Shown here in pieces: positions 1 through 64,000 of a DNA stretch of 64,000 bases. The stretch lies in the NCBI GenBank assembly GCA_004431415.1, contig QPMI01000004.1:1-64000 (forward strand). The letters run 5' to 3'. The number at the start of each line of letters is the position of its first letter. The first letter of the stretch is position 1. This DNA comes from Cyanophora paradoxa CCMP329. Taxonomy: Eukaryota > Plantae > Glaucophyta. The notes below the pieces were generated by a model. It saw only the letters and a program-made list of their open reading frames with translations, ran no database searches and had not been told where the DNA came from. The position numbers were made by a program, and so were the translations under genes.

Positions 1-205
1 AGCCGGTTGTGCGGTTTTGACGAAAGGCGAAGGACCGAAGGCCCGAAGCACAATCGACAGTGAACCAACCAGACAAGGGTAGTGGCGGCGCAAACGCCTT
101 ACGGTCTACCATGTATGCCCCGGCGGTCCGGCGCTCATACACGCAGACACGGAAAGCAACCACAGACATCCCAATGCGGGCCTCTTCCTAATGCCGGCCT
201 GGGGG
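1..205 (-). mobile_element. Second family C 3' UTR copy, cut by the window edge
   Basis: Near-identical to 262-455 and to the reverse complement of 2321-2535. Confidence 0.75.
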
Positions 206-495
206 AGTCCTGGTCACGACCTCACGTGTGAAGAAGAAGAAGAGTATGTATAAGACACGCCCAAGCCAGCTGTACGGTTTTGACGAAAGGCGAAGGACCC
301 GAAGGCCCAAGGCACAATCGACAGTGAACCAGCCAGACAAGGGTAGTGGCGGCGCAGACTATACAGTTCACCATGTATGCCCCGGCGGTCCGGCGCTCAT
401 ACACGCAAACCTGGAAAGCAATCGGCGAAATCCCAATGCGGGCCTCTTCCTAATGGCGTGGGCACGCCTGCTCCTGGGCCATCCAGCCACTCGCC

Positions 496-2106
496 TTGGC
501 GGATGCTCCGTCGGCCAGTATTTCCGTTATGGACCCGTTTGCGGGGGTCTCTGCAGACTCTGCCTCATCGGCTTCCGGCCCACGTCGCGGTCCTGCTGCT
601 CCTCGCTTTCAGCTTCCCTCTGATGCCCCCGTCACTGGCGGCTGGCCGGTTTACATCACTTCCCCTGTCCCTCGGAAATATGGCACTTTTGCAGTCTGTC
701 CTTTGGGCCGTGAGGCTCTTGTCGCCGCTCTCTCTCAGTTTACCTCCAGTGCAGCCCTTGATGTCGAGCTCATGTACTCTTTCACCCCTGTGTGGGGCGA
801 GACTGCTGATGTCCGCCGTATCAAGTCCTTTGATCGTGAAACTTTCTTCAAATCTCGCAAGGGCTCACTAGAGGCCCTCTGTCAGTTTCCTGCTTTTTCG
901 GGCTCTTCTGTTACCGCTGAACAGTCGTTGTCCCAGTCTGAGCCATCTTGGATTCACCCCACGACTCAGGAAGCTTTTCCAACCAATCCTCGCCAATGTG
1001 ATGTTTATCGCTTCCGCCTCCATCCAGCACTTCAGCTTGGTGCAATCAATGCTCTTCTCGCCCAGCGCCGCACCATGAATACTTTTTTTGGTTTTCTCCC
1101 TGAAACTCATGTAGTTTCTCGGAATGTCCGGCAAGCCCATAAAGACGCCACTATCCAAGCACTTGATAATTTACCAGCAGCTATTATATCCACTTCGTTT
1201 GCTCCTTCCTCCAAAGGATCTTGTCACTTCTTTTGGTATGAATTTGGCTATCAGCCTCCTACCTCTGCCATGTCTGAGGCAGATAGCTCTTTGAACCATG
1301 TCGGCTTATATTCGCACGACGACTTTATCACTGAAATTCTTAGCTTCCAGCATGCTCTTCAGGAGCCGGAATCTATCCTCCTGTCCACTTCTGCGGCGTC
1401 GGCTCCCCGCTGGCACATCGATAAGACTCGGACTATCTCTCTTTCTGATACTCCCATTGACTTCGAAGCCAGCCCTGATGTTTGCCTTGTAGCGTTCCAC
1501 CAGCCTATCAAGACCTTCCAGCACGTTGTGTCTGCTTCTCCAGGCAGCCGCAGTTTTTCTGTCTTTTGTCGGCCTAACTTCGAATCCTGGGACTCTGTCT
1601 CCCCGAATCATCCTTTCAGCTGCCGCTTTAGTCTCCTTGTTCGTGTCCCTTCTACTCATCCCATTCATAAGGCAGCTATGAAGCAGTATTTCCTCTTAAG
1701 AAGGATGACGGCTCTTCTGCTCGGCTAGTCTCTCTTGGTCTTGTGGGCACATCCGGTGGCATCAGTCGCTTCCATTTCAATAGCTTCAAACCGGAATTCT
1801 CTGCTCTCCAGTATTACATGTCTTTGGCTTCTACTCAGAAATGGTCTAGCCTCTCCGCTTTTTCCGCTCATTCTGAGGCAGATTGCCCTGTTCCGGCTGC
1901 CCAGGAATGCACAGACCTTAATCCTCCCTTTGATACTCCTTACTACAGTCTTCGGGCAGCTGGTGATAAGTGTGTCTTGTACCACTTTCATCGAGATCCT
2001 GTTTTCTATTTCTTGAGCTCTACTACTCGTGAGGAGATCATTCGTTTCCATTCCATTCAGCGTGCTTTTGCCACTGCTCAGCAGATTACTCGTGAGTCCG
2101 CAGCAG
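496..2106 (+). CDS. Family A unknown protein (ORF X), frameshifted near 1690; C-terminus resumes at 9090-9203 after the gypsy insertion
   Basis: 410-aa ORF followed by the 1743 frame containing VLYHFHRDPVFYFL. Copy A2 (ORF 13679..14482) reads through the 1690 break. Confidence 0.7.
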
Positions 2107-2308
2107 TGTTGCGAAGCGTAGTTTCCCTTCCCTTTCGCCATAGCGAATGTACCATGTACGCTAGTGATACCCCGTCCCTCGTGTAGGGGTATGTCATTCA
2201 ATCATACGCGGATATTACGCGTGTGTGCACGTGCGTCCCGGCACGGCACTGCGCCGTGTGCGGAAGTGGCTTAGAACCCATCGTATAGCTTCTAACAGCT
2301 TCTTATCA
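2107..2308 (+). repeat. 5' LTR (202 bp)
   Basis: TGTTGCGAAG...CTTATCA; direct repeat of 8893-9085. Confidence 0.95.
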
Positions 2309-2320
2309 GCGGGGCTGCCA

Positions 2321-2561
2321 CCCCAGGCCGGCATTAGGAAGAGGCCCGCATTGGGATTTCGCCGATTGTTTTCCAGGTTTGCGTGTATGAGCGCCGGACC
2401 GCCGGGGCATACATGGTGAACTGTATAGGCGCCCGTCTGCGCCGCCACTACCCTTGTCTGGTTGGTTCACTGTCGATTGTGCTTCGGGCCTTCGGGTCCT
2501 TCGCCTTTCGTCAAAACCGCACAACCGGCTTGGGCGTGTCTTATACATACTCTTCTTCTTC
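2321..2561 (+). mobile_element. 5'-truncated family C 3' UTR inserted just after the gypsy 5' LTR
   Basis: Inverted copy of 230-455 with a (CTT)n tail and an imperfect TSD CTGCCACC/CTGCCGCC. Confidence 0.8.
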
Positions 2562-2980
2562 TGCCGCCGGAAGCCATTGTATTTCGTGGCAGCGGTGGAA
2601 TGTTCGACGCAAAGTGTTCGACACAGCGGTCTCACAGCGTCTGCGCATCGTTCTTCTGATTGCGTATACGCTAACGGTGCGTTCTGCAGCGATTTGCGCA
2701 CTGCGACCTTTCATTGTTGATTCCGCCATTTTGCGGAGAACATAAGCTTGTTGCATCGCGATTCACTCATGGATCTCATTTTCGAAGCTGTGTGCGCTCT
2801 TGGCCGGCTGGCCGAGGTCGTTTGCTTGTGATACCTCCGTTTTCCGTGGAATCCCGCGAGTTTCCGGAGTTGTCTCTTTTCTCTCCTTTTGGAATCTCGC
2901 TTTATCTCTTCTTCTTTCTTTTGGAACGATCTGAAATGTTTTCTTGAACACTGGCCTCGTCAAGCAACACTATTCGAGCA

Positions 2981-4240
2981 GTGTACCGTCGTAGGCTTGG
3001 GCCCTTCGTTAGGTCCTTAGTTAACGACTGTATTAATAAAGCTATCCTGCTCTCCGCACAGGCAGGAAGGCTGGCTGACGAGGACAACGTTTCTGTGGAC
3101 ATTGACCAAGAGGACATCATGGCTGCCCAGCCTAGGGTGGACTTGATTAAGCCGCTCCTGCGCAACCTTCTTCTTCCCAAATTTGAGTATTCTGCTCCTT
3201 CTAGATTCCTTAAGAATGTTCGCGATGTGCTGAAGGCGATCTATGTCCTTCCCGCTGTGGACACCACTCCATACTCCACGTGGACGGCTCAGGCAAAGGT
3301 TGATTTTGACTATGCTTGGCCGCATGTGCAGTTAAAACTCCAGTCTGTTTTCAATGAGGCAGCTGGGGCCCATGACTTTTCTCGAGTGGTCCTTGAATGT
3401 GACAATTGGACGACTTTTCTTAAGAAGTTCGAGGATCACTTTATGCATTCGGATGTCCAGACGGATTCTGCTCGCAATTTCTGGTCCTACACATACCAGA
3501 GTGCTTGTCTCCAGGCTGGTACTCAAGTCAATTTTGAGGACTTTGCTGTGGAGAAGATGAAGCGAGCGGAGGAAGCTGGCATTCTCGAGAAAGTTGTGGT
3601 GAAACAAATTTGGAGTGATGATCTGAAGTTGGGTGAGCTGCCTGCTGAATTGGACGACAACAAACTTCGCTTTTTGCGTCGGCTGCGCAGTCTTTGGACC
3701 GACCGCACTTCATCTTTTTCTTCGGTTTCTCCTTTTGGAATCGGTTCTCTTCCTTTTGGATCGCCGAAAAATGTTTCTGGATTGAACGCTCTCACTTCGG
3801 AGCGTATTGAGTCTCTGATTGATGAGCGAGTCGAATCGAAGCTTAAACAGTTCTCTTTGAAGGTGGATGATAAGCTCGATTCACTTCGTGACGAAACTCG
3901 TCGCCAATTGAGCGAGATTCGGCACGAAGCTCGCCAGCAGTTTGATGAGTTGCGCGATGACTCTCGTCGCACTTCTTCGATTATTTTGGATCGCATGGAT
4001 CAGTTGTCTCGCCAGTTGCAGTATCGCCCTCGCGGTGATAGCTGGCGTGACCAGCCTCGTGGATCTTATAATTTTGATCGCAATCGTTCGAATGACAAAT
4101 TTGTTAATTCTGGAAATGATTCTCGCAATTTTGGAAATTCTTCTGGTGGTTATCGCGGTCGCTCGGCTGAGCGCCGTGGGTCGTCAGCTGACCCTAAGGG
4201 TCGGGGCGGTTCGCAGCCCCGCCCGGCGGGAAAAGCCTAA
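2981..4240 (+). CDS. gag: Gag-like protein of the gypsy element
   Basis: 419-aa ORF between the LTR and pol, with a coiled-coil and an RG/N-rich tail. Start codon uncertain. Confidence 0.8.
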   Translation: MYRRRLGPFVRSLVNDCINKAILLSAQAGRLADEDNVSVDIDQEDIMAAQPRVDLIKPLLRNLLLPKFEYSAPSRFLKNVRDVLKAIYVLPAVDTTPYSTWTAQAKVDFDYAWPHVQLKLQSVFNEAAGAHDFSRVVLECDNWTTFLKKFEDHFMHSDVQTDSARNFWSYTYQSACLQAGTQVNFEDFAVEKMKRAEEAGILEKVVVKQIWSDDLKLGELPAELDDNKLRFLRRLRSLWTDRTSSFSSVSPFGIGSLPFGSPKNVSGLNALTSERIESLIDERVESKLKQFSLKVDDKLDSLRDETRRQLSEIRHEARQQFDELRDDSRRTSSIILDRMDQLSRQLQYRPRGDSWRDQPRGSYNFDRNRSNDKFVNSGNDSRNFGNSSGGYRGRSAERRGSSADPKGRGGSQPRPAGKA

Positions 4241-4269
4241 CCCAGCCTGTTGTTGCCCGCCAGGCTGGG
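4228..4269 (+). promoter_or_regulatory. -1 programmed ribosomal frameshift signal (gag-pol)
   Basis: G GGA AAA in the gag frame, 6-nt spacer, 9-bp stem CCCAGCCTG/CAGGCTGGG. The -1 frame is open into the protease ORF. Confidence 0.85.
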
Positions 4270-7200
4270 GCGGCCAAGAAACCAGCCATTTTCGGCGCAG
4301 CGAATGGACTGCGATCGTTGTTGCCTTTGATTACTCTCAACGAGTTCTTGAAGCGGCAGTCGTTGTCGGTCGCTCGCGCTTTCCCTTTCCCTTCCTTGGA
4401 TGCTTCTCAATCTTCTTCTCCTATTTCTTCTTCTGGTCCCGATGTTACCCTTCAAGAGAATGATCCCATTATCCATGAGGTTGCTTCAGTGGAAATTCGC
4501 CCAGACATTCGTCCTGGCTATGGTCAAGCGCATTCGCGTGGAATTAATAATGCTTTGGATGATTCGAAAAGTGCTAGTAGAGTAGTGGTAGTTAGTGGAA
4601 ATCGTGGAAAATTGGAACAGAAGTCCCTTTCGAATTTCTTTTCTGATGAGCTGCGATGGAAACGAGATGCCCCTGCTAAAAAGCATTTTATATCATCTGC
4701 AATCAATTCGAAGCCGGTTTCCCTGAAGTTGTCTTTTGATGATAATGGCCGAGCCTCAATTGAAATTTGTTCTCTGGACTCCCAGAGCCCTCCTGCTGAG
4801 CCTGCATTCGCAGGGCCGCGTCGCTTCATGACCTCAGCTCCGGGGAGGTCAACTCTGGACGTTTTCATTCAGGGCAAACATCACAAATTCCTTCTCGACA
4901 GCGGGGCAGATGTCTCTTTCATTCTTTCTTCTACTATCTCTTCTCTTGGACTTCAAAATAAGGTGTTTAGAACTATTCACACTCCTTCTGTCAAGCTCCC
5001 GAATTCTGCATTGGTGGCTGTTCCTGGTGAGGTTCATGTGGCTGCTACTATTGGGCCCCTCACCCGGAGTTTTCCTTTTCTTGTGGTTGATTTCCCGGGA
5101 TACGCATTCGATGGCATTTTAGGCCAAGATTTCTTTTCTGATAATGCAGTCACCTATTGCAATAAGGACGCTGACAACCGATTTGTGGTCTTCGCCAAGC
5201 ACCCAGACAAGCCAGTTAAGTGTGATATTCTCTCTTTCTTACCTGGCACCTCTACGCAGCCGAGTTCTCTGTCGCCAGAGACACCGGAATCTGACCCTCG
5301 GACGACTCCAGCACTCGCAGAGTGTCCAAGGAACATGGTCATATTCTGGAGGTTGCAAGGGAGGTTAAAATTGAACCTGGTGTGCAACGGAAGGTTGAAC
5401 TGCAAGTCGGAGGCAACCGCTATTTGCCGGATTGTGAAGGTTTTCTTGTCAACTTCTACAAATGGGACGACAATCAGGAAATCCGTGTGGCAAACGGACT
5501 TGCTGCGTGTCGTGGAGGCAAAGTATATGCTTTAGTTTCGAATTTGAGCAATCGTTTTTCAGAACGACCAGTTGTTTTGAAGAAGGGCCGTGCAATCGCA
5601 CGATTTGTCCCTGAGAAAAATCTCGAAGCTGAAGTATTTGACTTGGCTCTCAATTTGAGTTATGATCAAGATGGGAACGGCAAGTATGTGAAGGTCGACC
5701 GGCCTGGCGAGGCCTCGACACCTTCGGTACCAACATACTCTGCTCAGTACACTTGCGCCGACTCATTGCAAGTCAACTCTGCCGATGCCAAAATTGTTGG
5801 CAATTCTTCTGTGGAAATCGCGCCTCCAAAGTGTTTACCGGAGTCCGAGAATGCTTTTAAAAATGTTTCTGATAGAGTAGGTCTTCCCGAGTGTTCATAT
5901 CCATATGAGGAGAAGTTAGGTAGTTTTTCGCATTTGAACGCTGTTCCGATCGATCAAGCTTCGACTATTATTTTTGATGAACTGCGGCAACGGTATGGCG
6001 CCGACATTATTGATGCTCTCCGAGCCGTCGATATTGGCAGTCGGGATGATACGCCTGCGGAGCGCGCTGTCATGGCTGACTTCCTTGCACAGAACTGGGA
6101 CTTGGCCAAGGCTGCGCTTCCTCCGTACGACCCAAGTGCGCCTCATCCCCCGATCAAGCACTCGATCAAGACTGGGGATGCGCGCCCCATCGCGGAGCCC
6201 CCTCGGAGGCACTCGCAGACTGAACGAGAATTAATTATCGATGAGACCAAAAAGTTGCTTTCTCGCAATCTTATTCGTCCCTCTCGCTCACCTTGGGCCG
6301 CTCCTGTGGTCCTTGTGCGCAAGAAGGATGGATCTCTTCGATTTTGCATTGATTATCGCAAATTGAATTCAGTTACTGCGGACGACGCTTATCCTTTGCC
6401 TAGAATTGATGATGCTCTCGAAGCTTTGACTGGAGCTATTTATATTACTGGTATGGATGCGCCTGATGGCTACTGGGGTGTTGAAATGGAGGAGGAGGAC
6501 AAGGAGAAGACTGCTTTTCGGTCTCCCCTTGGACTTTTTGAGTGGAATGTTATGCCCCAAGGCCTAAAGACGGCCCCTGCCACTTTTCAGATGATGATGA
6601 ACAGCGTTCTTGGCACTTATTTATATGTATTCATTTTGGTATATTTGGATGATATATGTGTATTTTCGAAATCCTTGAAGCAACACCTTGCTGATCTTCA
6701 GTGGGTGTTTGATGCTATGAGACGGGCAAACATTTCTTTAAGCCCAAGAATCGAAATTCTTCAAGGCTGAATTGGAGTATCTTGGATTTGTAGTTACTAG
6801 ACAGGGCATCAAGCCTCTGCACAAAGGTGGAGGCTGTTCGCAAGTTTGCGACCCCCATCTGTATCAGAAGTTGGACTTTTCTGGCATGACTGGATATTAT
6901 AGAATCTTTGTACTTTATATGCAGTTCTTGCGGCGCACTCTATGATCTTTGCGCCAAGAGTTCACATTTTCATTGGACTGCTCGAGAGGATCTGGCTTTT
7001 CGGAATTGAAAGAGTTGCTTTGTTCTGCTCCCATCCTTTCGCTCCTAATTCTCTAAGTCTTTCATTCTCAAACTGATGCTTCTAAGACCGGAGTTGGTGC
7101 GGTCCTTCTCAATTGGATGAATTGGGATGAAAAAGTTGTTTCCTTGCTTCTCACAAATTCTCATCTCCTGAGAAGAAGTGGATCGGGAAGTTGTTATGAA

Positions 7201-8880
7201 TATGCAGCCGAGTCCCTTTCTGATGACAGCAGAAGTGGACAGTCACGGAGCAGAGTTGTATGCAATTGGTGGGCTGTCACCAAGAAGTTCCTCAGTATCT
7301 CCGTGGCAAGAAGTTCATTATCAAGTCTGATCACTCGGCTCTTCAATATTTGAAATCGGCTAAGAGTTGCCCAGTGCTCGCATCACTCGCTGGATTATGG
7401 ATATGCAGGAGTTTGACTTCGAGATCCAGCATAAGCCGGGCAAGTCTAATGCTGATGCGGATGCTCTTTCTCGCCTGGTGCGAGTAGCAGTTCTTTCCTT
7501 GGAAGCGATGGAGTTTTCTTCTAATTTTTCGAGCGCTTTCTGGATGCAATTGAGTTGCAGTTGAGTTTGCCCCGGCTCGAATTCGGGATGAGCAAATAAA
7601 TGATGTTATTTTGGCGGATATGATTAGTATTTAGAATCAGATATTACTATTGAACCGCAAGGTGTCAACAAGGAGGCCGAACGCCAACTCAAGAGCGGCA
7701 AGTTTCTGTGCAAGATGGCGTTCTCGTCCACACTCGGCCTTCGGACAAACTTGTGCGTATTTGCGTACCAGATATCTTAAATCAACTATTCTGTCATCGG
7801 TACACCGCACGCTCGGACATCCTGGAGTCGGCAAAATGTACAATCTCTCAAGCGCGGTACTACTGGCGGAGTATGTTTTCTGATGTCGCTACATTTGTTT
7901 CGACATGCGCCGATTGCCAGCGTGTCAAGAATTCCAAGACTGTACAAGCGGTTCCTCAATTTGAGATTCATGCTGACCGGCCGATGCACACTTGGAAATT
8001 GACATCGTCGGGCCTTTTCGAAGTCGAAGCAAGGCAACAAATATCTTGATTACTATTATCGATGTTTTTACGCGTTGGTGCCATGCGGTGCCGCGCGAAC
8101 GAAGTCGGCTATGTCCGTCATTCGGCATTGTTCGACCACTGGATACCCCTTTATGGAGTCCCCGCCAAGATTTCGTCGGATCAGGGCGGCGAATTCAAGA
8201 ATTTGCTTCTTAATGAACTGGAGCGTCTTTTTGGAATAAAGGCGGTCTTTTCTTCTCTTATCATCCGCAGTCACAAGGAGCTGTGGAAAAATTGAATGAC
8301 ATTTGTCACTCGCCTACGGTTTTATATTGACAAAATGCTTCAACATGGGATCTCTCTCTTCCATTCGCTCTTCGCAGTGCGCAATTTCATTAATCCTACA
8401 ACGGGCTACACTCCTTTCGAAATGTTGTACGGGAGGCTTGTACTCTTCCTGCGACTTGCTGGCTACTCCTGAAGTTCAAGTGACAACTTCTGAGCCTACT
8501 GGTTACCAGCCGTGTTGGCTCGGCGGTTCTCTCGCATTTATACGATATTCAGCAAGCTAAGGGAATATCTTGCCAAGCAGCAGCAGCGGCCTTCCTCAAC
8601 AGTTTTCATTCCTGGAGAAGTTGTTGCTGTGAAGACCCCTTCACTCGGCGGTCTGACAGCTTCCCACCGTTTCACTGGACTTGGACGTGCTTAAAGATGT
8701 TTCTCATGCAAGGGAGTTACTTTCTTGCTGGAGTATTCTGGTCCTAAGGAGCGTGGTTCTCCTGCTGAGGCTCGCGTCAAATGGTTCATGCCTCTCGGCT
8801 CAAGCCTTGAGGACCCTGATTGATCTCTTTCTTTCTTTTCTTCCTTGGCCTTGGCCAGCGCGGACGTGGCCTTTTCTTAC
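4228..8880 (+). CDS. pol: Pol polyprotein (aspartic protease, RT, RNase H, integrase), with many frameshifts after about 6750
   Basis: LLDSGAD; SPWAAPVVLVRKKDGSLRFCIDYRKLN; YLDDI; TDAS and SDHSALQYL; HRTLGHPGV and CADCQ; SDQGGEF. Confidence 0.95.
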
Positions 8881-8892
8881 TTGGAGGAGAGT

Positions 8893-9085
8893 TGTTGCGA
8901 AGCGTAGTTTCCTTCCTTTCGCATAGCGAATGTACATGTACGTAGTGATACCCGTCCCTCGTGTAGGGGTATGTCATTCAATCATACGCGGATATTACGC
9001 GTGTGTGCACGTGCGTCCCGGCACGGCACTGCGCCGTGTGCGGAAGTGGCTTAGAACCATCGTATGCTTCTAACAGCTCTTATCA
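8893..9085 (+). repeat. 3' LTR
   Basis: Same sequence as the 5' LTR apart from single-base deletions; preceded by the PPT. Confidence 0.95.
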
Positions 9086-10317
9086 GCAGCACAGGCTCAG
9101 GCCCAGTCTTCTGATGCTCCTGCTAGCAAGCGTACTCGTCTTTCTGATCCTGAGTCTAACAACTCTTCTGTTGGTATGGCAGATGCTGCTTTTAATGAGT
9201 AATCCTGAGTACTACATGACCGTATATGTTTCTTTGTCCCTGCGGGGCCTCCTGATACCTGGGGCCGCCCGACAGGGAGCGGGCCGTCACGGGGTTCAGG
9301 CCTTCCTATGTGGCGCGTCGGGTGTCCATATAGGTGCCATTTCCTTGCTGGCGCCCTGGGGTGGTGCCCAGGGTCCTGTTGCGGCTCCACTCACTCCCCA
9401 TGCTAGTGGTCCCTGACGGGCCTTGCACGTCCCATCGGGCCTCTGCGGCTTTGCATACCCAGTCTTGGCTGCATGGAGTGTCTACTGCATTTCTCTCTCT
9501 CTCTCTGCCTCTTCCTAATGCCGCCTGGGGTATTCCCGATCCCGTTCACATTTGTAAGCCGAATTGTAGTGTTAGAGGAGAAAGATTAAAGAACCATGTC
9601 ATCAGCATCATCACCAGTCATGGCACCACAGAGAACCAGAATCATCACTGAAGACCGGAAGGTCAGCAGGAGAAGAAAGATCGAACGTTAACAGAAGAAG
9701 AAAAGATGGGTCACTGGATCCGTCCGTGAAACCATCAAGAAGCAGGAAGAGCAGGGGAGAGGTCGACGCGCTCAGGGTGAACCAGGGGGCAAATAGGTCA
9801 GTGTCCATAGGACAGAGGAAGAAGGAAGAGATGATGAATGGCTCCAACATCGAGAGCATCGTCAGTGATGTCAGCAGCAACTACAGGAGAAGACAGAGGT
9901 AATTCAGCGTCGAGTTCGATCAAAGAGGTCAATAATCACTTAGGAGAGAGTGGAGGCAACTGGTATCATCAACCGTATCATCGACAACGTAGACGCTTGC
10001 ACAGGAGGTCCCAAATATCGACACGACGACGGCGAAGAGGTGGCTGTCTTCAGTGTCAAAATCCGGCGGGGGTGAGGGGAGTGTGCAGGGGTGATGGAGG
10101 CGGAGGAAGCATAGGGTCAAGAGCAGGAGCAGGGTCTGGTGCTGAGGAGGGTCGTCGTCGTCCGAAGAGATGCTTGTGGAAGAGTCTCAGGAGCATCAGG
10201 GCCCAGGTCTGAAAGGTCAGAGGAGTCCGAACCATCATCAGGAGGGGACATATACCCTGCAGATCTTCCTTTTCAAGGCGTTGCAGCAGGACAGGCGCAC
10301 ACTGGCATAGGCAAACT

Positions 10318-13294
10318 GAGAGAGAGAGAGAGCAAGTAAAAGACACGCCCACGCCAGCAAGACTGGGTATGACAGAACCGCAGAGGCCCTAATGGAGCTT
10401 GCAAGGCTCTGTCAGGGACCACTAGCGTGGTAGTGATGAGAGATGCTCTTGAGAACCTGCGAAAGACAGCTGCACAAAGTCCTACCCGGGCCGTAGGTCC
10501 CATGCAAAGAAAAGCCCTAACTTTCCTGAACTGACCTGCTCCCTAACAGGCCAGACAGGGTGTTAGGGAAGACGGGAGAGGGAAACCGAAGACGATCATT
10601 CAAGATTAGAAGTACAGAAAAAAATTACACAATTGTGTCATTAGAACCAGAAGGAGTAGAGGGATCAGAGGGCGAGAAGCTTAGCACTAGGCTACGGCCA
10701 GTGCCATCGAGATGCTGACCTTCCTCAAATGAATCAGAAACGATTTCTCAGGGCCAGAAGAGAAGAGTATGTATAAGACACGCCGAGCGGTTGTGCGGTT
10801 TGACGAAAGGCGAAGGACCGAAGGCCCGAAGCAAGGGCCAGCTGCTTGCGAGCCTCATCATAAAAAGCATCGAGGCGGGGGCGCACAGAGGCAGGCAAAA
10901 AGTAAAACATGGGATCCTGATGGAAGTGGTACAAGAAGTGTGCTCATCAACATCAAGAATGCTGTATTTTTGTCAGGCTCCTGGCAAGGGATCTGGTAGC
11001 AAGGAGAGGTGGAGGCAAAAGAGTAAGAAGAAGGATCGAGAGCCTTGCCATTGTGAGCAAGAGAGGAATAATACTCAAGAGAAGAGTACTCAGGAAGAAG
11101 AGTCTGCACATAAAATTTGTGAATGTAGTTATCCGAGCCAAGAATCATGAGGGAACGCATGGCGAGGGGCCGAGCGGGCCGAGGCTTGATGAAACTAGTA
11201 CGACGCTCGAGGCTCTGGAAGAGCATAGAAGCCAGGGCACTTTCAAAATAGACTAAGATGAGCACGATCGGTATGAGCAGCAGGAAATCACCAAGCTCAG
11301 GGCGACAAAGAAGATCATAGCGGGAGCCAGAGCAGTGAAAGTGGTCTTAGCGACCATATCAAGTACAGGCTGAGTAAAGGCAGCTGCCAGAAAAACTGGA
11401 GAAGGAATGGACTTATCCAAGCCAGCGAGTTTGAAGGGATTGAAGGGGATGGTGTTCTCAGAATTCAGCTCTACACGCTCAACAGGAAGCGAAGACATAA
11501 AGACACAATCTGGCTTGGAAAGGTTAAGTGCCATCGTTTTGAGTTCAAGCCAGGAAGGCTTGGCGCCAAGGCGAATGAGGAAGCGGGGTGGCTTAGCACC
11601 AGAGGGGCCAGCACCATTGGAGGACTCAGGGGCAGTACGGAGAACAGATTGATAATAAGAAAGCTCGATCGGGAAAAATTGGTCTACCACATCAGAGACA
11701 CCAACAGTCTTAAGGCCATAAAAGACATCATATGCTTGAAGGAAATGGGGCTTGGTCTGCAAAGGAGTGAGGGTCGAAAGCATGGTACGAGCTGGGTGAG
11801 AAATTGGAGTACAGTTGAAAATCGAAGACAAGGTACGATGATGAGCTAAATAGGCGCCAAAGCCACCAACAACTGAGCGATAGTAAAACTGATAAGTGAA
11901 AGCATTGAAGGTAGCACCACTATAGGAATCCTGAGAAGTGGACTGCTTAACAAAGCCGTGCTTCGCGGAGGAGGACCATGGGTGCTGAGAGAACATGGAA
12001 TTGATGGGAGCAGGCGGTTCTGGAGGCCGAGAGGCGGACAGATTCAGGAGGTCACGGCCAAAGTCTGCAGGTTCATTCACGATGACACCTTCCTGGATAC
12101 AGAAGCGCATGGCGACGGAGACATCATCGAAGGGCTTGCAAGAGCGAAGCGCATCGGCAAGGACAGTCTGAACATGCATGTACTTGGGCAGGCCGCCAAT
12201 CTTGCGGGTGACGGGCCGCGTCATGAACGCGGCAAACTCGCGGACGCGAGGAAGGTGGTGGTAGTCAGGGACGCGGGAATTGCCGAAAGCGATGGTGACT
12301 GAGCGTCAACAGCGAAGAAGTCGGCAACCTCCACAGAACCCTCAAGTGCACGGGGAGCCGGCGGCGGTCCCTGCTGCTGGCGGCGCTGCCCCGGAGCACG
12401 GGCGGATTGGCGGACATTCTAAAAGCTGCGTACAGTGGAGCAAAGGTCAGGATTGTCCGAGATGGAAAGATTTGAACGTTGGCTGGGCGAGCCACAAATC
12501 GGCGTCTAAGCGCGCAGCTGGCGGCCAGGATCTGCGTAAAGAGCGCACCCGGCACACGGGGCGAGAGGTATGTGGCCAGAGGCCAGAAATGGGGCCGACG
12601 GCCAACGGGGGGGGTACGGCAAACTGAGCAACAAGGGGCTAGGGGCCAGATCGGGGCTAGGAGCAGGCTGAGCGATATGTTCGCAATGCTCATAAGAGGC
12701 TAGGGAATGGTCATAAGCAGCGAGCAGCGTCCAAAGAGATTAGCGCAAAATGAGGAGTGAGATGGATCAACCGTTGAACCGTAGAAATGAAACGGAAATC
12801 CCCACGGACATAAGTGACTTTGAATCGAGGTAAACGACGAGGAAGCATGTCCATGAAATCATCGAGCTCGCGAAACAAGGCAGACATCAGAGTGGCCGTC
12901 TTCAAACCGGTTTTGGAGGAAGGCGTAAGGGGCAGCTGTATGTCAGGGTCCATCGCAAACGTAGCAGCAGCTTCAGAGCGACCTGTATGATAGGCTAGAG
13001 AATACGAGCAAAATGACGTGCAGACCAAGAATCCGAACAACCTGCCACTCCCAGTTCTGGAGAAACATCCAAGTATCAGAGAAACGGACCGAGCCAGTGA
13101 GCAGCCAGGCAACAAAGCGTGCAGAAGGGATGGGCATCGGCTGGAGCTGCAGGGCATGGAAGAGAAGCGACCAGAACTGCTGCACTACGGGGCAAAGAGC
13201 AAAGACGTGCAGCGCGTTGCAGTGCCGGTGGCAGACCGGACATAGCGAAGAGAGAAGCTCACTGTCAAGCAAATTCGCCGAAGCGGGACGCTGA
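10318..13294 (-). mobile_element. 5'-truncated L1/Tx1-like LINE, family B (zf-RVT, long downstream coding region, 3' UTR, (CT)n tail)
   Basis: CPVCHRHCNALHVFALCPVVQQFW CCHC finger; then ORFs 12224-11253, 11265-10858 and YHFHQDPMFYFL; tail at 10318-10332. Confidence 0.8.
10758..10831 (-). mobile_element. Very short family C 3' end inserted in element B
   Basis: Flanked by CA(A)GGGCCAG TSD; empty site visible at 16400-16409. Confidence 0.8.
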
Positions 13295-14430
13295 AGATCA
13301 CGTGAAAAAAAAGAGAGAGAAATGCAGTAGACACATCCATGCCAGCAAGACTGGGTATGACAAAGCCGCAGAGGCCCCGAATGGGACGTGCAAGGCCCGT
13401 CAGGGACCCACTAGCATGGGGAGTGAGTGGAGCCGCATACAGGACCCTGGGCCACCACCCCCAGGGCGCCAGCAAGGAAATAGAACACCCTATGTGGACA
13501 TCCGACGGCGCCACATAGGAAGGGCCTGAATCCCGTGACGGCCCGCTCCCTGTCGGGCGGCCCGAGGGTATCAGGAGGCCCCGCAGGGACAAAGAAAAAT
13601 ATACGGTCATGTAGTACTCAGGATTACTCATTAAAAGCAGCATCTGCCATACCAACAGAAGAGTTGTTAGACTCAGGATCAGAAACTTGAAAGACGAGTA
13701 CGCTTGCTAGCAGGAGCATCAGAAGACTGGGCCTGAGCCTGTGCTGCTGCGGACTCACGAGTAATCTGCTGAGCAGTGGCAAAAGCACGCTGAATGGAAT
13801 GGAAACGAATGATCTCCTCACGAGTAGTAGAGCTCAAGAAATAGAAAACAGGATCTCGATGAAAGTGGTACAAGACACACTTATCACCAGCTGCCCGAAG
13901 ACTGTAGTAAGGAGTATCAAAGGGAGGATTAAGGTCTGTGCATTCCTGGGCAGCCGGAACAGGGCAATCTGCCTCAGAGTGAGCGGAAAAAGCGGAGAGG
14001 CTAGACCATTTCTGAGTAGAAGCCAAAGACATATAATACTGGAGAGCAGAGAATTCCGGTTTGAAGCTATTGAAATGGAAGCGACTGATGCCACCGGATG
14101 TGCCCATAAGACCAAGAGAGACTAGCCGAGCAGAAGAGCCATCATCCTTCTTAAGAGGAGAATACTGCTTCATAGCTGCCTTATGAATGGGATGAGTAGA
14201 AGGGACACGAACAAGAAGACTAAAGCGGCAGCTGAAAGGATGATTCGGGGAGACGGAGTCCCAGGATTCGAAGGTAGGCCGACAAAAGACAGAAAAACTG
14301 CGGCTGTCTGGAGAAGCAGATACAACGTGCTGGAAGGTCTTGATAGGCTGGTGGAACGCTACAAGGCAAACATCAGGGCTGGCTTCGAAGTCAATGGGAG
14401 TATCAGAAAGAGAGATAGTCCGAGTCTTAT

Positions 14431-15594
14431 GAGGAATGTACCCCCCTGCGTGGGCGCGCCTGTTTCCGGGCCATCCTGCCACTCGCCGCGGCGTCCTAGC
14501 ACTGGTTCGTGCTCTCCTTACTGTCCTTGTACATCATACGCATGCGCCTCGTGTGAATTCGGCATTCGTGCCTTTCATCTCGGCCGTTGTGCCATTCCCC
14601 TGCCTGTCGCGGCTGTATACTTCATCTTCGATGCAACACGTCTGAAATGCGCCCTCTGACATGCCTACGTCACGCCGTCGCCTGGCGCCTTTTCCCGCTA
14701 ACCGCTTCGTCGCTGTAGACGTGGCTGCTCATTGCTTGCTCTCCTTCAGTGCGCATTGCATCTCTGCATCTTTATGTCGTCCGGTAGCCGATCGCATCGC
14801 TAACAAGCCGACCTTTCTGCCACCATTGCTAACTGCTGCCTGCGCTTCGGCATAGCATTGTCTGCTTGCTGCGCATCGCCTCGACTCACCTCCTTCGACT
14901 CACCTCGCTTGCTCCGCATGCCGCTGCCGGACGCTGTCGCACACCTCCTTCGACTCACCTCAGGCGTGCTCCTACTCGTGAGTCAGAGACACAGACCCAG
15001 GCCCAGTTTTCTACTGCTCCTGCTAATAAGCGCTCGCGGATTTCTGACGGACAGACTCTGTTATACACCTTCCTTGACTCACCTTGTTTGCTCCGCATGC
15101 CGCTGTCGGACACTGTCGCATACCACTCACTTCAGCTCTGCTGCTCCAGATTACTCGTGAATCCGTTGCACAGGCTCAGACCCAGTCTTCTGATGCTAAT
15201 AAGCGCACTCGTCTTTCTGATCCGGAGACTAATAACTCTTCTGTTGGTATGGCAGATGCTGCTTTTAATGAGTAATCCTGAGTACTACTTGACCTTATAT
15301 TTTTTTCTTTGTCCCTGCGGGGCCTCCTGATACCCTCGGGCCGCCCGACAGGGAGCGGGCCGTCACGGGGATTCAGGCCCTTCCTATGTGGCGCCGTCGG
15401 GTGCCCACATAGGGTGCCCTATTTTCTTGCTGGCGCCCTGGGGGTGGTGGCCCAGGGTCCTGTATGCGGCTCCACTCACTCCCCATGCTAGTGGGTCCCT
15501 GACGGGCCTTGCACGTCCCATTCGGGGCCTCTGCGGCTTTGTCATACCCAGTCTTGCTGGCATGGATGTGTCTACTGCATTTCTCTCTCTCTCT
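14431..15594 (+). mobile_element. Family A internally rearranged derivative A3
   Basis: 10-bp TSD CGAGTCTTAT (14421-14430, 15595-15604). Has the family A 5' and 3' ends, and an internal duplication of about 180 bp (14885-15220). Confidence 0.85.
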
Positions 15595-15956
15595 CGAGTC
15601 TTATCGATGTGCCAGCGGGGAGCCGACGCCGCAGAAGTGGACAGGAAGATAGATTCCGGCTCCTGAAGAGCATGCTGGAAGCTAAGAATTTCAGTGATAA
15701 AGTCGTCGCGCGAATATAAGCCGACATGGTTCAAAGAGCTATCTGCCTCAGACATGGCAGAGGTAGGAGGCTGATAGCCAAATTCATACCAAAAGAAGTG
15801 ACAAGAACCTTTGGAGGAAGGAGCAAAGGAAGTGGATACAATAGCTGCTGGTAAATTATCAAGTGCTCGGATAATAGGATCTTTATGGGCTTGCCGGACA
15901 TTCCGAGAAACTACATGAGTATCAGGAAGAAAACCAAAAAAAGTATTCATGGTGCG

Positions 15957-16476
15957 AGAGAGAGAGAGAGCAAGTAAAAGACACGCCCACGCCAGCAAGA
16001 CTGGGTATGACAGAACCGCAGAGGCCCCTAAAGGAGCTTGCAAGGCTCCGTCAGGGACCCACTAGCGTGGGTAGTGATGAGAGATGCTCTCGAGAACCTG
16101 CGAAAGACAAGCTGCACAAAGTCCCTACCCGGGCCGTAGGGTCCCCATGCAAAGAAAAAGCCCTAACTTCCTGAACTGACCTGCTCCCTAACAGGCCAGA
16201 CAGGGTGTTAGGGAAGACAGGAGAGAGGGAAACCGAAGACGATCATTCAAGATTAGAAGTACAGAAGAAAATTACACAATTGTGTCATTAGAACCAGAAG
16301 GAGTAGAGGGATCAGAGGGGCGAGAACGCTTAGCACTAGGGCTACGGCCAGTGCCATCGAGATGCTGACCTTCCTCAAATGAATCAGAAAACGATTTCTC
16401 AAGGGCCAGCTGCTTGCGAGCCTCATCATAAAAAGCATCGAGGCGGGGGCGCACAGAGGCAGGCAAAAAGTAAAAA
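15957..16476 (-). mobile_element. Family B 3' fragment nested in A2
   Basis: Matches 10318-10905; (CT)n tail; a small target deletion instead of a TSD. Confidence 0.8.
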
Positions 16477-17415
16477 AGGCATTAATTGCCCCAAGCTGAA
16501 GTGCTGGGTGGAGGCGGAAGCGATAAACATCACATTGGCGAGGATTGGTTGGAAAAGCTTCCTGAGTCTTAGTGTTAATCCAAGATGGCTCAGACTGGGA
16601 CAGCTGCTGTTCAGCGGTAACAGAAGAGCCCGAAAAGGCAGGAAACTGACAGAGGGCCTCTAGTGAGCCCTTGCGAGATTTGAAGAAAGTTTCACGATCA
16701 AAGGACTTGATACGGCGGACATCAGCAGTCTCGCCCTACACAGGGGTGAAAGAGTACATAAGCTCGATATCAAGGGCTGCACTGGAGGTAAACTGAGAGC
16801 GAGCGGCAACAAGAGCATCACGGCCCAAAGGACAGACTGAAAAAGTGCCATATTTCCGAGGGACAGGGGAAGTGAGGTAAACTGGCCAGCCGCCAATGAC
16901 GGGGGCATCAGAGGGAAGCTGAAAGCGAGGAGCAGCAGGACCGCGACGTGGGCCGGAAGCCGATGAGGCAGAATCTGCAGAGACACCCGCAAACGGGTCC
17001 ATAACGGAAATACTGGCTGATGGAGCATCCACCCGCGCGTCACGGTGAGAAGCTTGACGAGACATGAGTAGTGGAGCACAATGCGCACTGCGCAGCAAGC
17101 CACTGCACGTATGACAGTCAGCGTCACATCCGATGGCGGGAAGTTCGAATCGGAGAAGTCCGGCGAAGGGCGAGGCGCATGAAGAAGGTCGCTAGGTGAC
17201 ATGGCACTAGATGACAGAGAGGTAGCCACATCGGGCAAGGGATTGGCACAACGGCCGAGGTAAAAGGCACGAATGCCGAATTCGGATGCGGCGCATGCGC
17301 ACGATGGAAGAGGACAGGAGGGAGAGCACGAACCAGTGCGAGGATGCCGCGGCGAGTGGCAAGATGGCCCAGGAGCAGGCAGGCCCACGCCGGGGGTACA
17401 GATCACGTGAAACCT

Positions 17416-18610
17416 TCAGCCATCAGTCATGTCATCAGCCTCTTCGTCAGAGATAAGCACCATTGGGGAACCTGGGTCATCAGCGAGATCCATAGGGGCA
17501 GCGGATGGGAGAGTTGGAGGAGGTGAAGGCCGCAAGCGTTTGAAAGAAACCTGAGGTGGGACACCAGGAATGTTATCACCATGATCCAGAGCACCAGGGT
17601 CTGGAGAAGTCACTCGACGACGCTTAGGCGGGACAATAGAAGGAGAAAGAGGACCAGTATCCATGGGCTTCATAGGCGCAGAAGAAGGCAGAGGGGCAGA
17701 AGAGGGAGGAGCTAGGGAAGCAATGACAGCATGACTCGCGAAGTCGGGCTCAACATCAACAGCGTCGATTCGGATAGGAGAGATCGGCAGCAGATCAGGG
17801 GCAAGCTCAGTGTCATCCACATAGATGATAACTTGAGGAGAGGGCCGAGGTGAACCTGTGTCATTGATAGCAGCACCAACACGAGAAGGAGAACGATGAG
17901 CACGAGAAGACGAGGCAGCAGCACTAGCAGACTGACGAGCAGCACGAGCCTCACGAGTAATGATATCTGCAACATGCTGACCCTTCTGCTTAATGTGGAA
18001 AGACTTAATAGTGTCGGAGACAGCAGCGGGCAAAAAGTAAAAAGTAGGATCACGGTGGAAGTGATATAAAATGCGAGAATCGGAAAGAGCCCGAATGGTA
18101 TAATACGCAAACAAAACTAGGGGCTTCTGCAATGTTGGCGTACCCTGCAACCCCAGTCCACGGGCGTGTCTTTTGCTTCTGTCTTTTGCTGCATCTCTTT
18201 TTCTCTACCAAATTTAAATAGTGTTCTCCTGTTTGTTTTTGCGCTTTCTGCATTTTTTAATACTGCTTTTGGGCTTATTTGTCCAGTTTTCCCGAATGTT
18301 CTTCCAGGTTTCCCCCCCACACCCCTCTTCCCTAACACCCTGTCCGGCCTGTTAGGGAGCAGGTCGGTTCAGGAGTTAGGGCTTTGTCATTGCATGGGGG
18401 CCCTACGGCTCGGGTAGGGACCTTGTGCAGCTTGTCTTTCGCAGGTTTTCAAGAGCATCTCTCATCACTACCCACGCTAGTGGGTCCCTGACAGAGCCTT
18501 GCAAGCTCCTTTAGGGGCCTCTGCGGTTCTGTCATACCCAGTCTTGCTGGCGTGGGCGTGTCTTTTACTTGCTCTCTCTCTCTATAATACGCAGTACGAA
18601 GAGGATGGGT
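17416..18610 (-). pseudogene. Third ORF X paralog (family C type), interrupted at 18110-18582
   Basis: HPLRTAYYTIRALSDSRILYHFHRDPTFYFL reads through once the insert is removed. Confidence 0.65.
18110..18582 (+). mobile_element. SINE-like element with the family B 3' end
   Basis: 11-bp TSD TATAATACGCA (18099-18109, 18583-18593); (CT)n tail. Confidence 0.85.
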
Positions 18611-19079
18611 ATGATCTGTACACTCCTAGTCTAGGCCTAGCCTAGTAGGGCTGTATACGTAATATTAATATTAATGGCGGTGGCCCAGTGGTACATTCTT
18701 CGAACTTGGAATTCGAATATATAAACCATGGCCAAGCAGTCAGAAGCTTAAGCTTCTTATAAATTAAGTTCTTCTTCACTGAGTCATACAGCATAATTAT
18801 CCAATATGAACCCTTGAAGCAACCTTTGTTGCCAGCCTGGTTTCCACTGAGTCGAGCCACTCGTACCATGTACCCCAGTCAGTAGTCTTGCTGTACCCTC
18901 CAGGACCGCACCACGGCTCCCAATACAGCCCCACCACCCCTCGGGGCAATCTCGCGTGTAGCGCACGGGCTTGGAGCACAGCTGGGCAGCCACAGCACAG
19001 CAGAGCGGGCCAACAACACCAATAATACCTTATAATTACATATATATAGCTAGCTATGCTTTCTGTCACTGAGTCAGGG

Positions 19080-20760
19080 CGTATTGCCGGACTTGGGATC
19101 CGGAGCTTTAAAGTTCATGTAAATTCTTGATGGAGCCGTTCCTGTACGTACCTCTTCGGAGCTCTATATCCGATGATCGAAAATTTTGCCTTCATGATAC
19201 CTTCAATTCACCCAATCAGCCTGCAGGTCGCCCTGTGTCTTTGGGTGGGCTTGGTGCGCCCTGTCCCGCCGGGGCTCCGCGAGGCTCACTTGTATTTCCA
19301 GCTGGCTTTTGCCGCAAATTCTTTCAAGTTTGGGCCCATGGGATCCGGATCGTGGCTCGCTTCTCCGATGGCACTTCGATCGATCCTGGACGAGAAATTA
19401 TTAATGCTTTTACAGAGAACGGTGGCTTTGGGCTCTGGCTTCCTTCTCTAAACACAACTCAGTGACTGATCGCTTGGTGAAGCCGTTGTGAAGCCGTTCC
19501 TTCTTTGAAGCCTGGCGGACAATATTCGATGTCAAGAGGCCCCGCTGTGCTCAGCGGCTTCAAAAAGCTTGGGATTTCCTGCGTATGCGTATGCCTGCGT
19601 ATGCAACCATGAAACACGAACCTGGTGGTCTCGCTATTGGCCCTTTCTCGAGACTTGCTGCTGAGCGCCTCTCGCTCCAGGGTGTAGCTCTCTGTCGCGT
19701 TCGTCTTCTTCCTGGCGCACAGCTCGCTTTCCGTTAGGTTGACGTGCCCTGCAGTGCTTCGATTGACAGTCCCGTTGCCCTCCCCGATGTGCTTGCAATC
19801 CGGCCCGCGGCCCGTGCGATCGACTTCATTCCCGTGCCTGCGCATGCGCTTAGCCTCGTTAAGAACGCTTGCAAGTTGTCCTCCATGCCCGCACTCGTCC
19901 GACGCGCGCACTGATCGCTTTCCCTGGTTCAACACGGTGATTCCCGACCTGCGCTACGCTCTCAAGCAGCGCGTCCTTGACGGCTAACGCTCTCCGCACA
20001 TCGTCTCGTATCGCTGATATGATATTCAGCGTCCTGCTTCGGCAAATTTGCTTGACAGTGTCCTCTCTTCGAATTCTCTGTGTCCGGTCTGCCACCGGCG
20101 CTGAAATTGCAATGCGCTGCACGTTTTCGTTCTCTGCCCTGTTCAACGGTTGTGCATCAGTTCTGGTCGCTCATCTTTCATGCCCTGCAGCTCCAGCCGA
20201 TGCCTATTCCGGATCCTTCCGCACAGGCTCGGTCCGTTTCGCTGACTCCTGGATGTTTCTCAGAGTCTGCAGAACTGGGAGTGACAGATTGTTCGGATTC
20301 TTGGATTGCACATCATTTTGCTCGTACTCTCTGGCCTATCGTGCAGGTCGCTCAGAAGCTGCTGCTACGCTTGCAATGGACCCCAACACAGAGCTGCCCC
20401 TTACGCCTTCCTCCAAGACGGGCTTGAAGACGGCTACTCTGATGGCTGGCCTGTTTCGCGAGCTTGACGATTTCATGGACATGCTTCCTGACCCTTCACA
20501 CTCTTTGTTCAATCATGAATGCTAATGTCTCAGAGTCTTGGATGCTGCTCGTGCTTATGAACATTCTCTAGCCTCTTTTTGAGCACTGCGAGCATATTGC
20601 TCAGCCTGCCCCTAGCCCCGATCTAGCTCCTAGCCCTCTTGTACATGTTGCCCAGTTTGCCTGTTGCCCACGTACTCTTCTGGCAACCAAGCTACCCGGT
20701 GACCTGCCGTTGCGTCTGCAAGCTACCCTTCCATGGGGAACTATGCATGTCTCCCGAAGC
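19080..20760 (+). pseudogene. Degenerate LINE ORF2 C-terminal fragment (family B relative)
   Basis: GGFGLWLPSL post-RT-like motif. The zf-RVT region 20020-20660 aligns with 13290-12615. Confidence 0.75.
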
Positions 20761-20782
20761 TGCCCTAAAGTTGCAAAAGCAA

Positions 20783-22402
20783 TCATGGATGCATGTCCTT
20801 GAGAGCGGATAGGAGTACAGCGATCTGCTCAGGAGTCCCTACTGAGAATCGCACACAGTCTGCAAGACCGGTACTATTGTAATACCGGATAAGAATGCCA
20901 AGGTCCTCCAGGCGCTTCTTCACGTCAGCAGCGGTGAGGCCCATGTGATTGGGCAGGACACGGGCCAGAACGAAGTTGGACGAGGATGGGAAGGGGGCTA
21001 GAAACGGCAGGGCAGCGAGGCCTGCAGCAAGCTGCTCACGAGCAGCCACCATTCGAGAGAGGTTCTCGAGGAGAAAATCAAGGTCTTGCAGCGACGCGAC
21101 TGCGGCAAGCTGCGATGCCACCGTGACATTGTACGGTTGTTTGATCTTCCACAGATGTTCTGCCACATGCAGCGGGAAAGCTCCGTACCCAATCTGCAGA
21201 AGGGTCACACAGCTCAATGACAGCGCTGCTAGTCATGCACCCGCATGCCAGCGAGTCCGGCCATCTTCGAAAAAGTGCGAAGCACCACAAGGTTCTCGTG
21301 GCGAGTGACCCACGGCATGCGGCTCTGGCCAGCGAGCCGAGGGCGCTGGCCCGGAATGCATCCGCCCTGCACCATAACAGTATTGGCATTACGCTCGGTC
21401 CGTGTATGATTGAATGAGAAGCACCTGGAACTCGACGTAGGCCTCATCAAGAACGATAATGGCGGGCAGAGCAAGAAGCCGTTCCAGGTCGGCGTCCGAC
21501 AGCAAAGATCCGTCGGGATTGTTGGGTGAAGTCACGAACACAAGCTTCGGATGCGGGCGTACGGCGTCGGGTCCGAAGAAAAGCCTTTCGATGCCATCAA
21601 CATCGACAGAAAAGTCGGCGCCGCGCCACACGTTCAAGACGCGCGCCCCCGAAACGTCACCGTCGAATTTATACATCCCGAACGTTGGCGGCGTATTAAC
21701 GACCGCGTCGTTTGGGTCCACATACGCTCGAAACATAAGATCGATCAGCTCGTCCGCGCCTGCACTTTGAGGTCTGAATCCGCGTGCATTGTCGAAGGGT
21801 CTATGCGGGCGCACCATTCCCGCACAAGATATGGTCCTCAGCGACACCGGTCTCTTCTGCCAAAGCCGCGCGCAGCTCCCGGCTTTCCGGGTCTGGATAA
21901 ATGTGCAGGTAGGGAGCCGCCGCGAGCACCTCCCGCACCTGGAGGGAAAGATCCCACACCTGGAGGGAAAGATCTCACATCAAGATGGGCTCACCTTCGG
22001 AGAGGGCCCGTAGGGGTTCTCGTTCGCGTCGAGCTTGATGATCTCCTCGGGCTTTCGGCCTAGCTTCTTGCTGAGTACTTCGAAGGGCAAGATAGGAACG
22101 TAGGGCTCCATGGAAGTGACATTTGGGCGCACAAGCGAGCGAACCCCCGCGGGTGCTGCCTGCGACTCTTGCGTTCTAGTCAGCCGAAGCGGGGCGCGCG
22201 CGCAGATTTAGTTTGCAAATGAACCGGCTGCTGTCATGAGGAAACGCGGCTCCGTCCGCGCGCACGCTTTGCCGGTCCCTATGCACGGTGCTCGCCGTGC
22301 GATTACCGGAGATCCCGCGAAGCCGCTCCGACCCGAGGAGGTATCCTGGAGCGGTCTGGCCAGCTGCGTCCGTACAGCAACAGGACCAAAGACGAAAGCC
22401 AT
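20783..22402 (-). CDS. hisC: Histidinol-phosphate aminotransferase, plastid-targeted, multi-exon
   Basis: PYVPILPFEVLSKKLGRKPEEIIKLDANENPYGPSP, GADELID, SPNNPDG, LDEAYVEF, LRTFSKMAGLAGMR. MAF- transit peptide. Confidence 0.96.
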
Positions 22403-23082
22403 CGCGGCTAGAATGCAACGCGGGGGATACAGCACATATGTCAGCACATACGTATGTTTATGGCGTGTCATTATAACGTTAACGGAAGCACGCTAGCGCT
22501 TTAATTAGCACTTTTGCGAGCTTTTTAGCACGTGTACAGTTACATATACCGGCCAGCGCTAGCGCTAGCGCGCGTGCACGGGTCACCGGGTTCCCGGAGT
22601 CCTTCACACAGGGGCTGGCCCCGGATTCGAGTCGGTGCACTCGGTTAGCGTCTACTCTCAACCATTAATACTGAACCACAAGTACTGCGATCGCGAGCCC
22701 TGCCTGCCTGGCTCAGCGGCTGGCGACTATCGACAAGGTCACGTAAACCTGGCCATGGCCATGGCCATGGCCGTGAGCCCTGATTCAAGGATTAAAATAT
22801 AATAATTATAGGCTGCTCTCGATCGCGAGCACTTCATGATCAAGCTTTTCTGTTCTTCCTTGATCATGACCATACCCACCCCTTCAACAAGTAACAGCAC
22901 AACCTTTTTTTTTTGGAAAGTCTGTTGCATTCATACTCACTTGAAAACAGTCCCCTGCTCCGCGCGCGCCTCCGATACTAAGATGCTGAGTGCAGGAGGA
23001 GATAGTCCCCCGCTCCGCGCCTCGGATACTAGAGTGCAGGAGGAGCCTCGGAGATAGATCACAAGAGTGCTACAGCTAGTAT

Positions 23083-23310
<228 letters not shown>

Positions 23311-23595
23311 TCTAGAGCAAGTAAAAGACACGCCCACGCCAGCATGAATGGAAGGCTGGGCTAGTATACGTAGTATACGTAGTGTCGTGCTTGGCTTTAA
23401 TTTAGCTGTAGTCTACCGAGTCGCCTCCAGAACAATGTGCCGGTCCTCTAGCAGCTGCAGTGAGCCGCGGCCGTGCACGTGGTGCACTCTGGCCTATCTT
23501 ATAGTGGAGGAGGTACGGAGGTAAATTTTTGAAATTTTGCTGCGCCAGCTGCAGTGCCCCCACTTGCTAGGGATCTAGGAGCGCATACTACTAAG

Positions 23596-24671
23596 AAAAT
23601 TAATACAGCAATTGGGTTGGGAATTATGTGTTGTGTGATGGCGCAGCGAGGGGGGCAGCGGGCTAGGCGACAGATGGCAGTAATGGAGCTTGCATGATAC
23701 TGAACACGATACATTCGGCGGCGTCTAGCTCCGTCACCATCGATTTTCGACCACTGCGGGCGCGGGCTTCCCGGCGCAGGATCGCTAAGACAGCTACACG
23801 AGTACTATGGGATCGGCGCGCATAGGTCCTTTCCGCTAGCGGATCCACGCTGCGCGCCCGCGCGCCGCCCGCCCAAGTGCTGCACGACCAGCGTGGGCAG
23901 CCGTGACGGCGAGCGAACCGCTCGGGGCGGATGCGGCGAAACTCTGAATGCGTGCCGCTCTAACCGGTCGCAGCGCTGGAGCGGATTTGGGGGCGACCAA
24001 AACTGGTAGGGGGGCACCAAAAAACTGGGAGGGGACACCAATTCCAGATTGCGCGGCAAGTCGCGGCAACCATCGCCGGCATGGCGGCCGCTGCGCCGGC
24101 ATGGCGGCCGCTGCGGCAACTCCCCGAACCTTCAAGAGAGGAGCACCAAAAGCCACTGATACGGAAGTTGCCGCAGCGGCCGCCATGCCGGCGATGGTTG
24201 CCGCGACTTGCCGCGCAATCTGGAATTGGTGTCCCCTCCCAGTTTTTTGGTGCCCCCCTACCAGTTTTGGTCGCCCCCAAATCCGCTCCAGCGCTGCGAC
24301 CGGTTAGAGCGGCACGCATTCAGAGTTTCGCCGCATCCGCCCCGAGCGGTTCGCTCGCCGTCACGGCTGCCCACGCTGGTCGTGCAGCACTTGGGCGGGC
24401 GGCGCGCGGGCGCGCAGCGTGGATCCGCTAGCGGAAAGGACCTATGCGCGCCGATCCCATAGTACTCGTGTAGCTGTCTTAGCGATCCTGCGCCGGGAAG
24501 CCCGCGCCCGCAGTGGTCGAAAATCGATGGTGACGGAGCTAGACGCCGCCGAATGTATCGTGTTCAGTATCATGCAAGCTCCATTACTGCCATCTGTCGC
24601 CTAGCCCGCTGCCCCCCTCGCTGCGCCATCACACAACACATAATTCCCAACCCAATTGCTGTATTAATTTT
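23596..24671. repeat. Long inverted repeat / foldback element (arms 23596-24121 and 24166-24671)
   Basis: The arms are reverse complements apart from a 20-bp tandem duplication in the left arm; 44-bp spacer. Confidence 0.95.
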
Positions 24672-24744
24672 GGACCAGAATGCGCTCTAGTGTCCCTGAT
24701 ACCCACTGCTGCGCCGAAAGCCCCATCGCAAATTCAATCATACG

Positions 24745-26900
24745 ATGGATCCGTACAAGGTGCGCCTTCATTGCGTACGGCTCGAAACCGAACTGAATCA
24801 TCCTTCCGAAAGCATATTCCAACGAGCGCGGCGAACGCGCAATTCTGGACCACGAACTACGGTCCACGTTTTCGTCTTCGGGCCGTTCCGTCCAGCGCCT
24901 GACTCTACCGGCACAGGGGCTCCTGTTTGGAATAACAACTCCTCGCTCACCGTTGGGGTGTGTTGTGCGCGCGGTCATGTGCGCGGACACTTTACACCGA
25001 TTTCCGCTGCAGCCGCGCGGGCCAGTCCTATTGGAAGATTATCATTTGGTCGAGAAGCTCGCCAACTTTGACCGCGAGCGCATTCCTGAGCGCGTCGGTA
25101 CGCACGCTTGCAAAGCGCTGTGTGCGCGCGCCAACGTGCTGCAGTGCATGCGCGGGGGGCATCGGCCAAGGGCTACTTCGAAGTCACACACGACGTCTCG
25201 CACTTGACATCGGCGGATTTTCTGCGGACAGTTGGCGTGCAGACGTGTGTTTCACGCAGTGAATCGAAATATACCTTCGTGAGGGCTAACCTTGTTCCTC
25301 AGGCCGCTTATTCTGCGTTTCTCGACCGTCATTCACGAGCGTGGATCCCCTGAAACGCTTCGTGATCCACGCGGCTTTGCTGTGAAGTTCTACACCCGCG
25401 AGGGTGCGATTAATGCACGTGCCATTTAGGCTCTCCTGCTGATGCTTGTTGCCTTCGATGACGTAGGCAACTACGATCTCGTGGGCAACAACTTTCCCGT
25501 ATTCTTTATCCGCGATGGCATTAAGTTTCCTGACATGGTGCATGCCCTGAAGCCGAACCCGAAGACACACATTCAGGAGTGGTGGCGCATTTGGGACTTC
25601 TTCTCGCACCATCCAGAGTCGTGCCACATGTTCACGTTCCTTCTCGACGACATTGGAATTCCTCAGGACTACCGCCACATGGACGGCAGCGGAGTCCACA
25701 CTTTCGTCTGGGTCAACAAGCAGGGCAAGGAGACTTTCGTGAAGTACCACTTTCGGCCGAAGTGTGGTGTCGCCTCTCTCCTGGACGAAGAGGCCGTCCT
25801 TGTCGGCGGCAAAAATCATAGGTAGTTTCATTTTATTTTCTGGCATGCAAGAGTTGTTTTTCATCTGCGGGTGTCCGTAGCCATGCTACCCAGGACCTGA
25901 CTGAGGCCATTGCCCGAGGCGAGTTCCCTGAGTGGACCCTGTACATTCAAACCCTTGACCCCCAAGACGAAGACAAGGTGGTTGCGATGATAGGCCAGTT
26001 GACACTTTCTGAATGCCCTGGTTTTCGCAGTACGACTTTGATCCACTTGATGTGACGAAGACATGGCCGGAGGACGTGTTTCCCCTGCAGCCTGTCGGGC
26101 GTCTCGTGCTGAATCGCAACATTGACAACTTTTTCCTTGAGAACGAGATGCTTGCTTTCTCCCCATCCAATGTGGTTCCTGGAATCTAGTGTGCACATTC
26201 TTTGCACTCTGTTTTGCTCTCATTTCTCGCCCTTCTTCAGCTGATTGCTCTTCTCCAGCTACTCCCATGACAAGCTTCTGCAGACCAGAATCTTCTCGTA
26301 CCCTGACACCCAAAGGCACCGCCTTGGCCCAAATTACCTCCTCCTGCCGCCAAATGCTCCCAAGACGAAGTTCCACAACAACCGTGCCCCCGCTTTCTTG
26401 CACTGTCCTTCTGCAGGTGGTAATCCAACATTGTCCAGATCATGAGGGCTTCATGAATTTCATGCGACGGGATGAGGAGGTCAACTATTTTCCCTCGAGA
26501 TATGACTCTGCACGCAATGCAGATCCGTGAGCATGATTTTTTGTCTCTGTGTGACTTCAACTTGACATGTTTCTACCATGACCCCAGGTATCCTTTTTCC
26601 ACAAGTGTGCCCACAGGCCAAAAGACAAAGTCTGTCATTCCCAAGGAGAACAACTTCAAACAGGCTGGAGAGCGCTTCAGATCTTTTGACCCTGCACGCC
26701 AGGAGCGCTTCATTCGAAGGTTTGTGAGTTCACTGCATGGGGTGTCAGACCCTTCTGACACAAAATACAGACTGGTGGATGCCCTTCGATGCCCTCGCAT
26801 CACACACGAGGTTCGGGGAATCTGGCTCTCGTACTGGAGCAATTGCGATGCTTCCCTTGGCCGGCGTTTGGCCCACGCCCTTGGCAAGCCCGTTATGTGA
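24745..26900 (+). CDS. CAT: Plant-type monofunctional heme catalase, about 12 short introns
   Basis: [64 protein letters not shown]. Confidence 0.98.
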
Positions 26901-27175
26901 TCTTCTTCACATGAAATGCCCTAGGGCATGATGTTCACCTTGTAATAACAAGCAATTCTTTCTTTTGTGTTACCAGAGGGCAATTTTCTGCTACCAAGGG
27001 CAATGTGCCCTTGTGAATGGTCCAATGCACATATGTGGACTCCTCTGCCTCCGCAAGGATTGATGGGAATGGTTCCAAAAAGTGACAGCAATAAGATCAC
27101 AGAAGAGACTCTGAATGAAAGATCACAGCAAGGAGTGCAACAAAGAATGTGAAAATTTACAGCGAGAAGTGCAGT

Positions 27176-29007
27176 TCAGTTAGGGGGGCTTTTTGACTGA
27201 GCTGCTGGCGGCACTGAGAGAAGTCCGGCTGGCGGCTCCTGACTCCTATGCATCTTAGCACTGAACGCATGAGCTGCACGGCGCCGCTCTTCTGCCCGGG
27301 CAATTGCTGCATCCTCAGAGAGATCCTCTGGTTGGACATCTGTGTCCAGCAGGCCTTCCTCTTCGAGAAGGCACTTCATGAATGCAGCAAGTGCCCGCTT
27401 TGTAGCTGTCAAGCTCGTTAGCCTCAGGAGAGTATGCCTCCTTTCCCAAGCCTCCTGCACGTGGGATTTAAGTTGCTGATGATTTGAAAACAGGTTCAAA
27501 ATTCAAAGACTCACCTGAAGGCGCAAGTCAACAGTGTTTCCATTTGTACGAAGACAGCTGATCGTTTTTGGCCAGGAGGTGGGGTGCTGCACACCAGCAC
27601 ACATAATACACAATAAGAGAAAGTAATCCAAGAATAATCTTGCTTATTTCTTACCGTGCATCGTGGCATCGATATAAAAACACGGTTGAAATCTTCATCA
27701 AAAGCTACTACCTCCTCGAAATCTGATTGCTGCGGAAGCTTCCCAGACAGCTCTGTGGGCTCGTGCAAACTCTGTGCTCCAGCTGGTTCTTCATCGGAGT
27801 CCAGTTGAACACCAACTCTCCGCACTTTTCGAGGGCACGGCCCTAGCCCATGAAGTCCCCTCCACCACCTGTTCTGGTTCACCTGGGGGTATTGCAATCA
27901 AATTGCCTGGCACACCTTTGCACCACAGTTGCAGCCCATGCACGTGCATCACGAACGGCCAACCACTTTCGCCGACACATGAAACTGAGAATTGATTTAG
28001 AACAGCTCAAAAAATCAAACTAAATTCGCATCACCTTCTCGTGATTGCCTGGACTGTTCGTGCAGCTCCAGAGGCATGAGAGAGGTACCAAATCGCAAGC
28101 GCCCTGAGCTTCCAGAATCGGTAGAGTCCTTGCACGTGCACTGCTGCTTCACTCTCCAGCCGGCGACGCTCAAGGGTGCCCCACACATGGGCCCCCCGGC
28201 CCACTGCAAGGACTCTCCGGACCCTCCGTCGCAGCCGGTACCAGCCCCATGCGATCTGTATTCGCTTGGCTGCTGTGTGCCAGCGTAGCCCTTGCTTGAA
28301 AAGGTCCTTGTCCCGGCACCACCGCAGCCAGTCCCTCAGCATTGCACCACAAGCCTCCTTCCGCCTTGACCACCAGCGAAGGAAGGCGAGCCGCACCCGA
28401 GCTTGTTTTCTTCTCACCGCGCATTGCAGCATAGTGGCTGCGGACTGCCGCCGCACCTGCGCGCGGCGTGAGCCGCGGATGGCGTGAGAGGTGCAGATCC
28501 GTGCCTCAGCCAATGCACTCTTGTTGATATCAGCACGAGACGCAGGACCAAGCGAGGCGATTCGAAGCGACCGGATCTGAGCATGCGAGCAGTAGCGGCT
28601 CGAGCAGCCAGCGTGAAGGGGCTCGCTCTCCTCCGTCCGCTGCGCCGCATGGGGTCTCGTGGGCGTCGCGTACAACCGACAGCCGTACAAAGCTACAACC
28701 GTCGGTCGCACCTTCGACATGATCTCTCGCTCCTCACCCCAGGCCCAGCCGCGGCCGATCGCTTCACGGTGCTTGCCCGACCGGTAGTTCCCATGCTGCA
28801 GGCCCAGGCGCAGGTCGTTGTGCTGCTGGGCGGGCGCGCAGCGAGGCAGGTCGTGCGTACCTTTGCTACGCCCGGGAGGCGCGTCCGAACCGATTGGCGC
28901 GCGGGCGCTCGAACTGTAAGCCTCGTCTGCGGCAATGCTATGGACGGCAGTATACGTGGCTCCTCATCGCCTGCATAAGCACTGCGGGGCTCCGAGGTCG
29001 CTCTCAT
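27176..29007 (-). CDS. Uncharacterised protein with several IQ-like motifs, multi-exon
   Basis: AATMLQCAVRRKQAR, AAKRIQIAWGWYRLR, AAVHVQGLYRFWKLR, AARTVQAITRR. Ends approximate. Confidence 0.55.
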
Positions 29008-29066
29008 TTCGGGCGTTTGGTGTACCCGGCCTCGGGGTATAGTGCACTTTCGTGGCGAGTGCAAAG

Positions 29067-29712
29067 ATGGTGCGGTTGCCCCTGTGCTTGAGCGCTGGCA
29101 CGCGGGCTCGCTGAGCGCCGGGATATGGGAGCGCTTGGCTAGGCTGCGGCTCTGGCGGATCTCCGCACTCACCGCAATGCTCATCCGTTCCACTGCAGGC
29201 GGGGAAGAAGGCGGACGATGCGAAGGGGAGCAAGGGCAAAGCCGCGAAGGCCGGCAAGGTCCGCGACCCTCCGCGCCTACGCTTAGCCGCCGAACGCTAA
29301 GATGCCACGCACAGCCATCTTCCTCCTCCAGCGGTGGCAAGGGTATGAAGCCCTCCCTAGCTCAAATCGCCGCTTGAGCTTATGTTCGCGATCGCCCGCT
29401 CAGGAAAGAAGAAGAAGTGGTACGCCACCTTCGCTGCTGACATGCACAGCGCATGATGTCTGCACCAGGTCGAAGGGCAAGATGAAGGAGAAGGTCAACA
29501 ACCTCGTACTTTTCGACAAGGCTACGTACGACAAGCTCATCTCGGAGGTCCCGAAGATGAAGCTGATCACTCCGTCCGTAATCTCTGAGCGCCTGAAGGT
29601 CAACGGAAGCCTTGCTCGCCGTGGCATCAAGGAGCTGATGGCGAAGGGCTTGATTCGCCTCGTCGCCGATCACTCTGCCCAGAGCATCTACACCCGTGCC
29701 ACGAACGCCTGA
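29067..29712 (+). CDS. RPS25: 40S ribosomal protein S25 (eS25)
   Basis: [28 protein letters not shown]...YTRAT. The first intron follows the ATG directly. Confidence 0.97.
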
Positions 29713-29935
29713 GCTGTACCCCGTGATTCTGTTGATGCAACCCGCCAGCCTCGCTTTCCTCGAAGCCGAGCATGTTGTTGGGTCGCGTGAGAGGAGCGCA
29801 TGAGAGCCGAGCACAAGCAGAGGGGAGCGCATGAGAGGCATGGAGCAGAGCAGAGGTGAAAGCAGAGCATGTTCTTGTGAAACACAGCTGCAGAGTAGAA
29901 ACTCGATTCAGAACGTGATTTAGAAACTCGAGCTG

Positions 29936-31869
29936 TTAAGCAGTTGGCTGGTCGCTCTCGAGCCATTTGTCCCATTCTTGAAGTCGCTTTGCTTCTTCCT
30001 CCACGCTCTCCAACACCTATTTACAACGAAATTACCAGCTAAAAGACGGAAGATCAAAAATATGGATTCGTACTCGGTAGTCAGTCTTGCCATCGTAGAA
30101 CTCTGCCGAAATTTGTTTACCACCAAACCAACGCCCATGCATAGTCTGCACAAAAATGAGCATCACACCGGCCCACACAAACATGCACTGAATGATTTAT
30201 TCACTCACTTCGATGCATTTCTCTGCTCCGGAGCTTAGCTTAAACTTCACTGCCACAACCCCATCGGCATTTTTCTGTGCAACGGTTAGAGCTTGGAGCT
30301 CATGCAAACACCGGACAGAATGTGGTTACCTCGAAAACTGTGATCTTCTCGACCTCCCCAATCTTCTGTGCTTCTTCTCTGATGTCTTCTTCAAGGGTCG
30401 CCCTGAAATCAGGATCCTGCTCAAAATTCAAAAAACGATATCTTATCTCCACGAAACGATATAAAGGATATAAAAATGACATCAACAAAGACCTTGAAGT
30501 CAGACGGTTGAAACAATTGTTTCATAATCACAATGCGAAGTCCTCGGCCGTCGTCTACATCCTCGTCCCACGCCAGAAGCCTGAAAAGGCACACCAGGTT
30601 GAAGCTCGAACACGAATGGCACGCAAATACATCTTTTCTCACTTTTTCGCCAGTATTTTCGTGGAGGTCGTGGTCTGTTTCTTGTCTTGTTTTTTGACAC
30701 GCGGTAGGTACACATCGCCTTTCTGCTGGAACTCAGCCTGCGACAATTAACACGTAAGTGCCTTCACGGCTCTCCTGGAAGCCATGCACATGGAAAACGA
30801 ACTTGTTGCACGGAGACAGGAGTCCCTGGGCGGATGTCATTCTGGTCTAAGATCTTGAGAGCGAGCTCGACAGACTCCTGTTTCAGATAAGTGACCCGTG
30901 CATCTCCTTTGGGTTGCCCATCTGCTCCAGTGTAGATGCGTATCAAAGGCTTGCCTGCTGGTCAAGGAATATTCATTGGACTCCCAATCCAAGCTTTTTG
31001 CAGGAAACGGATTCACTGCACCACTCTTTTCATCCGGCTTCAGAACTCCACACTTGCTAAAAAAATCCCGAATTTCGTCTTCAGTGATATCTCGAGGGAG
31101 TCCCGTGACATAAACATGTGTGTTGACCTTCGGTTTGAACCACTTCATCTTCTTCTTTTCCTTCTGCCGTTTCCGCTTTTCCCGCTTGGCCTGTGCCAAA
31201 GCTCAAGGAAAAGTAGAGCCAAGAGTGGGAGTTGACGCACTGCCATCTTCTTCTCGGCCTCGGGGTCCAGCGGGTTCGGAACTCCCTGCGAAGAGCTCTC
31301 GGAACCAGATACAGCCGCCTCATCTTGATCATTGCCTCCCGCAGATCGCTGTCGGCCTACTTTTCCCGCGTTCGCGCTCGCACTTCCTGGAGCGCCTTTA
31401 AATGCGACCGCAAATTGAAATTGAGAGCGGCACCATCAACCGCATCGTGAGCAACAGTTGACGCCGCGTCGGACTCTGTTTAATAGGAGTTATGAAGAAA
31501 CCGTCAAATCGCTGTCGAGACGGCGTCCAACCTGCCGCATCCTTGGCAAGCTGGAACTTGCTTGCGAGCTCCGTCTCTCGCAGCTGCGTCCACGTGGCCA
31601 GACCCTCGCCCCAACAAAACGTGGCTTCACCGATCTCGCCTTCCAGGTACAAATCGCATAGATCTTCGAGACCCCTCAGCGCGAAGCTCAACGTCCTCCT
31701 CAAGAAGCGCACCGTCCTCGGTTAGGGGGCCGATTTGCTGCTTGTGCAAATCGACATAGTACCAGCTGCGCAGCGACGCTGACATTGCCGATTGAATTTG
31801 AGCTGCGAACTCGGAGCTAGGGGGGGCGTCCTCTTTTTCGGCGCAGCAGTTCTTGTCAAACAGCGCCAT
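29936..31869 (-). CDS. HTATSF1: HTATSF1/CUS2-like splicing factor (GYF_2, RRM, UHM)
   Basis: NTHVYVTGLPRDIT, KGDARVTYLKQESVELAL, LEEDIREEAQKIGEV, MHGRWFGGKQI. Start uncertain. Confidence 0.9.
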
Positions 31870-32005
31870 GCTCTAGCCATGACTCGCCCTGGCAAGTTTG
31901 AAGGCTACAGTTAACTGCATGATCAACTTGGCAAGGTGCTGTTGAAAGCCAGGCATTGGCGAACAGGACGAATTTAGCTTTCCAATGTCTAGCTTGGCCA
32001 CTTCA

Positions 32006-33527
32006 TCACTGAATCGAATTCCCAGAGGAGAACAACGCTTCAGTTAGAAAGAGCACTTCGCCCAAAGCAACCAGGAGGGTTGCTGCGTAGAAGAAGTTGA
32101 CATTTGCAGCAGAGCGCTCAATCCAGAGGGAAAGGGCCAGAGGCCCAAGGCCAAGCCCGCATATGATGAGCACGAAAAACATGAAGACACGTCGCATTTC
32201 TATCAAAAGGATCATATCAGGTACACGTCCGATGGAATAAAGAATGCTAAAAGTACCGTGCATCTGTGCTCCGTGCGCCGGAAGAAAAGATAGAAGAAGC
32301 GAAGCTTGACTCAGGGTCGGCGAGGAGTGGAATGTAAGGGAGATACCCAAGCAAAAAAACAATCCAAGCGAAGAAACGTGCCTAGGAGAGCTGTCAGCAA
32401 ATAAAAGCGAGCGAAGCACGAAACAACCCACTCCAAAGCAATGCCAACACAGGCCACCGTGACTACAGATTGGAAGAGAATGCAGAATTTGAAGAAATCC
32501 CGAAAGTGTGGGAACACCTAAGCCTCGTCGTCATTTCCCACGAAACTCTTGACTAGAATGGTGAAAGTACTTGGGTGAAAAGGTTCCAGTGCAAGCCATG
32601 CCGAGGTTCCAGGTGCCAGTCGGTGTGTAGAGACATGAGCCAGTTACTGGCAAACTGGTGTGTCCAAAGTGAAAAGAGTCCAGACCACAAAACAACCCAT
32701 AATGCATAGTGCAACACGCCCCTCTGCTGGGAAGCTCGGCTGAGAAGGCGCCAAGAGGCGGGAAGGGCACCGTGTGCAGGCCCATGCCGAGGGCAAGCGT
32801 TAAGAAAATTAGCAGTCCTCTTTCGGGATCCAGAAACAGAGCCAGTGAAACTCCCAATGAGGCTATCCGCGGGCCACCTGACGTTATTGTGCAATGAGGT
32901 ACTGCACAAAAAAGCACTCTCGTGCAGATCAGATGAACCTTTGTAGCACGACATTAAGATGAGACCTAAAACAGCGTTTAGCACGTGCTCAACTCCTGTT
33001 GCCGTATTCCAGAGGATCAATAACGGATTCAAAAGGTACCTAACCATAATATCAGAAAATAAAAAAGTTTAAAGCTCGACAGGACAAACAAGCAAGAAGC
33101 GATGAGTGCCGGTCTGCGGCCAGCCTGCCAAAACAGCCTTAATCGGATGACATTGGGGGAACGACAGCCGACATAAGCAAGCTCCACGTACATCTGTCTC
33201 GACGCGCTTGGCGGCATGCCCGAGACATGCAGCGACACACAGATCGGCGGCAATCGTCAGGCCGTGCTCAAACGCTGGCCCCCGCCTTCGGGCAAGCGCT
33301 TCCACCCACACGAGCAAGGGCGCTCGCTGTGAGTCTGCAATTCCCAGAGACCGAAGATGCACCTGCTCGGCCCCTGCCGCGGGCCGGCTTCAAACACTCG
33401 CCGGCTACACGGACCGGCCAAACGGACCGGCGCGCAGGCTTGAGACGGTCGAAATCGGCTGGGGGCTTTTGCCGAAATGCCACACGGCGGTTCTCAGCGC
33501 GACCGCGACGAGCTCCGGCCAGACCAT
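32006..33527 (-). CDS. PIGU: GPI transamidase subunit PIG-U/GAB1
   Basis: YLLNPL, LEPRHGLHWNLFTQVFPHFRDFF, LWIERSAANVNFFYA; polytopic hydrophobic protein. Confidence 0.85.
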
Positions 33528-33573
33528 GGCAACCCCCAAACACCCTGTACACCCTGAATTTGATCCCGATCCC

Positions 33574-34234
33574 ATGGGGAGGAATCTAATCGTCAGCGAG
33601 AACGGCGGCAGCATCGTCGAGTTCTCGAGCCAGTAGTACGTGCTTTCTCCCTGCGAGCGCCACAGCCGCCGATACACGCGCAGCCATCACGAGTCTCGCT
33701 GTCTAAACCTGCTGATCCGGGACCCGGGGCTTGTGTGGTTCTCGAGCGTCACAGAACCACGTGCGCGGTCGGCGCCGCGGCGTTTCGCCGGCGCTGATGC
33801 TGCGCAGTGCCCCAGCACGTCGTCTTCAAACTCGCGGAACCCTCCAGCATCTCGCGCGTGGGCATCTACCTCCATGGCGAGAACAACCAGAGCCCAAAAC
33901 GTTGCGTGCTTGTCCTCGATGCTCCGCCTGCCGACAATCGTAGCCCTGACCTCGATGTTGCGCAGACCTTCAGGTGCTGCTGTCGGCCGACGGGCTAAAA
34001 TGGGATGCAGTCGTGGATGCCGAGCTGGAGCACCGGGCGGGGGACCACCTCTTCGACGTCCCAGAGCGGCCACGCGCATCTTTCCTCAAGCTCGTCGTCG
34101 TCCGCGCCCCCCGCCCTTACTCGGCCCCGACGGGGCCCCTTTTGACGTCTCCGTCCCTGTTGCAGACGGAGAACTTTGGCGGCTCGGGGATCTTCGTTTC
34201 GAAAGCATACTGCTTCGGGGAATCGTGCTCGTAG
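33574..34234 (+). CDS. Small galactose-binding/discoidin-fold protein, multi-exon
   Basis: GGSIVEFSSQ...NLL...WFS...PQHVVFKL...ISRVGIYLHGENNQSPK...LSADG...FLKLVV/TENFG. Confidence 0.65.
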
Positions 34235-34397
34235 AGAACTCGTGAGGCGTGCCCGTAGAGAATTTTGCGAGATTTCCAACCAAGAGCGGCACTTGAACAC
34301 ATGCACTATCCAAATTCGAAGGGTCATCTCGACGATGTCACCCTTCTAAGATTCGCAGTCAGGGCCCCCACGCTGATGGCAGAGGCGACGGGGGAGC

Positions 34398-37300
34398 TCA
34401 CGAGAGGCGCGCTGCAGTGCGGGAGGCGGGGCGCGAGAGCGTCGCTTGCTCGCTCGGGGTGTAGGGCCTGGCGTCGTACCCCTGCATGACCGCCTCGACG
34501 GACTGGGGCCTGTTGGGCGGCAGGCTCCCCTCCCCAGTGATCCGCCGCGCTTCGGTCGGCGTGGCTGCCGGCGGGGCTCGCGGGGCGACGCGGGGCGGGG
34601 CGGGGCGGGGCGCACTGGTGTGGGGCCGCGCGCGGAGGGCCCCGCGGAGCTGCTCGCGCAGGCGGGCGATCTCCGCGCGCTGCATCTCGACCTCCCGCTC
34701 GCTCTCCTCCAGCCGCTCCGCCACGCCGGCCGCCCGCCGCCGCTCCTCCCCACCACCTCCCCCACACGAGCGTCGAGCCCCGCGCCACGCGCCCCGCCCG
34801 CCCCATCCGCGAGATCGGCCTCCTCGCCCCCGCCCCCGCTGCGCCGCCGCCGTCGCCGGCCGCGGGGGGCAGGGCGGGGGCGCCGGCGTCCTCGGGCCTC
34901 GGGGCGGTCCCGGGGCGGGCCTCGCGGAGCTGGGCGCGGCTCTGGGCGCGTAGCTCGGACTCCTGGTCGTGGAGGCGGGTGGAGAGGAGGGAGATCTCGT
35001 TGCGCAGCTGCTTGTTCTCCGCCCGCAGGCGGTTCACCTCGCCGATGAGGAAGCTGTTCTCGCCGACCTTGCGCTGCAGCTCGCCCCGCTGCGCCCGCTC
35101 CGCCTGCTCCCCGCGGCCCTTGAGCGTCGCCAGCTGCCGCTCCATGTACTCGCGCTGCCGGCTGAGCTCGCCCACCGTCGAGGCCTCGGCCGCCTTGAGG
35201 GGCCCCTCGCTCGCGACGTACGTCTGGTGGAGGCGGCGCAGCGCGTCCCGCCAGGCGCCGCTGTCGAGCTGCACGAGGTCGTGCAGGTCCTGCGCGAAGG
35301 CCCCGATCGTCCGCTCCCGCTCCGCCAGCTGCCGCCGGACGCGCGCCAGCTGCCCGTTCGCCGCGTCGAGCTTGGCCTGGCGGTCGGCGAGGGCCATCTC
35401 GAGGGCGGCGGCGGTGCGGGCGTCCCGCTCGAGCTCCTCGTCCATCTCGCGGAGCTGCTCGCGGGCCCCCTCGAGCTGCTCCTCCCGCGGCTCCGCCTCC
35501 CGGCGCACCTCCCGCAGCTTGAAGTCCAGCACGAACTTGAACTTCTCGAGCTCCTTGTTCCGGTTCTTCAGCTCGTTCACCGTCCGCTCCTTCTTCTCGA
35601 TGCTCTCCTCCCGCTCCGCGATGTCGCGCTTGAGGAGCGCGATGGTCCGCTCGAGGTCGTGCCCCTGCTTCTCGAGGCGCCGGATCTCGCCGTCGCGCAG
35701 CCGCAGCTCGCGCCGCAGGTCGTCCATCTCCTGCCGGAAGCTGTCGAACTTGTTGCGGAGGAAGGCCGTCTCGCCCTTGTACGTCATGCAGAGGTGCCGC
35801 TCCTCGTCGAGCTCGCCCGCCTTGGCCTGCTTGATCGCCACGATCTCCCCCTCGTAGTCCGCCTTCTCCTGCTCCAACATCTCCTCGTACTGCCGCACCC
35901 GCCCCGCCGCCTCCTCCCGCAGCCGCCCCGCCTCGTCCTCGCGGGCGGCGAGGGCGGCGCCGGCGGCCTCGCGGGCGGCGCGGAGCTCCTCGGCGTGTGC
36001 CTGGCGGGTGCGCTCGAGGAGCTCCTCGGCGCGGTACTTGATGTCGTCCCGCTCCTGCTGCAGCTCGCGGTAGCGCTGCGCCTCCACCGCAAGCTTCCGC
36101 TCGTACACCGCCTCCAGCTCCTCCGCCGCCCGCATGTGCTGCCGCTCCAGCGCCGCCTCGCGCTCCATCAGCTCCCGCTCCATCTCCTCCTTGCGCCGCC
36201 GCAGGGCCTCGTAGCGCTGCTCGCCGGCCGCCTCGCCGGCGTCGGCCTCCTCGCGGGCGCGGGCGAGCTGGGCGTGCCACTGCTGCTCGCGGAGGTGGAG
36301 CTGGTACTCGGACTGCATCTGGAGCTCGGCGACGCGGGACTCCATGTCGGCGAGGCCGGCGTCCTTCTCGTCCAGCTCGTCCTTGGAGACGAGCAGCAGG
36401 TCCATGAGCCCCGAGCGGTCCGCCGGCCGCCGCGGCAGCACCTCCCCGTGGTCCACGTGGTGCACCTCGAAGAGCCACACGCTCCCGTCCTCCCCCGCCG
36501 CGAACACCAGCTGCCCGTCCGGCGAGACCCGCACCCGCGTCACCATCCCCTTCGCCGCCGGGTACTCGTGGTGCTCCGCCTTGCCCCCCGCGGGGAAGGG
36601 GTACGGGTAGGTGCGGAGGGCGCCCGTGGAGGTGGCGGCGAGGACGGTGCGGTCCGAGGCGAGCACGGCGACCTGCGTCAGGCGCGCCGCCGTCCCCGCC
36701 GCCACCTCCGCCCCCGTCGCCCCCCGCACGATCTCCCGCAGCTTCTTGTCCGAGCCGACCGCGAGCACGGCCGCCGCGTCGCGCGTGTAGCAGGCGCACG
36801 AGTACTGGCACGTCTTGAGCACGCTCTCTTCGGTGCGCTTGAAGCCCTTCACGCCCCACTCGTAGACGGCGCCGTCGAGGCCGGCGGAGACGAGCTGGAG
36901 GTCGTCGGGGGACCAGGCGAGGGAGCGCACGGGGCCCGTGTGGCCCTTGAGGACGGCGAGGCACTCGAGGGTGTAGGTCGCGTAGACGTTGACGTTGGTC
37001 TGGGAGGCGGCGGCGAAGAGGTGCCCGCCGTGGGCGAAGCGCGCCTCGCGGCAGGCCTTGATGGAGAGCTCCTGGAAGACGCGCAGGTCGCCCTTGTGCA
37101 CGTTGAGAAAGCGGAGCTTGTCGGCGAAGCCGGCGAGGAGGTGGAAGCCGGAGGGGTGGAGGGCGACGCAGAGGGGCTCGTCGGGGAAGAACTTGACGAG
37201 CTCGGCGGTGCGGTCGAGGTAGTTCCAGAGGCGCACGCTCCCGTCCGCCCCGCACGTCGCCGCCAGCGGCTTGCGCACGCACACGTCGAGGCCCGTCACC

Positions 37301-38805
37301 GCCGCCCCGTGGAAGGGCGCCACCAGCGGCGCGAACGGCTCGTGGCCCTCCCCCACGATGTCCACGTCTGCGCCCGCCCGCCGCCTCGACGCAGGGCGCG
37401 GCGGCCGGGGGCGGCGGGCGGGGCGGACTCTGGAGGGGGAAGGAGAGGAGCTGGCCGTTGGAGGTGCAGGCGACGAGCAGCTCCTCGCTCGGCGAGACGG
37501 CGACGCTCGTGAAGGCCGGGCCCTGGCCCGTCCGCAGCGTCTTCACCACCGCATACGGGTCCTCCCCGCCCCCCGCCCCAGCCCCCGGCCCCGGCCCCGG
37601 CCCCAGCGGCCTCGCCCCCGCCCCTCCGCCGGCCCCGGGCCGCAGCTTTGCCTTCCCCTCGCTCGCATCCAGCAGCGTCAGCAGGCCGCCCGTGCCCGCC
37701 ACCACGACCCCCTGCCGCCCCGTCGCGCGCGGCACGGGGCGGGGCGGGGCGGGGCGGGGCGGGCGGACGCGGGAGTGCGTGGCGAGGGCGGTGATCTGCT
37801 GGTCGGGGGGGTGGACGCAGGGCATGACGTGGTGGAGCTCGCCCTGGTCGAAGACCCAGAGGTCGCTCGCCGCCGTCGCCGCCACGAGCCGCTCCTCGCC
37901 CACCCACGCGTGCTCCGTGAAGTCCTGCACCTCCCGCCGCCCCAGCAGCGCGTTGTACCCCCGCAGCGCCCCCTCCTGCAGCCGGAAGAAGCGCAGCAGC
38001 TTCGGCCCCGTCACCGAAACCTGCGCCCCGGGGCGCGCGGCTCAGCGCCCCGGGGCGCGCGGCTCAGCGGCTGGCCCCGCGGGCGCCGGCGCGCCTGGGT
38101 GCTGTCCCAGGGGTTGAAGCGGACGCGCGTGGCAGGCGAGCCGACGCGGATGACGCTGAGAACCTGCGGGCGGCTCGGGCGGGCGAGGGGTGGAGGCGGG
38201 TGGGCGGAGGAGGGCGGGCCTTGGACTGGACCCACTGCCAGTAGACGAGGGTGTGGTCGGGCCCGCCGCCCATCGTCACGAGGTACTTCGAGTCGGCGGA
38301 GAAGCATGCGCCGACGTACTCGCGCGAGGCGACCTCCGCGCACGTGAGCACGCGCAGCCGCTTCTCCGTCGAGACGTTGTACATCGAGACCTGCGGCGAG
38401 GAGGACTCGCCCGCCATCCGCTCGCACAGCGCCATGTGCTTCTTGTTCGGCGACACAGCGATCGCCGTGATCCCTTCCACCTTCTCTTGCTCCCGGATGA
38501 ACGTCATCGCCTGGAGTTGGGCGTCGGACAGGTGGGCGCGCGTGGCGCTCGGGAGTCCACGCGGGCACCTTCGTCTCGCTGTTAAAGAGCGCCACGTGCC
38601 GCCCCACGGGATAGAGCACGACGTGGTCATCCAGGAAGTGAACATTGTCCCGGATCGAGCTCTGCACCCCGAAGGCATGCCTGCGCGGGGGTGCTAAGAA
38701 CTCGAGGCCCAAGTAGCTATGGAACGCTGGGAGACAGCCGCACGCGTATACAAGCAGGGGCCCGTTCTGTATGTTGCTCTCCGAGGCCTGCGCCGCCAGC
38801 GACAT
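34398..38805 (-). CDS. CFAP57: Cilia- and flagella-associated protein 57 (WD40 plus coiled-coil)
   Basis: HAFG...DNVHFLDDHVVLYPVG; FHGAAVTGLDVCVRKPLAATCGADGSVRLWNY; ELEKFKFVLDFKLRE. Confidence 0.93.
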
Positions 38806-38954
38806 TGCGCGGCTGTCGAGGCCTGTGCCGGAGAAGCTTGCCGCAGGTAGCTGTGTGGATCTAGCTTCAGAAGTACAAGCCGGTTCTAGCTGCGGCAGGA
38901 TGGAGATAGGTCTTACTTCCCACTCGCCGTACCCCGGCTTCTAACTTTGGAGAA

Positions 38955-41900
38955 ATGGAAGCCGAACGGCCCGGTAGCGCGAGGACGCTGCCGGAGGTGG
39001 GGACGAGCGTCCCCCTCAGTGCGCGACGCGCCCAGGAGCCAGACCCGGCGCAATCGGACGGCCATCTTCCCCGCATTGAGAAGGGTGCGATCGCTCGCGC
39101 GGTGCATTTCGGAGTCTTCACGCGCCCGCGCAGAGCTGGAAATGGTGGGTCTGGAGGAGGCGGCAGGCCCGGACGCGGGCGGCGGCTTGCGGGCGCAGAA
39201 CGCGGCGCTGGCGCGACGGGCGAGCAGCGAGCGCACGCCGCTCGCCTACTTGCTGCCCGTGATCGAGCGCGCCGCAGCTGGTGGCGACGGAGCAGCAGCT
39301 GGTGCAGGCGCGCGCGGTGAAGGAGTCGCTCGTCAAGAAGATGAGCCAGGCGCGCGCTCCCGGTTCGCCGGGGCCGTGGCGCCGGTTGACGGCGCGGGCA
39401 GGTGATGGAGCGGCTGGCGCAGGCGAAGACGGACCGAGACATCCTGACGAAGAGGATCATGCAGCTCGAGGGGCGGGTGCGCGCGCGCGCCCCCCGCCGC
39501 CGGCGGGCTGGGGTTGACGGGCGACAGGAGGCGGAGGGGCGCGCGGGGGCGGAGGCGGCGGCGCGGCGGGCGGCGGCGGAGGCGGAGGAGGCGGGGCGGC
39601 GGGCGGGGTCGCTGGAGCAGCAGCTGGCGGCGGCGCGGGCGCTGCTGGCCGGCGGGGCGCAGGAGGCGGCCGGCGAGCTGGAGCGCCTCGCGGGCGAGAA
39701 CGCCGCCCTCCGCGCCCGCCTGCGGGAGGCCGGCGAGCGGGCGGCGGCGGCGGAGCGGGCGGCGGCGGGCGGGGCGGCGGGGCGGAGGAGGGGCCGGGGC
39801 GGCGGGCGCGGCAGCTGGAGGCGCAGCTGCAGCAGGCGCGGGTGGACCGGCAGGTGGTGGTGCGGAAGCTGCTGGCGCTGGAGGAGGCGGCGGGGCGGGC
39901 GCGGGCGGAGGAGGAGGCGCGGGCGGGGCGGGAGCGGGCGCTGCTGGAGGAGGTCGGCGCCCTCAAGCTCGCCCGCGACGCCGCCGCCCGCCGCGCCGCC
40001 GACGGTCCGCCGCCCCGCCCCGTGCCCCGCGCCCGGCCGGGGCGACGGGCCGGGGCAGCGGAGGGGCGGGCGGGGCGGGCGGGGGCGGCCGGGGAGCGGG
40101 CGGCGGAGGAGGCGGTGCGGCGGCTGGAGGCGAGTGTGGCGCGCGTGGCGGCGGAGCGCGACGAGCTGCAGCGCCGCCTCCGCGCCGCCCTCCTCCCCGA
40201 GGCCCCGCCCCGCAGCCCGACCCCGCCGACCCCTTCGAGCGGGTGCCCCGGCCCCCGCCCGCCGCCACCCGCCGCGGGGCCCGAGGCGCGGGGCGGGGCA
40301 GGCGGGGCGGGAGGTGCGGGCGCTGGACGAGGGCCTGCAGGCGGCGCGGGAGGCGGCGGGGGAGCTGGCGGCGCGGGCCCCCGAGGCGGCGGCGGCGGCG
40401 GCGGCCGACCTGCGGGCGCGCTTCGAGGCCCTCGACGTCACGGTCCGGCCGGCCGGCGCGCGCGGGCGGCGCGGGCGGCGGGGGCGGCCCCGACGCGCCG
40501 GCAGCGGCTGAACGCGCTGATCGCGCTGCGGGACGCGCGGGCGGCGGCGGAGGGGGCGCGGCGGGAGGCTGAGGCGGCGCGGGCGGAGGCGGCGCGGGCG
40601 CGGGCGGTGCTGGGCAAGCAGGTCCTCGACCTCGAGCACGAGCTCGCCCTCGCCCGCGCCGGCATCGCCCCGCCCCGCGACGCGCCCGGGCCCCCCGCCC
40701 GCGCCCCGCCCCGTGCGCCCGCCCGCGCCCCGCGCCCGCGCCCCGCGCCCCGCGCGCGGCCGCCGAGGGCCGAGGGCGGGGGCGCAGGGCGCGGGGGCGG
40801 GGCCGGCGCGCGCCGCCGCGGAGGTGCTGGAGGTGGGGCGGGAGGAGGCGCTGGCGCGGGCGCTGCGGGAGGCGGAGGGGGCGCTGGCGGAGGCGCGCGA
40901 GGGGCGCGAGGCGGCCGAGCGCGAGCTCCAGCGCCAGCGCGCCGCCGCCGCCGCCCGCGTCGCCGAGGCCCGCCGCCGCGCCCGGGCCCCGCCCGCGCTC
41001 GCCGCCCCGCTGACGCCGGCGGCAGCTGGAGCGGGCGCTGCTGGCGGCGCAGCTCGAGCGGGAGGCGGCGGGGCGGCGCGCCGCGCTCGAGGGCGCGCAG
41101 GCGGCGGGGGCGGCGGCGGCGGGGGCGAGGAGCGGGAGGTGGTGCTGGGGTGATGGCCCGCGAGTTGCGGGCGCGGGAGGAGGAGCTGCGGGCCGCCCGC
41201 GCGGGGCCGGCGGCGCGGGCCGCGAGGAGGCCGAGCGGCTGGCGGGGCGCGCGGCGGAGCTCGAGGGGGCCCTCGCCGAGGCCCGCGCCGACGCCGCCCG
41301 CGCCCGCGGGGAGCTCACGCGCGTGCTGCCCCCGCCCGCCGGCCCCTGCCCCGCCGGCGCGACGGTGGCGGGCATGCGCAGGGCGCTGGAGGGGTTCCGC
41401 GGGGAGCGGGCGGCGCTGGAGGGGCGGCTGCGGGAGCTGGAGGGCCGCTACCGCGAGCAGGAGGCCGGCCTCGCCGCCGCCGCCCGCGCCCGCGGCCTCG
41501 CCGACCCCGCCGCCGACCCCGCCGACTTCCCGTCCGCCCCGCCCCCGCCCCCGGCCCCCGCCCCCGGCCCCCGGCCCCGCCGACGCCGCCCCGCCGCAGA
41601 GCGTGGTCGAGCACGCGCGCTACCTCGGCGTGCGCCCCGCCCCGCCCCGCCCCGCCCCGCCCCGGCCCGCCCCGGCCCGGCGCGGCGCGGCCCGAGGCGC
41701 GCGGCGGCAGATGGACCCGGTGTTCGACGCGCCGTACCTGTGGATCGCGGAGCAGGCGCTGAACGCGCCGCTGCCGGAGGGCTGGTCGGAGCACCGGGAC
41801 GCGACGGGCCGCCCCTACTACTACAACGCCGCCACCGACGCCTCCATCTGGGAGCACCCCTCGACGACTACTTCCGGTGCCCCCGCCCCGGGCCGTGCCG

Positions 41901-42228
41901 GGCCCCGGGGGACCCCGCCCCGCGCCCCTCACCGGCCCCCGCAGCTTCCTCTTCCTCCAGCTCCGCGAGCGCGCCGCCGGGGCGCCCCTCGCCCCCGCCC
42001 CGCCCCGCCGGCCCCGCAGACGGCGCCCCCGCCGCGCCCGGGGCCCCAGCTCGCCATCCACTTCGGCTCGGCCCCGGGGGCCGCGCGCGGGGCGGGGCCC
42101 GCCCTCAAACCTCCCGTGACGCCCCCCCCGGAGTACCGGTGCGCTCCCCCGGCCCCGGCCACGCAGGCGGGCGGCGCCGACGGCAGCGCAGGCGGCCGGA
42201 GTCGCGCAGCAGCCGCCGCGGCTCGTAG
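38955..42228 (+). CDS. Coiled-coil protein with a C-terminal CEP164-type WW module, copy 1
   Basis: VEHARYLG/MDPVFDAPYLWIAEQALNAPLPEGWSEH...YYYN...SIWEHP; Ala/Glu/Arg coiled-coil exons. Confidence 0.8.
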
Positions 42229-43515
42229 CGGCGAGAGTGAGCGAATTGGGAGCAGCAACTCGCGGCACAGGCCGGGGCGGCGGGGCGAGGGGCAAGAGCG
42301 GTGCGGGGCTAGCGGGCGGCGGGGCGCTGCTCCTCCTCCTCGGCCCCCTCCTCGTCGCCCTCCTCCTCCTCCTCGTCGGCCTCGCGGGGCAGGGGCTCCT
42401 CCCAGGGGCGCGGCCCGGGGGGCGCGAGGGGCGACCACGGGCGGAGGCGCTGCGCGGGCCCCCTTAACCTCGGCGCCCGGCGCCCCCCCATATCCACGTC
42501 GAGGTCCCATTTGCGATTGCGTGCCCTTATCGAAACGGCTCATGCCTTGATTACGAGACCGTCAGACGGCTCTCCGACTCTGAGAGTCTCTCGGCTGCAG
42601 CTGCTCACCGGGCTGGGCTATCAGTGGCTGCTCACGATAGGATGGGCCTCAGCCTGGCCGGCCCGGCCGGCCTTTTACCCTTCTTCTATTCGATGATCCC
42701 ACTACTAGCCTAGCAGCACTAGATTGATGCCTATTCAATGATCATCGGAGATTATATCCAATGATGACGGAAGCACCAAGTCACTGAGTTTGAATTCAAT
42801 TGTTCCCCCGATCATCGGATGCACAGTGCACGTGGCATATGCATAGTGCATCATGGCATGAAACTGAGGTGCCATGCACTGACTCAGTGAGCCCCTGAGC
42901 CACGCTGGTCAACCGTTGCCACGGGCCAGCAAGTTGAAGATCATCGGATATCGATATCGCAGACTCTGACTGAGAGTCGGATGCCACGTGCACAGTGCAC
43001 GTGCCATCGTGGCACGTGCACAGCTGCAGTACTACTGTATTGATGGCCAGTACTGGTCATGATCATGATCATCGGATCATGCATGCATACAAGTATATAT
43101 GCATATACGCGTTCAGTACTAGCCTAGTCACTGACTCAGTGAGTACTACGGTAGTGCACACGTGCACTGCACTGCGGCATAATGGCATGATACTGCGGCA
43201 TACGCTTGGCACATGCCATCGCATGCGCAAATCCGATGATCATGGCCATGGCATGATGATCGACTCACTGATCATGATCATGAGTCACGAAGTCCGACGG
43301 TCAGCGTACAGGCATCGAGACTTAACTTATAATTATATAAATAGTAAGCTTATTATCGGATGCCTCCTGACTCAGGGATCCGGCAGGCAAAACCAGAACT
43401 CTGATCTCGGCCCCCCAAGGCAGGCATATGCATTAGAAATTAAAGAGGGCGCAGACATCGTTCGTCAGTACTCTGTTCTAGCCGACCAAACTACGTGTTG
43501 GTCGCGGTGGAAGTA

Positions 43516-44993
43516 CTACGTGCTCCTGTGGGCCTCAATCTGGAGAACCTCGGCACAAACAACATGCCATGGCTCAAATACGGCCCCTGACCCCTCAATT
43601 CTTGCCATATCCTCATCTCGCCATGGTTTTAGGCGTGCATAATGGATGACTTTCACTGTACGCTCATCCCTGTGGGCAAACCGTTTCAACAGGCAAACTA
43701 AATTCGCAGAAACAACATTGCACACCAGAGCCAGCCGCGAGAGGATGCCAACCCGAGCTCAGGGCTCAAAATGTAGGGCATCTAACACCGTACAATTAGC
43801 TGGATGGGAAAGTAAAAGGAACATGTCTATCTCAGACGGGGCCTGCACAAAATTGAATATGTAGGGGAGGATGGTGAAGTGGTGCCGGTAGTACTGGAGA
43901 TCCACGTGAAGGGAAATACATCTTTGGAGGAGGGTGTACCTGGTTCAGAAGAGCCTGGTCAAGTGGCCCAATGTACGTCTCGTTGCGAGGCTCCCTGTCA
44001 AATTACTTCTCCGCAAGGAATAGCCGAAGGTTGGAGGAAAAAAACTGCAGACCAGGGCTTGCAGTAGACTGGTACAAGAAGGTGTGTCCGTTCCATTCTG
44101 CCGGGTACATAGAATTGGCAAATGCCAATACTGGACCGTCGGACAGGGGAAGACTAACAGATATGTGTAATGAGAAGCATGATTCATCATTGCATTCGCA
44201 TCCTTCATGGAAGGCCTGTGGTACGGTTGTTCGAAGAAACAATGCACACTTTGCGAGAAACAATGCACACTCAAGGACGAGAACATCTCCGTTGACCGTC
44301 ACGCCAAGCTCAGTCATCTCCCAAAGAGCGATGTCCGCAACAGCACAGGGAGGTGAGCAGGAAAAGAGCTGGTCCAGTGGCGCGACCGCTATCGCATCGG
44401 ACCCTATGTACACCACACGCTGGTACTCTATGAACTCCAACACTCGGAGCTGGGGATGCGGATTGCAAAGGAATGCAAGACAATTCAGAAAAGACGTTGT
44501 TCAGACCTTGTTCAGAAAGAAGACGCTGACGTGTGGTGGCCCATAGGGACCGTCAGGGGATGTCTGTCCGGAGAAGGGGTAGTTCTCAATTTCCACGATT
44601 CGATCGAACATCAGCGAGAGCCGTCGCAGCTGCTCGCGATTCGATCGAACATCAACTCGAGCCGGCGGCAAGCGGCAGAGGAAGCCGGTTACCGAGGGCT
44701 CCGCAAGCTGGCGTACGACCATACAGACGAGGGATCGGGTTGTGCCGGCCCGCCGGATTGAATGTGCGAGAACCTGCCCAGGATGAGCGACGGCCGAAAG
44801 CTGCTTGTTTGCAGCTGACCATAGCTGGGAGGATGAAGTCCTCCGTAGAGACGAGCGTGACAAAGGCGGTTTGTGGATGCGATAAAGGACTGTACTGATT
44901 TAATGAGTCCTCGGCATTAGAGCGGAGGGCGAGGATAAGGAGGATGAGGAGGGTCTGTTTCGCTCCACACGTCGAGCGCTTGACCGACTCCAT
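43516..44993 (-). CDS. Glycosyltransferase family 8 (glycogenin/PGSIP-like), copy 1
   Basis: Signal anchor; AFVTLV...VLAHSIR; KLRVLEFIEYQRVVYIGSD; VLVLE/PS; VIHYARLKPW. Confidence 0.8.
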
Positions 44994-45286
44994 AGCAACC
45001 GACTCCAGAATAGCCAGGCAGCCGCTCAGCGCTTCATCTGCGCCCTCGATAGATATGCAGCAAGGGCGTGTTCTGTATGTTGCTCTCCGAGGCCTGCGCC
45101 GCCAACGACATTGCGCGGCTGTCCGAGGACTGCGCCGGAGAAGCTAGCTCGCTGCAGGTCGCTGCGCGGATCTAGCTTCAGAAGTACAAGCCGGATCCAG
45201 CTGCGGCAGGGCTGAGATAGCCCGAAGTGGCCCCTCTAGCCGTACCCCGATGTCAAACTTTCAACTTTGCCTGAAACTTTGGAAAA

Positions 45287-48200
45287 ATGGACGCCGAGCG
45301 GCCCGGTAGCGCGAAGGCGTTGCTGGATCCGGAGGTGGGAGCCGAGCGTCCCCCTCAGTGCGCGACGCGCCCAGGAGCCAGACCCGGCGCAATCGGACGG
45401 CCATCTTCCCCTCATTGAGAAGGGTGCGATCGCTCGCGCGGTGCATTTCGGAGTCTTCACGCGCCCGCGCAGAGCTGGAAATGGTGGGTCTGGAGGAGGC
45501 GGCAGGCCCGGACGCGGGCGGCGGCTTGCGGGCGCAGAACGCCGCGCCGGCGCGACGGGCGAGCAGCGAGCGCATGCCGCTCGCCTACTTGCTGCCCGTG
45601 ATCGAGCGCGCCGCAGCTGGTGGCGACCGAGCAGCAGCTGGTGCAGGCGCGCGCGGTGAAGGAGTCGCTCGTCAAGAAGATGAGCCAGGCGCGCGCTCCC
45701 GGCTCGCGGGGCCCGTGGCGCCGGTTGACGGCGCGGGCAGGTGATGGAGCGGCTGGCGCAGGCGAAGACGGACCGAGACATCCTGACGAAGAGGATCATG
45801 CAGCTCGAGGGGCGGGTGCGCGCGCGCGCCCCCCGCCGCCGGCGGGCTGGGGTTGACGGGCGACAGGAGGCGGAGGGGCGCGCGGGGGCGGAGGCGGCGG
45901 CGCGGCGGGCGGCGGCGGAGGCGGAGGAGGCGGGGCGGCGGGCGGGGTCGCTGGAGCAGCAGCTGGCGGCGGCGCGGGCGCTGCTGGCCGGCGGGGCGCA
46001 GGAGGCGGCCGGCGAGCTGGAGCGCCTCGCGGGCGAGAACGCCGCCCTCCGCGCCCGCCTGCGGGAGGCCGGCGAGCGGGCGGCGGCGGCGGAGCGGGCG
46101 GCGGCGGGCGGGGCGGCGGGGGCGGAGGAGGGGCCGGGGCGGCGGGCGCGGCAGCTGGAGGCGCAGCTGCAGCAGGCGCGGGTGGACCGGCAGGTGGTGG
46201 TGCGGAAGCTGCTGGCGCTGGAGGAGGCGGCGGGGCGGGCGCGGGCGGAGGAGGAGGCGCGGGCGGGGCGGGAGCGGGCGCTGCTGGAGGAGGTCGGCGC
46301 CCTCAAGCTCGCCCGCGACGCCGCCGCCCGCCGCGCCGCCGACGGTCCGCCCGCCCCGCCCCGTGCCCCGCGCCCGGCCGGGGGCGACGGGCCGGGGCAG
46401 CGGAGGGCGGGCGGGGCGGGCGGGGGCGGCCGGGGAGCGGGCGGCGGAGGAGGCGGTGCGGCGGCTGGAGGCGAGTGTGGCGCGCGTGGCGGCGGAGCGC
46501 GACGAGCTGCAGCGCCGCCTCCGCGCCGCCCTCCTCCCCGAGGCCCCCGCCCCGCAGCCCGACCCCGCCGACCCCTTCGAGCGGGTGCCCCGGCCCCCGC
46601 CCCGCCGCCACCCGCCGCGGGGCCCGAGGCGCGGGGCGGGGCAGGCGGGGCGGGAGGTGCGGGCGCTGGACGAGGGCCTGCAGGCGGCGCGGGAGGCGGC
46701 GGGGGAGCTGGCGGCGCGGGCCCCCGAGGCGGCGGCGGCGGCGGCGGCCGACCTGCGGGCGCGCTTCGAGGCCCTCGACGTCACGGTCCGGCCGGCCGGC
46801 GCGCGCGGGCGGCGCGGGCGGCGGGGCGGCCCCGACGCGCCGGCAGCGGCTGAACGCGCTGATCGCGCTGCGGGACGCGCGGGCGGCGGCGGAGGGGGCG
46901 CGGCGGGAGGCTGAGGCGGCGCGGGCGGAGGCGGCGCGGGCGCGGGCGGTGCTGGGCAAGCAGGTCCTCGACCTCGAGCACGAGCTCGCCCTCGCCCGCG
47001 CCGGCATCGCCCCGCCCCGCGACGCGCCCGGGCCCCCCGCCCGCGCCCCGCCCCCGTGCGCCCGCCCCGCGCCCGCGCCCCGCGCCCCGCGCCCCGCGCG
47101 CGGCCGCCGAGGGCCGAAGGCGGGGGCGCAGGCGCGGGGGCGGGGCCGGCGCGCGCCGCCGCGGAGGTGCTGGAGGTGGGGCGGGAGGAGGCGCTGGCGC
47201 GGGCGCTGCGGGAGGCGGAGGGGCGCTGGCGGAGGCGCGCGAGGGGCGCGAGGCGGCCGAGCGCGAGCTCCAGCGCCAGCGCGCCGCCGCCGCCGCCCGC
47301 GTCGCCGAGGCCCGCCGCCGCGCCCGGGCCCGCCCGCGCTCGCCGCCCCGCTGACGCCGGCGGCAGCTGGAGCGGGCGCTGCTGGCGGCGCAGCTCGAGC
47401 GGGAGGCGGCGGGGCGGCGCGCCGCGCTCGAGGGCGCGCAGGCGGCGGGGCGGCGGCGGCGGGGGGCGAGGAGCGGGAGGTGGTGCTGGGGGTGATGGCC
47501 CGCGAGTTGCGGGCGCGGGAGGAGGAGCTGCGGGCCGCCCGCGCGGGGGCCGGCGGCGCGGGCCGCGAGGAGGCCGAGCGGCTGGCGGGGCGCGCGGCGG
47601 AGCTCGAGGGGCCCTCGCCGAGGCCCGCGCCGACGCCGCCCGCGCCCGCGGGGAGCTCACGCGCGTGCTGCCCCGCCCGCCGGCCCCTGCCCCCGCCGGC
47701 GCGACGGTGGCGGGCATGCGCAGGGCGCTGGAGGGGTTCCGCGGGGAGCGGGCGGCGCTGGAGGGGCGGCTGCGGGAGCTGGAGGGCCGCTACCGCGAGC
47801 AGGAGGCCGGCCTCGCCGCCGCCGCCCGCGCCCGCGGCCTCGCCGACCCCGCCGCCGACCCCGCCGACTTCCCCGTCCGCCCCGCCCCGCCCCCCGGCCC
47901 CCGCCCCCGGCCCCGGCCCCGCCGACGCCGCCCCGCCGCAGAGCGTGGTCGAGCACGCGCGCTACCTCGGCGTGCGCCCCGCCCCGCCCCGCCCCGCCCC
48001 GCCCCGGCCCGCCCCGGCCCGGCGCGGCGCGGCCCGAGGCGCGCGGCGGCAGATGGACCCGGTGTTCGACGCGCCGTACCTGTGGATCGCGGAGCAGGCG
48101 CTGAACGCGCCGCTGCCGGAGGGCTGGTCGGAGCACCGGGACGCGACGGGCCGCCCCTACTACTACAACGCCGCCACCGACGCCTCCATCTGGGAGCACC

Positions 48201-48570
48201 CCCTCGACGACTACTTCCGGTGCCCCGCCCCGGGCCGTGCCGTGCCCCCGGGGGACCCCGCCCCGCGCCCCTCACCGGCCCCCGCAGCTTCCTCTTCCTC
48301 CAGCTCCGCGAGCGCGCCGCCGGGGCGCCCCTCGCCCCGCCCCGCCCCGCCGGCCCCGCAGACGGCGCCCCCGCCGCGCCCGGGGCCCCAGCTCGCCATC
48401 CACTTCGGCTCGGCCCCGGGGGCCGCGCGCGGGGCGGGGCCCGCCCTCAAACCTCCCGTGACGCCCCCCCCGGAGTACCGGTGCGCTCCCCCGGCCCCGG
48501 CCACGCAGGCGGGCGGCGCCGACGGCAGCGCAGGCGGCCGGAGTCGCGCAGCAGCCGCCGCGGCTCGTAG
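45287..48570 (+). pseudogene. WW/coiled-coil gene copy 2; exon 1 is frameshifted relative to copy 1
   Basis: GAGGTGGGAGCCGAGC versus GAGGTGGGGACGAGC in copy 1. It could still initiate at ATG 45481. Confidence 0.6.
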
Positions 48571-48996
48571 CGGCGAGAGTGAGCGAATTGGGAGCAGCAA
48601 CTCGCGGCACAGGCCGGGGCGGCGGGGCGAGGGGCAAGAGCGGTGCGGGGCTAGCGGGCGGCGGGGCGCTGCTCCTCCTCCTCGGCCCCCTCCTCGTCGC
48701 CCTCCTCCTCCTCCTCGTCGGCCTCGCGGGGCAGGGGCTCCTCCCAGGGGCGCGGCCCGGGGGGCGCGAGGGGCGACCACGGGCGGAGGCGCTGCGCGGG
48801 CCCCCTTAACCTCGGCGCCCGGCGCCCCCCCATATCCACGTCGAGGTCCCATTTGCGATTGCGTGCCCTTATCGAAACGGCTCATGCCTTGATTACGAGA
48901 CCGTCAGACGGCTCTCCGACTCTGAGAGTCTCTCGGCTGCAGCTGCTCACCGGGCTGGGCTATCAGTGGCTGCTCATGACGGAAGCACCAAGTCAC

Positions 48997-49519
48997 CAGT
49001 GATGGGCACTTTATTAATAAGTACTTATAATATTTTATTAATAACGTATTAATAATACGTTATTAGCTAGTAAGGTCCCGGAACAGCCATTCTTATTAAT
49101 AACGTTTTAGTTTGGGGGGGTACCCGTAAACACACCATTTCTTGCACTCTAGGACGAATCTGTGCATGCTAGAGCGATATAAAGCAGTTCTACACACGTC
49201 TAGAGACCTGCTGGGCACTTCTGCAGCTTAATATGATGCTCATAAGCTGATCAGACGGCAGCTCCAGACCATCCAGTACCCCCTTGGTAGCACATTGACC
49301 CTTTTATTCGACCCCCAACAGATATAGAGGGCACTCGCAATGCTCAGGCAGCTTATATAAGAGTGTTTAGCACCAGAACCGCGCGGCAACGCTCCTTCAA
49401 CGCGTGGTTTCGCGCTTCTATGAGGAAGTAATTATTAATCTACTAATAACTAATTATTAACTATTAATAATGATTCTTATAAAGGCCCATTTTGGGGGTT
49501 ATTATTAATTCCATCACTG
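48997..49519. mobile_element. hAT-superfamily MITE (523 bp)
   Basis: TIRs CAGTGATGG/CCATCACTG; 8-bp TSD CAAGTCAC; empty site in the paralog at about 42777-42784; AT-rich subterminal TTATTAATAA repeats. Confidence 0.93.
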
Positions 49520-50259
49520 CAAGTCACTGAGTTTGAATTCAATTGTTCCCCCGATCATCGGATGCACAGTCACTGAGTGCACGTGGCATATGCATAGTGC
49601 ATCATGGCATGAAACTGAGGTGCCATGCACTGACTCAGTGAGCCCCTGAGCCACGCTGGTCAACCGTTGCCAGGAAGTTGAAGATCATCGGATATCGATA
49701 TCGCAGACTCTGACTGAGAGTCGGATGCCACGTGCACAGTGCACGTGCCATCGTGGCACGTGCACAGCTGCAGTACTACTGTATTGATGGCCAGTACTGG
49801 TCATGATCATGATCATCGGATCATGCATGCATACAAGTATATATGCATATACTATGATACGCGTTCAGTACTAGCCTAGTCACTGAGTACTACGGTAGTG
49901 CACACGTGCACTGCACTGCGGCATAATGGCATGATACTGCGGCATACGCTTGGCACATGCCATCGCATGCGCAAATCCGATGATCATGGCCATGGCATGA
50001 TGATCGACTCACTGATCATGATCATGAGTCACGAAGTCCGACGGTCAGCGTACAGGCATCGAGACTTAACTTATAATTATATAAATAGTAAGCTTATTAT
50101 CGGATGCCTCCTGACTCAGGGATCCGGCAGGCAAAACCAGAACTCTGATCTCGGCCCCCCAAGGCAGGCATATGCATTAGAAATTAAAGAGGGCGCAGAC
50201 ATCGTTCGTCAGTACTCTGTTCTAGCCGACCAAACTACGTGTTGGTCGCGGTGGAAGTA

Positions 50260-51737
50260 CTACGTGCTCCTGTGGGCCTCAATCTGGAGAACCTCGGCAC
50301 AAACAACATGCCATGGCTCAAATACGGCCCCTGACCCCTCAATTCTTGCCATATCCTCATCTCGCCATGGTTTTAGGCGTGCATAATGGATGACTTTCAC
50401 TGTACGCTCATCCCTGTGGGCAAACCGTTTCAACAGGCAAACTAAATTCGCAGAAACAACATTGCACACCAGAGCCAGCCGCGAGAGGATGCCAACCCGA
50501 GCTCAGGGCTCAAAATGTAGGGCATCTAACACCGTACAATTAGCTGGATGGGAAAGTAAAAGGAACATGTCTATCTCAGACGGGGCCTGCACAAAATTGA
50601 ATATGTAGGGGAGGATGGTGAAGTGGTGCCGGTAGTACTGGAGATCCACGTGAAGGGAAATACATCTTTGGAGGAGGGTGTACCTGGTTCAGAAGAGCCT
50701 GGTCAAGTGGCCCAATGTACGTCTCGTTGCGAGGCTCCCTGTCAAATTACTTCTCCGCAAGGAATAGCCGAAGGTTGGAGGAAAAAAACTGCAGACCAGG
50801 GCTTGCAGTAGACTGGTACAAGAAGGTGTGTCCGTTCCATTCTGCCGGGTACATAGAATTGGCAAATGCCAATACTGGACCGTCGGACAGGGAAGACTAA
50901 CAGATATGTGTAATGAGAAGCATGATTCATCATTGCATTCGCATCCTTCATGGAAGGCCTGTGGTACGGTTGTTCGAAGAAACAATGCACACTTTGCGAG
51001 AAACAATGCACACTCAAGGACGAGAACATCTCCGTTGACCGTCACGCCAAGCTCAGTCATCTCCCAAAGAGCGATGTCCGCAACAGCACAGGGAGGTGAG
51101 CAGGAAAAGAGCTGGTCCAGTGGCGCGACCGCTATCGCATCGGACCCTATGTACACCACACGCTGGTACTCTATGAACTCCAACACTCGGAGCTGGGGGA
51201 TGCGGATTGCAAAGGAATGCAAGACAATTCAGAAAAGACGTTGTTCAGACCTTGTTCAGAAAGAAGACGCTGACGTGTGGTGGCCCATAGGGACCGTCAG
51301 GGGATGTCTGTCCGGAGAAGGGGTAGTTCTCAATTTCCACGATTCGATCGAACATCAGCGAGAGCCGTCGCAGCTGCTCGCGATTCGATCGAACATCAAC
51401 TCGAGCCGGCGGCAAGCGGCAGAGGAAGCCGGTTACCGAGGGCTCCGCAAGCTGGCGTACGACCATACAGACGAGGGATCGGGTTGTGCCGGCCCGCCGG
51501 ATTGAATGTGCGAGAACCTGCCCAGGATGAGCGACGGCCGAAAGCTGCTTGTTTGCAGCTGACCATAGCTGGGAGGATGAAGTCCTCCGTAGAGACGAGC
51601 GTGACAAAGGCGGTTTGTGGATGCGATAAAGGACTGTACTGATTTGATGAGTCCTCGGCATTAGAGCGGAGGGCGAGGATAAGGAGGATGAGGAGGGTCT
51701 GTTTCGCTCCACACGTCGAGCGCTTGACCGACTCCAT
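50260..51737 (-). CDS. GT8 glycosyltransferase, copy 2
   Basis: Near-identical to 43516-44993. Confidence 0.8.
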
Positions 51738-52030
51738 AGCAACCGACTCCAGAATAGCCAGGCAGCCGCTCAGCGCTTCATCTGCGCCCTCGATAGATAT
51801 GCAGCAAGGGCGTGTTCTGTATGTTGCTCTCCGAGGCCTGCGCCGCCAACGACATTGCGCGGCTGTCCGAGGACTGCGCCGGAGAAGCTAGCTCGCTGCA
51901 GGTCGCTGCGCGGATCTAGCTTCAGAAGTACAAGCCGGATCCAGCTGCGGCAGGGCTGAGATAGCCCGAAGTGGCCCCTCTAGCCGTACCCCGATGTCAA
52001 ACTTTCAACTTTGCCTGAAACTTTGGAAAA

Positions 52031-55000
52031 ATGGACGCCGAGCGGCCCGGTAGCGCGAAGGCGTTGCTGGATCCGGAGGTGGGAGCCGAGCGTCCCCCTC
52101 AGTGCGCGACGCGCCCAGGAGCCAGACCCGGCGCAATCGGACGGCCATCTTCCCCTCATTGAGAAGGGTGCGATCGCTCGCGCGGTGCATTTCGGAGTCT
52201 TCACGCGCCCGCGCAGAGCTGGAAATGGTGGGTCTGGAGGAGGCGGCAGGCCCGGACGCGGGCGGCGGCTTGCGGGCGCAGAACGCCGCGCCGGCGCGAC
52301 GGGCGAGCAGCGAGCGCATGCCGCTCGCCTACTTGCTGCCCGTGATCGAGCGCGCCGCAGCTGGTGGCGACGGAGCAGCAGCTGGTGCAGGCGCGCGCGG
52401 TCAAGGAGTCGCTCGTCAAGAAGATGAGCCAGGCGCGCGCTCCCGGTTCGCCGGGGCCGTGGCGCCGGTTGACGGCGCGGGCAGGTGATGGAGCGGCTGG
52501 CGCAGGCGAAGACGGACCGAGACATCCTGACGAAGAGGATCATGCAGCTCGAGGGGCGGGTGCGCGCGCGCGCCCCCCGCCGCCGGCGGGCTGGGGTTGA
52601 CGGGCGACAGGAGGCGGAGGGCGCGCGGGGCGGAGGCGGCGGCGCGGCGGGCGGCGGCGGAGGCGGAGGAGGCGGGGCGGCGGGCGGGGTCGCTGGAGCA
52701 GCAGCTGGCGGCGGCGCGGGCGCTGCTGGCCGGCGGGCGCAGGAGGCGGCCGGCGAGCTGGAGCGCCTCGCGGGCGAGAACGCCGCCCTCCGCGCGCGCC
52801 TGCAGGAGGCCGGCGAGCGGGCGGCGGCGGCGGAGCGGGCGGCGGCGGGCGGGGCGGCGGGGCGGAGGAGGGGCCGGGGCGGCGGGCGCGGCAGCTGGAG
52901 GCGCAGCTGCAGCAGGCGCGGGTGGACCGGCAGGTGGTGGTGCGGAAGCTGCTGGCGCTGGAGGAGGCGGCGGGCGGGCGCGGGCGGAGGAGGAGGCGCG
53001 GGCGGGGCGGGAGCGGGCGCTGCTGGAGGAGGTCGGCGCCCTCAAGCTCGCCCGCGACGCCGCCGCCCGCCGCGCCGCCGACGGTCCGCCCGCCCCGCCC
53101 GTGCCCCGCGCCCGGCCGGGGCGACGGGCCGGGGCAGCGGAGGGCGGGCGGGGCGGGCGGGGGCGGCCGGGGAGCGGGCGGCGGAGGAGGCGGTGCGGCG
53201 GCTGGAGGCGAGTGTGGCGCGCGTGGCGGCGGAGCGCGACGAGCTGCAGCGCCGCCTCCGCGCCGCCCTCCTCCCCGAGGCCCCGCCCCGCAGCCCGACC
53301 CCGCCGACCCCTTCGAGCGGGTGCCCCGGCCCCGCCCCGCCGCCACCCGCCGCGGGGCCCGAGGCGCGGGCGGGGCAGCGGGGCGGGAGGTGCGGGCGCT
53401 GGACGAGGCCTGCAGGCGGCGCGGGAGGCGGCGGGGAGCTGGCGGCGCGGGCCCCCGAGGCGGCGGCGGCGGCGGCGGCCGACCTGCGGGCGCGCTTCGA
53501 GGCCCTCGACGTCACGGTCCGGCCGGCCGGCGCGCGCGGGCGGCGCGGGCGGCGGGGCGGCCCCGACGCGCCGGCAGCGGCTGAACGCGCTGATCGCGCT
53601 GCGGGACGCGCGGGCGGCGGCGGAGGGGCGCGGCGGGAGGCTGAGGCGGCGCGGGCGGAGGCGGCGCGGGCGCGGGCGGTGCTGGGCAAGCAGGTCCTCG
53701 ACCTCGAGCACGAGCTCGCCCTCGCCCGCGCCGGCATCGCCCCGCCCCGCGACGCGCCCGGGCCCCCGCCCCGCGCCCCGCCCCCGTGCGCCCGCCCCGC
53801 GCCCCGCGCCCCGCGCCCCGCGCCCCGCGCGCGGCCGCCGAGGGCCGAGGGCGGGGGCGCAGGGCGCGGGGGCGGGCCGGCGCGCGCCGCCGCGGAGGTG
53901 CTGGAGGTGGGGCGGGAGGAGGCGCTGGCGCGGGCGCTGCGGGAGGCGGAGGGGGCGCTGGCGGAGGCGCGCGAGGGGCGCGAGGCGGCCGAGCGCGAGC
54001 TCCAGCGCCAGCGCGCCGCCGCCGCCGCCCGCGTCGCCGAGGCCCGCCGCCGCGCCCGGCCCCGCCCGCGCTCGCCGCCCCGCTGACGCCGGCGGCAGCT
54101 GGAGCGGGCGCTGCTGGCGGCGCAGCTCGAGCGGGAGGCGGCGGGGCGGCGCGCCGCGCTCGAGGGCGCGCAGGCGGCGGGGGCGGCGGCGGCGGGGGCG
54201 AGGAGCGGGAGGTGGTGCTGGGGGTGATGGCCCGCGAGTTGCGGGCGCGGGAGGAGGAGCTGCGGGCCGCCCGCGCGGGGCCGGCGGCGCGGGCCGCGAG
54301 GAGGCCGAGCGGCTGGCGGGGCGCGCGGCGGAGCTCGAGGGGCCCTCGCCGAGGCCCGCGCCGACGCCGCCCGCGCCCGCGGGGAGCTCACGCGCGTGCT
54401 GCCCCCGCCCGCCGGCCCCTGCCCCGCCGGCGCGACGGTGGCGGGCATGCGCAGGGCGCTGGAGGGTTCCGCGGGGAGCGGGCGGCGCTGGAGGGGCGGC
54501 TGCGGGAGCTGGAGGGCCGCTACCGCGAGCAGGAGGCCGGCCTCGCCGCCGCCGCCCGCGCCCGCGGCCTCGCCGACCCCGCCGCCGACCCCGCCGACTT
54601 CCCCGTCCGCCCCGCCCCCGCCCCCGGCCCCCGCCCCCGGCCCCGGCCCCGCCGACGCCGCCCCGCCGCAGAGCGTGGTCGAGCACGCGCGCTACCTCGG
54701 CGTGCGCCCCGCCCGCCCCGCCCCGCCCCGCCCCGGCCCGCCCCGGCCCGGCGCGGCGCGGCCCGAGGCGCGCGGCGGCAGATGGACCCGGTGTTCGACG
54801 CGCCGTACCTGTGGATCGCGGAGCAGGCGCTGAACGCGCCGCTGCCGGAGGGCTGGTCGGAGCACCGGGACGCGACGGGCCGCCCCTACTACTACAACGC
54901 CGCCACCGACGCCTCCATCTGGGAGCACCCCCTCGACGACTACTTCCGGTGCCCCCGCCCCGGGCCCCGCGGGGGGCGGGGACCCCGCCCCGCCCCCCTC

Positions 55001-55291
55001 ACCGGCCCCCGCAGCTTCCTCTTCCTCCAGCTCCGCGAGCGCGCCGCCGGGGCGCCCTCGCCCCGCCCCGCCCCGCCGGCCCGCAGACGGCGCCCCCGCC
55101 GCGCCCGGGCCCCAGCTCGCCATCCACTTCGGCTCGGCGCCGGGGCCGCGCGCGGGCGGGGCCCGCCCTCAAACCCCCGTGACGCCCCCCCCGGAGTACC
55201 GGTGCGCTCCCCCGGCCCCGGCCACGCAGGCGGGCGGGGCCGACGGCAGCGCAGGCGGCCGGAGTCGCGCAGCAGCCGCCGCGGCTCGTAG
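52031..55291 (+). pseudogene. WW/coiled-coil gene copy 3, with the same exon 1 frameshift as copy 2
   Basis: 5' region essentially identical to copy 2. Confidence 0.6.
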
Positions 55292-55371
55292 CGGCGAAAG
55301 TGAGCGAATTGGGAGCAGCAACTCGCGGCACAGGCCGGGGCGGCGGGGCGAGGGGCGAGAGCGGTGCGGGG

Positions 55372-57298
55372 CTAGCGGGCGGCGGGGCGCTGCTCCTCCT
55401 CCTCGGCCCCCTCCTCGTCGCCCTCGTCCTCGTCCTCCTCCTCGTCGGCCTCGCGGGGCAGGGGCTCCTCCCAGGGGCGCGGCCCGGGGGGCGCGAGGGG
55501 CGACCACGGGCGGAGGCGCTGCGCGGGCCCCCCCGCGAACGAGGGCTCCAGGCGCGCCAGCTCCTCCCGCTCCGAGCCCGGCAGGGGCGGCAGGCGGGGC
55601 CCCCGGAACTGGGGCAGGCGGGCGACGAAGGGGAGGAGGGCGGCGTGCCGGGCGCGCTTGATGGCCCGGGCGACGGCGCGCTGGTGCTTGGCGCAGGCGC
55701 CCGTGCGGGCCCGCGGCGCGATCCGACCCGACTCCGACGTGAACAGCGAGAGGAGGAGCGCGTTCTACGGCCGCGTGGGGGGCGGGCCGCGCGGGGCGGG
55801 CGGGAGCCGGGGGTGCGGCACCTTGAAGTCGAGGGGCGGGGCGTCGTCGCGGCAGAGGGGGCACACCGCCGGCGCCGCCGGCTGCAGCAGCTCCCGGGGG
55901 GGGAGGGCCCCCTCGGCGCCCGCCATGTCCAGGTCCTGCGGCTCGTAGCGCCCCGCGCCGCCGCCGGCCGCGAAGCTGCCCCCACCCGTCGGCCCCCGCG
56001 GGGGCGCAGCGGGGCGGCGGGGGCGGCACCTGAGGGCGGGTTGGGGTTGGAGCGGCCGAGGCCGGCGGCGCGCTCGAGGGCTGCGCGGCGGTCGACCTCG
56101 GCGGGGGCGAGGCCGGCCTGCCGCCCCGCCCCGAGCGGCGCGCCGTACCCCGCGAGGGGCAGCGCCTCGTCGCGGGCGGCGGGGGCGGCGCGGCGGGCGG
56201 CGCGGTCCTCGCGGAACAGGCCCTCGCGCCGCATGCGCCGGTCGCCCCGCGCGAGGACCGCCGCAGGCCACCGCGCCAGGTCGCACGGCCCCAGCTCCTC
56301 CTCCGTGTACCCCTCCCGCAGCAGCGCCTCCCGCTCGCGGGGCAGGCGCTGCAGCGCGGCGCGGCGCCACGCGTCCCAGCGGCCCGCCGCCTGCAGCTGA
56401 GCGCGCAGGCGGCCCCACTCCTCCTCGCCGTACGAGAAGAGGGGGCGGGCCTCGTCCACCGGCCCGCCCTCCGCCTCGAGGGCCGCCCCCTCAGCCCAGG
56501 CGGCCCGCCCCGAGCGCGCGAGGTCGAGGGTCGACCACACGGCGTCCCAGTCTCGCGGCCCCAGCGCGCGCTTCGCCTCCTGCACCGCCCGCCGCCGCTG
56601 GCCCTCCTCCGCAGCCTCCAGCTCCCGCACGGGTCCCGGGCCCCACGAAGCTCCGCCCTGGGCCCCCATCAGGCCGGCGGGCGCGGACAGGCGGCAAGAG
56701 GCCAGAGCACATCGATGCCGGCGGCGTCCTGCGGCGACGGTCAGCGCAGAGCACGACTCGCGAAGGGGGGCGTGACGCGCACGTCGTCGCGACCCGGTAG
56801 CCAGCGTTCCGCGCCTGCGGGCCGGGATTTTAGAGGAGATAAAGCGATCACGCACGCAGAGCTCAATCATACCCTGCGCGCCGATTGCCATCTGTGCGCG
56901 GATCAGCAGGGCGCTAAAACGTCACCGACATGAGCGCACCTCTCCGCTCACCGGCATCGCCTGCTGCGAAAGAGGCGCGTCCACGTCGAGCAGCTCAACG
57001 GTGCCATCAGCTTTCTCTGCAGGCCCAGTCGCTTGCAGAGCGCACGGGCTTGGCAATTCGCCGCGCACTCTGCAAGCGTGGATCCGCGTCGCCCGCCGTT
57101 GGTGCGCCCTCCTCGTTCGCGAAGGCTTGTCGCGCCGGGAGAACGAAGAGAAGCCGACGCGCCGCCGCTGCGGCGCCGATCAGCGCCCGTTCGCCGACAG
57201 GCGCGCCGCACCGCACCCGCCACGAGGGAGATCGCTGCGTCGTGGCCAACAACCGCCGGCGCCGGCGGCCGGCCGGCCAGCCTCGCGATCCGCAGCAT
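55372..57298 (-). CDS. Organellar (probably mitochondrial) ribosomal protein with a bS18 domain and a long N-terminal extension
   Basis: CPLC...[50 protein letters not shown]. 5' exons (MLRIARLAG...) are inferred. Confidence 0.75.
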
Positions 57299-57340
57299 CG
57301 TGCCGGGTACGCTAACGAGGTCCAGTTCGCCACGAAAGAA

Positions 57341-57574
57341 ATGGCGCACGGCGAGGACAAAGAGACCCTCGCGGAGTCGCTGCGCGCGTGGTGGATCGAG
57401 AACTGGGGCTCGAGTACGAAGGCTCGCAAGGTGCGCCGGTCAGCCGCTCGGCGACTGAAAGTGGGGCAAAGCCTGACATCGGCGCAGGCCAACGTCAAGC
57501 TGGTGCGAAACGCAGCGCTCTTCGGCGCTTCTATCTGGCTTTTTGACACGTACGGGGAACTGCTGGCCGTATGA
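57341..57574 (+). CDS. TOM5: Plant-type mitochondrial import receptor subunit TOM5
   Basis: LRAWWIENW...K/ANVKLVRNAALFGASIWLFDTYGELLAV; one intron. Confidence 0.8.
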   Translation: MAHGEDKETLAESLRAWWIENWGSSTKARKVRRSAARRLKVGQSLTSAQANVKLVRNAALFGASIWLFDTYGELLAV

Positions 57575-58573
57575 AGTCCTCGAACGCCTCATGCAGGACA
57601 TGTTTGTGTTGGCTGGGCCATGGCCAACTATCTCTTCACAATGCATATGCATGAAAGACATATCTCTTCTGCACAGCAGGTTGTGCAGACATATGAAAAC
57701 TGTAAGAAAACTTCGGTTCTCAGTGGCTATAGCTGGCTAAAGCCAGTCACGATCACGGTCATAGCGATCCTAGCTAGGTCTGTGATCATGATCATGAAAT
57801 CCGCTTCTAGATCTACATGTGATCAGCTCGAGCTCGAGTTTCTCCTCAAGATCTTCTTCGAAATCTAAATCTCTCCCGCGGGCCAGCCCCGGCCCTAGCC
57901 TAGCCTCCCGAACTAGTCCTCGAGCTCACTTATCCCATTATATATATATTGCACGGTGGGTTTCCCAGCACGACGATGTCCCAGCGCGGTTGCATGGATT
58001 CAAAGCTGCAGCTGCATGCGCATAATCCGATCCGCTTGTGCATGCAGCTGCATAGCATGAATCTAGCGCTAGCCGGCCGCTTGTTTCTTAGACCTTGCTC
58101 GCCCTCTCGTCCTTGGGTAGTCATTCCCTCCTTGCGTAGCTATAGGATCCCCCCTGTACTGCAGCGCTAGACCTAGCCTGCTGCCTGGCCTGGGGGTAGC
58201 CTTTCCAGTTATTTTCACATCCGAGCTCCACCCGGTCCGATGTCCGAAAGGCTTAGTCCCGTAGGTTCATCTCTCGAGTTGACACAGATGGACACCCCAG
58301 TTATATCGCTAGCCATTTGTCTCGGTGCGTGCGAATTCATATACAGAATGCATAGCATGAATCTAGGGCGCACCCAGACTCTCATAGGGCAAGCAGGACG
58401 GTGATTCGGGGGCAATTACTCTAGCTGGCCTCAATGATACCGCAATCCTAGAGGCCCAAGAGGTGCAGCCAGCAAGAGGTGAAGCCAGCAACCGTGTAGC
58501 CAGGGACGGGACACAATTGGACACAACCGCACATCGTACACCAGAGGGAGCTAGCTCCACAGAGTCTCGGCGC

Positions 58574-58841
58574 TTAGATGCCGAGCTTGGTGCGGCGCCA
58601 GTGCCGCCGCTTCGCGTTGTACCTGCGGCAGCGCGGCGCACTCAGCAAAGAAGTGGATGTTGCCGCATAGAGGATGCGCACCGAATGGTGTTGTCGGTGC
58701 GAAGCCGGATCCATTGCGGGATCGGGCGGTTCTGCTTCGCCTTCTTGGCGAGCTTGCGCTTGATGCGGAAGGTCTTGTGCGACGGCTGGGCAGCGGGGCG
58801 TCAGTGGCAGCGTCCGAGAGGGCGCGGAGCGGTCGCACCAT
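58574..58841 (-). CDS. RPL39: 60S ribosomal protein L39 (eL39)
   Basis: [51 protein letters not shown]; two introns. Confidence 0.98.
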
Positions 58842-58893
58842 TGTCAGTGCCCGATCCCGAGTGCCGGACGGGTACGCAGAATCAGCTTTTCAC

Positions 58894-61800
58894 ATGTACC
58901 GCGTCGGCCCGAGACTCAGGAGGCTAGCAAGAAGGCTAGCAAACCGATATCCTACGGTCCTGGCGGCGCTGTGCATCGCGGGATGCGTGGGGGCGGCGCT
59001 GCTCGGCCTCGTCAGCGTTACCCGAGACGCTGCGACTGCTGAGCGACGCATGCGATCCTCGGGACGCGGCCCTGCGGCGCGCTGCAGCTCGTGCGCGCTG
59101 GGATCCGGCCGACCACTTCGAGGCGGCGGTGCCGTCTTTACGCGCGCTCGTCTTCAAGCCGGCGATGAGCACCGCACGAAGCTTGAACGCTCTATTGCGT
59201 TGACGGTCTCGCACTACCGAGCGCCGTCGCCAGGCTGCGCTGCCGACCCTCAGGACCTCGAGTTCGTGCCACAGCCCAGGATCTTTGGACCATTCCAGCA
59301 CGGCGACAGCTCGGCCCTTCAGGTGTTTTTGTGAATTTCTTTGGATTTTTACGAGACAACATTCGCCGCCAGGATGAACGCGGAATGTACTGGTCTGGAG
59401 TGGATAGGAAGGGTGATCTTTCTCTGCAAGCGTATTTCGTGCATAATATACCAGAGCTTCCACGTATTCGTCTTAAAGGAACGCTTCAGCCTCGGTTATC
59501 GTTCCATGAAGGTCTGCCGTGGCTGATTTTTCATTCTAATTAACTTTGTTTGATTTTTGCTTTCAGGGCAGACTTCACTTGATTCTTTCGTGGCAAACTG
59601 GAAGATTGTGCATTATCCCAATGGTTTAAATCAATCGGGTGAGGTCGTGGACGAAGATGCATTCTCGTTCGATCATCGTGGAGTTCTTGCAGGCCGCAAT
59701 CGCATCAGAAACGGAATACAGCTTTCACTTATGAGCCCCAAGAGTGTTGTTGGAATGCTGCTGCAGCCAAGGCCTCGGAAGAGGCCCATGAGATGGGTGT
59801 CGGAGGATGGACGGGAAAGAGAGACTTCAAAAGCTAATTCTGTCATTCCTGACATCCACTTGGATGATACTATTGAGTACAAGTTCTTCCCTGATTCTGG
59901 TGCATTAGGCATATTATTACGAAAATTTTCCCTCACACATGTTAGGGTCCTCCTTTACCAGAGGAGAGTCAGACGGTCGGTTGTCACCCAAAGCCAGCCC
60001 TACAAGGATGAAGTTCCAGTGGTGCTTCTTGAAGAGTGACCATGGCATGGAGCCTGAACTTCCAGATGGTTTTTTTTCAGGACTGACGATTTGGAACAGC
60101 GATCTTCGTGAGCTGCCTTTGAGATTGGAATCTCGCAGTGCTTTCATGTGAAACTTGCTATTCCGTCTTCAGATGCAGGGCCCATCAAATGTCTGCTGGA
60201 TCAATTTGTGCAGTACGGCATAACAGTCAAAGCCCAAGTGCGATGTGTTCAATGAAACGGCATGAGATTGATTTGTGATTTCTCCAATGCGTCTCTCAGA
60301 TTGATTTCTGGCATTGCGGATTCTTTGGGATGTGCAAGACAGATCTCAAGGTGTTCAGCTTTGATGACTGGCGTGGTTTTGGTCTCGAGCCTTGTCCGTA
60401 CAGCTTAAGAAGGTACACAAAGAAGGTTGAGCCTAGATACATCTAATTGCAATCCTCGTAGGAAATTCTTTGCTGCATACAAGAAAGACGAAGAGTTCGC
60501 CAAAGTTGATGCTTTCATCTGCTCTCACCCGGTTGCGAACTGCGAACTCTTCCTGCCCTTCAACAGGTGTGTAGGTTTCCCTATTTTCCGACGGGGCATC
60601 ACAGTTCGTTTGCTTCAGGACTGTCATCCTCTACTTGACAACTCGATTGGAGTTTGGCAGGCACGACTCTGTCGTTTTTTGGAGGCAGCAGTATGCAGAC
60701 AGCAGAGCTCCTGCAAGGTGGAAAGAATGGATCCACAATCTGCAAGTGGTAACTTACCATCGGACCCCTCTTTTTTTTACCTCCACTCTTTCTGATACAA
60801 AGCAGCTGGCTTCGAAAACAAGAAAGCATATTATCGTTGCAAACAATCCATTTGATGTAGAATATGCCCGATACCATTCTGGGCTCGATGTAGCATTTAT
60901 TCCGTCATTCTGTGGCCATGCTGGAAACGTGCAGTACCTCCCTTCACGCCCAGAGCTTCTCATTGGTCCTTCGAGAGATAATCTGGCAAGTGTTTGGATC
61001 CTTCAACTTCTTTCCTTGCCCATTATCTAATTTCGCAGGCAAGAGGCGACTGGGGGGACAGGAGAAAGCACCCGCTTGTTGCTGAGCTGTTTGAAGCCTC
61101 AAAAATGCGAGCGGAAACAACAGCCTCCACATATCATTTTGCTTTTATGACGGAGGTCTATCCTGCTGGTTACCACTTCCAAGATCTGGTAGGGTGCCCC
61201 TCTCTTGCCTCTTGGTAGGGTTCCTCATATTGGTCGTTCAGGCACGTCACAAGCTCATAGTCTGCATTCCATACCAGACCTCGCTGATGTCGTTTGTGGA
61301 GTTCTACCGCATGAATGTGCCACTGTTTTTCCCATCTTTGGCTCTCCTCATGAAATGGGAACTGACATATGAAATGTGTGCTGTTCACTGAGTGGGTTCA
61401 CTGCCTGCATCCCTTGATCGTGTTTCTTTGCAGGACCTGGGAGCGAGTTTATGGATACCCAGAAGAGCTTGTCCTCCCCCACACACCTTACAGCCCAAAC
61501 TCTCACGAATGTGCTGGTACACATGCAATTTGCAGGAATAATTGTTTTTCTCTCATGAATGCCCGGCGGCCTTCAGATGAAACTGTTTGGCTCTCTCTAG
61601 CTGACTTTTACCAGTGGCCACACGTTCAGTTCTTTAATTCTTGGGAACACCTCCTTGAATTAATCGACAGTGCTGACCTTTCAGGTTTGAAACAGTACCC
61701 GGCCCCCTCAACCATTGGCACCCGGCTGAATCTTTTGTTCTGTTGCTCACAGCAATAAGCTCGTCTATGCGGATGCATAACGCATGTATGGAGAGAACAA

Positions 61801-62024
61801 TCAAGGCGCGCTGGGGTCGAGGTATGGAATCTGTCCTTTTGGTAGCCGTTGCTGATTCTAACACTGCCTTAGCCCTTCAGAAAGTCTTTCCTTCTGGCTT
61901 CGCAGGAAGAGTGCGTCAGACACACACTGACATTGACTCAGCACTCGCCCAAGAAGGCTTCCACGCCTTGGGCACAGACGTCCGCATCGAGTGCCAGGTA
62001 GAGAGTGCAAGTGCTATGCTATAG
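58894..62024 (+). CDS. Type II membrane protein, putative glycosyltransferase-like, multi-exon
   Basis: N-terminal TM segment; DAFICSHP..CELFLPFN, ANNPFDVEY, IPYQTSLMSFVEFYRMNVPLFFPS, WLSLADFYQWPH. Confidence 0.65.
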
Positions 62025-62048
62025 GCGCTCTGTTTTGAACCTGTGTCG

Positions 62049-63103
62049 TCACTTGAAGAAATACCAACTCGGACCAGGAAAACCACATCCCATGCATTGT
62101 ACTGAACGATTGAGCAAAGCAGCAAAAGTGTTCACTGCACTCTGCACTCCAAATACGTTGCCCTGATATTCGCCATCTAGTCCGAATGTGAAATGGAAGT
62201 CGACAGAAAAATAGAAGAGCAGAAGGGCACCCCAGTAATCATGTCCAGAGAACATACCACCCTCGCGAAGTTTTGGCCACCATGCGTGAAGGTCTTCAAG
62301 GACTCCATCGTAATCATGTCGAGCATCTGTTGGCGACAGGTGAATCGACAGACACCTTCCATGGCTAAATGAAATGGATCTTACCAATATAAATCAAGTC
62401 GAAATGCGACGAAGGAAAAAGTTTTGCAGCTTCCTAATTAAACAAATTGGCAAATGAATGGCAAAAAATGGCAGATGTCGACCCGCACCAAGGACCACTG
62501 CACAAGTGGGGTTAAAGACACTGCGACTCAACTATTGGCACAGACTTACTTCTCGCAAAAATTCGACTCTGTGACTGTAGGATTCCAAAAGGCTGATGGC
62601 ATGTCGCATGTTTGCGTCGTGCATCTCTTGAGGTACATTTGCGCCATCCCTGTACAGTATCTTGGCTTGCTCCATCCAAGCATCCACCAGGACAAGTTTT
62701 TGCCCTTGCCATGTCTGCATCAACTCGAAGGCGTGCTGGCCGCGTTGCACACCAATCTGAATTTCAATTGAATCTTGTACAACCGATGCGCGCAGATGCA
62801 GGAGTTATAACCGATGCGCACCTCCACACCGTTACCAGTTAAATTGAGTTTGTTTAACGCGGTTCCCAAAGTTGTTCCTCTATCTGGAAGACCTGCACTA
62901 AAAGTAAAAAAAATGATCATAATAAGCACTCGCTTAAAAACACCTCGCTTAAGCACTCGAATGTGCTCAACAACTCCAGTGCGCGAACGCGAGACCTCCG
63001 CCAACGAATTTGAGTCGATGTCCGCCGTTGCTGCCTGCACCGATGTCGCAAGGACGAGAAATGCCAGTAGAAATCTATGACGGTGTCCATTGAGATATTT
63101 CAT
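62049..63103 (-). CDS. Secretory-pathway class I SAM methyltransferase (Methyltransf_24-like)
   Basis: Signal peptide; GVE/IGVQRG; VDAW; FDLIYI/DARHDY; WWPKLREGGMFSGHDY. Confidence 0.85.
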
Positions 63104-63177
63104 GGGAGCGGCTTTCCCAATTGACGACAGCGAGCTGTATCCTGCGCATTCGCGGCGCGCTCAGCCACCGCGCTCCC

Positions 63178-64000
63178 ATGGCCATGCAGCTTTCTGACGA
63201 GCACTTCGTGTATGTGGCTTTTGACTACGGCAGGCTTGAGCCTGCGCGGCGCGCTCAGCCACCGCGCTCTCACTCACCGTGCATCGCGCGGCCACGAACT
63301 TGTTCTGAAACGACGGTGCCACCTCGTAGGCAGCCTCTTTTAGCTTCGGCTCCAGTCCGCTTGAGCTGGCTCCAGAGAGCTAAGCGCAAGGAGCACTGTG
63401 AATGCCAGCTCGTCACGTTGCAGGCACTCTTGCCGTGCTGTTGGAGTTGTTGTGAGCGCTGACGTTGGTTCTGAGAGGCGTTGGTTTGCCGCGAACACCT
63501 CACTGTTTTTCGTATACTCCAGGCTGGCTTGGGGGGCGGAAATGGGAGAAAAGGGGTGAGGAGCTCCACTGGGAGAGGGGAGAAAGGGCTCGAAGGGGGG
63601 GGAGGGGGTGGAGGGAGTGGGGGGGAGGGGGGGGGAGGGGGGGGGCCAAGGTGCAGCAGAGAGTGTGGCAATCGGAGTGAAGAGGAGCTGTCGGCGGCGC
63701 ATCGGTGCGCAAACGTGCACGCGGGTTTTATGTCGCATTTATCATTTCTAACCCTGAAAAGGCTCGACGCCATGTCGGGCCTTCTCGAGTTCTTCCGCGC
63801 CGACGACACGCCAGACCCCAACATCTTGGAGGACCTCGAGACAATCGACAAGAAGATTCACAAAGTAATCGGCACGCTCCTTATGCACTTTTAGCTCCGC
63901 CGACCTGCTGTGCTCGTCAGATCATCAAGAAGCGAAGCAAGAAGCTCGAGAAGTGGATCAACGCGGAGAATGAGCTTGCTCGCGCTTGGACGGGCCACAC
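63178..64000 (+). CDS. 5' part of an unknown multi-exon gene
   Basis: ATG divergent from the methyltransferase; exon RLDAMSGLLEFF...KKIHK/IIKKRSKKLEKW with GT-AG introns. Confidence 0.45.

Follow-up and report, generated by a model that had tools for sequence, protein, structure and literature searches.

The 64-kb stretch of DNA analyzed here (the window) contains 3 units of one family, family A: A1 (456-9506, plus strand), A2 (13308-17399, minus strand, colinear with A1), and A3 (14431-15594, plus strand). All 3 lie where a sequence-only reading had placed them, and each is flanked by its own exact target-site duplication (TSD) of 14 bp for A1 (gcctcttcctaatg, 442-455 and 9507-9520), 13 bp for A2 (agatcacgtgaaa, 13295-13307 and 17400-17412), and 10 bp for A3 (cgagtcttat, 14421-14430 and 15595-15604). 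Exact 10- to 14-mers at both boundaries of 3 units are far beyond chance. The same reading considered the units to be discrete rather than randomly 5'-truncated, and this holds: they share a single alignable 5' terminus (GTACCCCC..GCGTGGGC) and all end in (CT)n, and random truncation is not borne out. A2 starts with GTACCCCCGGCGTGGGC, A3 with 7 additional nucleotides followed by GTACCCCCCTGCGTGGGC, and A1 with GCGTGGGC, 10 nt further in than A2, while the tails are (CT)7 in A1, approximately (CT)3.5 followed by T5 in A2, and (CT)6 in A3. The units thus have the end heterogeneity typical of target-primed reverse transcription (TPRT), in their tails (3.5 to 7 CT units), in their 5' ends (-10 nt in A1, +7 nt in A3), and in a 5'-truncated B-type fragment at 15957-16478. 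Also of the TPRT type is the variable length of the TSDs (14, 13, 10, and 9 to 11 bp at A1, A2, A3, and the element B-X described below). A DNA contig of approximately 4× single-copy depth breaks off at position 17405, where family A has its 5' terminus, and the empty site of A3 is represented by a DNA contig that skips 14421-15594. A rough depth ratio, which comes with the warning that it is not a copy number, gives approximately 4 ORF-X copies genome-wide; the copies inspected are the 3 of family A and 1 of B-X.

Composition of the family A units

Nested insertions account for the 9-kb and 4-kb spans of A1 and A2. Without them, A1 has approximately 2.07 kb and A2 approximately 2.4 kb of its own sequence, the latter carrying 2 nested insertions. 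A full unit of approximately 2.1 to 2.4 kb consists of a unique head of approximately 340 nt that opens with GTACCCCC..GGCGTGGGC and includes an intron, an open reading frame (ORF X), a 3' UTR of approximately 300 nt with a conserved structured module in its final 110 nt or so, and the (CT)n tail. On the minus strand, A2 begins with its 5' terminus (GTACCCCCGGCGTGGGC...) and a 66-nt 5'-UTR exon 1 (17334-17399), assigned by alignment of the 5' ends and by an RNA-type contig that joins 17334 to 17102. The ORF X of A2 follows in 3 segments on the same strand. Segment 1 (16479-17065) has its ATG at 17065-17063, the A1-type ATG at 17002-17000, and an in-frame TAG at 16738-16736. It is followed by a nested B-type fragment in the minus orientation (15957-16478), 5'-truncated and comprising the end of an X-like ORF, a 3' module, and (CT)n, with 95% identity to 10318-10757/10832-10907; approximately 16 nt of A2 are gone at its insertion site. 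Segment 2 (15595-15956) is 94% identical to residues 192-312 of A1 by tblastn, and next to it lies A3, nested in A2. This 1.16-kb unit has lost ORF X except for the last approximately 40 codons, which are preceded by a 170-nt head and approximately 370 nt of own sequence with an internal repeat, and followed by the 3' UTR and (CT)6. Segment 3 (13624-14430), which contains YHFHRDPVFYFL, runs to the family-frame stop at 13626-13624, with an early stop at 13681-13679 caused by a 7-nt insertion specific to A2. The 3' UTR of A2 (13308-13623, minus strand), delimited by alignment and a consensus fold, includes a structured 3' module of approximately 110 nt and the tail ((CT)3-4, T5).

A1 is split by a Ty3/gypsy LTR retrotransposon that does not belong to family A (2107-9085, plus strand), with LTRs at 2107-2310 and 8893-9085 that are 95% identical and flanked by GCAG, and with the gene order gag, PR, RT, RNase H, IN (Pfam PF13650, PF00078 with E 5e-30, PF17917, PF17921). 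In the 5' part of A1 (456-2106, plus strand), the head is without its first 10 nt and has TTGGC in place of a deleted 320 nt; ORF X occupies 496-2106 and has lost 1 nt near 1690. The 3' part (9090-9506, plus strand) carries the last approximately 35 codons of ORF X, the 3' UTR, and (CT)7. The claim that the units encode no reverse transcriptase (RT) or endonuclease is accurate once nested elements are removed, but the A1 span as such does hold the RT of the gypsy element, which is the sole RT of the 64-kb window. A search of every ORF X piece against Pfam with E up to 10 gave no match, and so neither the RT nor the endonuclease that an autonomous LINE encodes was found in the family. The "family B RT" invoked by the sequence-only reading has no counterpart, as the window contains no LINE-type RT. 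Upstream of a diverged LINE-like paralogue (19127-19465), neither Pfam nor PDB supports an RT. Having no RT, family A would have to borrow the copying machinery of another element.

Splicing and retention of the 5'-UTR intron

The 5' UTR of A2 contains a 231-nt GT..AG intron (17103-17333, minus strand; junction 17102/17334, read as CT..AC on the plus strand), which is kept in the genomic copy. Spliced sense A2 contigs occur in 2 runs (X15 and X19) from 2 studies, both runs "RNA" by a guessed label, and the junction is in no DNA contig. The intron is whole in A2 and present in part in A3, and has thus been retained after retroposition. Because the expressed RNA carries the TAG allele of A2 itself, it derives from a dead copy, and because the RNA contig extends 7 nt upstream of A2, transcription may have read through from outside and not have started at an internal promoter.

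The ORF X protein

An ORF of approximately 550 to 600 aa, noted earlier in A1 and A2, does exist as ORF X (approximately 560 to 563 codons), but it is broken in both copies: by the 1-nt deletion in A1, and by the in-frame TAG, the 7-nt insertion, and the loss of approximately 16 nt in A2. A codon-by-codon comparison of A1 with A2, in which indel columns were skipped, covered 555 codons and gave 22 synonymous and 21 non-synonymous changes (binomial p=1e-4). The resulting dN/dS of 0.29, obtained with the comparison between copies that the sequence-only reading had proposed as a check, indicates purifying selection; neutral evolution is not borne out. DNA contigs at approximately 4× single-copy depth have TGG in place of the TAG of A2 and do not contain its 7-nt insertion; less damaged copies of ORF X therefore exist elsewhere.

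Pfam, PDB, and the protein databases yielded no relative of ORF X except one 176-aa fragment from a different sequencing run. HMMER against 1.84 billion proteins, with a two-row alignment cut to 400 profile positions as query (the C-terminal 160 aa not being covered), returned 2 matches. One, P0001 (E=2e-6), is real and fragmentary: a homologous head and the N-terminus of X lie on a contig of an unrelated public run, with GTACCCC at L001:88. The other, P0002, was rejected as a repeat artefact. Searches of a protein word index gave no match, whether the query was the N-terminal 410 aa, the C-terminal 249 aa, or an A+B profile; a PDB sequence search with ORF X found nothing, and a feature search of the ESM Atlas, run twice, returned nothing usable. 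Metagenome scans for a 19-mer of the 3' module and for peptide patterns were likewise empty, and scans of viral contigs found no protein relative, only one chance 17-mer match without flanking similarity. AlphaFold2 models built on shallow paralogue alignments were unusable (mean pLDDT 29.8 and 44.3); a pLDDT of 60 to 80 was reached solely in the C-terminal piece, at residues 170-240, where 3 strands and a long helix are predicted. A wide VIA-align search hit generic helices throughout (Z at most 4.3) and gives no fold. The GIY-YIG-like appearance of PVYITSPVPRKYGT was rejected, as Pfam does not support it even at E up to 10. To judge from these searches, the X protein appears to be an orphan to which neither fold nor homology assigns a function and which has no ORF1-type domain; the suggestion that it is a mobile effector gene found no support.

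A diverged element and the shared 3' module

The sequence-only reading regarded ORF X as homologous to a coding extension of a LINE (10318-13294). This region is composite: the supposed 2.5-kb extension is an insertion, the RT-less element B-X, nested in a LINE-like fragment. B-X (10319-12617, minus strand) is a diverged second X element. It starts with GTACCCCCCCC, its head measures 393 nt, its ATG is at 12224, and it has the 3' module and a (CT)7 tail. Its start shares GTACCCCC with family A, and a duplication of 9 to 11 bp is visible as the direct repeat (CT)CAGTTTGCC at 12618-12628 and 10310-10320. The X-like ORF, which has 2 frameshifts and a 76-bp foreign fragment at 10757-10832, is colinear with the ORF X of family A at 25% identity. 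B-X represents a diverged sister family with the same architecture as family A.

The 3' module of approximately 110 nt is common to the 3' ends of A, B-X, the B-type fragment, and a 474-bp mini element (18110-18583). Its consensus fold has 47 pairs, 5 of them with compensatory changes between A and B. The 3'-terminal motif is GCTGGCGTGGGCGTGTCTTTTAC, and the heads of A, B-X, and the mini element open with a condensed echo of this motif (..ACCC..GGCGTGGGC). B-type ends with the 3' module are found at approximately 80-fold depth. No RT-bearing or autonomous owner of the module was seen within the window. Over the 24 nt that precede the tail, B-X and the 3' UTR of the LINE-like copies C and D are identical at 21 positions. 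Copy C (17416-18625, minus strand) is 5'-truncated and interrupted by the mini element; its X-like C-terminal domain (YHFHRDPTFYFL) is in frame with a 190-aa acidic tail. With the coding extension gone, the linkage between X and LINE now consists of copy C alone, where this domain leads into an acidic tail and a 3' UTR, both of LINE type. The zf-RVT match on the LINE-like fragment D is below threshold (E=0.15), and nothing in the LINE-like fragment resembles the family-A head.

Discussion

We consider it probable, at roughly 0.6, that family A consists of retroposons that code for a protein but are non-autonomous and are mobilized in trans with a borrowed RT. In such a cycle, RNA polymerase II would transcribe the element into a sense RNA, and the RNA that remains unspliced would be copied into new sites by TPRT. 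An autonomous element, able to recognize the 3' module and terminal motif that the units share, would provide the RT and the endonuclease in trans. Each insertion would leave a TSD of 10 to 14 bp. ORF X is kept by selection; its product most likely acts in cis as a particle or accessory protein that helps its own RNA to compete for the borrowed RT, a role modelled on ORF1p in HAL1 and Gag in HeT-A.

Protein-coding retroposons without an RT are rare, and the textbook cases, HAL1 and HeT-A, both encode a protein of the Gag/ORF1 type. HeT-A, at Drosophila telomeres, is a non-LTR retroposon with a single Gag-like protein other than an RT; it depends on RT in trans and targets chromosome ends, whereas the insertions of family A are interstitial with TSDs and its protein has no recognizable domain. 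The mammalian HAL1 (half-L1) encodes ORF1p only (PMC5753468). Family A resembles it in being non-autonomous, with one ORF, no RT, and, presumably, mobilization in trans; it differs in that HAL1 has the ORF1 of L1, ends in poly(A), and clearly derives from a non-LTR element, L1, whereas family A has an orphan ORF, a (CT)n tail, and an intron in the head. As in SINE/LINE pairs with stringent recognition, family A has a head, a body, a 3' tail that may be common to it and a longer element, and a simple-repeat end. Unlike SINEs, it has no Pol III head, measures 2.1 to 2.4 kb, contains an intron, and codes for a protein; Rfam with E up to 1 detected no tRNA, 7SL, or 5S head in positions 1-24000, and the head holds a spliced intron of the Pol II type. 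Non-autonomous Chlamys elements of green algae share with family A a 5'-UTR intron that survives retroposition and an echo of the 3' end in the head, and their 3' ends resemble those of longer families, as may also be true of family A (PMC8557442), but the family A copies have clean TSDs and a (CT)n tail instead of pseudo-LTRs, tandem insertions, and microsatellite targeting.

The units might alternatively be the 3' halves of a longer autonomous LINE, with X as a C-terminal extension of ORF2, generated from a subgenomic or internal-promoter transcript or by truncation at a preferred point, in which case no independent RT-less family would exist. Copy C, whose X-like domain shares its frame with an acidic tail and is linked to a (CTT)n-type 3' UTR as found on fragment D, speaks for this explanation, as does the 3'-terminal motif common to B-X and C/D. 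However, the heads of A and B-X (340 to 393 nt) have no counterpart in the LINE-like fragment, and A1, A2, A3, and B-X all begin at one terminus directly after the TSD, the point at which the approximately 4×-depth contig also ends, whereas LINE-like tails of the (CTT)n type in the same window have no common truncation point (approximately 1.7 kb, at least 1.2 kb, 260 bp, and 76 bp). We regard this explanation as unlikely. Since only copy C ties X to a LINE, it is plausible but not established that the ORF X family descends from a LINE in the way that HAL1 descends from L1.

About as unlikely, in our judgement, is a non-autonomous Penelope-like element (PLE) of the Chlamys type, mobilized independently of LINEs by a PLE RT and GIY-YIG endonuclease. 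Intron retention is known from Penelope and from Chlamys-3_cRei, with a 5'-UTR intron overlapping the promoter, and non-autonomous Chlamys elements have 3' ends in common with autonomous ones (PMC8557442). Family A fits this pattern in that its 5'-UTR intron is spliced in RNA and survives retroposition, and the echo of the 3'-terminal motif in the heads of A, B-X, and the mini element could pass for a short pseudo-LTR. Yet none of the 4 inspected copies has a pseudo-LTR or head-to-tail arrangement, the units abut their TSDs directly, and the clean TSDs of 9 to 14 bp, the non-microsatellite targets, and the LINE-type simple-repeat tail argue against a PLE, as do the results of the searches (no hammerhead ribozyme in Rfam, no match to a PLE RT or GIY-YIG within the window). 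A LINE is more likely than a PLE as the RT partner. That ORF X is a captured host or viral gene whose mRNA was retrocopied into a small retrogene family unable to propagate itself would suit the low copy number (approximately 4 by the rough depth ratio) and an orphan protein with no retroelement signature, but is highly improbable given that the intron is kept and the tail is (CT)n, where a processed retrogene is an intron-less mRNA copy with poly(A), that the head/ORF/module layout recurs in 2 diverged families, that the ORF-less A3 and the 474-bp mini element transposed with the same termini, and that the 3' module also sits on the approximately 80-fold-depth B-type ends.

The protein that family A retains is an orphan under selection, found in 2 diverged families and in a relative from another sample, and it comes together with a structured 3' module and a 5' UTR that keeps its intron through retroposition. 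Such a system would be tractable for asking what a parasite RNA has to encode if it is to use the RT of another element, how a Pol II transcript that is still unspliced becomes a template, and what the domain of X does. A bolder and rather doubtful extension is that A and B-X belong to a class of RT-less retroposons not described before, which retain an intron and code for a protein, with at least 2 diverged families here and a relative in another organism, and with X as a new accessory factor. In that event X might even carry out part of the catalysis itself, for example nicking of the target or priming, and the elements would then be semi-autonomous parasites of a foreign RT.

The clear homology of a paralogue of the LINE-like fragment (20020-20661) ends exactly at the B-X insertion point, a coincidence that counts against the reading favoured here. 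The host genes include a plant-type catalase and have a GC3 of 73% to 83%.

Boundaries and content of family A

The 3 insertions that the sequence-only reading had assigned to family A, each with its own TSD, were recovered at exactly the positions proposed. A1 occupies 456-9506 on the plus strand and is flanked by gcctcttcctaatg (442-455 and 9507-9520), A2 occupies 13308-17399 on the minus strand and is flanked by agatcacgtgaaa (13295-13307 and 17400-17412), and A3 occupies 14431-15594 on the plus strand and is flanked by cgagtcttat (14421-14430 and 15595-15604). DNA contigs of public runs lack 14421-15594, which represents the empty site of A3. The common 5' end and the (CT)n 3' ends that had been claimed were also seen in the 3 copies: their 5' termini align, A2 starting with GTACCCCCGGCGTGGGC, A3 with seven added bases followed by the GTACCCCCGGCGTGGGC motif, and A1 ten bases further in than A2.

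Self-comparison showed that A1 and A2 appear large because of nested insertions. A1 itself is approximately 2.07 kb long and is interrupted within ORF X, the orphan gene of these units, by a Ty3/gypsy LTR retrotransposon (2107-9085, GCAG on both flanks) with 204-bp LTRs that are 95% identical, the gene order gag-PR-RT-RNaseH-IN, an RT matching PF00078 (E 5e-30) and a degenerate integrase. A2 itself is approximately 2.4 kb long and carries A3 and a 5'-truncated fragment (15957-16478) with the 3' end typical of B-X, a second, diverged X-carrying unit (B-type). Once the insertions are taken out, A1 and A2 are colinear and consist of a head, a single ORF, a 3' UTR and a tail. Only a 170-nt head, approximately 370 nt unique to this copy, the last approximately 40 codons of ORF X and the 3' UTR are present in A3. 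With the nested gypsy RT set aside, the sequence belonging to family A contains neither RT nor endonuclease, as had been proposed, and no further RT was found within the 64-kb window. In A3, sequence from the end of ORF X also forms an internal direct repeat of 160 nt (14887-15047 versus 15066-15220, 73% identical), and RNA-type contigs include a variant without 276 nt of this region (14960/15237).

Transcription and 5' UTR intron

In 2 runs from different studies, whose RNA status is a guess by the tool, contigs were identical to A2 over 16446-17102 and then skipped to 17334-17406. The skipped 231 nt start with GT and end with AG on the minus strand, which is the sense strand of A2, and the 17102/17334 joint occurred in no DNA contig. 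These spliced minus-strand contigs indicate sense transcription and a functional intron in the 5' UTR, which is kept in genomic A2 and partly in A3. Because the RNA bears A2's own TAG allele, the transcribed locus is the dead A2 copy; read-through transcription is possible since the contig extends 7 nt past the element start.

Coding capacity and relatives of ORF X

An ORF of about 550-600 aa had been described as kept in A1 and A2. A frame of approximately 563 codons does run across both, but each copy is damaged: A1 misses one base near 1690, and the frame in A2 is interrupted by a TAG (16738-16736), has gained 7 nt towards its end and has lost approximately 16 nt at the nested fragment. Contigs from other genomic copies have TGG at the TAG position and no 7-nt insertion; these TGG-type contigs have approximately 4 times the depth of the A1-specific junction, a rough ratio rather than a copy number. 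Codon-by-codon comparison of A1 and A2 over 555 codons gave 22 synonymous and 21 non-synonymous changes. The resulting dN/dS, a check suggested by the sequence-only reading, was 0.29 (binomial p=1e-4), which indicates purifying selection on the lineages leading to both copies.

No Pfam match to ORF X was obtained at E values up to 10, a PDB search yielded no relative, and nothing was found in the protein databases by word-index search or in Atlas. A full HMMER scan with the first 400 positions of X yielded one true relative, P0001, a 176-aa fragment from another sequencing run (E 2e-6) that shares the motif TGGWPVY..P.P.K[FY]G.F. Its 977-bp contig has a GTACCCC-type head approximately 215 nt upstream, and the contig ends form imperfect inverted repeats (1-87 versus 860-960) that enclose the truncated X ORF together with its A-like head. 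Structure prediction of X was unusable (pLDDT 30 and 44), and the fold search gave a best Z of at most 4.3 and no fold.

B-X and the LINE-like copies C and D

We rejected 10318-13294 as a LINE whose coding region continues 2.5 kb beyond its zinc finger: the stretch is composite, an RT-less X element nested in a LINE-like fragment, and the proposed homology of ORF X to a LINE extension is not supported in that form. B-X (10319-12617, minus strand) starts with GTACCCCCCCC, and its 393-nt head includes a donor-like GTGCGC at +70 (the A2 donor is at +67). It also has an ATG at 12224, an X-like ORF colinear with the family-A ORF X at 25% identity, and the shared 3' module followed by (CT)7. It is flanked by its own 9-11-bp duplication, the direct repeat (CT)CAGTTTGCC at 12618-12628 and 10310-10320. 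Taken together, start, head, ORF, module, tail and flanking repeat make B-X a second RT-less X element. Compared with their paralogues, the A1 3' UTR and B-X (9000-10900) have lost single bases from many homopolymer runs, perhaps through assembly errors, so that some of the frameshifts in this region may not be real.

The host of B-X is D, a LINE-like fragment (13300 to 12618, 10309 to 9521 and 455 to 228) whose zf-RVT match is below threshold (E 0.15). D encodes an acidic tail at its C-terminus and has a (CTT)n tail and a 3' UTR of 230 nt, into which A1 is inserted. D in turn is inserted in the 3' UTR of a related 5'-truncated copy, C (18625 to 17416), with the repeat cacgtga, as is confirmed by a contig of an uninterrupted copy (loose end at 17407). 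C alone joins an X-like C-terminal domain (YHFHRDPTFYFL) to a following LINE-type acidic tail within one reading frame. Clear homology between 12618-13300 and a D paralogue at 20020-20661 (79% identical) stops at the B-X insertion site CAGTTTGCC, which could reflect chance, a hot spot or a misread boundary. The approximately 230-nt "SINE-like" (CTT)n repeat is the 3' UTR of this acidic-tail family, and 5'-truncated tails of various lengths lie at 1-196, 228-455 plus 9507-9540, 2311-2570 (approximate; 260 bp, directly behind the gypsy 5' LTR) and 10757-10832. Their truncation points are scattered, as is typical of LINEs, whereas the four (CT)n-type units have one common start terminus.

The 3' module and the proposed mechanism

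The last approximately 110 nt are strongly conserved between A-type and B-type ends, and fold prediction gave a consensus of 47 pairs, 5 of them with compensatory differences between the 2 types. By a rough depth measure that is not a copy number, A-type ends are present approximately 27-fold and B-type ends approximately 80-fold. The B-type module also ends a non-coding mini retroposon of 474 bp (18110-18583, TSD tataatacgca), whose head repeats the 3'-terminal motif (GGGCGTGTCTTTTGCTTCT) and has a GTACCC start with 30 additional nt in front of it.

Family A is best read as a protein-coding retroposon that is non-autonomous and transcribed by Pol II. Target-primed reverse transcription would produce its new copies, with an RT that is borrowed from another element and recognizes the 3' module. 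The C/D family of LINE-like copies, or a relative, would be the likeliest lender; B-X and D agree at 21 of the 24 nt directly preceding the tail. Judging from selection and context, X probably serves as an accessory protein acting in cis. The main alternative is a Penelope-like partner, because retained introns and a 5' UTR intron are hallmarks of Penelope and Chlamys-3_cRei (PMC8557442) and because the heads carry an echo of the 3'-terminal motif; however, pseudo-LTRs and microsatellite targeting are absent and a hammerhead ribozyme was not found. In its way of working, family A comes closest to HAL1 (PMC5753468), a likeness already drawn from the sequence alone, and to HeT-A, but it belongs to neither: it lacks an ORF1/Gag-type domain and a demonstrated LINE parent, and has a (CT)n tail and an intron-bearing head. 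The features worth pursuing are the orphan X protein under selection and the retained intron.

Surroundings of the nest

The window, which belongs to a eukaryotic nuclear genome, opens with 20 kb of nested retroelements, and host genes follow from approximately 20.7 kb (histidinol-phosphate-aminotransferase-like, plant-type catalase and RPS25). GC content is 47-61% up to 34 kb and reaches 72-87% in blocks further along (34000-48000 and 52000-57000), in which several reading frames contain long ORFs. A pair of near-duplicate ORFs, at 39842-42550 and 46475-48892, encode a WW domain each (E 1e-11).
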